Assembly (NCBI GenBank): GCA_950097015.1
Contig: CATNEN010000009.1
Span: forward strand, 372,001-436,000
DNA length: 64,000 nucleotides
Direction of reading: 5' to 3'
Source of the DNA: Macrostomum hystrix
Lineage: Eukaryota > Animalia > Platyhelminthes
Part shown: positions 1-64,000 of the stretch, piece by piece
Layout: each line of letters opens with the position of its first letter
Position numbering within the stretch: position 1 is the first letter of the stretch
The notes under the pieces: generated by a model
Seen by the model: the letters and a program-made list of their open reading frames with translations, nothing else
Told to the model about the DNA's origin: nothing
Database searches by the model: none
Made by a program: the position numbers and the translations under genes

Positions 1-3000
1 CAGTGTAGTGAGTTCCGCGCACAATGGTGTAGCCCTCAGCCAGACCGCGGGTGTCCTGCGGTACAACGGCATCGACAATGTCCTGATGGCACTTCACCTC
101 TGGACAGTCGCTGGGCTTGGCTTCCGGAGGACTTGTGCTAGCTGTCGCATGATCCTTGGCCTTCGCCGACGAAGTCGCCTTCGCCTGAGCGGCTTTGCTG
201 TTATCAGTCGATGGGCCGAGGCCCAGAGGATCCATGGTAGTGGAGGTCTGCGCCATTCCTGAATCCAGCGGCACCGTAAATGAGCCGAGTAGAGACGAGG
301 CGTTGCGACGGCCGAGGCGGCTGGACCGGAAGCGGCGCGAGAAGTTGCCGTGCAGCATCCGCATGGAGTCCGACTCGGGTCTGCGGGGGACAACGCTGAG
401 CGGCTAAGTATGCTGCGGGAATTGGAGAACTGTGGCACAAGAGTACGGATTACTGCACGAATGATGCTGATTAGGGTGGAAGGACGCGGATTAGGGCGGA
501 AGGACGCGGATTAGGGTGAATGGACGCGAATTAGGGTGAATGGACGCGGATTAGGGTGAATGGACGCGGATTAGGGTGAATGGACGCGGATTAGGGTGAA
601 TGGACGCGGATTAGGGTGAATGGACGCGGATTAGGGTGAATGGACGCGGATTAGGGTGAATGGACGCGGATTAGGGTGAATGGACGCGGATTAGGGTGAA
701 TGGACGCGGATTAGGGTGAATGGACGCGAATTAGGGTGAATGGACGCGGATTAGGGTGAATGGACGCGGATTAGGGTGAATGGGCGCGGATTAGGGCGGA
801 AGGACGCGGATTAGGGTGAATGGACGCGGATTAGGGTGGAAGGACGCGGATAAAAGCGGGTTGGAGGCGGGTGGATAAGGATGTGATGGTAAATTAGTTA
901 ATTAGTTAATTAGGTAAATTAGGACGGTAAGAAGGCGGATTAGAGTAAAAGGAGACGGCCACAGAGATTCAGCATAAAGGACCCACAGAAACAAGACCGA
1001 CTGGAACATATGAGGCCAATGCGGCAGATTTGCAAGCTAGGTGGCTGCCGATTCGGCACTCACAATGAGCCCGCACCGAGTCCTGAAGTCCTCACTGAAG
1101 TACATTCTCCCCCTACAGAGCTTTAAACAGGCAGGGAACTAAGGTGAGAATCGGAGCAGGTGTATCTGGCCTCACTTTGACTATCCTTCACACCCTGACC
1201 TGCCCACGCAAGGAAGAAAATTTAGACTAGAAAACTCGAGGCCTATTCGGCGAGCACAATTTCTTCCTCTTGACTCGCACAGCCTACAGTCTTTTATCCC
1301 TTTGATCTCAGAGATCTCAGAGAGCTAGGCTAGGTCGGGAACTGCAGCTAGGCTGGAAACTAATAGCTGACGGTGACACCTGCCAGTGCGAACAGCTCAC
1401 AACTGCTATTACCTCAGCTGCAGTGCAAATGACTAGAAAAGCAAGGAAAACTGCAGTTTATCCACAACCCAGACCACAGCCCAGACCAGCCCAAAGCCCA
1501 CAGCCCAGACCAGCCCACAGCCCAGACCAGCCCAAAGCCCACAGCCCAGACCAGCCCAAAGCCCACAGCCCAGACCAGCCCAAAGCCCACAGCCCAGACC
1601 AGCCCAAAGCCCACAGCCCAGACCACAGCCCAGACCAGCCCAAAGCCCACATCCCAGACCAGCCCAAAGCCCACAGCCCAGACCAGCCCAAAGCCCACAG
1701 CCCAGACCACAGCCCAGACCAGCCCAAAGCCCACAGCCCAGACCACAGACCAGACCAGAGACCACAGCCCAGACCACAGCCCAGACCACAGCCCAGACCA
1801 GACCACAGCCCAGACCAGCCCAAAGCCCACAGCCCAGACCAGCCCAAAGCCCACAGCCCAGACCACAGACCAGACCAGAGACCACAGCCCAGACCACAGC
1901 CCAGACCACAGCCCAGACCAGAGACCACAGCCCAGACCACAGCACAGACCACAGCCCAGACCAGACCACAGCCCAGACCACAGCACAGACCACAGACCAG
2001 ACCAGAGACCACAGCCCAGACCACAGCCCAGACCACAGCCCAGACCACAGCCCAAGCAGGCCGGAAGGACGCAGACCCACCTCCTTCGGAACATGATACG
2101 CAGCAGGGTATCCTCGAAGTAGATGATCTTCTCGCGCCTCTTCAGGTCGGGCCGCTGCTCGCACTGGCAATGGCGCCGGCAGGACAGGCTGACGTTGGAT
2201 GTGAAACTCGACCCGCCGACGCTGCCGGACCCGCCGATCGAATCCGCTAAGTTGCCGTCGTGAGTTGCGGGCTCCTTTCCGTGCAGAAGCTTGGCTGAGG
2301 CGGCCAGGTCCAGTGGAACCCCACGGCGTTTCTCCTCGCAGTAGTCCTTCAGGGCGTAGTTGGCCTGCCTGGATTGAATCTCCTTCACCCACAACAGATA
2401 GTGCGTGACGCGGCCGTTGGGTACCAGGGGCGGCTTCCAGTCCAGCCTGATCTCATCGCTGGCAGTCGCCTTGCCGTCAAACTGATGCGGCGGTGTCGGC
2501 TGTGTCGGCAGCGTCTCCACATAGATAATGCGGCTCTTGCTGCCGTACTCCTGCTGCCGCTCCAGCAAAATCTGCGGCATCACGAATAGCGCATAGCGAC
2601 TGGCGGGCCTCAGGTCCTGCGGGCGAATTTATGCAGATGCTCAATCCGATACTGCTCATCGAGCACTGGCTTATTGCTCATCCGATACTGCTCATCGAGC
2701 ACTGGCTTATTGCTCATCCGATACTGCTCATCGAGCACTGGCTTATTGCTCATCCGGGTGTGCTCATCCAATACTGCTCATCGAGCACTGGCTTACTGCT
2801 CATCCGATACTGCTCATCGAGCACTGGCTTACTGCTCATCCGATACTGCTCATCGAGCACTGGCTTACTGCTCATCCGATACTGCTCATCGAGCACTGGC
2901 TTACTGCTCATCCGATACTGCTCATCGAGCACTGGCTTACTGCTCATCCGATACTGCTCATCGAGCACTGGCTTACTGCTCATCCGATACTGCTCATCGA

Positions 3001-6000
3001 GCACTGGCTTACTGCTCATCCGATACTGCTCATCGAGCACTGGCTTTCTGCTCATCCAGGTCTGCTCATCCGATACTGCTCATCGAGCACTGGCTTACTG
3101 CTCATCCGATACTGCTCATCGAGCACTGGCTTACTGCTCATCCGATACTGCTCATCGAGCACTGGCTTACTGCTCATCCGATACTGCTCATCGAGCACTG
3201 GCTTTCTGCTCATCCAGGTCTGCTCATCCGATACTGCTCATCGAGCACTGGCTTTCTGCTCATCCAGGTTTGTTCATCCGATACTGCTCATCGAGCACTA
3301 GCATACTGCTCATCCGGCACTGGCTTACTGCTCATCCCGCACTGCTCACCCCTCAACTCACACTCTAGTTCTCACAACTGCTTGTCTGATCTAGTCTTAC
3401 TAAGTGAATTAAAAACTCAATTGTGTCATCGAGATTATATCAAGCTTCATCCAATTCCGATTTCATGAGTAGATGGGGCAGTCTTCTTGTTCCTACGTTG
3501 TAGATTCCCCGAGCAGCAATTTGGCACTTAAAGCAGTCACCAGCTTGCCTGCATGTTAACTACTCGTAATTTGCTCCAGAATGCAGAGCAGCTCAGTGGA
3601 AACAAGCAACTCTCAGTCCGGATGCACAGAAAACCTCATTTGAGCGAAACTTTCTTGTGACAAGCACGAAACCCGGTGGATAATTTGTGGGGCCAGGCTC
3701 TCTGATAAATTGCAAATGAAGCTTCGCGGGAGGCAACGCACTGCATATCAAATGACCTGCCCATCAAAGCAACGTAGAATTGCACTCAAGCAACTGGCCC
3801 CTGTCACTCAAAACAAGCTCGAATTGATTCGCAAGCCACTACCGCAACAGCACTGCGACCGCAATACTGAAACAGCATACAAAGTGCTGTGCTGCACCTA
3901 TTCAAGTAAACTGCTCCGACTTAAGAGACACGGCAGGCAGACAGACGGACATGAGTAGGCAGACAGGAGCAGGAAGACAGGGGCAGGCAAGCAGACAGGC
4001 AGACGGACATGAGTAGGCAGACAGGGGCAGGCAGACAGGGGCAGGCAGACATGGGCAGTCAGACAGGGGCAGGCAGACATGGGCAGTCAGACAGGGGCAG
4101 GCAGACATGGGCAGTCAGACAGGGGCGGGCAGACAGGGGCAGTCAGACAGGGGCAGTCAGACAGGGGCAGGCAGACAGGCAGGCAGACATGGGCAGGCAG
4201 ATAGGGGCAGTCAGACAGGGGCAGGCAGACAGGCAGGCAGACAGGGGCAGGCAGACAGGGGCAGGCAGACAGGGCAGGCAGACAGGACAGGCAGACAGGT
4301 TCTTCAAACCGGACAGACCTGGACAAACTTCTGGCACTGCCGCCTTCCCAGTCGGTTCTGACAGTCGCCGATGCACTGCGAGCAGTTCTGCAGATGGCAG
4401 GCGTTGGGCAATGGTTTGGGTGGCGGTGCCTTGCCGGTGGGGTCTGGCTCCGGCTTCTCCAGTGCGTAGACATTGTCACATGGTGAGAATGTTGTTTGCC
4501 ATTGCCGGATCTCGCAGGTGGAAGGGTCAGCATACTGGACAGTCTCATCGGGGCCAACCAGGCGATAATAGATGGAGTAGCCGAGCACGTAGCGCTGGTC
4601 GCTGACCACCAGGTCCGGCCAGTGCAGGATGACTCCGGTGGCGGACACCAAGCCGACGGCGATGTCAAAGGTCCGTTTGATGCAGTAGGCGAGGTCACCG
4701 TTTGTCTTGGGCGACAGATCCTCGAGCGCATTCACCTGGACACGAATGAATTACATGGCGGTGATGGCACTGAAATTAAATATGCTGAAACAGTCACACA
4801 AGCAATACGGAATGCCAGATAAGAGGCTCAGATAAGAGGATCAAACAAGGACATACGACACCTTTCAGATGCTCAACAGGACAAATGAGCTTGAGTACTG
4901 TGACCACAGCCCACTGCGCCACAGAACCTGCTACACTGCTCCGGTAATGCCGAATTGCAAAGGTGAAAAACAAAAACAAAAACTTACACAAGGGACACCC
5001 TCGGCTTATCTGCAGTGCCAGGTAAACAGCAGGAATGAAGCTAACTCAGCCTTATCTTAGCTTTGCTAGAACTCACGTGACCTCAGACAGCCCTCTGTGT
5101 ACATGATGAGTAAGAGACGGCTACTAGAATTTAGGAGCTCACAGGAAAATCTCCCGGGAACTTGCGATGCGGCCAAGCAAATCTCTGGCCAGCAGCCACT
5201 GCCTCCTGTTGCTCCTGTCCACTCTGCCCTGTCCCGATTGTCCAGCAGCCACTGCCTCCTGTTGCTCCTGTCCACTCTGCCCTGTCCCGATTGTCCAGCA
5301 GCCACTGCGTCCTGTTGCTCCTGTCCACTCTGCCCTGTCCCGATTGTCCAGCAGCCACTGCCTCCTGTTGCTCCTGTCCACTCTGCCCTGTCCCGATTGT
5401 CCAGCAGCCACTGCCTCCTGTTGCTCCTGTCCACTCTGCCCTGTCCCGATTGTCCAGCAGCCACTGCCTCCTGTTGCTCCTGTCCACTCTGCCCTGTCCC
5501 GATTGTCCACTATACACTGGCACTATTCAGCCTGTCGTTGTTGCCCAACTCAATTTCCTACTGTCCTCTTTTCCTATCCCTACCCCCTGCTTCCAGTCAA
5601 TTTATTCTCTAATTTGCGCGTGTCGAATGCGGTGAAGGGGCACTCGCACAATTGTTCACTCGAATAATAGTTCACTTGAATAATAGTTCACTTGAATAAT
5701 AGTTCACTTGAATAATAGTTCACTTGAATAATAGTTCACTTGAATAATAGTTCACTTGAATAATAGTTCACTTGAATAATAGTTCACTTGAATAATAGTT
5801 CACTTGAATAATAGTTCACTTGAATAATAGTTCACTTGAATAATAGTTCACTTGAATAATAGTTCACTCGCACAATAGTTCACTCGCACAATTGTTCACT
5901 CGCACAATTGTTCACTCGCACAATAGTTCACTCTCACAATTGTTCACTCGCACAATAGTTCACTCGCACAATAGTTCACTCGAAAAAATGTTCACTCGCA

Positions 6001-9000
6001 CAATTGTTCACTCGCACAATTGTTCACTCGCACCAACCTTCTCGGCCACGTCGAGTGTCTCGTTGACGAAGGTTTGAATTCGGTTGTAGCAGAGCCGCCT
6101 GTTCATGTAGAATTGCACTTTGCCTCGAGGCACGCGAACCCGCCTGCCGCCGGTGGTGTTCCACAGGTTCTGGAGGAAGTCCGTGTGCTCAATCTTGATG
6201 GTGGGCCTGCGGTATTCAGAATGCAGAGAGATTGCAGAGAGCTGAAACTGGCACTGGAGTGTCTGCACTGAAACTGGCACTGGAGTGTCTGCACTGAAAC
6301 TGGCACTGGAGTGTCTGCACTGAAACTGACACTGGAGTGTCTGCACTGTAACTGGCACTGGAGTGTCTGCACTGTAACTGGCACTGGAGTGTCTGCACTG
6401 AAACTGGCACTGGAGTGTCTGCACTGAAACTGGCACTGGAGTGTCTGCACTGTAACTGGCACTGGAGTGTCTGCACTGAAACTGGCACTGGAGTGTCTGC
6501 ACTGAAACTGGCACTGGAGTGTCTGCACTGAAACTGGCACTGGAGTGTCTGCACTGAAACTGGCACTGGAGTGTCTGCACTGAAACTGGCACTGGAGTGT
6601 CTGCACTGAAATTGGCACTGTAACTGGCACTGGAGTGTCTGCACTGAAACTGGCACTGTAACTGGCACTGAAACTGGCACTGGAGTGTCTGCACTGTAAC
6701 TGGCACTGGAGTGTCTGCACTGTAACTGGCACTGGAGTGTCTGCACTGTAACTGGCACTGGAGTGTCTGCACTGTAACTGGCACTGGAGTGTCTGCACTG
6801 TAACTGGCACTGGAGTGTCTGCAGTGCACCAAGGGCAAAGCGGCCCCCAGCTGATTAGTCTAAGATCTCGGCTCCGACAGGAACTGTTCGAATCCCTTTG
6901 ACTCAGGAAACTCACGGGAAGGCTAAAATTTGACTTTGACTCACCTTGCCGCTCGGGTGGCTTCATCAACAACGTGCTTGCCGTGGACCACGCGCAGATT
7001 CGACAGGAATGACAGGGAGGTCAGGTCTCGGGAGGTCGTCACCAACAGAAACTGTTGAATCTCCGTCAGGTTGCGGAAGTTCTCCTCCAGCTTGCGCTCA
7101 AGGTCGGCTGAGGAATGGCATTGGGGATTTGGGGATGGGCTGGGATCAGGATCCTGTTTCAGGAGGATCAGGATTCTGTTTCAGGAGGATCAGACAGTTA
7201 TGGGAATCGGGTAGGCTACAGTTTCGTAATAATATTGGGGATTTCAACGATTTGGTATTATATGTGGGTTGTGAAGATGAGATTCCTGACATTGGGTGAT
7301 TTGAGAGACTTAAAGATGAGATTCCTGACCTTGGGTGATTTGAGAGACTTGAAGATGAGATTCCTGACCTTGGGTGATTTGAGAGACTTAAAGATGAGAT
7401 TCCTGACATTGGGTGATTTGAGAGACTTGAAGATGAGATTCCTGACATTGGGTGATTTGAGAGACTTAAAGATGAGCTTCCTGACCTTGGGTGATTTGAG
7501 AGACTTAAAGATGAGCTTCCTGACCTTGGGTGATTTGAGAGACTTGAAGATGAGATTCCTGACATTGGGTGATTTGAGAGACTTGAAGATGAGATTCCTG
7601 ACATTGGGTGATTTGAGAGACTTTAAGATGAGATTCCTGACATTGGGTGATTTGAGAGACTTGAAGATGAGATTCCTGACATTGGGTGATTTGAGAGTCT
7701 TGAAGATGAGATTCCTGACATTGGGTGATTTGAGAGACTTGAAGATGAGATTCCTGACATTGGGTGATTTGAGAGACTTAAAGATGAGATTCCTGACCTT
7801 GGGTGATTTGAGAGACTTGAAGATGAGATTCCTGACCTTGGGTGATTTGAGAGACTTAAAGATGAGATTCCTGACATTGGGTGATTTGAGAGACTTGAAG
7901 ATGAGATTCCTGACATTGGGTGATTTGAGAGACTTAAAGATGAGCTTCCTGACCTTGGGTGATTTGAGAGACTTAAAGATGAGCTTCCTGACCTTGGGTG
8001 ATTTGAGAGACTTGAAGATGAGATTCCTGACATTGGGTGATTTGAGAGACTTGAAGATGAGATTCCTGACATTGGGTGATTTGAGAGACTTTAAGATGAG
8101 ATTCCTGACATTGGGTGATTTGAGAGACTTGAAGATGAGATTCCTGACATTGGGTGATTTGAGAGTCTTGAAGATGAGATTCCTGACATTGGGTGATTTG
8201 AGAGACTTGAAGATGAGATTCCTGACATTGGGTGATTTGAGAGACTTGAAGATGAGATTCCTGACATTGGGTGATTTGAGAGACTTGAAGATGAGATTCC
8301 TGACATTGGGTGATTTGAGAGACTTGAAGATGAGATTCCTGACATTGGGTGATTTGAGAGACTTGAAGATGAGATTCCTGACATTGGGTGGATTGAGAGT
8401 ATTGAAGATGAGATTCCTGACCTTGGGTGATTTGAGAGACTTGAAGATGAGATTCCTGACATTGGGTGATTTGAGAGACTTGAAGATGAGATTCCTGACA
8501 TTGGGTGATTTGAGAGACTTGAATATGAGATTCCTGACATTGAGCCTAGATAGAGTGTGATTAAATCGTTGAAAACTAATTCTAAGATACTATAGTCTAA
8601 AATATTGGGATTGAGTTTGGCAGGTTGGACGGAATGTAACTCGGAGACTGAAGGATTGTGAGACTGACATCTGGCATAACTGTTATCTATCGGTCAGGGT
8701 TGTGGCTAGGTGGACACTGAGGTAGAGCAGACAGCTACTTGAACTTGAAATCCTGCATCTGCGTGGCCTAATTAAAGCAGGCTGGTGAGGCGGACAGGTA
8801 AGGGGGACCCGCGGCCAGGCGCAGATGTCAGCTAGAGATAAGGCAAGGGAGAAGGAAGCCGGAGACAGATGGAAATCCCCAGTTGGCCAGCTCATCCCGG
8901 GCTTGTCAAGGCCAGATGAAAGCTGCGAATTTCCTTCCGTTGAAAACAGAGGCGGCAGGCCGACTAGGAAAATAATCCGGCAAACTGGCAAGACCTGCTA

Positions 9001-12000
9001 AACTGCAGGCAAAGCACTGGGAAGCAGCAATCCCATTTCCTGAAGACTAGGAAAAACAATCTCGGGCATTGGAGACTGAGCCGAACCTCAACCCCAAGTC
9101 AGTTTAATCACGCGATTAAACATTCGCGGACCTGCAAGCACGGATTTAGAGACAAAAGGCTGGGGAAGATTTTAAGCGGGACCACTCTAATATTTTCCCA
9201 ACCGGATTGAATGCAGCCCAATTGACAAGGGGAGAATGAAAATTCTTCTCAAAGCCGAGGACAAAAACGGTTTGATTATTCTAAACACGGAACTCGTGCC
9301 TTGCAGGACAATGAAATTTGGAAAGGTTGGCGAGATAGGCAATAAAAAGGTGGAAGTGGGGAATATCTTAACAGGAAAGGGAAAATCAGATAGGGATTTT
9401 TTATTTTGGGAAAGGGATGATTAGGATTATTGGAGGTGTTTAAGCTTCTGGGGAGACAGGTATATAACGGGCAGGCACAGGTACTGGCTCACGAATGTTA
9501 TCGGACAGGGCGATGATAAGCTGGCCGATGCTCGTGCAGCCCTTGACGGCCTCCAGGTCCTCGATGGAATGTACCAGCAGGCCGTCGCAGTAGCGCATGC
9601 AGTTAGTTTTGTCCATGCACTTTACGCAGGTGTGGTTAGTATCGATTTCGTAGCCCAGCGGGCATGTCTCCACGCAGGTGCCATTGAACAGCTTCATGCT
9701 GGTGGCCCTGGAGGACTGGAAGCTGCTCTTGGATATGGCGCTCTTGACTGAGTAGCGCCGGTTCAGGCAGTCGGCATGGCTGATGCACAGCCAGTTGTGA
9801 TGAGACACGTGGCTGGCGGGGCAGCGGTCAACGCAGCGGCCCTCCAGCATGAGGTGCCTGCAGGCTACACAGTCCGAGTCACTGGGTCCGTGGCAGCCAC
9901 CGAGGCAAGCCGAATGACAGCAGGCTGACGAGTTGCCGTTCAGCAGGCAGCCGCGGTCGCCACAGGCCGGGCTGCACAGACTCTGGCAGGTCTCGCGGCT
10001 CCAGCAGTACTCAGCGACTGGGCACTCATAGCTGAAAGGAATTCCGAGCGGTTTGAGCAGATATCAGCCTCAGACCAACGCATGGGAGCCCTCCGCTTAT
10101 TAATTAGGTCAACATATCCATCCCAAGCATTTTGCTACCAATTAATACAAATCCCACTGACATATCCCAATGATATGAATCCCCCTCAAATATCCCAATG
10201 ACGCGAATCACACTCAAATATCACAATGACACGAATCACACTCAAATATCCCAATGACACGAATCACACTCAAATATCCCAATGACACGAATCCCACTCA
10301 AATATCACAATGACACGAATCCCACTCAAATATCACAATGACACGAATCCCACTCAAATATCCCAATGATGCAAATCACACTCAAATATCCTAATGACGC
10401 GAATCACACTCAAATATCCCAATGACGCGAATCACACTCAAATATCCAAATGACACGAATCACACTCAAATATCCCAATGACACGAATCCCACTCAAATA
10501 TCCCTATGATGCGAATCCCACTCAAATATCCCAATGACACGAATCACACTCAAATATCCCAATGACGCGAATCACGAATCACATTTCAAATATCACAATG
10601 ACACGAATCACACTCAAATATCCCAATGACGTGAATCACACTCAAATATCCCAATGACACGAATCCCACTCAAATATCCCAATGACGCGAATCACGAATC
10701 ACATTTCAAATATCACAATGACACGAATCCCACTCAAATATCCCAATGACACGAATCACACTCAAATATCCCAATGACGTGAATCACACTCAAATATCAC
10801 AATGACACGAATCACGAATCACATTTCAAATATCACAATGACACGAATCACACTCAAATATCCCAATGACACGAATCACACTCAAATATCCCAATGACAC
10901 GAATCACACTCAAATATCCCAATGACACGAATCACACTCAAATATCCCAATGACGTGAATCACACTCAAATATCACAATGACACGAATCACGAATCACAT
11001 TTCAAATATCACAATGACACGAATCACACTCAAATATCCCAATGACACGAATCACACTCAAATATCCCAATGACACGAATCACACTCAAATATCCCAATG
11101 ACACGAATCACACTCAAATATCCCAATGACACGAATCACTGAAACTCAAATGTTGCGAAGAGACAAATGAATTTGATGTTCTGTTGACATAGGTATGCAC
11201 TTTCTGCAGTCTGACATGCTGCTGCATCAAACGCTGGTCAGATTCAACTATGCTGCGTGTTAATGCCGGGCCTGATTTTGATTCGGCCAGACAAAAGTAC
11301 AAACTTGGGTGTTTCCGGGACCTGTCCCCGCCCCTGCTCAAGCCCAACCCTTAGGGCAGTCTGCTGGGGATGACTAGCAGACTGAATCCCCAGCCAATCC
11401 CCTAGAGATTAGCCAGGATGCAGATGGCAGAGGCAATGAGAAATATGTAGCAACAAAGCGACTCAGCATGGAACAAGCGGGCAACAGACAGGTGCACGAA
11501 TGAGAACTGAGGCACTGGGAGCTGCTGCATAATTTAGGAGGCCACGGCAATCGGGCCAGGGAGCAGATGAAAAAAGCGATTTAATCTTGATGAAAAATTG
11601 GCTACCTGTCCGATACACGGAATATCAGAAAGCTGCAACAATCTGCTTGAGCAGATAATCCTTGATACCTGGGATTTGAGCACTCGCACGGCTCCCCTGG
11701 GATTCGGGGATCCTCCCATCACAGGAAATTAAAATCCCAACCTCCCCAACCGCTGCGCGGGAGAGCGAACGCAGGCGGACTCGGGTTTGAGCACAGGCCC
11801 AGCGGGAGAGCTGGGGAATGTCGGATCAAGGTAACTGGAAACAGAATTGGGAATAATTACTAATCAGGGAGATATCATAAACACACCGAAGAAGGATTGA
11901 GCAGTCTGTGAGCCGCTCTTGTTATCCACGGGGAATCGAAACTGACGCGCGCTGAAAAGCCCGCAACATACTTGGGACAACATTTATGTTGTGACACGAG

Positions 12001-14006
12001 GTTGTGACAACAACATGTCACAACCTCGAGGGATCGTGGAAACTGCCTGAGAGCGCGTGAAATGCTTTGCTTGCCTGAAAAGGCCTGAGTGATTTAAGTG
12101 AGACTCCATGTAGGTCAATAGAGAGAATTTTATAGTTAGATTCTTGCCTTTGGCAGTTGATGTGCAATTTAGTGAGACTGTGGTGACCTATGATATATGG
12201 TGGCCACTCAAAGCATTGTGGTCCCTGAAATGCTCAAGTACTTTGTCCATGGACAGCACCTAAGAGCAGCTAAGACACCCGCAGCTTAGTCGCAGGCCTT
12301 ACTGGTAGACGTATTTGGAACTCTCGTCGATCCACTGAAGCCGGCCTGGGCAGACGTTGCTGCACAGCACGCGGTCGGGCACGTTGTCGAAGCGGACCTC
12401 CTTGAGGAACTCGGGGCGCACGATGGCGGCCCACTTGATGGATTTGTAATAGCAGAGCTTTGGTGCGTTTTCAACCCGCACGCCACCGCGCCCGATGTAG
12501 CGCAGGGAGGGCAGGGACATGTCCTGCAGGTCAGGCAAGTCAAAGATCACCAGCGCGTAATTCTCGTGCGTGCTGAAGCCGCGGATGACCGTCAGGCGAG
12601 GAAACAGGCCGGCCAGGCTCGTCAGGTTCTTCAGCCTGTACAGCACCAGGAAGCCGGATATCTCGCGTAGGTTGGGAAAGCTGAGATCGTTGCTCATCTC
12701 CATCATGCTCAGCACCACAGAGCCGTCAATCACAGTGCAGTGGCTGTAGTTATAGGCCTTGAAGGAGGTCCGCATTGCGTGGCTCACTGGGTCGCAGACT
12801 GCGGGAAGCAAGTCAATGCACTTTAATGGTCTGAATTGAATTGAACTGAATTGCCTGGCATAAGCAGTTAATGTACTTGAACTGAATTGCCTGGCATAAG
12901 CAGTTAATGTACTTGAACTGAATTGCCTGGCATAAGCAGTTAATGTACTTGAACTGAATTGCCTGGCATAAGCAGTTAGTGTACTTGAACTGAATTGCCT
13001 GGCATAAGCAGCTAATGTACTTGAACTGAATTGCCTGGCATAAGCAGCTAATGTACTTGAACTAAATTGCATGGCATAAGTAGCTAATGTACTTGAACTG
13101 AATTGTCTGGCATAAGCAGCTAATGTCCTTGAACTGAATTGCCTGGCATAATCAGTTAATGTACTTGAACTGAATTGCCTGGCATAAGCAGCTAATGTAC
13201 TTGAACTGAATTGCCTGGCATAAGCAGCTAATGTACTTGAACTGAATTGCCTGGCATAAGCAGCTAATGTACTTGAACTGAATTGCCTGGCATAAGCAGC
13301 TAATGTACTTGAACTGAATTGCCTGGCATAAGCAGCTAATGTACTTGAACTGAATTGCCTGGCATAAGCAGCTAATGTACTTGAACTGAATTGCCTGGCA
13401 TAAGCAGCTAATGTACTTGAACTGAATTGCCTGGCATAAGCAGCTAATGTACTTGAACTAAATTGCATGGCATAAGAATATAGCCTGAAAGAAGCAGCTA
13501 ATGTACTTGGATAGCCTGAAAGAAGCAGCTAATGTACTTGGATAGCCTGAAAGAAGCAGCTAATGTACTTGGATAGCCTGAAAGAAGCAGCTAATGTACT
13601 TGGATAGCCTGAAAGAAGCAGCTAATGTACTTGGATAGCCTGAAAGAAGCAGCTAATGTACTTGGATAGCCTGAAAGAAGCAGCTAATGTACTTGGATAG
13701 CCTGAAAGAAGCAGCTAATGTACTTGGATAGCCTGAAAGAAGCAGCTAATGTACTTGGATAGCCTGAAAGAAGCAGCTAAACAGGATGGTACGTGAATTG
13801 GTTTCTCTGACAGAAGTTACCAAATCATCACATAATCTTACATGTGATGAATCTTATGTAATCACTGAATCTTACATACTATGAAAAACACTAGTAAATG
13901 AAAAATAAAGCAGTTTTCATGGAACATAAGAATAATTACCCTTGCTGTTTGCTAAACCGGTAATTAGTGTCAGCAACAGCAGCAGCAACAGAGGCTGCTG
14001 TGCCAT
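1..14006 (-). CDS. INSR: Insulin/IGF-like receptor tyrosine kinase, 5' (ectodomain) portion; gene continues past the window start
   Basis: Phase-consistent GT-AG exons: 14006-13940 (signal peptide MAQQPLLLLLLLTLITGLANSK); 12798-12303 (L1: HCTVIDGS, FPNLREISGFLVLYRL, NYALVIFDLPDL); 10031-9493 (furin-like Cys-rich: CCHSACLGGC, KGCTSI); 7107-6945 and 6206-6038 (L2: LTSLSFLSNLRVVHG, NRRLC); 4735-4319 (TNGDLAYC, FnIII-1); 2616-2081 (FnIII-2 WKPPLVPNGRVTHY, alpha-CT-like FEDTLLRIMF); 380-<1 (basic cleavage region RRFR/RLGRR). Domain order is that of the insulin receptor family. Confidence 0.93.
468..850. repeat. 20-bp minisatellite GGACGCGGATTAGGGTGAAT (~19 copies), one TTAGGG per unit
   Basis: Direct tandem repeat visible in INSR intron 7. 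Confidence 0.95.
1466..2055. repeat. Mosaic CCCAGACCACAG / CCAGCCCAAAG minisatellite
   Basis: Tandem mosaic array in INSR intron 7, beginning about 25 nt from the exon 7 donor; source of spurious ORFs 1423-2250 etc. Confidence 0.9.
2636..3350. repeat. 36-bp minisatellite TGCTCATCCGATACTGCTCATCGAGCACTGGCTTAC
   Basis: About 19 tandem copies in INSR intron 6, next to the exon 7 acceptor. Confidence 0.95.
3940..4300. repeat. GGCAGACAGG-based mosaic minisatellite
   Basis: Tandem array beside the INSR exon 6 donor. Confidence 0.9.
5190..5507. repeat. 53-bp minisatellite (~6 copies)
   Basis: Unit CAGCCACTGCCTCCTGTTGCTCCTGTCCACTCTGCCCTGTCCCGATTGTCCAG, in INSR intron 5. Confidence 0.95.
5645..6030. 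repeat. 16-bp minisatellite GAATAATAGTTCACTT grading into GCACAATTGTTCACTC
   Basis: Tandem array running up to the INSR exon 5 donor (6037). Confidence 0.93.
6244..6823. repeat. 26-bp minisatellite GAAACTGGCACTGGAGTGTCTGCACT
   Basis: About 22 copies filling INSR intron 4. Confidence 0.95.
7272..8541. repeat. 39-bp minisatellite GAAGATGAGATTCCTGACATTGGGTGATTTGAGAGACTT (~32 copies)
   Basis: Tandem array in INSR intron 3; source of the artefactual (KMRFLTLGDLRDL)n ORF. Confidence 0.96.
10160..11130. repeat. 28-bp minisatellite CAATGACACGAATCACACTCAAATATCC
   Basis: Tandem array in INSR intron 2. Confidence 0.94.
12835..13778. repeat. Adjacent 36-bp (GAACTGAATTGCCTGGCATAAGCAGCTAATGTACTT) and 31-bp (GGATAGCCTGAAAGAAGCAGCTAATGTACTT) minisatellites
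   Basis: Two arrays in INSR intron 1 sharing AGCAGCTAATGTACTTG; switch near 13480. Confidence 0.94.
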
Positions 14007-14324
14007 CAGGCAGTGAAGGCCGCGGCAGGGCTGAAAGTAACAGGCGGTGAGCAGTCTAAATTGCAGAGTATGGGGATCCTAAATATCATATATTTTAGAA
14101 GCGTTAATATTAGAATGGAAGGTGCATAAATCTTAACAAATCACATTTTATAAAATGTGACAATTTGCAAGGCAAGTTTTGCCTTTATTTTAGTAATCCG
14201 GATTCAAAGAAAGACGACCCGCCTAAGCTTAATTAGAACGACAAATTTTTATGTTCAAATTGACAATGCAATTGTTGCAAATCAGATTCTTTCCTATAAA
14301 TTAATCCCATTTCAAATAGCGGCT

Positions 14325-14673
14325 GGCACCAGATAGCGCCAGATTCAGGTAGAATGGAACTGGAAATGGCACCAGATAGTGCCAGATTCAAGTAGAATGG
14401 CACTGGAAATGGCACCAGATTGCGCCAGATTCAAGTAGAACAGCACTGGAAATGGAAACAGATAGCGCCAGATTCAAGTAGAACAGCACTGGAAATGGCA
14501 CCAGATTGCGCCAGATTCAAGTAGAATGGCACTGGAAATGGAACCAGATAGCGCCAGATTCTGGTAAAATGGCACTGGAAATCGAACCAGATAGCGCCAG
14601 ATTCAGGTAGAATGGCACTAGAAATGGCACCAGATAGTGCCAGATTCAGGTAGAATGGCACTGGAAATGGCAC
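14325..14673. repeat. 43-bp minisatellite (~8 copies)
   Basis: Unit TGGAAATGGCACCAGATAGCGCCAGATTCAAGTAGAATGGCAC, upstream of the INSR ATG. Confidence 0.9.
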
Positions 14674-15217
14674 CTAGAGGCTGCAGTTCCATCATAGCGA
14701 AGCTCACAATCGGTAGCGTAATCAATGAGAGACGAGCAAGGCTCAGATGAAAAGCAAATTCCTGTTTAAGCACTAGCTACAACAATGCTACTACAACTCA
14801 GGGGAATGAAATCGCATTGAGCTAGCAGCAATTCCAATTGGCGGCAGGATCAATGAGCGGACATCGCACTGAATATCACAAAAAAACTGCTCTCTAGACT
14901 GGAATCCTGCGGTCTGTCCTCGCATGAAAATTGCTGTGTTGCGCAGAGCATGTTCTGAGTTACAATGCCTTGATCGGCTCATCTCTCGGTAACCAGGAAA
15001 TCGCAGCACTCTGGCAAACTTGAGCCAGGCATTTAATGCAAGCAGTGCATATTGGCGGGAATGCCATTGTCAGTCAGTTTGAATAGCTTGGCTGCTCGGG
15101 TGAGCAAAACAGTGTGCAGTGCCACCTCCGCACCAGCTATGCTTTTCCTCTATCAAGAATGGGCCCAGTCGAGCGCAACATTAGGAGTAGCCCAGAAGCC
15201 TAAATCGAATAAGAAGC

Positions 15218-16187
15218 ATGATGTGAGCTGAGCGTCTGTGTCACCTGTGACTTATCGCAGGGCAAACAAGTCAGCTATTAGCTATGAAAGAATGAATAAT
15301 ATGATGTGAGCTGAGCGTCTGTGTCACCTGTGACTTATCGCAGGGCAAACAAGTTAGCTATTAGCTATGAAAGAATGAATAATATGATGTGAGCTGAGCG
15401 TCTGTGTCACCTGTGACTTATCGCAGGGCAAACAAGTCAGCTATTAGCTATGAAAGAATGAATAATATGATGTGAGCTGAGCGTCTGTGTCACCTGTGAC
15501 TTATCGCAGGGCAAACAAGTTAGCTATTAGCTATGAAAGAATGAATAATATGATGTGAGCTGAGCGTCTGTGTCACCTGTGCCTTATCGCAGGGCAAACA
15601 AGTTAGCTATTAGCTATGAAAGAATGAATAATATGATGTGAGCTGAGCGTCTGTGTCACCTGTGCCTTATCGCAGGGCAAACAAGTTAGCTATTAGCTAT
15701 GAAAGAATGAATAATATGATGTGAGCTGAGCGTCTGTGTCACCTGTGACTTATCGCAGGGCAAACAAGTTAGCTATTAGCTATGAAAGAATGAATAATAT
15801 GATGTGAGCTGAGCGTCTGTGTCACCTGTGACTTATCGCAGGGCAAACAAGTTAGCTATTAGCTATGAAAGAATGAATAATATGATGTGAGCTGAGCGTC
15901 TGTGTCACCTGTGACTTATCGCAGGGCAAACAAGTCAGCTATTAGCTATGAAAGAATGAATAATATGATGTGAGCTGAGCGTCTGTGTCACCTGTGACTT
16001 ATCGCAGGGCAAACAAGTTAGCTATTAGCTATGAAAGAATGAATAATATGATGTGAGCTGAGCGTCTGTGTCACCTGTGACTTATCGCAGGGCAAACAAG
16101 TCAGCTATTAGCTATGAAAGAATGAATAATATGATGTGAGCTGAGCGTGTGTCACCTGTGACTTATCGCAGGGCAAACAAGTCAGCA
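15218..16187. repeat. 83-bp minisatellite (~11.5 near-identical copies)
   Basis: Unit starts ATGATGTGAGCTGAGCGTCTGTGTCACCTGTGACTTATCGCAGGG; period 83 counted. Confidence 0.96.
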
Positions 16188-19100
16188 GGGTTATGTGAGC
16201 CATGGGGAATCTTGAGTTTCTGGGTGCAGACGCAGCTGGGGACTCTTACAGTGAACAGCAAGTGCTCGCACTCGCATAGATGCTGAGAACTCAAGAGAGG
16301 AAAAGACTCGATAAATAGAACGGGAAGGGGAAATGGAGGACTGAAAGGGGGGATAAGGGGCCCCGCAAAAAAGACTGTGAAACAGCACATGGCGACTTGA
16401 CAGAACTGCAGAAAGAGAAGACACTTAAAAAACGGAGAATGGGAATCGGCTTGGGAAAATAGTAGATAAAATGAGGATAGGCAGTAAGTGCTGGGGCAAA
16501 GGAAGCTGCTGCTGCTGCAGCGGGCAAGGTGAAAGGAAGGATTTGAGTTTTAACAACTGTTGACACATCTGCCGATGGCATTGGGCCAGACTGTGGGAGC
16601 AAACATGTGATCCCGGCTGACAGCAGCCTGCCAGATGGGGGCAGGATGGGCCATTGTCTCAGCTGCCTCACTGCAGCTCTAGAAATATAATTTCAGCCAT
16701 TTTCATTGAGATAACGAAGAGCAGCAGCTACATGCTCCATCAAAACAATAGCGGTGGGTAGATAAGTGCAGAATTCAGTTTAACTGCACTGTCAATAAAC
16801 ACGCTTTGCAAAACTATGAAGCAGGAAAAAATCACCCTAATCATCCTCTAGTTTCAAATCATATCTAGTTTTTGCTATTTGTCTATAAGGTCTATGTGAA
16901 GATGGTCAAGCGTTTAAGGATTGGAAACAGCAGCAGAAATAAGTAGAGTTGCCCCATAGCTTCAGATATGCCTATGAGAAGCTACAGATATAGAAATTTT
17001 TAATTATGGATATGATATGCTTATGGGAACTATTGTTTCCCCTATATAGCTCCCCTGTCTATAATTTTTCACAACTCAAATAGTTCCCACTAAAGCCTTA
17101 TAGAAATTTTAATGCCACATGCGAATTTTGGAGTCCATTTTAATTACTCCCCAGCCTGTCAGGTACTTCTAAGCAAATGTACTTCTTTTTAAGTTATTTT
17201 GACTGTCTGTGGTGGAAACTAATATTTCCCTTGTGTAGTGCTGGGGACTTACTGCAATAATAAGAGTCACATAACTCTGTAAATAAGTAATTCACATTAG
17301 TTATGTGATGGTATAGGAAGCGATGGGGGTACTGGAAGTTAAGGACATAAAAACGAAAGGAAGTTTTTGAGATACAGGTATAAGATAAGATAATTTTGGA
17401 TATAAGATATAATGTTGGTATAAGATAATGTTGGATAAGAAGAACACTTAACTCAAGAAAGTAGTTAATGCATAGTTGAACCCCAAAGCCTTCAGCAAAA
17501 CAAGAAGTATGCTTGTCTGCTTTTATGGCTGCAGGAACTAGCAAGCAAGAACTAGCAAGTACTAGCAAGAACACAGGCTACCAATAATTAATAATTTGTT
17601 AAATATTAACTTACTAATAATACTATAAATATAGACACTAATATTAATACTACGATGTTACTATTATTATTACTAATATTAATACTCGTACTAATACTAA
17701 TAGTATGAATTAACAGAGAATTAACCACAATATACATTTATTTAAAGGCGATTACTAAAGCTACAAGTATATACTAGCTATATATTCTAGCTAGCTATAT
17801 TATTTTATTTACTACATTTTTATTACTAAAAAAGCAAAAAATGTTGTGTTGACTTTACAATACCCCTTTACACTGAGTACAAACTCATAGTCCAGATCAT
17901 GTTGGGTGCATGCCAGAAAGAATATGGTGAAAATTATATTTGCAAGCAAGGGTTAAACAGCTTTTTAATTGCATGCCAGTCTAGGCCAGTATGGCAAGCA
18001 GAACATTTTAATCAGGACAAAACTGATTGTAATTTGAAAAATTCTTAACATATTGTTTTATTAAAAAGGACAAATTTGTTTGCTTACTATATTTAACTAA
18101 AAGCTATGGAGCATATAACAATAATCTAATTTAAGTATTTAGAGTCTGATTTAAAATTCGAAATATTTATACAACTGAAAGAACACATTGATTAGGTCAT
18201 ATAAAGTCAATAATGCTTAATATAGTTATATTAAATTTTAACTACAGTTCATTATGGGTTTTACACTAATACTGCATTCTTATTGCACAATTCACAACTA
18301 TCAAATGTTGATAATACACATTAAAAAGCTACAGATTTGATCTTTGTTTATTGCACATATACATACCAAATATGTCAATGTGCATGTGAACCTCTTGAAA
18401 TATCCACCAATGCACGCCATCCATGCCAGCCCAAAGAAAATGCATGCCAGAATTTTCTTGCTCTATACATGATCGATACAAGATAGGCCATATTGCGGAA
18501 GGAGGGGTGAATACTGGAATTTTCTGGCATACACTTGAGTTCTGTGGCATACACCAGTGTACATTTCTTGGCTGTGTACAGTGTGGCATACATGACTGGC
18601 ATACAAATTAATATAAAGTTTTTTGTGCATTTTCTGTGTTAAGTTATTTCTAAAAACTTTTTTCTGATACTATTTTCTCATTTACTAATCATTTAAATTA
18701 CCAGTATTGTCACAACAATTGTCATGTTGTTAATAAATGTTTGTAATTTAAATTTAAATTTAATTTTTCATCAATTTTTTTCCTGTTTAACAGTTTATAA
18801 TTATAATATTCTGTTCTGAAATAAAATTTCATAAAATAAAATAAAAGTTGCGATAGGCAAGTAGCACATAATTTTTGTTGGCACACATTAAGAAAGTTGG
18901 CATACATTTAAAATTTGTTGGCGTATAATTGAATTTTCAATGAAAATGTGTCAGGCATACACAGAAAACCTTCCGCAATATGGAAGATGGGTGTAAACAT
19001 CTTGTGATCATTGATGAGATAGTCAAAAATCATATTTAAAAAATATATTATATCTTTCAGAAAAGAAAGTACAGTACTTATGGCTATATAAAAATATATG

Positions 19101-20884
19101 GCCTAAAGCCAAATATATCAGCAAATTAAAGTTAACTGAAAAAAAATAATTAAAAAAACAGAAGTGGTAATATTCTAAGTTTCCATTTGTTATATTATTT
19201 TTTTGTTTGAATTCATGCCATACCACTCACACATGCATTCTGAGTTTGAAAAGTTGTGCTGACGTGGCTTTGCCGTGACTTGACACTTGGATCTATGTCT
19301 ATGGCAAAATCTGGCAAATATGGGGGAACAGGAAGCTAAGGCACAGAAATTCTGCAGCTGAAGATTTTGCAAAGGCCAAGCTGCATCAATTGCATGGCAC
19401 AAGTGCTGCTCTATTCGAAAGCACCTCGAAGAATTCTCCTCCTCTACTGGATTAGGCACTTACCCGGTTTGAAAGAAGAAATACTTTACAGAACTGTCTG
19501 ACCAAACTACTGACTTTTTGTTACAGTTAAACTTGTTTTTTGTTGTGATCTGTCGTTTGCAAACAAAAAAATAATATAATGAATGGAAGTAGAACATTGC
19601 CATTGCCAATACTTTTGTTTGTGACAAACTGGCAGTAAGTTAGTGTCTAAAGTTTCAGCCTTTAAAACTGTTAAACAATTAATAAATGGATAACAGCACA
19701 GCAAGCACTGGATAAAAAACATTCAAAAAAGAGTTTGCCAAAAAAAGAAAAATTCTGGCAAATGTAAGTATTTATATAATTAAAAAATAATTTATGAATG
19801 AAGGTGAAGCTTATCGCTTTGCATTTTTGTAAAAAAAGTTACTGAAAAATTCGAAACTATATTTACTCAACAAGTAAATCATCTAGTGGCAAATAGTTGA
19901 CAGACGACAGTGTCACTGATATCAATGGTCGGACAATATACAACTAGCAATGTTTCTTAGAAGTTCTGACAAAATCAAATATAATAATAATCTGCTTAGA
20001 GAAAAATTTAATTTAGCCTTTTAGATATTTTTTAGGTAAAAAACAATATTTAAGTTTGCACCCTTGAATAAATAGTTGTATTAACGGGTCAAAAGTATAA
20101 AAAATAGATTCAAGTTTGTTTTTGTCACCTACTCTTAAATAACACCGGTCGACATTTCTTAACTTGGTTTTGAATGGATTACAACTCTCTGCATAAAATT
20201 TGTGTTGTAACATGCACTTAAGATAGTATTAGATAAATAAGAATGGATATCGCTTGCAATCCTGTAACAGAGTTTATATTGGTCAGAGCGAGAAAATTGC
20301 ACTGTTACAAATAGTTCTGAACTGCCGTAAATTGACAGCGGCGCGATGAAAGATTTAAGCCAAAATAAGTTTTAAAAAGGTAAGTGATGTCGCCCGTTTT
20401 CGCTTCCCGCTTAAACAGGCGCTACCGGCTTCGGGAAAGCAATCGGAAAACCGGGCCTCATTCGTCCGTGACTACTCCACCTCTGATCCACCTCTACTCC
20501 ACCTACTCCACCTCCACCTCTGCACTTGAAAGCTTTGGGTACATGACTGAGTGGCCTGCAAGATCCCAGGGACCAGGTTGTGAAATGGTAAAAACAGCTA
20601 GGCTGCCACCAGCCACCTGCGGGGCAGCACAACCGACTGACCCTGACGAAATGGGGCTTCCGCTCTAAAAGAGAAAGTACTTTTGGATCACCCCAAGGTC
20701 CATGGCCTAAAAAGGAACTCTATGCGAGGATTCTCAGCTGGGAGAAGCTAGACTGTTCAGCAAGAGAGAGGACTTTTGCTTGGGGAATTCTCAGGGATCC
20801 AGCTAAGCCAGAGAGTTTATGGACACCTGGCCATGCAGCGTGGCAAGCAGCGGCCCTATCACTCATGGTCATGTCAAAAACTCG

Positions 20885-22850
20885 AGCGACTTCAAGTTCT
20901 TCAATTCAGCCTTAATGGCTTTAGCGGCAATGTGGCGAGCTCAGCCATCCTCTCACGAGCAGACAGATTGACGTGGCTGCCGTTCAGGAAACCAAGCTGC
21001 GGCCCAACTCCAAGTTTCACATCGACGGCTACGAAGTCATTATGGTTGAGAGACAGCACAACAAAGGCGGTGGCCTGTGCATCCTCGTCAAATCTGGCCT
21101 CAATTACCATTCCATTGTCAAGCTGCCTAGCCATGCTACTCAACCTGCCGAACGCCTGTCCGTTACCATTGTTTCCGGGCAAGACAGCCTACGCATTCAC
21201 AACTGCTATGTCCCACCTGCCAGCTCCTGTCCTGCGGTTTACAGCTCGACCCTGCGTCGTTCCTGGAGAAAACCTCGGTCGGGACTCATCTGGTACTTGG
21301 CGAATTCAATGCGCACAATGTTCTTTGGTACTCTCCCCTCTCCGACTCTCGGGGAGACAGGCTGGCCGAATTCTTCCTGGAACAAGGCATCGCTGTCCTC
21401 AACGAAGATGCCCCACGCGGCTTCCTCAGTCCGGGCAACCAACCTCTCCGGACATCAGCCTCGCCACCTTGGACATCTTTATGTACTGCGAGTGGGAGAC
21501 CCTTGTCACGTTGGGCTCGGATCATCTGCCAATCCTGCTTACCATTAACGCCATGGAGTCTCCGGTGCCGGCTACTCAACGCTCGTTTGTCAACTTTAAG
21601 AGGGCGAACTGGGAGATCGAATGCGAAGATCGCTTCGAGAAGCTTCCCGCTCCCAGGCATCCCCATTCTGGAGAGCAAGCCTTCAGGCAAGCCGTTCTTC
21701 AAGCAGCCAAGCATCATATCCCGGCGGGAAAAATCCGTCTTTTCCGTCCTAACTTCGCACCGGAACCTGACGCCCTCTGCAAGAGAAGAGACCTCATTCG
21801 CGCGTACAACCCACAGTCGGAAGACATTCCCCTAATTCAAGATGAAATCAACCAGATCTGCTCCAACTTCCGCCGCGCGAATTGGAGAGAAAAACTTGAG
21901 CATGTCAGCATCAAGCACCAAGTCTCCGAACTGTGGCGAACTATCAAGAATCTTAATGGAAAGGCCACAAAGAAAACTGTGCAGGCATCATTTTTGACGA
22001 GCTCCCTCTTACCGACCCAAAGCGTATTGCCAAAGCCTTCAACAAGCAGTTCTTTGATCAAACTAACCCGGCCACCTCGAAAGACAGAAGCCACAAAAGG
22101 GAGATCAGACACTCTCCCACCAGCGGCTTTCTGCTCACGTCCATGGACGTCACGTTGGCCATCAAAAGCTCCGCGCCGTCCAAAGCCACAGGCCCGGATG
22201 GCCTCTCCCCTATCGTCCTGAAGCACCTCGGCCTAAGGTGAATCGCCTTCCTTCGCTGCCTTTTCAATTGAGTCTTACCACCAGCACCGTTCCAAGCACC
22301 TGGACCTCGGCCAAGGTTATGCCTCTCCTCAAAGCGGGCAAAGACGCCACTCTCAGCTCGTCCTACAGGCCCATTTCCATCCTCTCTCCAGCTGCCAAGC
22401 TGCTGGAAAAGTGCCTGCTGTCCACCTTTCAGAGTGCGTTTCCACTTCCCAGCTGGCAGCATGGCTTCCGTGCTGGGCACTCCACCGCCTCTGCCCTCAC
22501 CAGTCTTACTAGCTTCATCAGCAATGGCTTTTATCAACCTAAACCTGCTGAGAGGACACTGCTCGTCGCGCTTGATCTACAAAAAGCCTTCGACAAAGTT
22601 AATCACATCAAGCTCCACCGGATGCTCTGCAACTCCAGCCTGCCGAAATGTCTCACCAGGTGACTCAGTGCGTACCTCTGCGGTCGGAGCAGGAGAGTCC
22701 TCTTTCGTGGCTCGCTCTCCCCGGCCAGGCGTCTTAGAGCGGGCGTGCCTCAGGGAGGGGTTCCGTCCCCACTCCTCTTCGCCTTCTACATGAGGGACAT
22801 CCCGGCTCCTCCTGTCAAGATCCTGCTGACGCAGTATGCCGACGGTTTAC
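20885..22850 (+). mobile_element. Decayed non-LTR retrotransposon (LINE ORF2: APE endonuclease + reverse transcriptase), frameshifted and 3'-truncated
   Basis: APE motifs LQVLQF..NG, DVAAVQETKL, GGGLCILVK, GEFNAH, PDIS, GSDHLPI. RT motifs KATGPDG, SYRPISIL, QHGFRAGHST, LDLQKAFDKV, GVPQG, QYADG. These lie in at least three frames with a stop, and the sequence ends right after the YADD-type motif. Confidence 0.92.
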
Positions 22851-23122
22851 ACCAAAGGCCCTAGTGTCACCAACCTGGCAAATGTCAGAGTGGAATATTT
22901 GAGATTAAATTACGAAAAATAGCAAAACACTTAGTGTACTTATTTCCCTATTGCGTGTTCCTTGAAACGCGTACATTTGCAATAAGGATGAGAGCACTTC
23001 GAGTAAATTCATTCAGTTAAGATTTACCATAGACATGCTGAAAACTGGCGCGTTTTGCCTCATTCATAACTTCAATTCGGTTTTACTAACTGAATGCACA
23101 TTATATTTGATGAACATGAAAA

Positions 23123-26100
23123 ATGGCTGCAACCCACGCTGCTGGACATTTGGCCCCAAAAGACTATGTGCTATTGCCCGTGTTAATATTCGTGGCAATT
23201 TTTGCGCTATTTAACGCCGTCGCATTGTTTATCCTTTGGTTCAGCCACACAATCTTGTCGAGCAATCGAAGCACCGATTCCGACTTCACCGACTTTTATA
23301 CTGGCCTTGATGGCAAGCGGAAGAGTCACACCGCTAGCGATCAGCTTGACGTGCGTGGAAAGCAGCAGTTCTTGGACCAGGAACGCATCTCATTGAGAAA
23401 ACTCAGTGGCCTATATAGTGCTCGACGAAGTAGTGTAAGATTGGGAATCGACAGCAGCAGCGTCAGTGAAATTGTCTTACTCACTGATAGCGACGAGGAA
23501 TTCAGCATGATGATGCCTGAGCAGGTGCGAATTCCCAGTTTTCAATGTCGCAGCTCAGCAAATTGGAACTATTCGATTTCTGCTACTTAAGCACTCCCTT
23601 TTAATTGTCACCCTATTATCAGTACCGATATCCACTCGGTTTGAGTCTATTTTATCAGTACCGATACCCACTAGGTTTGAGTCTATTTTATCAGTACCGA
23701 TACCCACTAGGTTTGAGTCTATTTTATCAGTACCGATACCCACTAGGTTTGAGTCTATTTTATCAGTACCGATATCCACTAGGTTTGAGTCTATTTTATC
23801 AGTACCGATACCCACTAGGTTTGAGTCTATTTTATCAGTACCGATACCCACTAGGTTTGAGTCTATTTTATCAGTACCGATATCCACTCGGTTTGAGTCT
23901 ATTTTATCAGTACCGATATCCACTCGGTTTGAGTCTATTTTATCAGTACCGATATCCACTCGGTTTGAGTCTATTTTATCAGTACCGATACCCACTAGGT
24001 TTGAGTCTATTTTATCAGTACCGATACCCACTAGGTTTGAGTCTATTTTATCAGTACCGATATCCACTAGGTTTGAGTCTATTTTATCAGTACCGATATC
24101 CACTCGGTTTGAGTCTATTTTATCAGTACCGATACCCACTAGGTTTGAGTCTATTTTATCAGTACCGATACCCACTAGGTTTGAGTCTATTTTATCAGTA
24201 CCGATATCCACTCGGTTTGAGTCTATTTTATCAGTACCGATATCCACTCGGTTTGAGTCTATTTTATCAGTACCGATATCCACTCGGTTTGAGTCTATTT
24301 TATCAGTACCGATACCCACTAGGTTTGAGTCTATTTTATCAGTACCGATACCCACTAGGTTTGAGTCTATTTTATCAGTACCGATATCCACTCGGTTTGA
24401 GTCTATTTTATCAGTACCGATATCCACTCGGTTTGAGTCTATTTTATCAGTACCGATATCCACTAGGTTTGAGTCTATTTTATCAGTACCGATATCCACT
24501 AGGTTTGAGTCTATTTTATCAGTACCGATATCCACTAGGTTTGAGTCTATTTTATCAGTACCGATATCCACTAGGTTTGAGTTGTAAACTAGGTCAGAAG
24601 GCGAGACTTGCGCGAGAACCGAGAAATCACGAGGTGACTAAAGCCTCAAGTGAGCGACTTTATATTTGGCTATGTACACCAGAGAGTGTACATCGCATTG
24701 CACAATTTGCGAAGCCAACTTACGACGCGATGCGAGAATGAATCACCGCACACCTTACATCACTCCATCCCTAAATTGAGGACATTAAAAACAAAAAATA
24801 AACAAATATTTTAGGCAGCTTAAAATGATGCACTACAAGCTTTATAAGAACAAAAAAAATAGTTAGCAGCTCAAAATTGCGCGACAAAAAAATCTGGCTG
24901 CCTCCGAGTCCGATTCGAGCGTCTGGGCCCAGCAGGCGCCGGTTCGTCCAGCAGCTCCTGCCAGGTCTCACGCGGGTCAGCAGCCGGACTGGGCGGCCGG
25001 TCGCTCTCTGCAGCGGGTGGGTCGGCGGCGGGCTGCGGGACAGCGGGCTGCGGCCGCCTCGCCACGAACGCCTTCAGCCGGTCGTGGTGCACCACCGAGC
25101 TCCGCCTCCGCCCGGTGGGCTTGGAGATCCGGTAGGTGACTGGGCCCAGCTTCTCGAGCACGCGGTACGGCCCCAACCACCGCCGGCGGAGCGCCTTGGA
25201 CTGGCCCTTCTGCACCGCTGGGTTGTTGAGCATCACCAGCTGGCCGACTTGGAACGGAGTGAAGTGCTGGCGCTTGTCGTACTGCTGCTTCCGCGACCGC
25301 TGCGTCGACTGCAGGCGCTGCCGCACTAGCTGCAGGCCGGCGCGGGCGTCCGCCAGCGCGTTCGTGACGACCGGCCTCTCACCGGCGGCGGGCAGGCTGA
25401 GCTCGGCTGGGATCCGGGGGTCGCGGCCGTGAAGCACTGCGTACGGTGACCGCTTGGTGGTGCTGTGGACCGATGAGTTGTACGCCCAGATGACGTACGG
25501 CAGGAAAGCCGCCCACCTGTCCTGCTGCTCCATGCAGTAGGCCGCCAGCATGTCGCCCAGAGTCCGGTTGAATCGCTCGACCACCGGATTGCCGCTGGGG
25601 TGGAATGGTGTCGTCCTGGTCTTTCGAATGTCGAGCAGCCGGCACAGCTCCTGGAAGACGTCGCTTTCGAACTGGCGACCTTGATCGGAGTGGATGACCT
25701 CGGGCGACCCGTGGCGGAGGACGACGCTGCGCAGCATGGCTTCAGCGACCGTGCGAGTCTCGATGTTGGTCGCTGGGGCCGCTTCGACCCACTTGGAGAA
25801 CACGTCGGTGAAGCAGATGATGTACTTCTGACCGGCCTCTGTGGCCGGCAGCGGTCCTTTGATGTCCACCTGCACCATCTCCCAGGGAGTTGACGGCACG
25901 GTGTTGTCCTGCAGCGGCGCCCTTTGGTGCTGGTGCGGTACCTTGCGACGCTGGTACACCTCGCAGCTGCTCACCCAGTGCTGGACGTCGTCCTTCAGGC
26001 CGGGCCACCAGGCTCTGTTGACGACCCTCGCTAGCGTCCTGTCCAGTCCGAGGTGCCCGCTTGCCGGGTCGTCGTGCAGCTGCCTCAGAAGCTCCTGGCG

Positions 26101-29100
26101 AAGCTGCAGCGGAATGACGGGGAAGCCGCTTCTCCTGATGACGCCGTCCTCGCCAAGCTCCAGGTTCTCCGACCTCACCAGGCTCTCCGCGTCGTCTGCG
26201 GCCTTACCTCGCCGGGGCCTCCGTCCGATGAGCACCTGGCGAGCCGCCGCCAGCACCGGGTCATCGGCCTGCGCCGCGCTGATTTCCTCGTCCGACCAGG
26301 CGGGTGTCAGCCGGGTCGCCGCCGCCCGGCTCAGCGCGTCCGCCACCACGTTCTCGCGACCAGGCCTGAAGAGCAGCTTAAAGTTGATCTCCTGCAGGAG
26401 CGTGATCCACCTGGCCAGGCGACCTTCGGGTTCCTTGGTGTTCAGCAGCCCTTGCAGCGGCTTGTGGTCGGAGAAGACGAGAATTTCGCCGGCGGACGCC
26501 AAGTAGTTCCGGAAGTGCTTCATGGCCCACACGACAGCCAGAAGCTCTCTGTGGGTGGTCGAGTAATTGCGCTCTGCCTTATTCAGGACTCTCGACGCGT
26601 AGGCGACCGGGCATTCGACGCCTTCGTGGAGCTGGCTGAGGACTCCTGCGATGGCCACGCCGCTGCTGTCGCAGCACAGCCGGAATCCCTTGGAGAAATC
26701 CGGCAGTTTCAGCACTGGGGGTGCCGACAGCGCCGACTTCAGCTCGCGCAGGGCTGCCTCGCACTCTGCCGTCCACCGAAACTGCCGACTTTTCTGAGTC
26801 GCCTGGTGCAGCGGATTCGCAATGCTGGCGAAGTGCGGCACGAACCGCCGGTAGAAGCCCAGCATGCCGACGAGCCGGCGAACGTCCTCAGCGCACTCGG
26901 GCGTCGGGATGGACTGGATGGCGCTGACCTTGTCCTGGGTGGGCTGGATCCCATCGGCCGAAATCTTGTGCCCCAGGTACTCGACCTCCTGGAAGCAGAA
27001 GCAGCTCTTGCGCTTGTTCAGCTTGAGGCCCGCCGACTGCAGCCTTCCCAGGACTTCCTTCAGCGTCTGCGCGTGCTGCTCGAACGTCGTGCTGAACAGG
27101 ATCAGGTCGTCCATGTAGGTGAGCACCTCCGTCCAGTTCAGGCCCGCCATCGTCAAGTCCATCAGGCGCTGGAAGGTCGCCGGGGCGTTGCAGAGGCCGA
27201 AGCCGAGCTTCCTGTACTGCATCAGGCCTTGCGTGGTGTAGAAGGCGGTCTTCTCCCGGTCCTGCTCGCGCAGCTCGACCTGCAGGAACCCTTGGCGGAG
27301 ATCGAGGGTGCTGAACCAGCTGCTGCCAGTGAGCGCGTCCAGAGCGACAGACAGCGGCGGCAGCGGGTAGGCGTCCTTCACGGTGCACGAGTTGAGGGCC
27401 CTCCAGTCGGTGCAGATGCGGATTTCGTTGTTTTTCTTGCGCACCACCAGCAGATTGCTCGCCCATGGACTGCATGACGGCTCGATGATCCCGTAACGCA
27501 GCATCTCGCTGATCTTGTCGTCCACCTGCTGTCTGAAGTTCAGTGGCACTGTCCGCTGCCTGTGCTTGATGGGGTGGCTGCCGGGTTCCAGGTTGATCTC
27601 GTGCTGCAGTAGGTGCGTGGTCCCCAGGTCGAACTCGTGACTGGCGAATGCCAGCTCATGCTGGTTCAGCAGGGCTTCGATGACCTCGCGCTGCGACCGG
27701 CTCAGCTCCGGGTTGATGTTGAAGCCGGCCTCCTCCGCAGCTTCACCGTCGGGCCCGTGAGGCTCGGCAGCGTCGAAGTTGCCGATGGCCTGATTCTGGT
27801 AGAGCACCACCGGGTCGGCGCTCAGGTTGCAGACTCCCACCGGCAGGTTGCCGTCCGCGCTGGAGACCACCAGAGCCCGGTTCGGCAGCAGGCCGGTCTT
27901 GTCGACGAAGTCAGAGCTGGGCTCGAACAGACCCTGCTCAACGTACGATGCCACCTTGACCGGGATGATGACGCGGCTGCGGGCTGGTATGGACACGGTG
28001 CTGGCGACTCTGGCGATCACGGCGGTGGGCACCACCCGGCAGGCTGGCATGGAGTTCCTGTCTGGCAGGACTGGGATCCTGGTTGACCCCAGCAGGACAG
28101 AAGACGACATGAGATCCACGCTGAAGGTTGAGCACATCTTGCTGATGACGTCCATGCCGAGCACGCATTCCGGCTGAATGTCGGCGACCACCGTCACCGG
28201 GTGCTCCATGGGCGGCAGTCCGCCCAGCTGAATGGCCAGCGTTGCGCATGCCGGAGACTCCAAGCGTCGACCATCGATCCCGACCGGAGTGCTGAGAGGC
28301 GGATGAAGCTGAGCTGCGACTCCCAGAGCTCGAAATTGGGCAGCTGATACGAGCGTCACCTGCGCGCCCGTGTCGAACAGCCACCTGCAGGGCCGGCCTG
28401 CGATGCTGCCGGGCAGGAAGAGCGAAGCGGTTTGGGCCTTGCTAGGCAGGGCTGGTGATGGCCCACGGTCACCAGTCCTCAGAAGTTTCCCGAAGCCGGG
28501 GTCGGGCAGACCTCGGCCCGGTGCCCTTTGCCTGAGCAGCGGCTGCACACGGGCGGCACGGCTGGCGCGGCCTGCCTGGGGCACTGGGCCGCGAGATGGC
28601 CGGGCTGAGCACAGTTGAAGCATTTCCCGCGACCGCTGCCTCTCCCCCGAGCTCCTCTTCCTGTGCTGTGCTGTGCTGGGCTTTGGGAGGGCCCGTTTGA
28701 TGGCCTGCATTTCGTAGGACTTGCGTCCTCCGGGGGGCACCTCGTGGAGGCGCTGGCCATTGCCCCCCTCCACGCTGGCGCTGGCCATTGCACGAGCTCG
28801 CTGCCCTGGCACGCCGCCTGCACCTCGGGCCACCTGCCGCCTCCTCCGCCGACTGACCTCTCGCGGCGGCACGAGCGGCTGATCTGCCAGCTGCGCGCCG
28901 ACCGCTGCCATGCCCTCCGGGGCTTCCAGGCCGCGATTGGCGCCTCGGTGGCCCCCACCTGCCGACTCTGTGGCGAGGGCGACGAGACGGCGGCCCACGT
29001 GCTCCTCGCCTGCCCCGCCCTGACCGCCCACCGCTGCCGCCTCTGGGGCCCCTGCCCGGAGCCCGCTGCGGTCTTTGATTGCTGTGCTTCCGTGCTGGCC

Positions 29101-30987
29101 CTGCTTGGGAAGGCGGGCATCATCTGATGCCCGGTGCCATGGGCCCTGGCCCGCGCACGCCCGAAGAAGAAGAAGAAGAAGAAGCTCCTCTTCCTCGCGC
29201 ACCGCGCTGTCCGCGGCTGCTGATGGTGGCGACCGTCGCAGCCAGGTCCGCCAGCTGCTCCTGCATCTGCTCCAGCCGGTCCGCCACTTGGCTGCTCACC
29301 GATGTTACCGCGATGCTTGCAGAGGCGCCTCTGCCGCCGATGCTCTCAAGAGCCGTGGCGCGGTCCGCCAGCTGCTCCGGGCTGCTGCTGCTGCAGTCAG
29401 CGTCTTTCAGCAACGCTTCGCGAATCTCCTTCGACAGCAGAGCCAGCAGTCGGTGTCGCACTTCGCAGTCTCTCACCGTCTGATCGTGGTCAGGGCGTGC
29501 CTTCCGGTACAGGAGCTTGAGTGCGTGGCACAGCTCCCTCAGCGACTCTCCTTGGCGTCGCTTCCGGCTCTCGAACTCCGACATGGCGCAGAACGAGTTC
29601 TCCTTGCCACGGTAGAACTTGACCAGCTCGTCCTTGATGGTCGCGAAGCTCTTCTTCTTCTCCTCCGGCAGGTCCCACACGAAGACGAGCGCCTCGCCAG
29701 ATAAGAGCAGCCGGATTTTCGATGCCATCTTTTTGTTGTCCCACTCGGAATCCGTGGCGAAGTCCTCAAACATTTGCAGCCACATGTTGATGTCGGCATC
29801 GTCTGAGCCGGAGAACTTGGGTGGCAAAAGTGCATTGGCGTGCGCCATGAGTGAGTGGGCCGACTTGAGATAGAGACCGCTGCCACCAATGTAAACTAGG
29901 TCAGAAGGCGAGACTTGCGCGAGAACCGAGAAAACACGAGGTGACTAAAGCCTTAAGTGAGCGACTTTATATTTGGCTATGTACACCAGAGAGTGTACAT
30001 CGCATTGCACAATTTGCGAAGCCAACTTACGACGCGATGCGAGAATGAATCACCGCACACCTTACAGAGTCTATTTTATCAGTACCGATACCCACTAGGT
30101 TTGAGTCTATTTTATAAGTACCGATATCCACTCGGTTTGAGTCTATTTTATCAGTACCGATATCCACTCGGTTTGAGTCTATTTTATCAGTACCGATATC
30201 CACTAGGTTTGAGTCTATTTTATCAGTACCGATACCCACTAGGTTTGAGTCCCACCTTCGCCAAAAGACAACTGAATCCCATGCAAGCTCAGAAGCAACT
30301 TTCGCTGTACGGTAAAACCCCGAGCACTTCATGTTCAGAGTAAAATACCCCAGCACAACCTTTGCTTACCATCAACCCTGAGCACTTGGTATGCAGAACG
30401 CAATAATCCCAACACAACCTTTGCTTACCATCAACCCTGAGCACTTGGTATGCAGAACGCAATAATCCCAACACAACCTTTGCTTACCATCAACCCTGAG
30501 CACTTGGTATGCAGAACGCAATAATCCTAGCACAACCTTGGCTTACCATCAACCCTGAGCACTTGGTATGCAGAACGCAATAATCCTAGCACAACCTTGG
30601 CTTCTCCTGCAGGCTCTGAGCGGCACAGCCGAGTCGCGCTTTGGGTACCGCAAAACCACTTTGTCCACGGAGGCGCAAACACAGCCGCTGCTGGGCATAA
30701 GTTCGCTGAAGGCGCTTCAGACGCTCGAAGAGAATGAGACGGCCGAGTTCTGCAACTTGCTGACCAGCCTGAAGACAAGCAAACCAGCGGAGCCGAATTT
30801 CGACACCGACCCAGCTGCAGCCGACGAACTGCTGGAGACGGCGCCCAAAGCTTTCTATGAGTGCCTTCGCTACCACAGTCTCGTGCCGATCCGGCGTTTC
30901 GATCGCGACTTTCTGCACTCTGAATTCAGCCGTCCCGCCGGCTCCGTCATGCTGAGCCGTGCCGTGTCCAAATTTCGCTCCAGCTGA
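23123..30987 (+). CDS. Orphan predicted single-pass membrane protein (~258 aa), two-exon model 23123-23524 + 30613-30987
   Basis: Exon 1 has a hydrophobic helix (YVLLPVLIFVAIFALFNAVALFILWF) and an acidic patch (LTDSDEEF), and ends at CAG|GTGCGA in phase 0. Exon 2 follows CTTCTCCTGCAG| in phase 0, is GC3-rich and is open for 124 codons. The join across 7 kb is inferred; an unspliced 155-aa ORF (23123-23590) is the alternative. Confidence 0.55.
23612..24582. repeat. 36-bp minisatellite GAGTCTATTTTATCAGTACCGATA(C/T)CCACT(A/C)GGTTT, left part (~27 copies)
   Basis: Tandem array cut by the Gypsy insertion at GAGT; resumes at 30067. Confidence 0.96.
24583..24759 (-). repeat. 3' LTR of Gypsy element (177 bp)
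   Basis: TGTAAACT...CCTTACA; matches 29890-30066 except at 2 positions. Confidence 0.97.
24871..28491 (-). CDS. pol: Gypsy Pol (protease, RT, RNase H, integrase with GPY/F module), reached by -1 frameshift
   Basis: Uninterrupted ORF with FDTGAQ (PR), YMDD (RT), CDSSG / SDHKPL / NVVADALSR (RH), H..GH..C zinc finger, VDIKG / HSDQG / VERFNRTL (DDE) and WLGPYRV. Confidence 0.96.
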   Translation of the reverse strand, partial: GKLLRTGDRGPSPALPSKAQTASLFLPGSIAGRPCRWLFDTGAQVTLVSAAQFRALGVAAQLHPPLSTPVGIDGRRLESPACATLAIQLGGLPPMEHPVTVVADIQPECVLGMDVISKMCSTFSVDLMSSSVLLGSTRIPVLPDRNSMPACRVVPTAVIARVASTVSIPARSRVIIPVKVASYVEQGLFEPSSDFVDKTGLLPNRALVVSSADGNLPVGVCNLSADPVVLYQNQAIGNFDAAEPHGPDGEAAEEAGFNINPELSRSQREVIEALLNQHELAFASHEFDLGTTHLLQHEINLEPGSHPIKHRQRTVPLNFRQQVDDKISEMLRYGIIEPSCSPWASNLLVVRKKNNEIRICTDWRALNSCTVKDAYPLPPLSVALDALTGSSWFSTLDLRQGFLQVELREQDREKTAFYTTQGLMQYRKLGFGLCNAPATFQRLMDLTMAGLNWTEVLTYMDDLILFSTTFEQHAQTLKEVLGRLQSAGLKLNKRKSCFCFQEVEYLGHKISADGIQPTQDKVSAIQSIPTPECAEDVRRLVGMLGFYRRFVPHFASIANPLHQATQKSRQFRWTAECEAALRELKSALSAPPVLKLPDFSKGFRLCCDSSGVAIAGVLSQLHEGVECPVAYASRVLNKAERNYSTTHRELLAVVWAMKHFRNYLASAGEILVFSDHKPLQGLLNTKEPEGRLARWITLLQEINFKLLFRPGRENVVADALSRAAATRLTPAWSDEEISAAQADDPVLAAARQVLIGRRPRRGKAADDAESLVRSENLELGEDGVIRRSGFPVIPLQLRQELLRQLHDDPASGHLGLDRTLARVVNRAWWPGLKDDVQHWVSSCEVYQRRKVPHQHQRAPLQDNTVPSTPWEMVQVDIKGPLPATEAGQKYIICFTDVFSKWVEAAPATNIETRTVAEAMLRSVVLRHGSPEVIHSDQGRQFESDVFQELCRLLDIRKTRTTPFHPSGNPVVERFNRTLGDMLAAYCMEQQDRWAAFLPYVIWAYNSSVHSTTKRSPYAVLHGRDPRIPAELSLPAAGERPVVTNALADARAGLQLVRQRLQSTQRSRKQQYDKRQHFTPFQVGQLVMLNNPAVQKGQSKALRRRWLGPYRVLEKLGPVTYRISKPTGRRRSSVVHHDRLKAFVARRPQPAVPQPAADPPAAESDRPPSPAADPRETWQELLDEPAPAGPRRSNRTRRQPDFFVAQF
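28479..29848 (-). pseudogene. gag: Gypsy gag, interrupted by LINE insertion
   Basis: MAHANALLPPKFSGSD...RGARGRGA continues in frame into RGRGSGRGK-CFNCAQPGHLAAQC...CSRCSGKGHRAEVC...GNF* once 28663-29195 (insertion plus one TSD copy) is removed. Confidence 0.92.
28663..29183 (+). mobile_element. 5'-truncated LINE 3' fragment (521 bp) nested in gag
   Basis: Encodes a LINE ORF2 C-terminus (LSRRHERLICQLR...CRLCGEGDETAAHVLLACP, stop at 29127), a short 3' UTR and a (GAA)7 tail at 29163-29183. Flanked by the 12-bp TSD GCTCCTCTTCCT (28651-62, 29184-95). Confidence 0.93.
29890..30066 (-). repeat. 5' LTR of Gypsy element (177 bp)
   Basis: Followed on the minus strand by the PBS and the gag ATG. Confidence 0.97.
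30067..30250. repeat. 36-bp minisatellite, right part (~5 copies)
   Basis: Same unit as 23612-24582, resuming in register after the TSD. Confidence 0.95.
30350..30600. repeat. 59-bp minisatellite (~4.5 copies)
   Basis: Unit TTTGCTTACCATCAACCCTGAGCACTTGGTATGCAGAACGCAATAATCCCAACACAACC; ends at the acceptor 30611-12. Confidence 0.92.
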
Positions 30988-31377
30988 TCTTATCGAACCA
31001 GCTTTTCAGACAGCCGCTGCATCCACTAAACTCCGCGCCATTTGAACCGGTCCCATAGCTATCGGCCCCAATAGCTATCAGGTTTCCTAACACTGGTTTT
31101 TTTGCTCTGCATTCTCAGATCGCTTTGCGGACTGTTCGTTTAGCTGTTCAAAGTTTCTTCAACAGGCTCCAATACTTTTGATCTTGCTTATTTCACACTC
31201 TAGCAACACATGCACCAAAGATTAGTCTATAATTATCTGCTATCAGAATGGAAATGAATAGCTGAATTCACAGCTCGATCAAAGCAGCACTTTGTCTATT
31301 CGACATGCTTATTGGAATTCTCGAGTATATTTACAGACTTAATACAAAGTAAAGGCAGGATATTTAAGGTAGAGCAG

Positions 31378-34300
31378 TCAGTTCCTGTCTATGTCCAGAT
31401 AATGGGAATCTGAAATGAGTTGGAAAGCCCGTGTGTTCGCTGTGCATTGTGAGTTGGGCAATCCTTTCAGCTCAAGATAAAAATAACAATGGACTTACTG
31501 AAATTGCAATCCAGCCGACTTGAAGCCAACCAAAAGGACAAAATTCGCAAAGTCCAAGCGGCAAATTCCCTATGATAAATGATCGAAATGAAATTGACTG
31601 TCAATGAGGACATTTCTTGCACTCTTACTAACAGTAGTTGATATTGAGCATGAGCAATGAAGCGCACCTTGTACAAGCAGGAGAGAGATTCTCCTAGTGA
31701 GAAGCAGGCGGCGGTGCGGCGCCACGAAGGGGCCGCTTCCGTTGCAACTTCCGAAGTTGCGAGCAGAAACACCGGCCCAGTCTGCAAGATTCAGGGCGGT
31801 AGGACTGTGAGTTAATGAGTAATTCTGTGAAAAAGTGATTCGGTCCACTTAAACTAAATGGATTTGACTTCAGTTGAGACTAGGTTCTCAGCATCTGAGT
31901 TCTCCACTCTCTCCCACTGTAAGAATTTTTGTTTGAGAAACTTTTTTGCAGATAATATTCTCATCTACACTGAGAATAGACTCATCTACATTGAGAAAAG
32001 ACTCATCTAGATTGAGAATAAACATATCTAGATTGAGAATAGACTCATCAACACTGAGAATATACTAATCAACATTGAGAATAGACTCATCCACACTGAG
32101 ACTAGACTCATCCACACTGAGAATATACTCATCTACACTGAGAATAGACTCGTCTACATTGAGAAAATACTCATCTATATTGAGAATAGACTCATCTACA
32201 CTGAGAATAGACTCATCGACATTGAGAATAGACTCATCTACATTGAGAAAATACTCATCTACATTGAGAATAGACTCATCTACACTGAGAATAGACTCAT
32301 CTACATTGAGAATAGCCTCATCTACATTGAGAAAATACTCATCTACATTGAGAATAGACTCATCTACACTGAGAATAGACTCATCTACACTGAGAATAGA
32401 CTCATCTACATTGAGAAAATACTCATCTAGATTGAGAATAAACATATCTAGATTGAGAATAGACTCATCAACACTGAGAATATACTAATCAACATTGAGA
32501 ATAGACTCATCCACACTGAGAATATACTCATCTTCACTGAGAATCGCATCGGCTCATACGATAATCGCCAATAAACTAACAAGAATCGACTCAGCACTAA
32601 CGAGAAACTCACTTCGTCTCCGTCACTCAGAGCACTCTTCTCAATGGCATCTTCCACAAACTTCAGTGCATGCCCGCAGCCGCGGCTAAAGTGCGGCTCG
32701 AGCGGTTGTGACCGGGAGATCAGCAGCTGCAGATGAGCGTCATACCGCCAGTGAGCAGACCTGAGTAGGAGGCTTGGCATATTGCGTTTCCTTTTCGAGT
32801 GCACTCTGCAGATCTCTCGAAACCAACTCATCAAACAGAACCTGTCTAGAGTGCACTCTGCAGATCTCTCGAAACCAACTCATCAAACAGAACCTGTCTA
32901 GAGTGCACTCTACAGATCTCTCGAAACCGACTCATCAAACAGAACCTGTCTAGAGTGCACTCTGCAGATCTCTCGAAACCGACTCATCAAACAGAACCTG
33001 TCTAGAGTGCACTCTGCAGATCTCTCGAAACCGACTCATCAAACAGAACCTGTCTAGAGTGCACTCTGCAGATCTCTCGAAACCAACTCATCAAACAGAA
33101 CCTGTCTAGAGTGCCCTCTGCAGATCTCTCGAAACCAACTCATCAAACAGAACCTTTCTAGAGTGCACTCTGCAGATCTCTCGAAACCAACTCATCAAAC
33201 AGAACCTGTCTAGAGTGCACTCTGCAGATCTCTCGAAACCAACTCATCAAACAGAACCTGTCTAGAGTGCACTCATGCAGATGTCTCAAAACTCACTCAT
33301 CAAACGGGACCTGCTCGCCGAGAGGGAGTCGTCTTCCCTTCCATGAATCTGGGAGTTTCCTCCTGCCGCGTGCTCCAGCATCGGCGGCTATCGCCCAGGA
33401 GTCTCTCAGGTGGGCGGCCAGTGACAGTTGAGATTCTTCGTTTGGCACTTCAGGCTGGACAGCCCGACTTAGCGCTGGCCGCAGACAATAGTGACTGGCG
33501 CCCATAACTTTTGTCAGCCAGAGCGATAGGTCAACCGGTTGCTGTCGGTTGATAGCGGAGGCCATGAGGACAAGTTCATCATTCTGATGTCCGGTTGACA
33601 ACTCAGCCACAAGTTACTCAGTACTGTTTTCTTCACACCTGTTCTTTTGTACCTATAAGCAGTTTCTCAGCTCCAACGCGTTAGACGCGTTAGACCGCCC
33701 AAGATGTTCTTCGATGCGCACATTTTTTCTGTGACTCATTTTTTTTCTCCCTCCGGAAGCACAAACTCTTCAGTGCAGCACATATCTACAGTACAGTACA
33801 GCTCTACAGCTCTAACTGCTCCTTGGTAGCAAACCCTGTGAACCAAACCTATTCCTTTCATTATCACGCCTGCTCATTCTCGATGTACCGAACCACTCTA
33901 AAGATCCAGTTCTTTAACATACAGTGTGACTCGCCATACTCAACTGCTTCTGGCCAATGCTGGTTGAGCTCAGCGTCCCAAACAGAGCGGCGCATTGCCA
34001 GCGCCTTCAGCGGAACTTGCTGCACTCGGTAGAGAAGCCGTGGATCGCGCGACATGTGCGGCAGGGACTGCGATTTGTGGGTGATGAAACATGTGGCTAT
34101 CTTAATTTCCACCGTTCTCGTGTTTCACGACTACCTGGCTTAGGTTTCAGACTTACCTTTTCGTTCCAAGCACTGACACAAAAGAGGTTCGGGTCCCGGT
34201 CCATCAGCCGCAGGCTCCAGTTGAAGAAACGAATGACGTCGCGGCTCAAAATGATGTCGTCTTCTAATAGAATGACAAATTTAGCTTCCTGAAATTGAAT

Positions 34301-37300
34301 ATTCGGACTGTTTATGGATAGTGTCGAAGTCATAGCATGACTATAGGTGCTTTACATCTCTCGCATTAATCAGGAGGTCCCTATTCAGCACGAAAGTTCA
34401 CGCTCAGGGAGCTCAGACCCACCGGGGATCGCTGGAATGATTCGGTCAGGCCCAGCCGGTAGAGGTCCGCCAGCGAGTCAGAGGCGGGTCGGCGCTGCGA
34501 GCTGTGCAGCCGAAGGAGGTCACAAACTTGTCGTGGCTCGTCGAAGAAGCCACGCAGAAGCACCCTCATCTGCGAGGCATCGATTGAATCAGTTGAGAGC
34601 AGCGAGGTCAATGTTCTGTGAATGCAGGCAATGAGTGCAATGACCTTCAATGCAATGCGACCTGAAGGGTTTTGTCAGCGGTTCATGGAAAAGCGAGATT
34701 GTCCTACCGAAACAGAAACTGCGGCCTGTTGCCGCTCATCACTGTGATGGGCACGAAACCAGACGACACCCAGGGACTCTGCAGAGCAGATGGATGCATT
34801 CGATGCACTTAACAGTTAAATAGGCTAATGAGCAGCTTTTGGCTAACAGAGTCGCGACCTGATCACCAGATGCAGTGCTCACCTGACTGCTTCGGAAGCT
34901 GATCCGAGCAGGATTGTCGCAGGCGCACACGTTGCCGCTGAAACCGTCAACGAGGCCGCAGAATCGTCGCCTTCTCAGGGTCTCCTCGCCTGGCGGCCAG
35001 CTGGGGCACAGCTGGTCTGTGGGGGTCCGGTGCGGGTCTCGCTTGGACTGCAACCAACAAACTAAGCAAAACTCCCATCACACTGCAAAATCCTAACCGT
35101 CTTCCGCAGTCAAGCCGATGGTTGCCTCGAGTCCGAGAGGGTGTCCCGGAACCTGCGAGAGCTGCTCCGTCAGCCGACCAACTGAAAGGATGCGCTTCAT
35201 CTTAAAATACGTGAGGGCTCATGAAGCCAACTCGCTCATGCTGTTGATGCGAGCATTTACGCTCGTACTAGTTGAAGATAACTCAATCTTGGCTTGGCCC
35301 AGCTACTTGTACCAGAATGGAACTCACTCTTGGCCAGAGGCACCCAGCTACTTGTACCAGAATGGAACTCACTCTTGGCCAGAGGCACCCAGCTACTTGT
35401 ACCAGAATGGAACTCACTCTTGGCCAGAGGCACCCAGCTACTTGTACCAGAATGGAACTCACTCTTGGCCAGAGACACCCAGCTACTTGTACCAGAATGG
35501 AACTCACTCTTGGCTTGGCCCAGCTACTTGTACCAGAATGGAACTCACTCTTGGCCAGAGACACCAGAGCCCAAAGCCTCCCTGGCTTCAGTTGGTGGAA
35601 CAGGCGACCTCCCTGAGCTGCCAGTGCTGAAGCTCCCGGATCCGTGCCGCGAATCCGATGGCCGGACTGAAAGTCCAGCGGAAAGAGCTACAAATGTCGT
35701 CTCGACTCGAAGCAAGCAACTGGAAAGTGAATTCTCACCGCGGCTGCCAGGACCAGAATCCGGCCAGAAGCGATGCTACTCAACACCTCCGCCACTTCCT
35801 CGAGATCGCCGAGCGTCCTGTGTCCCATCAGAGATGCCTGCGGAGTTGCCACAGAGAATTAGATTTTTAGCAGCACCAAGCCTCAAAGTTGTGATTTCGG
35901 CTTGATAAATTTAACCAACGAATACTTACAGTCGCCTGATTGAGAACGATTAGATGCATGCCTGGAGCGGAGTGATTCACTAGCTGGAACGATGGAGCTC
36001 GGAATTTTAAGTGATGATTGGGCGGAGGACTCACCTGGCCATCATCTACCAGCCTCAACAGCAACTAGCAGATGCAGCAGCACCTACAAGATGCAGCAGC
36101 ACCTACAAGATGCAGCAGCACCTACAAGATGCAGCAGCACCTACAAGATGCAGCATTATCTAGTAGATTCCTGAGCACCCACCAGACCAGTCCCACAGCC
36201 GACTAGCTCACCAACACATCATCGACAGCCAAGGCAGTGAAGTTTCCGCCAGTCCAGAGCCGCAGTCTGACGCGCTGCCGCTGCGTTAAGCCACCCTCCG
36301 CCGAGGACTCCGGCGGCAGCTGCCGGATCTGCCGAAATCTGCCGCTGGCTGAGTCGAGGCTTCCTGAAAAAGGCACTGCTACTATAAGTACATCGTAAAT
36401 GTATCTTATTTATTTTAGCGCAGGTGTTCGCGACGGAGCAATTAATGCGGATGCCCAGACGAGATTCAGAATTCAGAAGGAACTTGGTATTGGTCTTCAG
36501 GATTCAGGATTAATCTGGTCTTCAGGATTAATCTTCAGGATTGGTATTGATCTTCAGGATTGGGATTGATCTTCAGGATTGGTATTGATCTTCAAGATTG
36601 GTATTGTTTTTCAGGATTGGGATTGAGCTTCAGGACTGTGATCATGCCTTGAACTATGGAAATGACGCGCAATCCCTGAAGAATTTTACCGCGTCCATCT
36701 GCAGCCAGAATCGGGCAAATGAAATCAGCCTGTTTGCTAAACGCATCCCCGCCCACTGTGAAATCTTCCGGACCACCCAGCCGAGCCTGCAGGATGACGA
36801 TATCGCAGTAAATTGGACCGAGCTCAAGCCACTTGAGTCAGCAATCCTCCTCAGCGTGCCAATCTTATATGGCGCAATCAGCGTCCCGAGCACCATCGGC
36901 AGCAGCTGCAGTAGCTTCGGCAGCCTCGGCAGGCGAGTTCGGAGCAGGCAAATGTTGGAGTGGCGCCAGCTGAGACTGCGGCGAGGCCAATGGACCGTGA
37001 AATGGACTGCGCCGCCTTCCCCACTTCTCGCATCATCCGGCCAGCCTCCGCTATCGATTTCGCACAGCCCGCCCCACCCACAGCCGAGAAGGAGCCTGGA
37101 GGTCCGGAACTCGCTGGCCCCAGCTCGACCTCATCGTCTCTTCCCTCTTCATCTCACTCCAGCATGCCTCAAGTCTGACTCCTCCGACAAGCCAAGCGGG
37201 CCAGCCATCTCCGCTGCTGGGATTTGGAGCCCCACCTCCGCCGCCGCACTCCTCCCGAGAGCAGTGCTCAGAGCAAAGAAAAGTGGAGCTTTTGGGACGG

Positions 37301-40300
37301 CTGGCTCAGTGGTCCTTTCTAGACTGCAGGTCCGGAATCTACCCTGGCCGCTCAAGAGGAGCTTCCGAGAGCGAGCTGGGGGGGGGGCAGGAGCACTTTC
37401 CCCCCTGCTTTTGTAGCCCCGATTTTTATATCCGGCCCTCCTGCCAGCTCAAGCCAAAGTTGAGCCAGCTGCCACCGTGAGCCCCGCCAATTCTCCCGAA
37501 GCAAAGTTCATCAGACCCTCGATGGCCTGGATCCTCATTCATCACCAGGGCGCGCTGGATTCGAGCCCAGACCGTCTCAGCTGCAGCACCATCACGGACA
37601 AAGAGCTTCCATCTCACTTTCTCCAGCACCATCACGGACAAAGAGCTTGCATCTCACTTTCTCCCCGCTTCTCGCATCTAAGCCTCGCCGCTGACTCATC
37701 GCTGATGCGGAATCGAGCTGACAGCGGCCGCATCGCTGGGTGCCGTCACGCAAAGCCCCCGCCTTCCAGGCCCATCTGCATCGGAATCGCTGAGCCCCAG
37801 CTGTCAGCTTCAATTCTCTGTCAAAGCGGGAGCTGAGGGGGGTTGAACTACTTTCTGGAAATTTCAACCGAGCTCAGCACTCGTGGGATTCATCCTGTGC
37901 GAACTCCCCCACCCTTCTCATTTTGCATTCACTGCAGTGAGGGACTACGGGGTGACAACAGTCTATAGCTAAATGCAAATCCAAACTATCGCTTCTCCGA
38001 CTCTTAAGTCGGGACTACTCAGCTAAAAGTGATCTGAGGTTGAGCGTCCCAACGCTCCGACTTTGATCGTTGGGACCTCTGGTTGGGTTTGAGATTGTGT
38101 TAGTGCTCAGTGCTCAATCAACAACAATGAAGGCTTGCAAGACACCTCAGCCCTCAGTTCCTACACCCGCCCTCCACATAGACACCCCAGCCTTCAGTTC
38201 CTACACCCGCCCTCCACATAGACACCCCAGCCCTCAGTTCCTACACCCGCCCTCCACATAGACACCCCAGCCCTCAGTTCCTACACCCGCCCTCCACATA
38301 GACACCCCAGCCTTCAGTTCCTACACCCGCCCTCCACATAGACACCCCAGCCCTCAGTTCCTACACCCGCCCTCCACATAGACACCCCAGCCCTCAGTTC
38401 CTACACCCGCCCTCCACATAGACACCCCAGCCTTCAGTTCCTACACCCGCCCTCCACATAGACACCCCAGCCCTCAGTTCCTACACCCGCCCTCCACATA
38501 GACACCCCAGCCCTCAGTTCCTACACCCGCCCTCCACATAGACACCCCAGCCCTCAGTTCCTACACCCGCCCTCCACATAGACACCCCAGCCCTCAGTTC
38601 CTACACCCGCGCTCCACATAGACACCCCAGCCTTCAGTTCCTACACCCGCCCTCCACATAGACACCCCAGCCTTCAGTTCCTACACCCGCCCTCCACATA
38701 GACACCCCAGCCTTCAGTTCCTACACCCGCCCTCCACATAGACACCCCAGCCTTCAGTTCCTACACCCGCCCTCCACATAGACACCCCAGCCTTCAGTTC
38801 CTACACCCGCCCTCCACATAGACACCCCAGCCTTCAGTTCCTACACCCGCCCTCCACATAGACACCCCAGCCTTCAGTTCCTACACCCGCCCTCCACCCA
38901 GACACCCCAACCCTCAGTTCCTACACCCGCCCTCCACCCAGACACCCCAGCCCTCAGTTCCTACACCCGCCCTACACATAGACACCCCAGCCCTCAGTTC
39001 CTACACCCGCCCTCCACATAGACACCCCAGCCTTCAGTTCCTACACCCGCCCTCCACATAGACACCCCAGCCCTCAGTTCCTACACCCGCCCTCCACATA
39101 GACACCCCAGCCCTCAGTTCCTACACCCGCCCTACACATAGACACCCCAGCCCTCAGTTCCTACACCCGCCCTACACATAGACACCCCAGCCCTCAGTTC
39201 CTACACCCGCCCTCCACCCAGACACCCCAGCCCTCAGTTCCTACATCCGCCCTCCACCCAGACACCCCAGCCCTCAGTTCCTACACCCGCCCTCCACATA
39301 GACACCCCAGCCCTCAGTTCCTACACACGCCCTCCACCCAGACACCCCAGCCCTCAGTTCCTACACCCGCCCTACACATAGACACCCCAGCCCTCAGTTC
39401 CTACACCCGCCCTCCCCCAGACACCCCAGCCCTCAGTTCCTACACCCGCCCTCCAGCCAGACACCCTAGCCCTCAGTTCCTACACCCGCCCTCCACCCAG
39501 ACACCCCAGCCCTCAGTTCCTACACACGCCCTCCACCCAGACACCCCAGCCCTCAGTTCCTACACCCGCCCTCCACATAGACACCCCAGCCCTCAGTTCC
39601 TACACCCGCCCTACACATAGACACCCCAGCCCTCAGTTCCTACACCCGCCCTCCACATAGACACCCCAGCCCTCAGTTCCTACACCCGCCCTCCACATAG
39701 ACACCCCAGCCCTCAGTTCCTACACCCGCCCTCCACCCAGACACCCCAGCCCTCAGTTCCTTCACCCGCCCTACACATAGACACCCCAGCCCTCAGTTCC
39801 TACACCCGCCCTCCCCCCAGACACCCCAGCCCTCAGTTCCTACACCCGCCCTCCAGCCAGACACCCCAGCCCTCATTTCCTACACCCGCCCTCCACCCAG
39901 ACACCCCAGCCCTCATTTCCTACACCCGCCCTACACATAGACACCCCAGCCCTCAGTTCCTACACCCGCCCTCCCCCCAGACACCCCAGCCCTCAGTTCC
40001 TACACCCGCCCTCCAGCCAGACACCCCAGCCCTCAGTTCCTACACCCGCCCTCCCCCCAGACACCCCAGCCCTCAGTTCCTACACCCGCCCTCCAGCCAG
40101 ACACCCCAGCCCTCAGTTCCTACACCCGCCCTCCCCCCAGACACCCCAGCCCTCAGTTCCTACACCCGCCCTCCAGCCAGACACCCCAGCCCTCATTTCC
40201 CGAACGCACAGCTCAGTCCCACCCATTTTTGTGCTGTTTCTGTGCTCACCCGCTATCACTGAGCAGCCTTACAGATGCCTTCAAACGAAGTTCCTTTGAT

Positions 40301-43300
40301 TGAGCCGCCCACCTCATCCAGGTCGGCTGATCTTGCTGTGCTTCAGCAGCCCGGAGGTGCCATGCTCAACTGCTGCAACTCTGCTAGCCCAAGCATTCAG
40401 TTTCCCTCTGCAAGGCTGCTTTTGTCCCCATTCGTGTCTAACGGTCCAGTCAAAGTGAAGCGTAAAACGCTGAGCAATGCTCGCTAATCTGCTCAGCATC
40501 TCGGTAGTTAGCTTCATCAGCGGGGACTCAGGTGCCTCAGCGCATGTATTTCTGCACTCAACGGTTTGCTTAGCATTAGCCTAGCTCAATTATCCTGCTA
40601 AAGATTGGCTCTGTGAGCCACTCCGTCCTCACCAGTAATTAAGCTATTTGTCTCACAACTGGCCTGCCTGCTCATAACTACATGCCGTCAGCTGCCCAAA
40701 CAGAATTGGCATACACTTTGCTCAGAGCAGCTTTGATTGACAGGTGATTGGCAGTTCAATGTTACACTTCGAATACATGAATAATTTCCCTGGTAATTGC
40801 TTCAGTGGTGGCTAATAACTAAACGATTATCGATGCAGGCTCCTCATCCCTATAGATTCGCGATAAACCAAAGCAATTAAATAACCCCACCATCAGCTCA
40901 ATTTCTAAAATGCCTTCGCCCCACTTCCCTATACCTAACCTGCCTGCCCTGCTCAATTTGCTCAACTCTCCGTCTCACCTTGCCCTGCTCTCTCCTTTGG
41001 TCTCACCCTACTATCTCCTTCTGTCTCACCCTGCCCTGCTCTCTCCTTCTGTCTCACCCTACTATCTCCTTCTGTCTCACCTTGCCCTGCTCTCTCCTTT
41101 GGTCTCACCCTACTATCTCCTTCTGTCTCACCCTGCCCTGCTCTCTCCTTCTGTCTCACCCTACTCTCTCCTTCTGTCTCACCTTGCCCTGCTCTCTCCT
41201 TCTGTCTCACCCTACTCTCTCCTTCTGTCTCACCCTGCCCTGCTCTCTCCTTCTGTCTCACCCTACTCTCTCCTTCTGTCTCACCCTGCCCTGCTCTCTC
41301 CTTCTGTCTCACCCTACTCTCTCCTTCTGTCTCACCTTGCCCTGCTCAATTGGCTCAACTCTCTGTCTCACCTTGCCCTGCTCTCTCCTTTGGTCTCACC
41401 CTACTATCTCCTTCTGTCTCACTCTGCCCTGCTCTATCCTTCTGTCTCACTCTACTATCTCCTTCTGTCTCACCCTGCCCTGCTCTATCCTTCTGTCTCA
41501 CTCTGCCCTGCTCTATCCTTCTGTCTCACTCTGCCCTGCTCTATCCTTCTGTCTCACTCTGCTATCTCCTTCTGTCTCACCTTGCCCTGCTCTCTCCTTT
41601 GGTCTCACCCTACTATCTCCTTCTGTCTCACCCTGCCCTGCTCTATCCTTCTGTCTTACCCTGCCCTGCTCTATCCTTCTGTCTCACTCTTCTATCTCCT
41701 TCTGTCTCACTCTGCCCTGCTCTATCCTTCTGTCTTACCCTGCCCTGCTCTATCCTTTGGTCTCACCCTACTATCTCCTTCTGTCTCACCCTGCCCTGCT
41801 CTATCCTTCTGTCTCACTCTGCCCTGCTCTCTCCTTCTGTCTCACTCTGCCCTGCTCTATCCTTCTGTCTCACTCTGCCCTGCTCTCTCCTTCTGTCTCA
41901 CTCTGCCCTGCTCTATCCTTCTGTCTCACTCTACTATCTCCTTCTGTCTCACCCTGCCCTGCTCTATCCTTTGGTCTCACCCTACTATCTCCTTCTGTCT
42001 CACCCTGCCCTGCTCTCTCCTTCTGTCTCACTCTGCCCTGCTCTATCCTTTGGTCTCACCCTACTATCTCCTTCTGTCTCACCCTGCCCTGCTCAACTGG
42101 CTCAACTCTCTGTATCACACTACTCTCTCCTTCTGTGACACACCGGATCCCAGCAATCCCGCAAGCAGTCCAGGCCCAGCAGCTCACAAGGCTAGAATCA
42201 GGAAACGTTAGCTGGCTTCAGTCGCCAGCTCTAGCAGCCGCTGACCCACCCGCCTGCAGCCCGCATCGTCCGAGGCCGCCTGGCTTTGATTTCGGTCGCA
42301 GCTCAGCTGGCACTCCTCCGGGCTGCGTGCTGCGGGCGCACTCGATGAATTATTCACACTTGGATGGCGGCGCCTACTCAGCCTGGCTGCCGTGTTTTCC
42401 CCGAAGACCTCCGCCGCTCTCACTATCTCTCCCCTGCTCCACGCTGGATGGGAGAGCGGCTGGGATAAGAAGAGAGAGTTTGGGGTGACAAGCGGCTGAC
42501 GGGAGCAAAGAGGATAAGCTTGTACTCGGCAGAGGAGGCTCGATTGCTCACAGGGAGTGAGATATAGCGGTGACACAGGTTGAATAGGGCTTGAAGACAT
42601 GAATACGGGCGGGAGAACATGAAATATGTCGGGCGGGGAGAACATGAAATATTTCGGGTGGGGAGAACTCGTCCTGTTGGGCAGAGACATTGAATGTGAT
42701 TTAGTGGACATTGCATGCGATGCAGAGGACATTGCATGCGATGCAGAGGACATTGCATGCGATGCAGAGGGCATTTAAGTGGACATCGGCTCACGTGATG
42801 CGTCGGTCTCGGAGCTCGCAGGACGCCGGCAGTGGAGCAGCAGGAGTCCCGGTGACAGCAGTACGGTTGAGGCCAGAGCCAGAGCGAGAATGGACTAAAA
42901 TGTTTTGTTTATTATTTATTTAATGGCGACAAACCCAGGTTCATCTTGCGAGTCCGGTGCCTTGGCTCTCATTGGCATGCTCTTGGATCTACCAGGTTCA
43001 GCTTGTGAGTCCGGTGCCTTGGCTCTCATTGGCATGCTATTGGATCTACCAGATTCAGCTTGTGAGTCCGGTGCCTTGGCTCTCATTGGCATGCTCTTGG
43101 ATCTACCAGGTTCAGCTTGTGAGTCCGGTGCCTTGGCTCTCATTGGCATGCTATTGGATCTACCAGATTCAGCTTGTGAGTCCGGTGCCTTGACTCTCAT
43201 TGGCATGCTATTGGATCTACCAGGTTCAGCTTGTGAGTCCGGTGCCTTGACTCTCATTGGCATGCTATTGGATCTACTTAATTCCATTCAATTCACAATA

Positions 43301-43337
43301 CCAGAATGCACCGCCTCAGCAACAGCAAGCGGAACAT
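31378..43337 (-). CDS. POMGNT1: POMGNT1-like GT13 glycosyltransferase (type II TM, ILEI/PANDER stem, GT-A domain), ~635 aa, divergent active site
   Basis: 16 phase-consistent exons: 43337-43302, 42894-42795 (TM), 36363-36212, 35983-35930 (GMHLIVLNQAT), 35837-35739, 35666-35549, 35181-35098, 35016-34883 (RRRRFC..VDG...CAC), 34778-34708 (VPITVMSGNRPQFL), 34615-34423, 34288-34157 (ILLEDD...FCVSAWNE), 34067-33945 (DPRLLYRV), 33541-33297, 32760-32613, 31824-31668, 31439-31378. Colinear with human POMGNT1 as I recall it. Exons 1, 2 and 16 are the least certain. Confidence 0.88.
31965..32540. repeat. 21-bp minisatellite TTGAGAATAGACTCATCTACA
   Basis: Array in POMGNT1-like intron 14. Confidence 0.93.
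32785..33300. repeat. 52-bp palindrome-rich minisatellite (~9.5 copies)
   Basis: Unit TCTAGAGTGCACTCTGCAGATCTCTCGAAACCAACTCATCAAACAGAACCTG, in intron 13, overlapping the exon 13 3' end. Confidence 0.95.
35285..35560. repeat. 45-bp minisatellite (6 copies) containing the exon 6 splice donor
   Basis: Minus-strand unit CTGGCCAAGA|GTGAGTTCCATTCTGGTACAAGTAGCTGGGTGCCT. Confidence 0.95.
38145..40200. repeat. 40-bp minisatellite CCTCAGTTCCTACACCCGCCCTCCACATAGACACCCCAGC (~51 copies)
   Basis: C-rich tandem array in POMGNT1-like intron 2. Confidence 0.97.
40965..42135. repeat. Pyrimidine-rich mosaic minisatellite (CTGTCTCACCCTGCCCTGCTCTCTCCTT and variants)
   Basis: Higher-order mosaic of ~23- and ~28-bp subunits. 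Confidence 0.92.
42940..43278. repeat. 57-bp minisatellite (~6 copies)
   Basis: Fills POMGNT1-like intron 1. Confidence 0.94.
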
Positions 43338-44107
43338 TGCGCAGAAACAAACAGCTATTCCCTTAGATAGTGAATTTTTCTAAAAGAAAGTGACCCGCAT
43401 TGAAGCTCGTCTTTGTTGCTCCTGAGCTGCTCTTTGAGTCCTCTTCTTATTCAAATCCCATCTCTTGCTGGGATTATCTGGGTAAAAAATCGTGAGCTCC
43501 CAAGCAGGCGGTCCCCGCCCACTTCTCCTTCTCTGCTTATTTTCAACTGCGTTTTCAAGCGCATTGCTTCGTGACTGTCCTGAGCACAGGATAAGAATAG
43601 GCCGGTGCTCAGCCCGCTCCGGCTGATAAACTGTCTCCGGAGAGGCTGATTGAGTCCCTTGCCAAGGAAACGGATGGACTGAGCCTGGGCTCACTGGCAG
43701 ACCCGCGCAATCGTCACTCTCGCTGACTGCGCCCGGCCCGCAATCTGCTGTCGACCCGCCCACTCGAAGGCGAGAGGCAGATCACGGAGAGTGGAGTGAT
43801 TTATTGCATGCTGCTCAGCCTCTTATCGCAAAGCCGCAGCATCCAGGCCTGAGTTCGCATCCCTCAACATAAAACTTCGGCTTTCTTGCAACAAAACTAA
43901 TTAGGCAGAACTTCCTCTACCTGAGCGTAGCCAGCTGTTCCCGATAGCTTGTTTTGAAGCCTACCTTTATATTTACAAGTTTAGAATGATGGCCAGACTT
44001 GCACATAAGCTGGCATCGTGGGGCGGAAGGGCACTGCTGCACTCGCAGCAGTGAATACGATTTATAGCTAGCAGTTATTGCCACAAGTTAGCCAGTGGCC
44101 CAGACAC

Positions 44108-45592
44108 AGGAGTATCCAAAATGACACCCGTGTACACAAGAGTATCCAAAATGACACCCGTGTACACAAGAGTATCCAAAAAAACACATGTGTACACAAG
44201 AGTATCCAAAATAACACATGTGTACACAAGAGTATCCAAAATAACACCCGTGTACACAAGAGTATCCAAAATGACACCCGTGTACACAAGAGTATCCAAA
44301 ATAACACATGTGTACACAAGAGTATCCAAAATGACACCCGTGTACACAAGAGTATCCAAAATAACACATGTGTACACAAGAGTATCCAAAATGACACCCG
44401 TGTACACAAGAGTATCCAAAATGACACCCGTGTACACAAGAGTATCCAAACCGGCACTCATGTACTCAGGAGTACCCAAACCGGCACTCATGTACTCAGG
44501 AGTACCCAAACCGGCACTCATGTACTCAGGAGTACCCAAACCGGCACTCATGTACTCAGGAGTACCCAAACCGGCACTCATGTACTCAGGAGTACCCAAA
44601 CCGGCACTCATGTACTCAGGAGTACCCAGACCGGCACTCATGTACTCAGGAGTACCCAAACCGGCACTCATGTACTCAGGAGTACCCAAACCGGCACTCA
44701 TGTACTCAGGAGTACCCAAACCGGCACTCATGTACTCAGGAGTACCCAAACCGGCACTCATGTACTCAGGAGTACCCAAACCGGCACTCATGTACTCAGG
44801 AGTACCCAAACCGGCACTCATGTACTCAGGAGTACCCAAACCGGCACTCATGTACTCAGGAGTACCCAAACCGGCACTCATGTACTCAGGAGTACCCAAA
44901 CCGGCACTCATGTACTCAGGAGTACCCAAACCGGCACTCATGTACTCAGGAGTACCCAAACCGGCACTCATGTACTCAGGAGTACCCAAACCGGCACTCA
45001 TGTACTCAGGAGTACCCAAAACGGCACTCATGTACTCAGGAGTACCCAAACCGGCACTCATGTACTCAGGAGTACCCAAACCGGCACTCATGTACTCAGG
45101 AGTACCCAAACCGGCACTCATGTACTCAGGAGTACCCAAACCGGCACTCATGTACTCAGGAGTACCCAAACCGGCACTCATGTACTCAGGAGTACCCAAA
45201 CCGGCACTCATGTACTCAGGAGTACCCAAACCGGCACTCATGTACTCAGGAGTACCCAAACCGGCACTCATGTACTCAGGAGTACCCAAAACGGCACTCA
45301 TGTACTCAGGAGTACCCAAACCGGCACTCATGTACTCAGGAGTACCCAAACCGGCACTCATGTACTCAGGAGTACCCAAACCGGCACTCATGTACTCAGG
45401 AGTACCCAAACCGGCACTCATGTACTCAGGAGTACCCAAAACGGCACTCATGTACTCAGGAGTACCCAAACCGGCACTCATGTACTCAGGAGTACCCAAA
45501 CCGGCACTCATGTACTCAGGAGTACCCAAACCGGCACTCATGTACTCAGGAGTACCCAAACCGGCACTCATGTACTCAGGAGTACCCAAACC
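44108..45592. repeat. Biphasic 30-bp minisatellite: A-type GAGTATCCAAAATGACACCCGTGTACACAA to ~44450, then B-type GAGTACCCAAACCGGCACTCATGTACTCAG
   Basis: Both blocks have period 30 and are in register; units differ at 8 of 30 positions. Confidence 0.97.
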
Positions 45593-46169
45593 CAAATACT
45601 CCAAATGCGGTGCCTGGTAAAGATGGCGATCAGGGTTGCGAATATTTTCTCTCACTTTTGGCACGACTTGCTGTCCTGTCCGTCGCGGCAGCGGCATGAT
45701 GAGGATCTTGAATGCGAGGATTTTTTCCTATTTTCGTCACCGGGTGGACAAAGGGTATAATTATTATAAGGGCATGGAAGCTCAGCAGCTGAGGGTCTGT
45801 GAAGTGCGGCAGTGATTGTGGGCTCCAAAAAACCGTGATTCTTCACAGATTTGTGCTTCTGCATGCAGTGTGAGATCAGGAAAATAATGACAGCATGGCG
45901 CTTTACCTAACGCCCTCTCAGCCAATGGAGGAAAAGTCGCTCTGGCTGCTTGCCTATTGGCTGTGGCTCGCTTACTCGCCTACTGCAGTTTGATTTCGGC
46001 CAACAACAATTTGCATTTCAGTGGATTTTATTTCGACACCATTTTTATCGCTTCTATCTGGACATTCCTACTTATAGTAGATCACTTGGGAAATTTATTT
46101 CAGGATTCAGGGAAGAGAATCTGAAATAGAGTTCGAATCACAAATTCTCTGTTAAAGAGAGAGAGGGAG

Positions 46170-47045
46170 AACAGAGGGAGAACATAGACAGAACAGAGGT
46201 AGAACAGAGGCAGAACAGAGGGAGAACAGAGGGAGAAAAGAGTCAGAACTGAGGGAGAACAGAGGGAGAACAGAGCGAGAACTGAGGCAAAACTGAGGGA
46301 GAACAGAGGGAGAACAGAGGGAGAACAGAGGCAGAACAGAGGCAGAACAGAGGCAGAACAGAGGGAGAACAGAGGCAGAACATAGACAGAACAGAGGTAG
46401 AACAGAGGCAGAACAGAGGCAGAACAGAGGCAGAACAGAGGTAGAACAGAGGCAGAACATAGACAGAACAGAGGTAGAACAGAGGCAGAACAGAGGCAGA
46501 ACAGAGGTAGAACAGAGGCAGAACAGAGGCAGAACAGAGGGAGAACAGAGGGAGAACTGAGGCAGAACAGAGGCAGAACAGAGGCAGAACAGAGGCAGAA
46601 CAGAGGCAGAACAGAGGGAGAACAGAGGCAGAACAGAGGGAGAACATAGACAGAACAGAGGTAGAACAGAGGCAGAACAGAGGCAGAACAGAGGGAGAAC
46701 AGAGGGAGAACTGAGGCAGAACAGAGGCAGAACAGAGGCAGAACAGAGGCAGAACAGAGGCAGAACAGAGGCAGAACAGAGGGAGAACAGAGGGAGAACA
46801 GAGGGAGAACAGAGGGAGAACTGAGGCAAAACTGAGGGAGAACAGAGGCAGAACAGAGGCAGAACAGAGGCAGAACAGAGGCAGAACAGAGGCAGAACAG
46901 AGGCAGAACAGAGGCAGAACAGAGGCAGAACAGAGGCAGAACAGAGGCAGAACAGAGGCAGAACAGAGGCAGAACAGAGGCAGAACAGAGGCAGAACAGA
47001 GGCAGAACAGAGGCAGAACAGAGGCAGAACAGAGGGAGAGCAGAG
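46170..47045. repeat. 11-bp minisatellite CAGAACAGAGG
   Basis: Tandem purine-rich array grading into GA-rich low-complexity sequence to ~47370. Confidence 0.95.
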
Positions 47046-47451
47046 GGAGAATAGAAATGGAGAAGAGGTGGGGAGAATAGAGACGTAGAAGAGATGGGGA
47101 GAATTGAGAGGGCGAAGAAAAAGGGAGAACAGAGGGTAAGTATGGAGAGTATAAAGTTAAAGAAAAGAATGGGAGAAGAGATGGGGAGAATAGAGAGGGA
47201 GAAGCAATAGGGAGAATAGAGAGGGAGGAGAGATGGGAACAATAGAGAGCCGGAGGAGACGGGAAGAATACATTGGGAGAAGAGAGGGGATGAATTTTGG
47301 AAGAATTGGGGGAGAATAGAAAGGGAACAGAGAGAGGAGATTAGAAAGGGAGAAGAAATATAAAATATGAATATGAAATATATCACAGAGATTTGAGCAT
47401 TAGAAAGAGCATAAGAAAAGCACCAATGTTTTTTCCATTCGATCGCGCAAG

Positions 47452-47746
47452 CTCGCATCTAGTCAGACAAGCTGCAAGGGGATACGAGCCCGCATCGCAT
47501 CTAGTCAGACAAGCTGCAAGGGGATACGAGCCCGCATCGCATCTAGTCAGACAAGCTGCAAGGGGATACGAGCCCGCATCGAATCTAGTCAGACAAGCTG
47601 CAAGGGGATACGAGCCCGCATCGCATCTAGTCAGACAAGCTGCAAGGGGATACGAGCCCGCATCGAATCTAGTCAGACAAGCTGCAAGGGGATACGAGCC
47701 CGCATCGCATCTAGTCAGACAAGCTGCAAGGGGATACGAGCCCGCA
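47452..47746. repeat. 42-bp minisatellite (7 copies)
   Basis: Unit GCATCGCATCTAGTCAGACAAGCTGCAAGGGGATACGAGCCC. Confidence 0.95.
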
Positions 47747-47914
47747 TATATTCTCCCTAGGTGTTTGAGTACGATGAGGTTGTTACAATCACTGTAGTTG
47801 GCGTACATGCCTTGCTATTACTCGTATATTGACCGGAGCTCGTAGTTGAATGGAGAAATGGTTCATCAGGGTGCAAAATGAAATAATGCCGGCAGATTCC
47901 AGCAAATTTCTCGG

Positions 47915-48656
47915 CAGCTAACAGTGCAGTCAGTGCTCAGGCCTCTAATTCGCAGTTTCCAATAATGCCAGTTGGTCCAATCCTGAGCCAGCAGCTAACA
48001 GTGCAGTCAGTGCTCAGGCCTCTGATTCGCCGTTTCCAATAATGCCAGTTGGTCCAGTCCTGAGCCAGCAGCTAACAGTGCAGTCAGTGCTCAGGCCTCT
48101 GATTCGCCGTTTCCAATAATGCCAGTTGGTCCAGTCCTGTGCCAGCAGCTAACAGTGCAATCAGTGCTCAGGCCTCTGATTCGCAGTTTCCAATAATGCC
48201 AGTTGGTCCAGTCCTGAGCCAGCAGCTAACAGTGCAGTCAGTGCTCAGGCCTCTGATTCGCAGTTTCCAATAATGCCAGTTGGTCCAGTCCTGAGCCAGC
48301 AGCTAACAGTGCAGTCAGTGCTTATCAGGCCTCTGATTCGCCGTTTCCAATAATGCCAGTTGGTCCAGTCCTGTGCCAGCAGCTAACAGTGCAGTCAGTG
48401 CTCAGGCCTCTGATTCGCAGTTTCCAATAATGCCAGTTGGTCCAGTCCTGTGCCAGCAGCTAACAGTGCAGTCAGTGCTCAGGCCTCTGATTCGCAGTTT
48501 CCAATAATGCCAGTTGGTCCAGTCCTGTGCCAGCAGCTAACAGTGCAGTCAGTGCTCAGGCCTCTGATTCGCAGTTTCCAATAATGCCAGTTGGTCCAGT
48601 CCTGTGCCAGCAGCTAACAGTGCAGTCAGTGCTCAGGCCTCTGATTCGCAGTTTCC
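47915..48656. repeat. 77-bp minisatellite (~9.5 copies)
   Basis: Unit starts GCCAGCAGCTAACAGTGCAGTCAGTGCTCAGGCCTCTGATTCGCAG. Confidence 0.95.
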
Positions 48657-49039
48657 TATAATGGCGGTTGCGCAAGCGCCATAGAAGTTGCGCCAGCTGA
48701 GCAGACTGCTGTGAGCAGAGCGCAGTAGCAGACTAGCAGCCTTTATCGCTATCTCAAAACCAAAGCCCAGGACTCACCTGGCATGGCCGGTGCACGTGAG
48801 CAATCTCAAGCATGCGAGCTGCTACTGCGGCTTAGGCAATCGCTGAGCTTGATTAGCCGGAGCTGCTGTAGAATTTCTCAGATAAGCGATGGGTTCTGGA
48901 AACACACCGAGTGGCACACGGAAGGCAAACACTATAATTAGTAGAGACCTGCCCTGATATCTCCCAGGGCATTGTCCGTTTGCCAGTCTGACTGTTAATC
49001 ACAACGGGCTTGAGAGTAGCTAGGGAGACCAGTGATGTA

Positions 49040-50425
49040 TAAAGGAGTAGAGTGAAATAGAATGGAGTACAGTGATATACAAGGGAGTAGAGTGAAAAAG
49101 AAGGACGTAGAGTGATATAGAAGAGAGTAGAAGGGAGTAGAGTGAGTAGAGTGAAATAGAAGGGAGTAGAGTGATATAGAAGAGAGTAGAAGGGAGTAGA
49201 GGGAGTAGAGTGAAATAGAAGGGAGTAGAGTGATATAGAAGAGAGTAGAAGGGAGTAGAGTGAAATAGAAGGGAGTAGAGGGAGTAGAGTGAAATAGAAG
49301 GGAGTAGAGTGATATAGAAGAGAGTAGAAGGGAGTAGAGGGAGTAGAGTGAAATAGAAGGGAGTAGAGTGATATAGAAGAGAATAGAAGGGAGTAGAGTG
49401 AAATAGAAGGGAGTAGAGGGAGTAGAGTGAAATAGAAGGGAGTAGAGGGAGTAGAGTGAAATAGAAGGGAGTAGAGGGAGTAGAGTGAAATAGAAGGGAG
49501 TAGAGGGAGTAGAGTGAAATAGAAGGGAGTAGAGGGAGTAGAGTGAAATAGAAGGGAGTAGAGGGAGTAGAGTGAAATAGAAGGGAGTAGAGGGAGTAGA
49601 GTGAAATAGAAGGGAGTAGAGTGAAATAGAAGGGAGTAGAGGGAGTAGAGTGAAATAGAAGGGAGTAGAGTGAAATAGAAGGGATTCGAGTGAAATAGAA
49701 GGGAGTAGAGTTAAATAGAAGGGAGTGGAGTTAAATAGAAGGGAGAGAGTTAAATAGAAGGGATTAGAGGGAAATAGAAGGGAGAGAGTTAAATAGAAGG
49801 GATTAGAGTGAAATAGAAGGGAGTAGAGTGAAATAGAAGGGAGTAGAGTGATGTTGAAGGGAGTAGAGTGAAATAGAAGGGAGTAGAGTGATGTTGAAGG
49901 GAGTAGAGTGAAATAGAAGGGAGTAGAGTGATGTTGAAGGGAGTAGAGTGAAATAGATAGCAGTAGAAGGAAAGCGGAGGAGAGAAAGGAAGAGGGTGAG
50001 AGATAAGGGAAGAAGAGATAGGAGGGAAGAGGAGGAAAGAGAAAGGAAGAGGAGGAGAGTGAGAAGGAAGGAGGAAGAGAGAGAAGGGAAGAAGAGGAGA
50101 TGTCAGGGAAGAAGGAGTGAGAAGGGAAGAGGATGAGAGAGATGGGAAACCAATAAGAGAAAAGGGAAGAAGAGGAGAGAGAATGGAAGAGGAGAGAGAA
50201 GGGAAGGGAAGAGGATGAGAGAGAATGGAAGAGGAGAGAGAAGGGAAGGGAAGAGGATGAGAGAGAATGGAAGAGGAGAGAGAAGGGAAGAGGATGAGAG
50301 AGAATGGAAGAGGAGAGAGAAGGGAAGGGAAGAGGATGAGAGAGAATCGAAGAGGAGAGAGAAGGGAAGAGGATGAGAGAAAAGGGAAAAGGATAAGAGA
50401 AATGGGAAGAGGATGAGAGAGAAAG
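49040..50425. repeat. Polypurine low-complexity / GAAATAGAAGGGAGTAGAGT array
   Basis: Plus strand almost entirely A/G for ~1.4 kb. Confidence 0.93.
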
Positions 50426-52150
50426 GAATACCGGGCCAGATTCCAGGTAGACGAATTGGTAAATGTAAAAGTGGTGCTGTAGGGGATCAAACAGACGCAT
50501 GGTGCGATGAGTGTGAAGATAGATTTATTATCAGGCCTCCCAGTATTTAGTATGGCATAGAGTGCAGTGTCGACCATTTACAGGTGTGCCCAGCTTGCAT
50601 AAACAGCTGGCATGGATTCCATAGCCTGATGCGAGCGGCACTCGGTTCCATAAGCCCAGGCCAGCCCAGGAAAGGTGAAGAAAGCAAGGCAGAGCTGAGC
50701 TGAGCACTGGCTGCGCCTGTAGCTCACAGGTGAGCCCAAATGGTTTCGGTTGAATTCTCTCTGGCTTGAGTATCCAAATTGTGGCCATTGAATCCGTGCG
50801 GGCCGGGCCTGTGGCCTGGCTGGGCCCAGCTGAGCCTTTGTTTGTCGGTCCGTATTGAATTTCACTGCTAGCCTGTGAGCCAAGGCTGTGTGAGGAGGCT
50901 AAGCTGAGTTCAGCTCATGCGGCTCTGCATAGCTAAGCAGCACTCGAATTATGCCCTCTGCACCCTCGGTGCAAGGTGTGTAATGGTTGCGAGGTGCGAA
51001 GGAACTGTATCCACAAGACTTGAGCAATGTAGAAAACTTTGGTTACTGCATGCCAAAGCTTGAGGAACTGCTCAGCTCATGGCCAATACCGTGACTCTCA
51101 CTGCTTCTCTCTCTGCAGTACTTTCTCTGCTCACCTGTCATGCTGAGTTGGTAACTGCTTCTGTTTAACAGCAGCTCTGCCTGTAAACCATGCGCCTAAT
51201 TTATGCGCATTTCATTTGTTTATTATATTTGTTCACTATTGTTCATTTTCATGAATAGCGTTTGCTATTCCCGGCTTTCAATTCGGTATCGACCTTCAGG
51301 GCCAGGTGCACTTTTAGCATTTGTATTCCAAAGTTGCGCAAGCCACATAAATCCTCAATGGAACAGAATCCAATGGGCTGAAGCAAAGCACTGAGCATTT
51401 CTTCACGCATATAACGGAGAGCACTAATTAATTGGTGATTTCTCAGCGATAAGAAGGACAAAGCTGAGACAGGCACCAGAGCTGACTGTCAGAAATCAGA
51501 TAAATTAATCTCACTTCTCTGTGAAGACAACAACAGGAAACAGTGGGCTTTGCTACAGGAAGCAGCAAATTTTGGCAAAGCATTCTGATCAGCCGAGCAA
51601 CCGGAGTTCGCACCATCCGCCATGGTGCATTTACAGATTTCAGTCCTGACAAGAACTGTGCTGCAGGCGGATATTTTAAGCAGAGTTTTGCAGATTTTCT
51701 GAGAAGGCGCCCTTGACCCTTTGGTCAGCCAGCCCCGCTCCCCTGTCCTCAGTCAGTCCTCAGCAGAGTGCAGTGGACCTAACGCTGGCAAAGGCAGCGG
51801 TATTATCTTGATGATCATCAGCTCTGGCTATTGCTTTTGTTTATGCTGTGCGCCACACAGACATAAGCCCACTGCCTGTAGTTTAAGTGATGACTTTTGG
51901 CTAAAATTGCGAAGCTTGGCGCTCGCAGAACAGAAACAGCTGGGGGTGGGGGCCGCTAGCTAACTCTATGCGCTTGTGTTTCCGCTGATCCAGCCCCTGC
52001 GTTTGCCTACAAAATCAAAATATCTTCTTGCACCCTGCGAGTGAGTCGCGTGTTGTTCTGAGTCTAACTCTCATGGCACAGCCTCACACTGAGCGCCCCA
52101 CCCCCCACAGACCAACACCCCACGATTCGCCTCCCACGAACCAATAGGAG

Positions 52151-55100
52151 ATGGCCAATCTATTTGGGCCCTCTCCCTATAAATTTTCAAGTGGCAAAAC
52201 AAGCGGAGTCCAGAGCAAAGTGAAATATCTGCCTTTCCAGCCTATCCTCAATCCGAAGGAGAGACAATCCCTCACAGGGTGCATAAAAACAAGCCAAGTG
52301 TGGAAGGAGTCTCAGCTCATCTGTTTATCCGATCCAAGTTCTGATCTTACTGACGCTATTCCACCGCGAGCGCAAATGTCGCCTGTCAAAGAGCAGCGAA
52401 GCGGCGCACCCTTCAACAGCCCAGTGCCAACAATACTGAGCGGCGATCTCCTGGATCAGCAGCTCAATAGCAAGCGGCGGTCCCGCCTTGACGAATTCCT
52501 CACTAATAACAGCTGCAGCAGCGATTCTCTGGCTCGCGTCACCCATGTGCTGTGCTGCCCCACCTGCCCCTTCATGAGCCTGCAGGAATCGGTCCTGGTT
52601 GAGCACACCGCTACCTGCAGTGGCATGGACAGCTCAAAGCCCAACAGCAGTGTCAGCAGCATCAGCAGCAGTGTGATAGTGCACCGCTGCTGTCTGTGCC
52701 TGGGCACCTCCACAGAGCTGGACCTCATGCGAGAGCACATGGCCATCTATCATGGACTGTGCAAGGGAGAGGTGAGCTAGGCTTATAGTCCTTCAACCTG
52801 CTGTTTCTATGCATATCCAGTCAATTTTCAGGAACTAATCAGAATTACTAACTATTTGGTCGTTGTGTAGACGTAGCTAGCTAGTTACAAACTTACAATC
52901 TAGGATAGGACCAATATTCGATGCAAATCAAATATTACTAGTGAAACTTTCATTTCTGAGGCATTCACACGGCATATGATTTCTTTGAAACTATTATTAC
53001 TCAGCTCGTTAGTAAGTTTATTAAGATTAGTAAAGTTGCTGACTGAACTGCATATAATTCAACAGTGTTTTTTAGATTGAGTAACTAACTTTGTCAACAA
53101 AAAGATCTGAAAATATTATTATTATTTATAAACTGTTATTTTGCCCTAACAATAGCTGCATGCCGCAATGCAACTGATAAGAAAGAGCGGCGCATTTGAT
53201 CTACCCCCTGTTGTTCAAGGCCCCATAAATAGCTCATCTACTAATTGATCGCGGGTGTTAACACCTATTACTAACTTCTCTGAGCCCAAACCCCCTGCTG
53301 GAGTTCAAAACGCAGGCCACTTCACAGGGTGTGAAATTGGGGTTCTCAAATTGTTTAGGTCTGTGATCTCCCTTCCCCTACCCTGCCCTGCCGAGTCTTC
53401 TGTGCAATCTGCTCACAGTCGCTAGCACCTGGAATTTTGGCAGATCAGATTACCTGAGAGAATGGAATACCTTAGCATCCCAAGTTTTATGCAAATCCAG
53501 ATCCTACCCTGTGCGTCCAGCAGTGCCAAGTCTCCAACCGAGTGTGGGCGCGGAATGAAGACAAATAGACAAAGACTTGTCATTTGCTTTCCTTGCCTGG
53601 GCTCAAACTCGAATTCCGGAATCGAGTCGCCTATTGTGTAATCTATGCTAGGGATTGACACAATGGGGCGTCAGGGTGGGAACTGGGGCTGTCTGATGCT
53701 AGTTGGGGCAGTTTTTCGGCACTGGATTCACACCCTTCCATGGGGTCCTGCTGCGAGACTTTGCGAGACTTCCAGCATTGCTATCTCAGTGGCATGGAAT
53801 GCTTACTCAACTACCACTCCCCATACATTCCAGGCTGATCTGCAGCTCACCTGGAGTCGAGTCAGCCCTGGCCGCTCCGTCGACACTGTCGGCCCTGCAC
53901 CAACCGGATCCAGGAAAAGGAAGAGTCACGTGCCGGTAAGCCGTTTGCGTCCCCTCTGCCTACTGGATGCCCTCTGCTCACTGAATGCCCTCTGCTCACT
54001 GAATTCCCTCTGCTCACTGAATGCCCTCTGCTCACTCAATGCCCTCTGCTCACTGAATGCCCTCTGCTCACTCAATGCCCTCTGCTCACTGAATTCCCTC
54101 TGCTCACTGAATGCCCTCTGCTCACTGAATGCCCTCTGCTCACTGAATGCCCTCTGCCTACTGGATGCCCTCTGCTCACTCAATGCCCTCTGCTCACTGA
54201 ATTCCCTCTGCTCACTCAATGCCCTCTGCTCACTGAATGCCCTCTGCTTACTGAATGCCCTCTGCTCACTGAATGCCCTCTGCTCACTTAATGCCCTCTG
54301 CTCACTCAATGCCCTCTGCTCACTGAATGCCCTCTGCTCACTGAATTCCCTCTGCTCACTGAATGCCCTCTGCTCACTCAATGCCCTCTGCTCACTGAAT
54401 GCCCTCTGCTCACTGAATGCCCTCTGCTCACTGAATGCCCTCTGCTCACTCAATGCCCTCTGCTCACTGAATGCCCTCTGCTCACTGAATGCCCTCTGCT
54501 CACTCAATGCCCTCTGCTCACTCAATGCCCTCTGCTCACTGAATGCCCTCTGCTCACTGGATGCCCTCTGCTCACTGAATGCCCTCTGCTCACTGAATGC
54601 CCTCTGCCCACTGGATCCCATCTGCTCACTGAATGCCCTCTGCTCACTGGATGCCCTCTGCCCACTGGATGCCCTCTGCCAACTGGATGCCCTCTGCCAA
54701 CTGGATGCCCTCTGCCAACTGGATGACTTCTGCCTACTGGACGCCCCTCTGCCACTTTCCCTACCCTCTTCCATCTCTGCCCCTCCACCCCCATAAACCC
54801 TCTGCTCCCTCATCTACCCCTTAGCCACCACCTCTTACCCCTCTATACCTCATCTGCCCCTCTACTGTGCTCTCCTGCGCTGTTTCCTCTGCGTTTATTT
54901 GTTTCCGGCCCTTTATTTCCGACAGTCCATCTCACTGCCACTCCGCCAGTCCACCTCACTGCCACTCCGCCAGTCCAGCTAACTGTTACTCCGCCAGTCC
55001 ATCTCACTGCCACTCCGCCAGTCCACCTCACTGCCACTCCGCCAGTCCAGATAACTGTTACTCCGCCAGTCCATCTCACTGCCACTCCGCCAGTCCATCT

Positions 55101-55898
55101 CACTGCCACTCCGCCAGTCCACCTCACTGTTACTCCGCCAGTCCATCTCACTGCCACTCCGCCAGTCCACCTCACTGCCACTCCGCCAGTCCAGATAACT
55201 GTTACTCCGCCAGTCCATCTCATTGTCACTACACCAGTCCACCTCACTGTTACTCCGTCAGTCCATCTCACTGTTACTCCGTCAGTCCAGATAACTGTTA
55301 CTCCGCCAGTCCATCTCACTGCCACTCCGCCAGTCCATCTCACTGCCACTCCGCCAGTCCACCTCACTGTTACTCCGCCAGTCCATCTCACTGCCACTCC
55401 GCCAGTCCACCTCACTGCCACTCCGCCAGTCCAGATAACTGTTACTCCGCCAGTCCATCTCATTGTCACTACACCAGTCCACCTCACTGTTACTCCGTCA
55501 GTCCATCTCACTGTTACTCCGTCAGTCCATCTCGCAGCTCTCAGTACTGGTATTAATTTGGCTTATTCGCAGAGCTAAAAGTTTCTCAGACCTGTCTGGC
55601 CCATGCAGCCAGCTGCAGTCAACGGGTGTGAGACTCCGGTGATGGCTCACAGCTCATGCTGAACTTCGCAGCATTTATTTTCAACTTTCTGCCGACCTGC
55701 TTGCCATCTGTGATTCTGGGCTTTGCAGTTGCTCTGACTCTCATTTTGGAAATTTGCGCACGGCACCGGAGGGGTGGCTAGCGACCCACCGCCTGTCTGT
55801 GCAGCGCTTACAATGTGAGCCTGTCACTGCGACTGCTCTTGTGACTCCACTTTTGGAGCTAGCGGCTCACCCGCCTGCTTTCTGCTCCTCTGCGAGCC

Positions 55899-55931
<33 letters not shown>

Positions 55932-57603
55932 TGCTGCGTACACTGAAGTAGCAATCGGAGACTTTTAGATAGTAATCCAGTCCGCGGAGAGAAACTTGGA
56001 GTTTTCAGTTCGTACAGAGGGAGTATTGTGAGAAATCGGAACAAGGAAAGGCAGAATGCACCGAGACGTTTAATCCTCAGCTCTTCCTATTTGTCCGGCG
56101 GCTCTCCGACCTTGAGTTCTCCTCGATAAATCAAGCAACCGTTCCCACGAGCTGCACCCAGCCGCTGCGGAACCTCCACTTGTCGCAGTGAAAATTGATG
56201 CCAATTGATGGCCGCCCAGCTTCGAGGCATCGGTAGCGGAAACTTTACATGGCAGGCATAAATCACCGGCCCCTCACGGTGCTAGAGCAGGTTGCTCTGC
56301 CTGTTCCGCGGCCCCAGTTGCTGGACAGCCGGAGTTTCCTCCACCATTGAGTTCCCTGAGAGCTGCACCTTGCCTTCTCCGCAGTCACCGCTATTCGATT
56401 CGGAGACCCGAGATAAATTTATGAGAAGGGCTCATGAGCCACCGAAGCCTGGCAGATTTGCCATTTGCCTGCCAGCAGCCCTGACCCAATTTGCTGACTC
56501 TGCAACTTGAGCTCAGCTAGAAACTCGAGAACTCCAACAACCCTCCGCCTGTGCTGCCTTCCCCATCGCTCACTTTCCCCAGGCCGAGCTCAGTGGCTGG
56601 TCTTTGTACGTGAGTGCGGCGCGGTCACTCGGTGCCGGTTATTTCCTTGACTGCTACCTGATACTCCTCACTTCTGCGAGTCTTTATCGCTTTTGGAATT
56701 CTCGGCGTCTGTAATATTGATAAGGCTGGATTTACAAAACTCAGTTAGAAAGCTAGAATCTCTATGAGGCTATTGTTCCGAAAAATCAAACCGATTCGTT
56801 TGTATTCTCTGCCCAACCTGTACAGGAGCGAATCCACAGCCTGTGGACAGCACAGGTGTCAGCCGCCGACTGCCCAAAGTCTCCGAAAATGCTGCTGATG
56901 TCGGTTGGAGACGGCGACTGTCCTAAGGTAAGCTGTTCTCACTATTTCCCTCTCCCATTCCAACTCGTAACCAACTCAACCTGATGCCCCGAACTGCCAG
57001 GCCGCAGTCGCCAGTCCTCTCGATGTCGCGTCGCCCGCCACAGCCAACTGCGACATCCTGGACCTGAGCCTGAAGCGGCTGGCCGACGCCTCCAGCGCCG
57101 ATGAAGCCGCTGAGGCGTCCCCACCGAAGGCCAGGCAGCAGAAGCAGCAGAAGCTGCAGAGGCAGGACTCGCAGGAGCAGAGTTTGGTGGGCAAGCCGCA
57201 GCGGCAGAACTTCTCGGACGCGCAGAACAGCCTGCTGCAGAGCTGGTTCTCAGAGCACCGGGACAAGCCCTACCCCAGCACCGCGGACACTCGCCAGCTG
57301 GCCGAGCTGACGCGCCTGAACTACTCGCAGGTGAAGAAGTGGTTTGCCAACAGGCGCATGCGCACGAAGACTCCCGGCTCTGCTGGACTGCTCGCCAGCG
57401 ACGGGCTGTGCGGGGTGAGTCTGTGTTCTTGCACTCTTGATTTCCTCAGTTTATAACAAATGGAAAAGTCACTTCATTCCCCTGATCCCCAACGCCCCTC
57501 CGACATCCCACAGGAGCTAACCTTCAGCGAGATGTCGTCTGGCAAGGCCTCGCCCAGCAATTTGTCAGCGACCGACTTCCGCTCTGAGAACTCGCCGGCC
57601 TAG
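52151..57603 (+). CDS. Zinc-finger + TALE-class homeodomain protein (multi-exon model)
   Basis: Exons 52151-52771 (CPTC...H...C and CCLC...H...H fingers), 53834-53935 (RKRK; tentative), 56826-56927, 57001-57414 (ILDLS motif and homeodomain) and 57514-57603 all join in phase 0 with GT-AG ends. The homeodomain is certain; its linkage to the ZF exon is inferred. Confidence 0.65.
53950..54750. repeat. 18-bp minisatellite GAATGCCCTCTGCTCACT
   Basis: About 44 copies, beginning ~15 nt after the GTAAGC donor at 53936. Confidence 0.96.
54920..55530. repeat. 24-bp minisatellite CCGCCAGTCCA(T/C)CTCACTG(CC/TT)ACT with higher-order structure
   Basis: Tandem array; a block of roughly 240 bp appears repeated. 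Confidence 0.93.
57001..57414 (+). CDS. TALE homeobox exon
   Basis: PQRQNFSDAQNSLLQSWFSEHRDKPYPSTADTRQLAELTRLNYSQVKKWFANRRMR: three-amino-acid loop extension with PYP, and a WFxN helix 3. Confidence 0.93.
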
Positions 57604-58134
57604 TTCGCCTCGCACTCGCGTCAGCTACTTAGCTGCGGAGGAGTTAGTAGTATATCGCGCAGAGTGACTTCAAAGTGGAAAATATTTTAAAACGCTCGTC
57701 TTAGTGTTTTCTTAGCAGCCACCCATTTGCCCTAGAGCTTTGTCTTCCTGTCTGCGGCTGAGCGGGCGAGCTGCCGTTTGTACATTCGAGTGCTTGGTGC
57801 TTGCTTCACTGCTAGCCTTACCGTGTCTGCCTTGTTTCTGTGCAATTTTCTTTATCACCCACCGTATGCAATTTTTACAACTTTTATTTTTAGCGCGTCA
57901 GCTAGACTGCTAAGCTCTCAATTTGCTCACAGTACATCCCGAATGTGCACTTTTAACTCTTAATATGTTACGCAATCGCTATTCACTTGGAAGATGATGC
58001 AAAATACACAGTTCTGTGTCTGCAGCGACTCGTTTCACTTTTGCGCAGCTCGCTGCTTTTGGTGCTAACTGCTCAAATTATTGTGACTGAGCTTTGACTA
58101 ATATCTATTTTGACTGCCATTTAACTTAGGCTCC

Positions 58135-61100
58135 AAAGCCCTGACAGACTCATATACAGACTCATATATATATATATATATCTGCTGCTCTGACACCCTC
58201 ACAGCCCTGACAGACTCATGTATATATATCTGCTGCTCTGACACCCTCACAGCCCTGACAGACTCATGTATATATATCTGCTGCTCTGACACCCTCACAG
58301 CCCTGACAGACTCATGTATATATATCTGCTGCTCTGACCCCCTCACAGCCCTGACAGACTCATGTATATATATATATCTGCTGCTCTGACACCCTCACAG
58401 CTCTGACAGACTCATGTATATATATCTGCTGCTCTGACACCCTCACAGCCCTGACAGACTCATGTATATATATATATCTGCTGCTCTGACACCCTCACAG
58501 CCCTGACAGACTCATGTATATATATCTGCTGCTCTGACACCCTCACAGCTCTGACAGACTCATGTATATATATCTGCTGCTCTGACACCCTCACAGCCCT
58601 GACAGACTCATGTATATATATATCTGCTGCTCTGACACCCTCACAGCTCTGACAGACTCATGTATATATATCTGCTGCTCTGACACCCTCACAGCCCTGA
58701 CAGACTCATGTATATATATATCTGCTGCTCTGACACCCTCACAGCTCTGACAGACTCATGTATATATATATCTGCTGCTCTGACACCCTCACAGCTCTGA
58801 CACCCTCACAGCTCTGACAGACTCATGTATATATATCTGCTGCTCTGACACCCTCACAGCCCTGACAGACTCATGTATATATATATATCTGCTGCTCTGA
58901 CACCCTCACAGCTCTGACAGACTCATGTATATATATCTGCTGCTCTGACACCCTCACAGCTCTGACAGACTCATGTATATATATCTGCTGCTCTGACACC
59001 CTCACAACTCTGACAGACTCATGTATATATATCTGCTGCTCTGACACCCTCACAGCCCTGACAGACTCATGTATATATATCTGCTGCTCTGACACCCTCA
59101 CAGCTCTGACAGACTCATGTATATATATATCTGCTGCTCTGACACCCTCACAGCTCTGACAGACTCATGTATATATATCTGCTGCTCTGACACCCTCACA
59201 GCTCTGACAGACTCATGTATATATATATCTGCTTCTCTGACACCCTCACAGCCCTGACAGACTCATGTATATATATCTGCTGCTCTGACACCCTCACAGC
59301 TCTGACAGACTCATGTATATATATCTGCTGCTCTGACACCCTCACAGCCCTGACAGACTCATGTATATATATATATCTGCTGCTCTGACACCCTCACAGC
59401 TCTGACAGACTCATGTATATATATCTGCTGCTCTGACACCCTCACAGCCCTGACAGACTCATGTATATATATATATCTGCTGCTCTGACACCCTCACAGC
59501 CCTGACAGACTCATGTATATATATCTGCTGCTCTGACACCCTCACAGCTCTGACAGACTCATGTATATATATCTGCTGCTCTGACACCCTCACAGCCCTG
59601 ACAGACTCATGTATATATATATCTGCTGCTCTGACACCCTCACAGCTCTGACAGACTCATGTATATATATCTGCTGCTCTGACACCCTCACAGCCCTGAC
59701 AGACTCATGTATATATATATCTGCTGCTCTGACACCCTCACAGCTCTGACAGACTCATGTATATATATATCTGCTGCTCTGACACCCTCACAGCTCTGAC
59801 AGACTCATGTATATATATCTGCTGCTCTGACACCCTCACAGCCCTGACAGACTCATGTATATATATATATCTGCTGCTCTGACACCCTCACAGCCCTGAC
59901 AGACTCATGTATATATATCTGCTGCTCTGACACCCTCACAGCTCTGACAGACTCATGTATATATATCTGCTGCTCTGACACCCTCACAGCCCTGACAGAC
60001 TCATGTATATATATATCTGCTGCTCTGACACCCTCACAGCTCTGACAGACTCATGTATATATATCTGCTGCTCTGACACCCTCACAGCCCTGACAGACTC
60101 ATGTATATATATATCTGCTGCTCTGACACCCTCACAGCTCTGACAGACTCATGTATATATATATCTGCTGCTCTGACACCCTCACAGCTCTGACACCCTC
60201 ACAGCTCTGACAGACTCATGTATATATATCTGCTGCTCTGACACCCTCACAGCCCTGACAGACTCATGTATATATATATATCTGCTGCTCTGACACCCTC
60301 ACAGCTCTGACAGACTCATGTATATATATCTGCTGCTCTGACTCCCTCACAGCTCTGACAGACTCATGTATATATATCTGCTGCTCTGACACCCTCACAA
60401 CTCTGACAGACTCATGTATATATATCTGCTGCTCTGACACCCTCACAGCCCTGACAGACTCATGTATATATATCTGCTGCTCTGACACCCTCACAGCTCT
60501 GACAGACTCATGTATATATATATCTGCTGCTCTGACACCCTCACAGCCCTGACAGACTCATGTATATATATCTGCTGCTCTGACACCCTCACAGCTCTGA
60601 CAGACTCATGTATATATATATCTGCTTCTCTGACACCCTCACAGCCCTGACAGACTCATGTATATATATCTGCTGCTCTGACACCCTCACAGCTCTGACA
60701 GACTCATGTATATATATCTGCTGCTCTGACACCCTCACAGCCCTGACAGACTCATGTATATATATATATCTGCTGCTCTGACACCCTCACAGCTCTGACA
60801 GACTCATGTATATATATCTGCTGCTCTGACACCCTCACAGCCCTGACAGACTCATGTATATATATATATCTGCTGCTCTGACACCCTCACAGCCCTGACA
60901 GACTCATGTATATATATCTGCTGCTCTGACACCCTCACAGCTCTGACAGACTCATGTATATATATCTGCTGCTCTGACACCCTCACAGCCCTGACAGACT
61001 CATGTATATATATATCTGCTGCTCTGACACCCTCACAGCTCTGACAGACTCATGTATATATATCTGCTGCTCTGACACCCTCACAGCCCTGACAGACTCA

Positions 61101-63258
61101 TGTATATATATATCTGCTGCTCTGACACCCTCACAGCTCTGACAGACTCTTGTATATATATATCTGCTGCTCTGACACCCTCACAGCTCTGACAGACTCA
61201 TGTATATATATCTGCTGCTCTGACACCCTCACAGCCCTGACAGACTCATGTATATATATATCTGCTGCTCTGACACCCTCACAGCTCTGACAGACTCATG
61301 TATATATATCTGCTGCTCTGACACCCTCACAGCTCTGACAGACTCATGTATATATATCTGCTGCTCTGACACCCTCACAACTCTGACAGACTCATGTATA
61401 TATATCTGCTGCTCTGACACCCTCACAGCCCTGACAGACTCATGTATATATATATATCTGCTGCTCTGACACCCTCACAGCTCTGACAGACTCATGTATA
61501 TATATATCTGCTGCTCTGACACCCTCACAGCCCTGACAGACTCATGTATATATATCTGCTGCTCTGACACCCTCACAGCTCTTACAGACTCATGTATATA
61601 TATCTGCTGCTCTGACACCCTCACAGCCCTGACAGACTCATGTATATATATATCTGCTGCTCTGACACCCTCACAGCCTCTGACAGACTCATGTATATAT
61701 ATCTGCTGCTCTGACACCCTCACAGCTCTGACAGACTCATGTATATATATCTGCTGCTCTGACACCCTCACAGCTCTGACAGACTCATGTATATATATCT
61801 GCTGCTCTGACACCCTCACAGCTCTGACAGACTCATGTATATATATCTGCTGCTCTGACACCCTCACAGCTCTGACAGACTCATGTATATATATCTGCTG
61901 CTCTGACACCCTCACAGCCCTGACAGACTCATGTATATATATATCTGCTGCTCTGACACCCTCACAGCCCTGACAGACTCATGTATATATATCTGCTGCT
62001 CTGACACCCTCACAGCTCTGACAGACTCATGTATATATATCTGCTGCTCTGACACCCTCACAGCCCTGACAGACTCATGTATATATATCTGCTGCTCTGA
62101 CACCCTCACAGCCCTGACAGACTCATGTATATATATATATCTGCTGCTCTGACACCCTCACAGCTCTGACAGACTCATGTATATATATCTGCTGCTCTGA
62201 CACCCTCACAGCCCTGACAGACTCATGTATATATATCTGCTGCTCTGACACCCTCACAGCCCTGACAGACTCATGTATATATATCTGCTGCTCTGACACC
62301 CTCACAGCTCTGACAGACTCATGTATATATATCTGCTGCTCTGACACCCTCACAGCCCCGACAGACTCATGTATATATATATCTGCTGCTCTGACACCCT
62401 CACAGCCCTGACAGACTCATGTATATATATATATCTGCTGCTCTGACACCCTCACAGCCCTGACAGACTCATGTATATATATATCTGCTGCTCTGACACC
62501 CTCACAGCTCTGACAGACTCATGTATATATATCTGCTGCTCTGACACCCTCACAGCCCTGACAGACTCATGTATATATATATATCTGCTGCTCTGACACC
62601 CTCACAGCTCTGACAGACTCATGTATATATATCTGCTGCTCTGACACCCTCACAGCCCTGACAGACTCATGTATATATATATATCTGCTGCTCTGACACC
62701 CTCACAGCTCTGACAGACTCATGTATATATATCTGCTGCTCTGACACCCTCACAGCCCTGACAGACTCATGTATATATATATATCTGCTGCTCTGACACC
62801 CTCACAGCCCTGACAGACTCATGTATATATATCTGCTGCTCTGACACCCTCACAGCTCTGACAGACTCATGTATATATATCTGCTGCTCTGACACCCTCA
62901 CAGCCCCGACAGACTCATGTATATATATATCTGCTGCTCTGACACCCTCACAGCCCTGACAGACTCATGTATATATATATCTGCTGCTCTGACACCCTCA
63001 CAGCTCTGACAGACTCATGTATATATATCTGCTGCTCTGACACCCTCACAGCTCTGACAGACTCTTGTATATATAATTGCTGCTCTGACACCCTCACAGC
63101 TCTGACAGACTCATGTATATATATCTGCTGCTCTGACACCCTCACAGCTCTGACAGACTCATGTATATATATATGCTGCTCTGACACCCTCACAGCTCTG
63201 ACAGACTCATGTATATATATCTGCTGCTCTGACACCCTCACAGCTCTGACAGACTCAT
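58135..63258. repeat. ~48-52-bp minisatellite with embedded variable (TA)n, ~5.1 kb (~100 copies)
   Basis: Unit CTGCTGCTCTGACACCCTCACAG(C/T)(C/T)CTGACAGACTCATG(TA)nT. Confidence 0.98.
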
Positions 63259-63603
63259 ACGTATAATATCTCCTGCAAGAAGCAGTTGCCAGCTGTTTAG
63301 CTAAGGTCAGGTTAATTTATTGATTGAAGTGAGTCTTTAGGTCCAGTTAGGTTTCCTGTAATTAATCGAATGTCCGAATTGAATTTAAAGTGGAATGGCA
63401 AAGTGTATTTATGTACGAGTGACTCAGAGAGTAAACTCATTGGCAGCTCAGGCATAGCTAAGGCATTTATTTCAACCTGCACTCGGTTCCTAGCCTTGCA
63501 CAAAGGATTGAGCTTGGCAGAAATGTGTACTTCGCCAACAAATTATAAATTTGAAATCTTAGAATAGCCGGCTGGTTTGAGCAGGTGCATCGCATGCAGA
63601 GAC

Positions 63604-64000
63604 TCAGAGCTCCTCTTTAATATCATTTTTTTCTTTATCGGTTGCTCCGTCATCCACATTGAAGATGAGGCGCTCAGCATCCAGGACGTCGCGCATATAG
63701 AGCACATTCGGGTCGTTGCTACGGGCGTCTCCGGGCAGATCGGGGCGAAACTGTCGGTTGAACTCAATCAGAAAGCGAAGCGCATCGGTGAACCCGCGGC
63801 CTCCGGTCTCGTCTGTCATGCGGCTGGACCGGACCCCGCCCGTCTTCGTCACCATAAGCACCGACATGCCGGGCACCGAGACGGTCATGCCAGCGAGGCC
63901 CACCGATTTGAGCGACTCCGGCGAGTCCGCATGCGGCAGCAGGGCGAAATTGAAATTCCGCGTCAGCTTGCGGGACAGCACCTTGTGCAGCAGGGCGGGC
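63604..64000 (-). CDS. Terminal coding exon of an unidentified gene entering from beyond the window end
   Basis: Open GC3-rich frame from the window edge (ALLHKVLSRKLTRNFNF...YMRDVLDAERLIFNVDD...KEEL*), non-repetitive. Confidence 0.65.
   Translation of the reverse strand, partial: PALLHKVLSRKLTRNFNFALLPHADSPESLKSVGLAGMTVSVPGMSVLMVTKTGGVRSSRMTDETGGRGFTDALRFLIEFNRQFRPDLPGDARSNDPNVLYMRDVLDAERLIFNVDDGATDKEKNDIKEEL

What the first reader, a model, noticed from the sequence alone, without database searches (positions are those of the whole stretch)
52151..57603. Zinc fingers + CtBP-type motif + atypical TALE homeodomain apparently in one protein
Seen: a TALE homeodomain (PYP loop) with recognition helix WFANRRMR. 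Its Ala50 is Irx/Mkx-like, but it lacks their ARRR and differs from Meis/TGIF (WFINARRR) and Pbx (WFGNKRIR). An ILDLSLK motif (57055-75) and a PLDVA motif precede it. An upstream exon encodes a C2HC-like and a C2H2-like finger, and all intervening exons join in phase 0. Established: the animal zinc-finger homeobox classes (ZEB, ZFHX, TSHZ, ZHX, ADNP) use non-TALE homeodomains; PxDLS recruits CtBP; spiralians have lineage-specific TALE expansions (SPILE-type). Inference: a lineage-specific ZF-TALE repressor with an architecture I do not know from classical TALE families.
Basis: partly seen in the sequence, partly recalled or inferred. Interest (0 to 1): 0.72.

Follow-up and report, generated by a model that had tools for sequence, protein, structure and literature searches.

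The report
Flatworm zinc-finger TALE homeobox gene
This is a real, expressed five-exon gene of a Macrostomum flatworm that joins two zinc fingers to a TALE-type homeodomain; the same layout is kept in tapeworms and flukes, where databases label the gene "extradenticle/PBX", so it marks a flatworm-wide transcription-factor family that I did not find described in the papers I could search.

Summary
RNA-derived contigs from four runs join exons 52151-52771, 53834-53935, 56826-56927, 57001-57414 and 57514-57603 at GT..AG introns, all in phase 0. One contig links the second zinc finger to the homeobox and the 3'UTR.

The product (442 codons, never joined here) has these parts:
- a C2HC finger and a C2H2 finger
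- a GSRKRKS basic motif
- an ILDLSLK motif
- a 63-residue TALE homeodomain

The genome holds three paralogues with the same layout, and each has a one-to-one Macrostomum lignano partner.

A profile search of 1.84 billion proteins found homeodomains of this type only in named flatworms (Macrostomum, flukes, tapeworms), plus one unnamed metagenome fragment. Many of those proteins carry the same finger pair near residues 60-130. In a tree the family is one well-supported clade, apart from this genome's own Pbx, Irx and Meis/Pknox genes. Its closest solved homeodomain is Exd/PBX1, but it has no PBC domain.

The [A/I/V]LDLS motif matches experimentally validated non-canonical CtBP sites. It occurs only in Macrostomum, and binding is untested.

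Verdict: a new variant of a known kind, a flatworm-wide ZF-TALE family. The scan had already noted the same layout on two other pieces of this genome.

The parts
52021..52150 (+). 5' untranslated part of exon 1 (furthest upstream RNA contig starts at 52021); in-frame stop at 52145-52147 just before the ATG
   Evidence: table 8 (X1 record 1 from 52021, X2 record 6 from 52082, X4 record 14 from 52095); sequence
52151..52771 (+). Exon 1 coding part, 207 codons: poorly conserved N-terminus followed by the zinc-finger pair
52556..52618 (+). Zinc finger 1, C-x2-C-x12-H-x3-C (C2HC here and in the M. lignano orthologue; C2H2 with H-x4-H in all other family members)
   Evidence: invariant C11, C14, H27; beta-beta-alpha, pLDDT about 90
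52688..52753 (+). Zinc finger 2, C-x2-C-x12-H-x4-H with invariant S-T after the knuckle
   Evidence: (invariant C55, C58, S62, T63, H71, H76)
53834..53935 (+). Exon 2, 34 codons, phase 0
   Evidence: joints 52771|53834 and 53935|56826
53906..53926 (+). GSRKRKS basic motif (NLS-like by inference), conserved at the end of the matching exon in all four paralogues and in M. lignano
53936..56825 (+). Intron 2 (2890 nt) holding two minisatellites: 18-mer x 44.7 (53952-54756) and 24-mer x 25.7 (54918-55533)
56826..56927 (+). Exon 3, 34 codons, phase 0; not conserved with M. lignano P0013
57001..57414 (+). Exon 4, 138 codons: linker with the CtBP-like motif, Q-rich stretch, homeodomain
57055..57075 (+). 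ILDLSLK motif; the family consensus in Macrostomum is [A/I/V]-L-D-L-[S/T]-[L/V]-K
   Evidence: literature
57190..57378 (+). TALE homeodomain (63 residues): R5, PYP loop, W48 F49 A50 N51 R52 R53 M54 R55
57514..57603 (+). Exon 5 coding part with stop 57601-57603; the C-terminal ...FRSENSPA is shared with M. lignano; the 3'UTR continues beyond 57800

Best explanation
The locus is one expressed five-exon gene of a Macrostomum flatworm. It encodes a nuclear transcription factor of about 442 residues in which an N-terminal pair of classical beta-beta-alpha zinc fingers is joined to a C-terminal TALE homeodomain. It is one of four paralogues in this genome.

It belongs to a family found across Platyhelminthes: Macrostomum, trematodes and cestodes. 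The family keeps two things. One is the finger pair near the N-terminus. The other is a homeodomain with the signature RQNF..QN..L..W(F/Y)..H..KPYP...DTK.L.....L.Y.QVKKWFAN(K/R)R.

Shown here:
- the single transcript
- the domain layout
- conservation of the layout
- separation from Pbx, Irx and Meis/Pknox

Inferred:
- The homeodomain binds DNA. R5, W48, F49, N51, R53 and R55 are all intact, and Ala50 gives a specificity of its own.
- The finger pair adds a second DNA-contacting or partner-contacting module.
- GSRKRKS acts as a nuclear localisation signal.
- In Macrostomum the [A/I/V]LDLS[L/V]K motif recruits CtBP, making these copies repressors.
For: One transcript: all four GT..AG joints are seen in each of four runs, with contigs spanning 52603-57800 and 52095-57070 at 0 mismatches.

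Domains:
- Pfam gives Homeobox_KN 1.5e-14.
- The homeodomain aligns without gaps to Exd/PBX1 at E 3e-9.
- The finger pair folds as two beta-beta-alpha units with pLDDT about 90.
- As a profile the pair hits CTCF, Ikaros and BCL11A fingers.

Paralogues: on C8, C7 and C3 the finger exon lies 1-7 kb upstream of the homeobox on the same strand.

Orthologues:
- M. lignano P0013 is colinear with exons 1, 2, 4 and 5.
- P0160 carries the fingers, RKRK, VLDLSVK and the homeodomain.

Family range:
- The best-domain score is 65-136 bits for flatworm proteins and at most 60 bits for everything else among the top 150 of 1.84 billion proteins.
- An HMM built from the four paralogues' fingers alone hits residues about 62-125 of Schistosoma, Calicophoron, Heterobilharzia and Mesocestoides proteins at 1e-9 to 1e-11.
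- Proteins not used in the wider profile also match at 1e-18 to 1e-31: S. mansoni, Clonorchis, Trichobilharzia, H. microstoma, Rodentolepis.

Tree: the family clade has support 96/95. Each paralogue pairs with one M. lignano sequence, and Neodermata form one clade.

CtBP motif: ALDLS (RAI2, Kd about 5 uM, crystal structure) and ALDLS+VLDLS (EBNA3A) bind CtBP. A CtBP gene is present in this genome (L060).
Against: - No protein, DNA-binding or interaction data exist.
- The runs are not labelled as RNA. That they are RNA is inferred from intron-skipping contigs, which cannot show level, tissue or strand.
- The CtBP-like motif and the RKRK motif were not found in fluke and tapeworm orthologues, so repression through CtBP cannot be the ancestral mechanism.
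- About half of the parasite gene models lack the finger pair. I read these as truncated models but did not check.
- 'Flatworm-only' rests on the homeodomain search. Only the best 150 of 350 hits at E<=1e-10 were visible, the finger pair was never searched against the whole library, and planarian proteomes may be missing from it.
- With 62 columns, the relations among TALE groups are unresolved.
Confidence: 0.85

Rival explanations
1. It is simply a divergent Pbx/Extradenticle paralogue, as the public names of the parasite orthologues say, and would act as a Hox cofactor.
For: Exd and PBX1 are the best solved matches (E 3e-9 to 2e-8). They share RxNF, PYPS, SQV..WF.N(K/R)R.R. This genome's Pbx is the best-scoring canonical TALE against the family profile (50.5 bits). 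The orthologues are named 'Homeobox protein extradenticle' or 'Pre-B-cell leukemia transcription factor 4'.
Against: - The PBC domain (PF03792) is found only at C24 and C1 in this genome, next to two near-canonical Pbx homeodomains. It is absent from C9, C8, C7 and C3 and from the exons.
- The family has Ala50 where Pbx has Gly50.
- The family clade (96/95) excludes Pbx.
- There is a gap of more than 80 bits between family members and Pbx in the same genome.
Confidence: 0.05
2. It is the flatworm branch of one of the spiralian-specific TALE expansions (SPILE, or Paps' TALE clades III, IV or VI), and gained the zinc fingers secondarily.
For: - The next-best homeodomains after the flatworm family include a bivalve protein (Pinctada P0042, QVKKWMSNKRVR, 59.7 bits) and a chiton protein (Liolophura).
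- Paps et al. give QVKK as a motif of molluscan TALE clade VI and date TALE clades III and IV to the lophotrochozoan ancestor.
- The tree does not exclude a sister relation (polytomy).
Against: - No starred branch joins the family to any outside group.
- None of the outside proteins matched the finger-pair HMM.
- There is a score gap (at least 65 bits against at most 60).
- No named SPILE sequence could be brought into the tree.
Confidence: 0.25
3. It is a flatworm relative of the ZF-class gene ADNP, which has N-terminal C2H2 fingers and a C-terminal homeodomain.
For: - Fingers 67-126 of the Mesocestoides orthologue match positions 74-133 of Pfam ADNP_N at E 3.5e-6 and 26.3 bits, against a cut-off of 27. 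From memory, not checked here, those positions are ADNP's first two fingers.
- 2 of 10 family finger pairs hit ADNP_N, best E 1.1e-7.
- The overall layout is similar: fingers near residue 70, homeodomain in the last third.
Against: - The hit is below Pfam's cut-off, and 8 of 10 members do not hit.
- Other single-finger models score as well (ZNF462 2e-7).
- A six-frame scan of this genome with ADNP_N found nothing.
- The feature search placed the protein nearest Zfhx and Tshz clusters, not ADNP.
- The ADNP homeodomain is described as very divergent and undetectable by BLAST (PMC2211742), unlike this clean TALE domain.
- The family has only two fingers; from memory, ADNP has nine.
Confidence: 0.07
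4. The one-protein layout is an artefact: two neighbouring genes merged by read-through or by chimeric contig assembly.
For: The runs are assembled contigs, which can be chimeric. Intron 2 is long (2890 nt) and full of minisatellites.
Against: - The same four joints appear in four separately assembled runs with canonical GT..AG ends and phase 0.
- There is no stop before 57601 in the spliced frame.
- Three paralogues and many orthologues in other genera keep the fingers and the homeodomain in one gene model.
Confidence: 0.02

Closest known systems
PBC class TALE homeodomain proteins (Extradenticle, PBX1-4)
   Same: 63-residue TALE homeodomain. It is the best solved match (E 3e-9, gapless over 57 residues). 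Shared features are RxNF in the N-terminal arm, PYPS in the loop, and WF-x-N-(K/R)-R-x-R in helix 3. The parasite orthologues carry these names in databases.
   Different: It has no PBC-A/B domain, has Ala50 instead of Gly50 and has K46 K47. An N-terminal C2H2 pair is present. It forms a separate clade from the two true Pbx genes of the same genome.
Animal ZF-class homeobox families (Zfhx, Zeb, Tshz, Adnp, Zhx/Homez)
   Same: C2H2-type fingers plus a homeodomain in one protein. A protein-language-model feature search puts a family member nearest Zfhx and Tshz clusters. There is a weak sub-threshold ADNP_N match. Zeb and Tshz also use PxDLS-type CtBP motifs (my knowledge).
   Different: Here there is a single TALE homeodomain and only two fingers.
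Spiralian TALE expansions (SPILE; TALE clades I-VII of Paps et al. 2015)
   Same: Lineage-restricted TALE genes of Spiralia that cannot be assigned to classical classes. The QVKKW motif is shared with molluscan clade VI-like sequences.
   Different: The papers I read on those clades do not mention zinc fingers. The flatworm family is a distinct, well-supported clade with a score gap to the molluscan sequences. Orthology is not shown.
[quoted passage not shown] 2013, as cited in Olson et al. 2018, e.g. extra-like HmN_000610200)
   Same: An extradenticle-like best BLAST hit, unassignable in gene trees, and not orthologous to planarian Pbx. The H. microstoma orthologue found here is likewise named extradenticle.
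   Different: I could not map HmN_000610200 to the H. microstoma protein found here. The fingers are not mentioned in that paper. The family is not specific to parasites, since free-living Macrostomum has four copies.
Non-canonical CtBP-binding motifs ALDLS (RAI2) and ALDLS/VLDLS (EBNA3A)
   Same: The same core [A/V]-L-D-L-S, lying in a region with no domain match. M. lignano P0013 even has two copies in tandem, as RAI2 and EBNA3A do.
   Different: The window gene has Ile at position 1, for which I found no tested example. Binding is untested, and the motif is absent from fluke and tapeworm orthologues.

Membership tests
TALE superclass | Three extra residues between helix 1 and helix 2 (63-residue homeodomain), typically a P-Y-P loop | tested here: met
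   59 residues on 56 positions of Pfam Homeodomain; Homeobox_KN 1.5e-14; gapless alignment with the Exd TALE domain through ...H-RDK-PYPS
TALE superclass | Intact DNA-contacting residues (R5, W48, F49, N51, R53) | tested here: met
   Read from the sequence and alignment A1: R4 of the alignment corresponds to R5, and WFAN(R/K)R is invariant in the full-length members
PBC class (Pbx/Exd) | PBC-A/B domain N-terminal of the homeodomain (Pfam PF03792) | tested here: not met
   PF03792 hits only C24:3909194-3910357 and C1:2889769-2890618; nothing on C9, C8, C7 or C3; no hit in the exons
PBC class (Pbx/Exd) | Gly50 and grouping with Pbx in a homeodomain tree | tested here: not met
   Ala50; the family clade at 96/95 excludes own Pbx L030
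MEIS/PKNOX class | Meis_PKNOX_N (HM) domain, WFINARRR | tested here: not met
   PF16493 hits only C30, C24, C38, C32 and C3:0.54 Mb; helix 3 is WFANRRMR
IRX / MKX classes | Ala50 within WFANARRR; grouping with Irx | tested here: not met
   Ala50 is shared, but helix 3 is N-R/K-R-M-R. This genome's own Irx (L027, L028) forms a separate 100/95 clade. No named Mkx sequence was available.
ZF-class homeobox genes | C2H2 or C2H2-like fingers together with a homeodomain | tested here: met
   Two beta-beta-alpha fingers and a homeodomain in one transcript
ZF-class homeobox genes | Homeodomain related to Zfhx, Zeb, Tshz, Adnp or Zhx homeodomains (non-TALE) | tested here: not met
   The domain is TALE. 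The best PDB hits are Exd, PBX, Meis and TGIF; ZHX2 reaches only 1.8e-3 over a partial stretch.
ADNP family | Match to Pfam ADNP_N above the cut-off | tested here: inconclusive
   P0104 scores 26.3 bits against a cut-off of 27; 2 of 10 members hit; none in the genome scan
SPILE / spiralian TALE clades | Monophyly with named SPILE or TALE clade I-VII sequences | not testable with these tools
   No named SPILE sequences could be fetched. Molluscan TALE hits (Pinctada P0042) do not join the family with support.
CtBP-binding PxDLS motif | P at position 1 of P-x-D-L-S | tested here: not met
   Position 1 is I, A or V in all Macrostomum copies
CtBP-binding PxDLS motif | Core L-D-L-S followed by a basic residue, conserved among relatives, lying outside the recognised domains | tested here: met
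   [A/I/V]LDL[S/T][L/V]K is in four paralogues and their M. lignano partners. ALDLS and VLDLS are validated in RAI2 and EBNA3A.
CtBP-binding PxDLS motif | Physical binding to CtBP | not testable with these tools
   The single complex prediction returned 'no answer', which is no evidence either way

The most novel reading that the evidence does not exclude
The flatworm ZF-TALE family is the protostome counterpart of vertebrate ADNP. On this reading the N-terminal finger pair near residue 70 and the C-terminal homeodomain are homologous in both, so the 'vertebrate-only' ADNP family would descend from a TALE homeobox gene whose homeodomain later diverged beyond recognition.
Probability: 0.07. Interest if true: 0.8.

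Novelty: new variant of a known kind. Interest (0 to 1): 0.55.

Why it matters
Homeobox classes are defined by homeodomain type together with companion domains. In the classifications I read (Holland 2007; Burglin and Affolter 2016), no TALE family is listed with zinc fingers.

Here a C2H2 pair and a TALE homeodomain have stayed together since the common ancestor of Macrostomum and the parasitic flatworms, which makes this a phylum-wide class of regulator. Three things follow:
1. The 'extradenticle/PBX4' labels on the orthologues in Echinococcus, Taenia, Hymenolepis and Clonorchis are misleading, as is the 'erythrocyte membrane protein' label in Schistosoma mansoni. Studies of Hox cofactors in these parasites should not count this gene as Pbx.
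2. If this gene belongs to the TALE expansion that the tapeworm literature calls parasite-specific (which I could not verify), that expansion has free-living members. It would then be an inheritance, not an adaptation to parasitism.
3. Macrostomum lignano can be studied by RNAi and transgenesis (my knowledge, not checked here). That makes the function of the family testable, along with the gain of a CtBP-type motif in one lineage.

Tried and rejected
- No search, fold or look-up was run on the full 442-residue product. Every query was an exon or part of one, by reference.
- Word search with the homeobox exon: it found only two M. lignano fragments, because of the length window.
- Word search with the finger region: it found nothing. 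Given the length filter, this says little.
- Complex prediction: CtBP exon 1 (L060:2626-2970:-) with residues 1-50 of exon 4 returned 'no answer' (score 0.02, partner pLDDT under 50, controls not run). This is not evidence for or against binding.
- Foldseek of the finger-pair model against the PDB: no hit at E<=0.001. The top rows are generic C2H2 arrays (BCL11A, CTCF, ZBTB7A).
- Atlas feature searches: generic C2H2 clusters for the fingers and Zfhx/Tshz clusters for a full-length orthologue. These are leads only.
- ADNP_N scan of this genome: no match.
- Unnamed family-like fragment P0134: I looked for a finger exon on its contig. There is none within the 2.8 kb available upstream, so this is uninformative.
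- Loose ends at 52654 and 57135 in the read layout: these lie on CAG-rich coding repeats and come from unrelated contigs, so I do not read them as alternative isoforms.
- PLDVA motif: not conserved, so dropped.
- Olson et al.'s extra-like gene (HmN_000610200): I could not map it to the H. microstoma orthologue. Testis expression is therefore only a lead.

Full report
**The observation**

The sequence holds an ATG at 52151, preceded by an in-frame stop at 52145-52147. An open frame runs from there to a GT at 52772. My translation of the proposed exons (corrected with the read joints) gives 621, 102, 102, 414 and 90 nt. All joins are in phase 0, and the total is 443 codons including the stop at 57601-57603.

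- Finger 1 is C-x2-C-x12-H-x3-C (52556-52618).
- Finger 2 is C-x2-C-x12-H-x4-H (52688-52753).
- ILDLSLK is at 57055-57075, exactly as reported.
- The homeodomain is at 57190-57378.

Pfam scores exon 4 as Homeobox_KN (1.5e-14) and Homeodomain (2.8e-12). It lays 59 residues on 56 model positions, which is the three-residue TALE insertion. The finger exon gets no Pfam hit above threshold.

**One transcript or two?**

The sequencing-run index found four runs of one study that hold about 30% of the words of 52000-57800. That is roughly the share that the exons and UTRs make up. Laying their contigs on the stretch gave depth on the exons and essentially none on the introns. It also gave four joints, each seen in all four runs and each with GT..AG ends: 52771|53834, 53935|56826, 56927|57001 and 57414|57514.

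- X2 record 7 (1254 nt) runs from 52603, inside exon 1 and upstream of finger 2, through all four joints to 57800.
- X4 record 14 (951 nt) runs from 52095 through exons 1-3 into exon 4.
- Both have no mismatches.

The runs are not labelled as RNA. I infer that they are RNA because their contigs skip introns. Contigs cannot give expression level, tissue or strand. The loose ends at 52654 and 57135 sit on CAG-rich coding repeats and belong to unrelated contigs.

**Organism**

The best protein hits are Macrostomum lignano entries at about 60% identity over exon 4 and 82% over the homeodomain. The genome (220 Mb, 42 contigs) is therefore a Macrostomum or close macrostomid, and not M. lignano itself.

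**Paralogues**

Six-frame searches of the window's own genome with the homeobox exon and the finger exon found three further loci where both lie on the same strand with the fingers upstream:

| Contig | Fingers | Homeodomain |
|---|---|---|
| C8 | 4231529-4231786 | 4228106-4228297 |
| C7 | 2682137-2682322 | 2681029-2681301 |
| C3 | 11001887-11002108 | 10994744-10994959 |

tblastn and ORF inspection show four shared blocks:
- ..HVLCCP.C..M.LQ......H....H
- (H/Y)RC.LC...ST....M.EH...(Y/F)H
- TGSRKRK..(V/I)P at the end of a small exon
- an [A/I/V]LDL[S/T][L/V]K motif a little upstream of the homeodomain

Only the window gene and its M. lignano partner have H-x3-C in finger 1.

The scan had already noted the same layout on two other pieces of this genome (s1-310539, s1-408220).

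**Relatives elsewhere**

I searched a profile of the five Macrostomum homeodomains (A1) against 1.84 billion representative proteins. I then rescored the best 150 by their best single domain, which gave a clear gap.

- Scores of 65-136 bits belong to these taxa (names):
  - M. lignano proteins
  - trematode proteins of 1300-1850 residues (Echinostoma, Schistosoma mekongi, Calicophoron, Heterobilharzia, Opisthorchis)
  - cestode proteins of 560-1017 residues (Hymenolepis, Taenia, Mesocestoides)
  - one unnamed 88-residue metagenome fragment
- Everything else scores 60 bits or less, starting with a Pinctada protein.

A word search seeded on the Mesocestoides homeodomain added these orthologues:
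- Echinococcus granulosus ('Homeobox protein extradenticle')
- Taenia solium ('Pre-B-cell leukemia transcription factor 4')
- Hymenolepis microstoma and Clonorchis ('extradenticle')
- Schistosoma mansoni ('putative erythrocyte membrane protein')
- Trichobilharzia and others

**Is the layout conserved?**

An HMM built only from the four finger pairs of this genome hit residues about 62-125 of the Calicophoron, Mesocestoides, S. mekongi and Heterobilharzia proteins at 1e-9 to 1e-11. It hit nothing else among the 164 proteins held at that point, apart from M. lignano.

A wider profile (A2) then found the pair in proteins that were not used to build it, at 1e-18 to 1e-31: S. mansoni, Clonorchis, Trichobilharzia, S. 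spindalis, H. microstoma, Rodentolepis and an unnamed MetaClust sequence (P0192).

In all, 13 of 28 flatworm models carry both the pair, at residues about 11-151, and the homeodomain. I take the rest to be truncated models but did not check.

Across Macrostomum and Neodermata the invariant columns are H-V-L, both Cys and the first His of finger 1, and C, C, S-T, H, H of finger 2. AlphaFold2 on this alignment gives two beta-beta-alpha units with block pLDDT 89-91 and a low-confidence linker. As a profile the pair hits CTCF, Ikaros/Helios, BCL11A and Tramtrack fingers in the PDB. Foldseek gives only weak generic C2H2 rows.

M. lignano P0013 (419 aa) is colinear with exons 1, 2, 4 and 5 of the window gene. 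P0160 (552 aa) carries the fingers, RKRK, VLDLSVK and the homeodomain. These are independent gene models of the same layout.

**Which class?**

The nearest solved homeodomains are Exd and PBX1 (E 3e-9 to 2e-8), ahead of Meis (1e-7), TGIF2LX, PKNOX1 and MATalpha2. The same genome has canonical TALE genes:
- two Pbx genes with PBC domains
- five Meis/Pknox loci with the Meis_PKNOX_N domain
- many Irx genes

None of the PBC or Meis_N hits lies near the four ZF-TALE loci. Against the family profile the four genes score 132-140 bits, Pbx 50.5 and Irx 47.

I built a maximum-likelihood tree of 74 homeodomains (62 columns, LG+C20+F+G4, SIX as outgroup).
- All 15 family rows form one clade (ultrafast bootstrap 96, SH-aLRT 95; 98% of bootstrap trees).
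- Each of the four paralogues pairs with one M. lignano sequence, so the duplications are older than the split of the two species.
- All fluke and tapeworm sequences, plus the metagenome fragment, form a single clade (98/89).
- Relations between the family and Pbx, Irx, Meis/Pknox or the molluscan-type groups are an unresolved polytomy. A deeper affinity is neither shown nor excluded.
- Rows left out: near-duplicates of included sequences, and hits covering fewer than 45 profile positions.

**Literature**

- Paps et al. 2015 and Barton-Owen et al. 2018 describe spiralian TALE expansions without mentioning zinc fingers. Platyhelminth sequences were sparse or excluded. QVKK is given as a motif of molluscan TALE clade VI.
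- Olson et al. 2018 describe a testis-expressed 'extradenticle-like' TALE gene of Hymenolepis. They call it unassignable, part of a TALE expansion 'specific to parasitic flatworms', and not orthologous to planarian Pbx. That description fits this family, but I could not map their gene model to the protein found here.
- I found no paper that describes a ZF plus TALE layout in flatworms. The library is incomplete.

**The CtBP-type motif**

Position 1 is I, A or V and never P, so the canonical PxDLS definition is not met. Two non-canonical sites are experimentally validated:
- ALDLS in RAI2: two copies, Kd about 5 uM each, crystal structure (PMC11187106)
- ALDLS plus VLDLS in EBNA3A (PMC2883600)

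The motif is conserved in all four paralogues and their M. lignano partners. P0013 has two copies. It is absent from the fluke and tapeworm orthologues, as is the RKRK motif. A CtBP gene exists in this genome (L060). The one complex prediction allowed gave 'no answer' and counts for nothing.

I put CtBP recruitment by the Macrostomum copies at about even odds. It cannot be the ancestral mode of action of the family.

**ADNP lead**

The Mesocestoides finger pair matches Pfam ADNP_N positions 74-133 at 26.3 bits, with the cut-off at 27. From memory, and not checked here, those positions are ADNP's first two fingers. Two of ten family members hit that model.
- Against a link: other single-finger models score as well, the genome scan with ADNP_N is empty, and the feature search prefers Zfhx and Tshz.
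- I keep it as a low-probability lead.

**Mechanism**

Shown:
- one mRNA
- two zinc-finger folds
- a TALE homeodomain with all the usual DNA-contacting residues
- conservation of this layout across a phylum

Inferred:
- It is a sequence-specific nuclear transcription factor.
- The homeodomain gives the main DNA contact. It has Ala50, as in Irx and Mkx, but in an Antp/Pbx-like N-R/K-R-M-R helix.
- The finger pair gives a second contact or partner surface.
- GSRKRKS serves nuclear import.
- In Macrostomum, [A/I/V]LDLS recruits CtBP for repression.

**Limits**

- Only the top 150 of 350 hits at E<=1e-10 could be seen.
- The finger pair was not searched against the whole library.
- Planarian data may be missing.
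- The tree has 62 columns.

Noticed in passing
window 53952-54756 and 54918-55533: Intron 2 of the gene holds two large minisatellites: an 18-mer repeated 44.7 times (92% match) and a 24-mer repeated 25.7 times (86% match). Each leaves long spurious ORFs on both strands. A few short RNA-run contigs touch them.
   Followed up: partly
window 58173-59000: A 48-mer tandem array (about 13 copies, with higher-order periods of 100 to 165) starts roughly 570 nt after the stop codon, near or within the 3'UTR region.
   Followed up: no
window 24874-29202 (-): An uninterrupted 1443-codon ORF with aspartyl protease, reverse transcriptase, RNase H and integrase domains (Ty3/gypsy-like retroelement pol) lies in a GC-rich block (64% GC). 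Observed only.
   Followed up: no
window 12302-13468 (-) and 44078-45697 (-): An ORF with a Receptor L domain (1e-22), and an ORF with Spt5 C-terminal repeats (1e-32). These are probably exons of neighbouring genes.
   Followed up: no
L063 2826-3092 (ENA assembly ERZ25070786, contig of 13.4 kb, 41.7% GC): An unnamed metagenome contig encodes a homeodomain of this family (79-81 bits). Here it is split by an intron after QVK. In the tree it sits beside the fluke and tapeworm clade, so it may come from another flatworm lineage. No finger exon lies within the 2.8 kb upstream.
   Followed up: partly
proteins P0003-P0007 and P0094: The homeodomain profile also pulled out proteins made of 4-10 tandem TALE-like homeodomains. 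One is from the diatom Cyclotella; the others come from unnamed ENA, Logan and JGI contigs. Two unnamed TALE proteins also carry C2H2 fingers elsewhere in the chain (P0094, P0140). None matches the flatworm finger pair.
   Followed up: partly
G000 C24:3909194-3910531 and C1:2889769-2890768: The genome has two Pbx genes with near-identical homeodomains. Irx and Meis/Pknox also occur in several copies, consistent with widespread recent duplication in this genome.
   Followed up: no
public records of orthologues: Orthologues carry misleading names: 'Homeobox protein extradenticle' (Echinococcus, H. microstoma, Clonorchis), 'Pre-B-cell leukemia transcription factor 4' (Taenia solium) and 'putative erythrocyte membrane protein' (Schistosoma mansoni).
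   Followed up: partly
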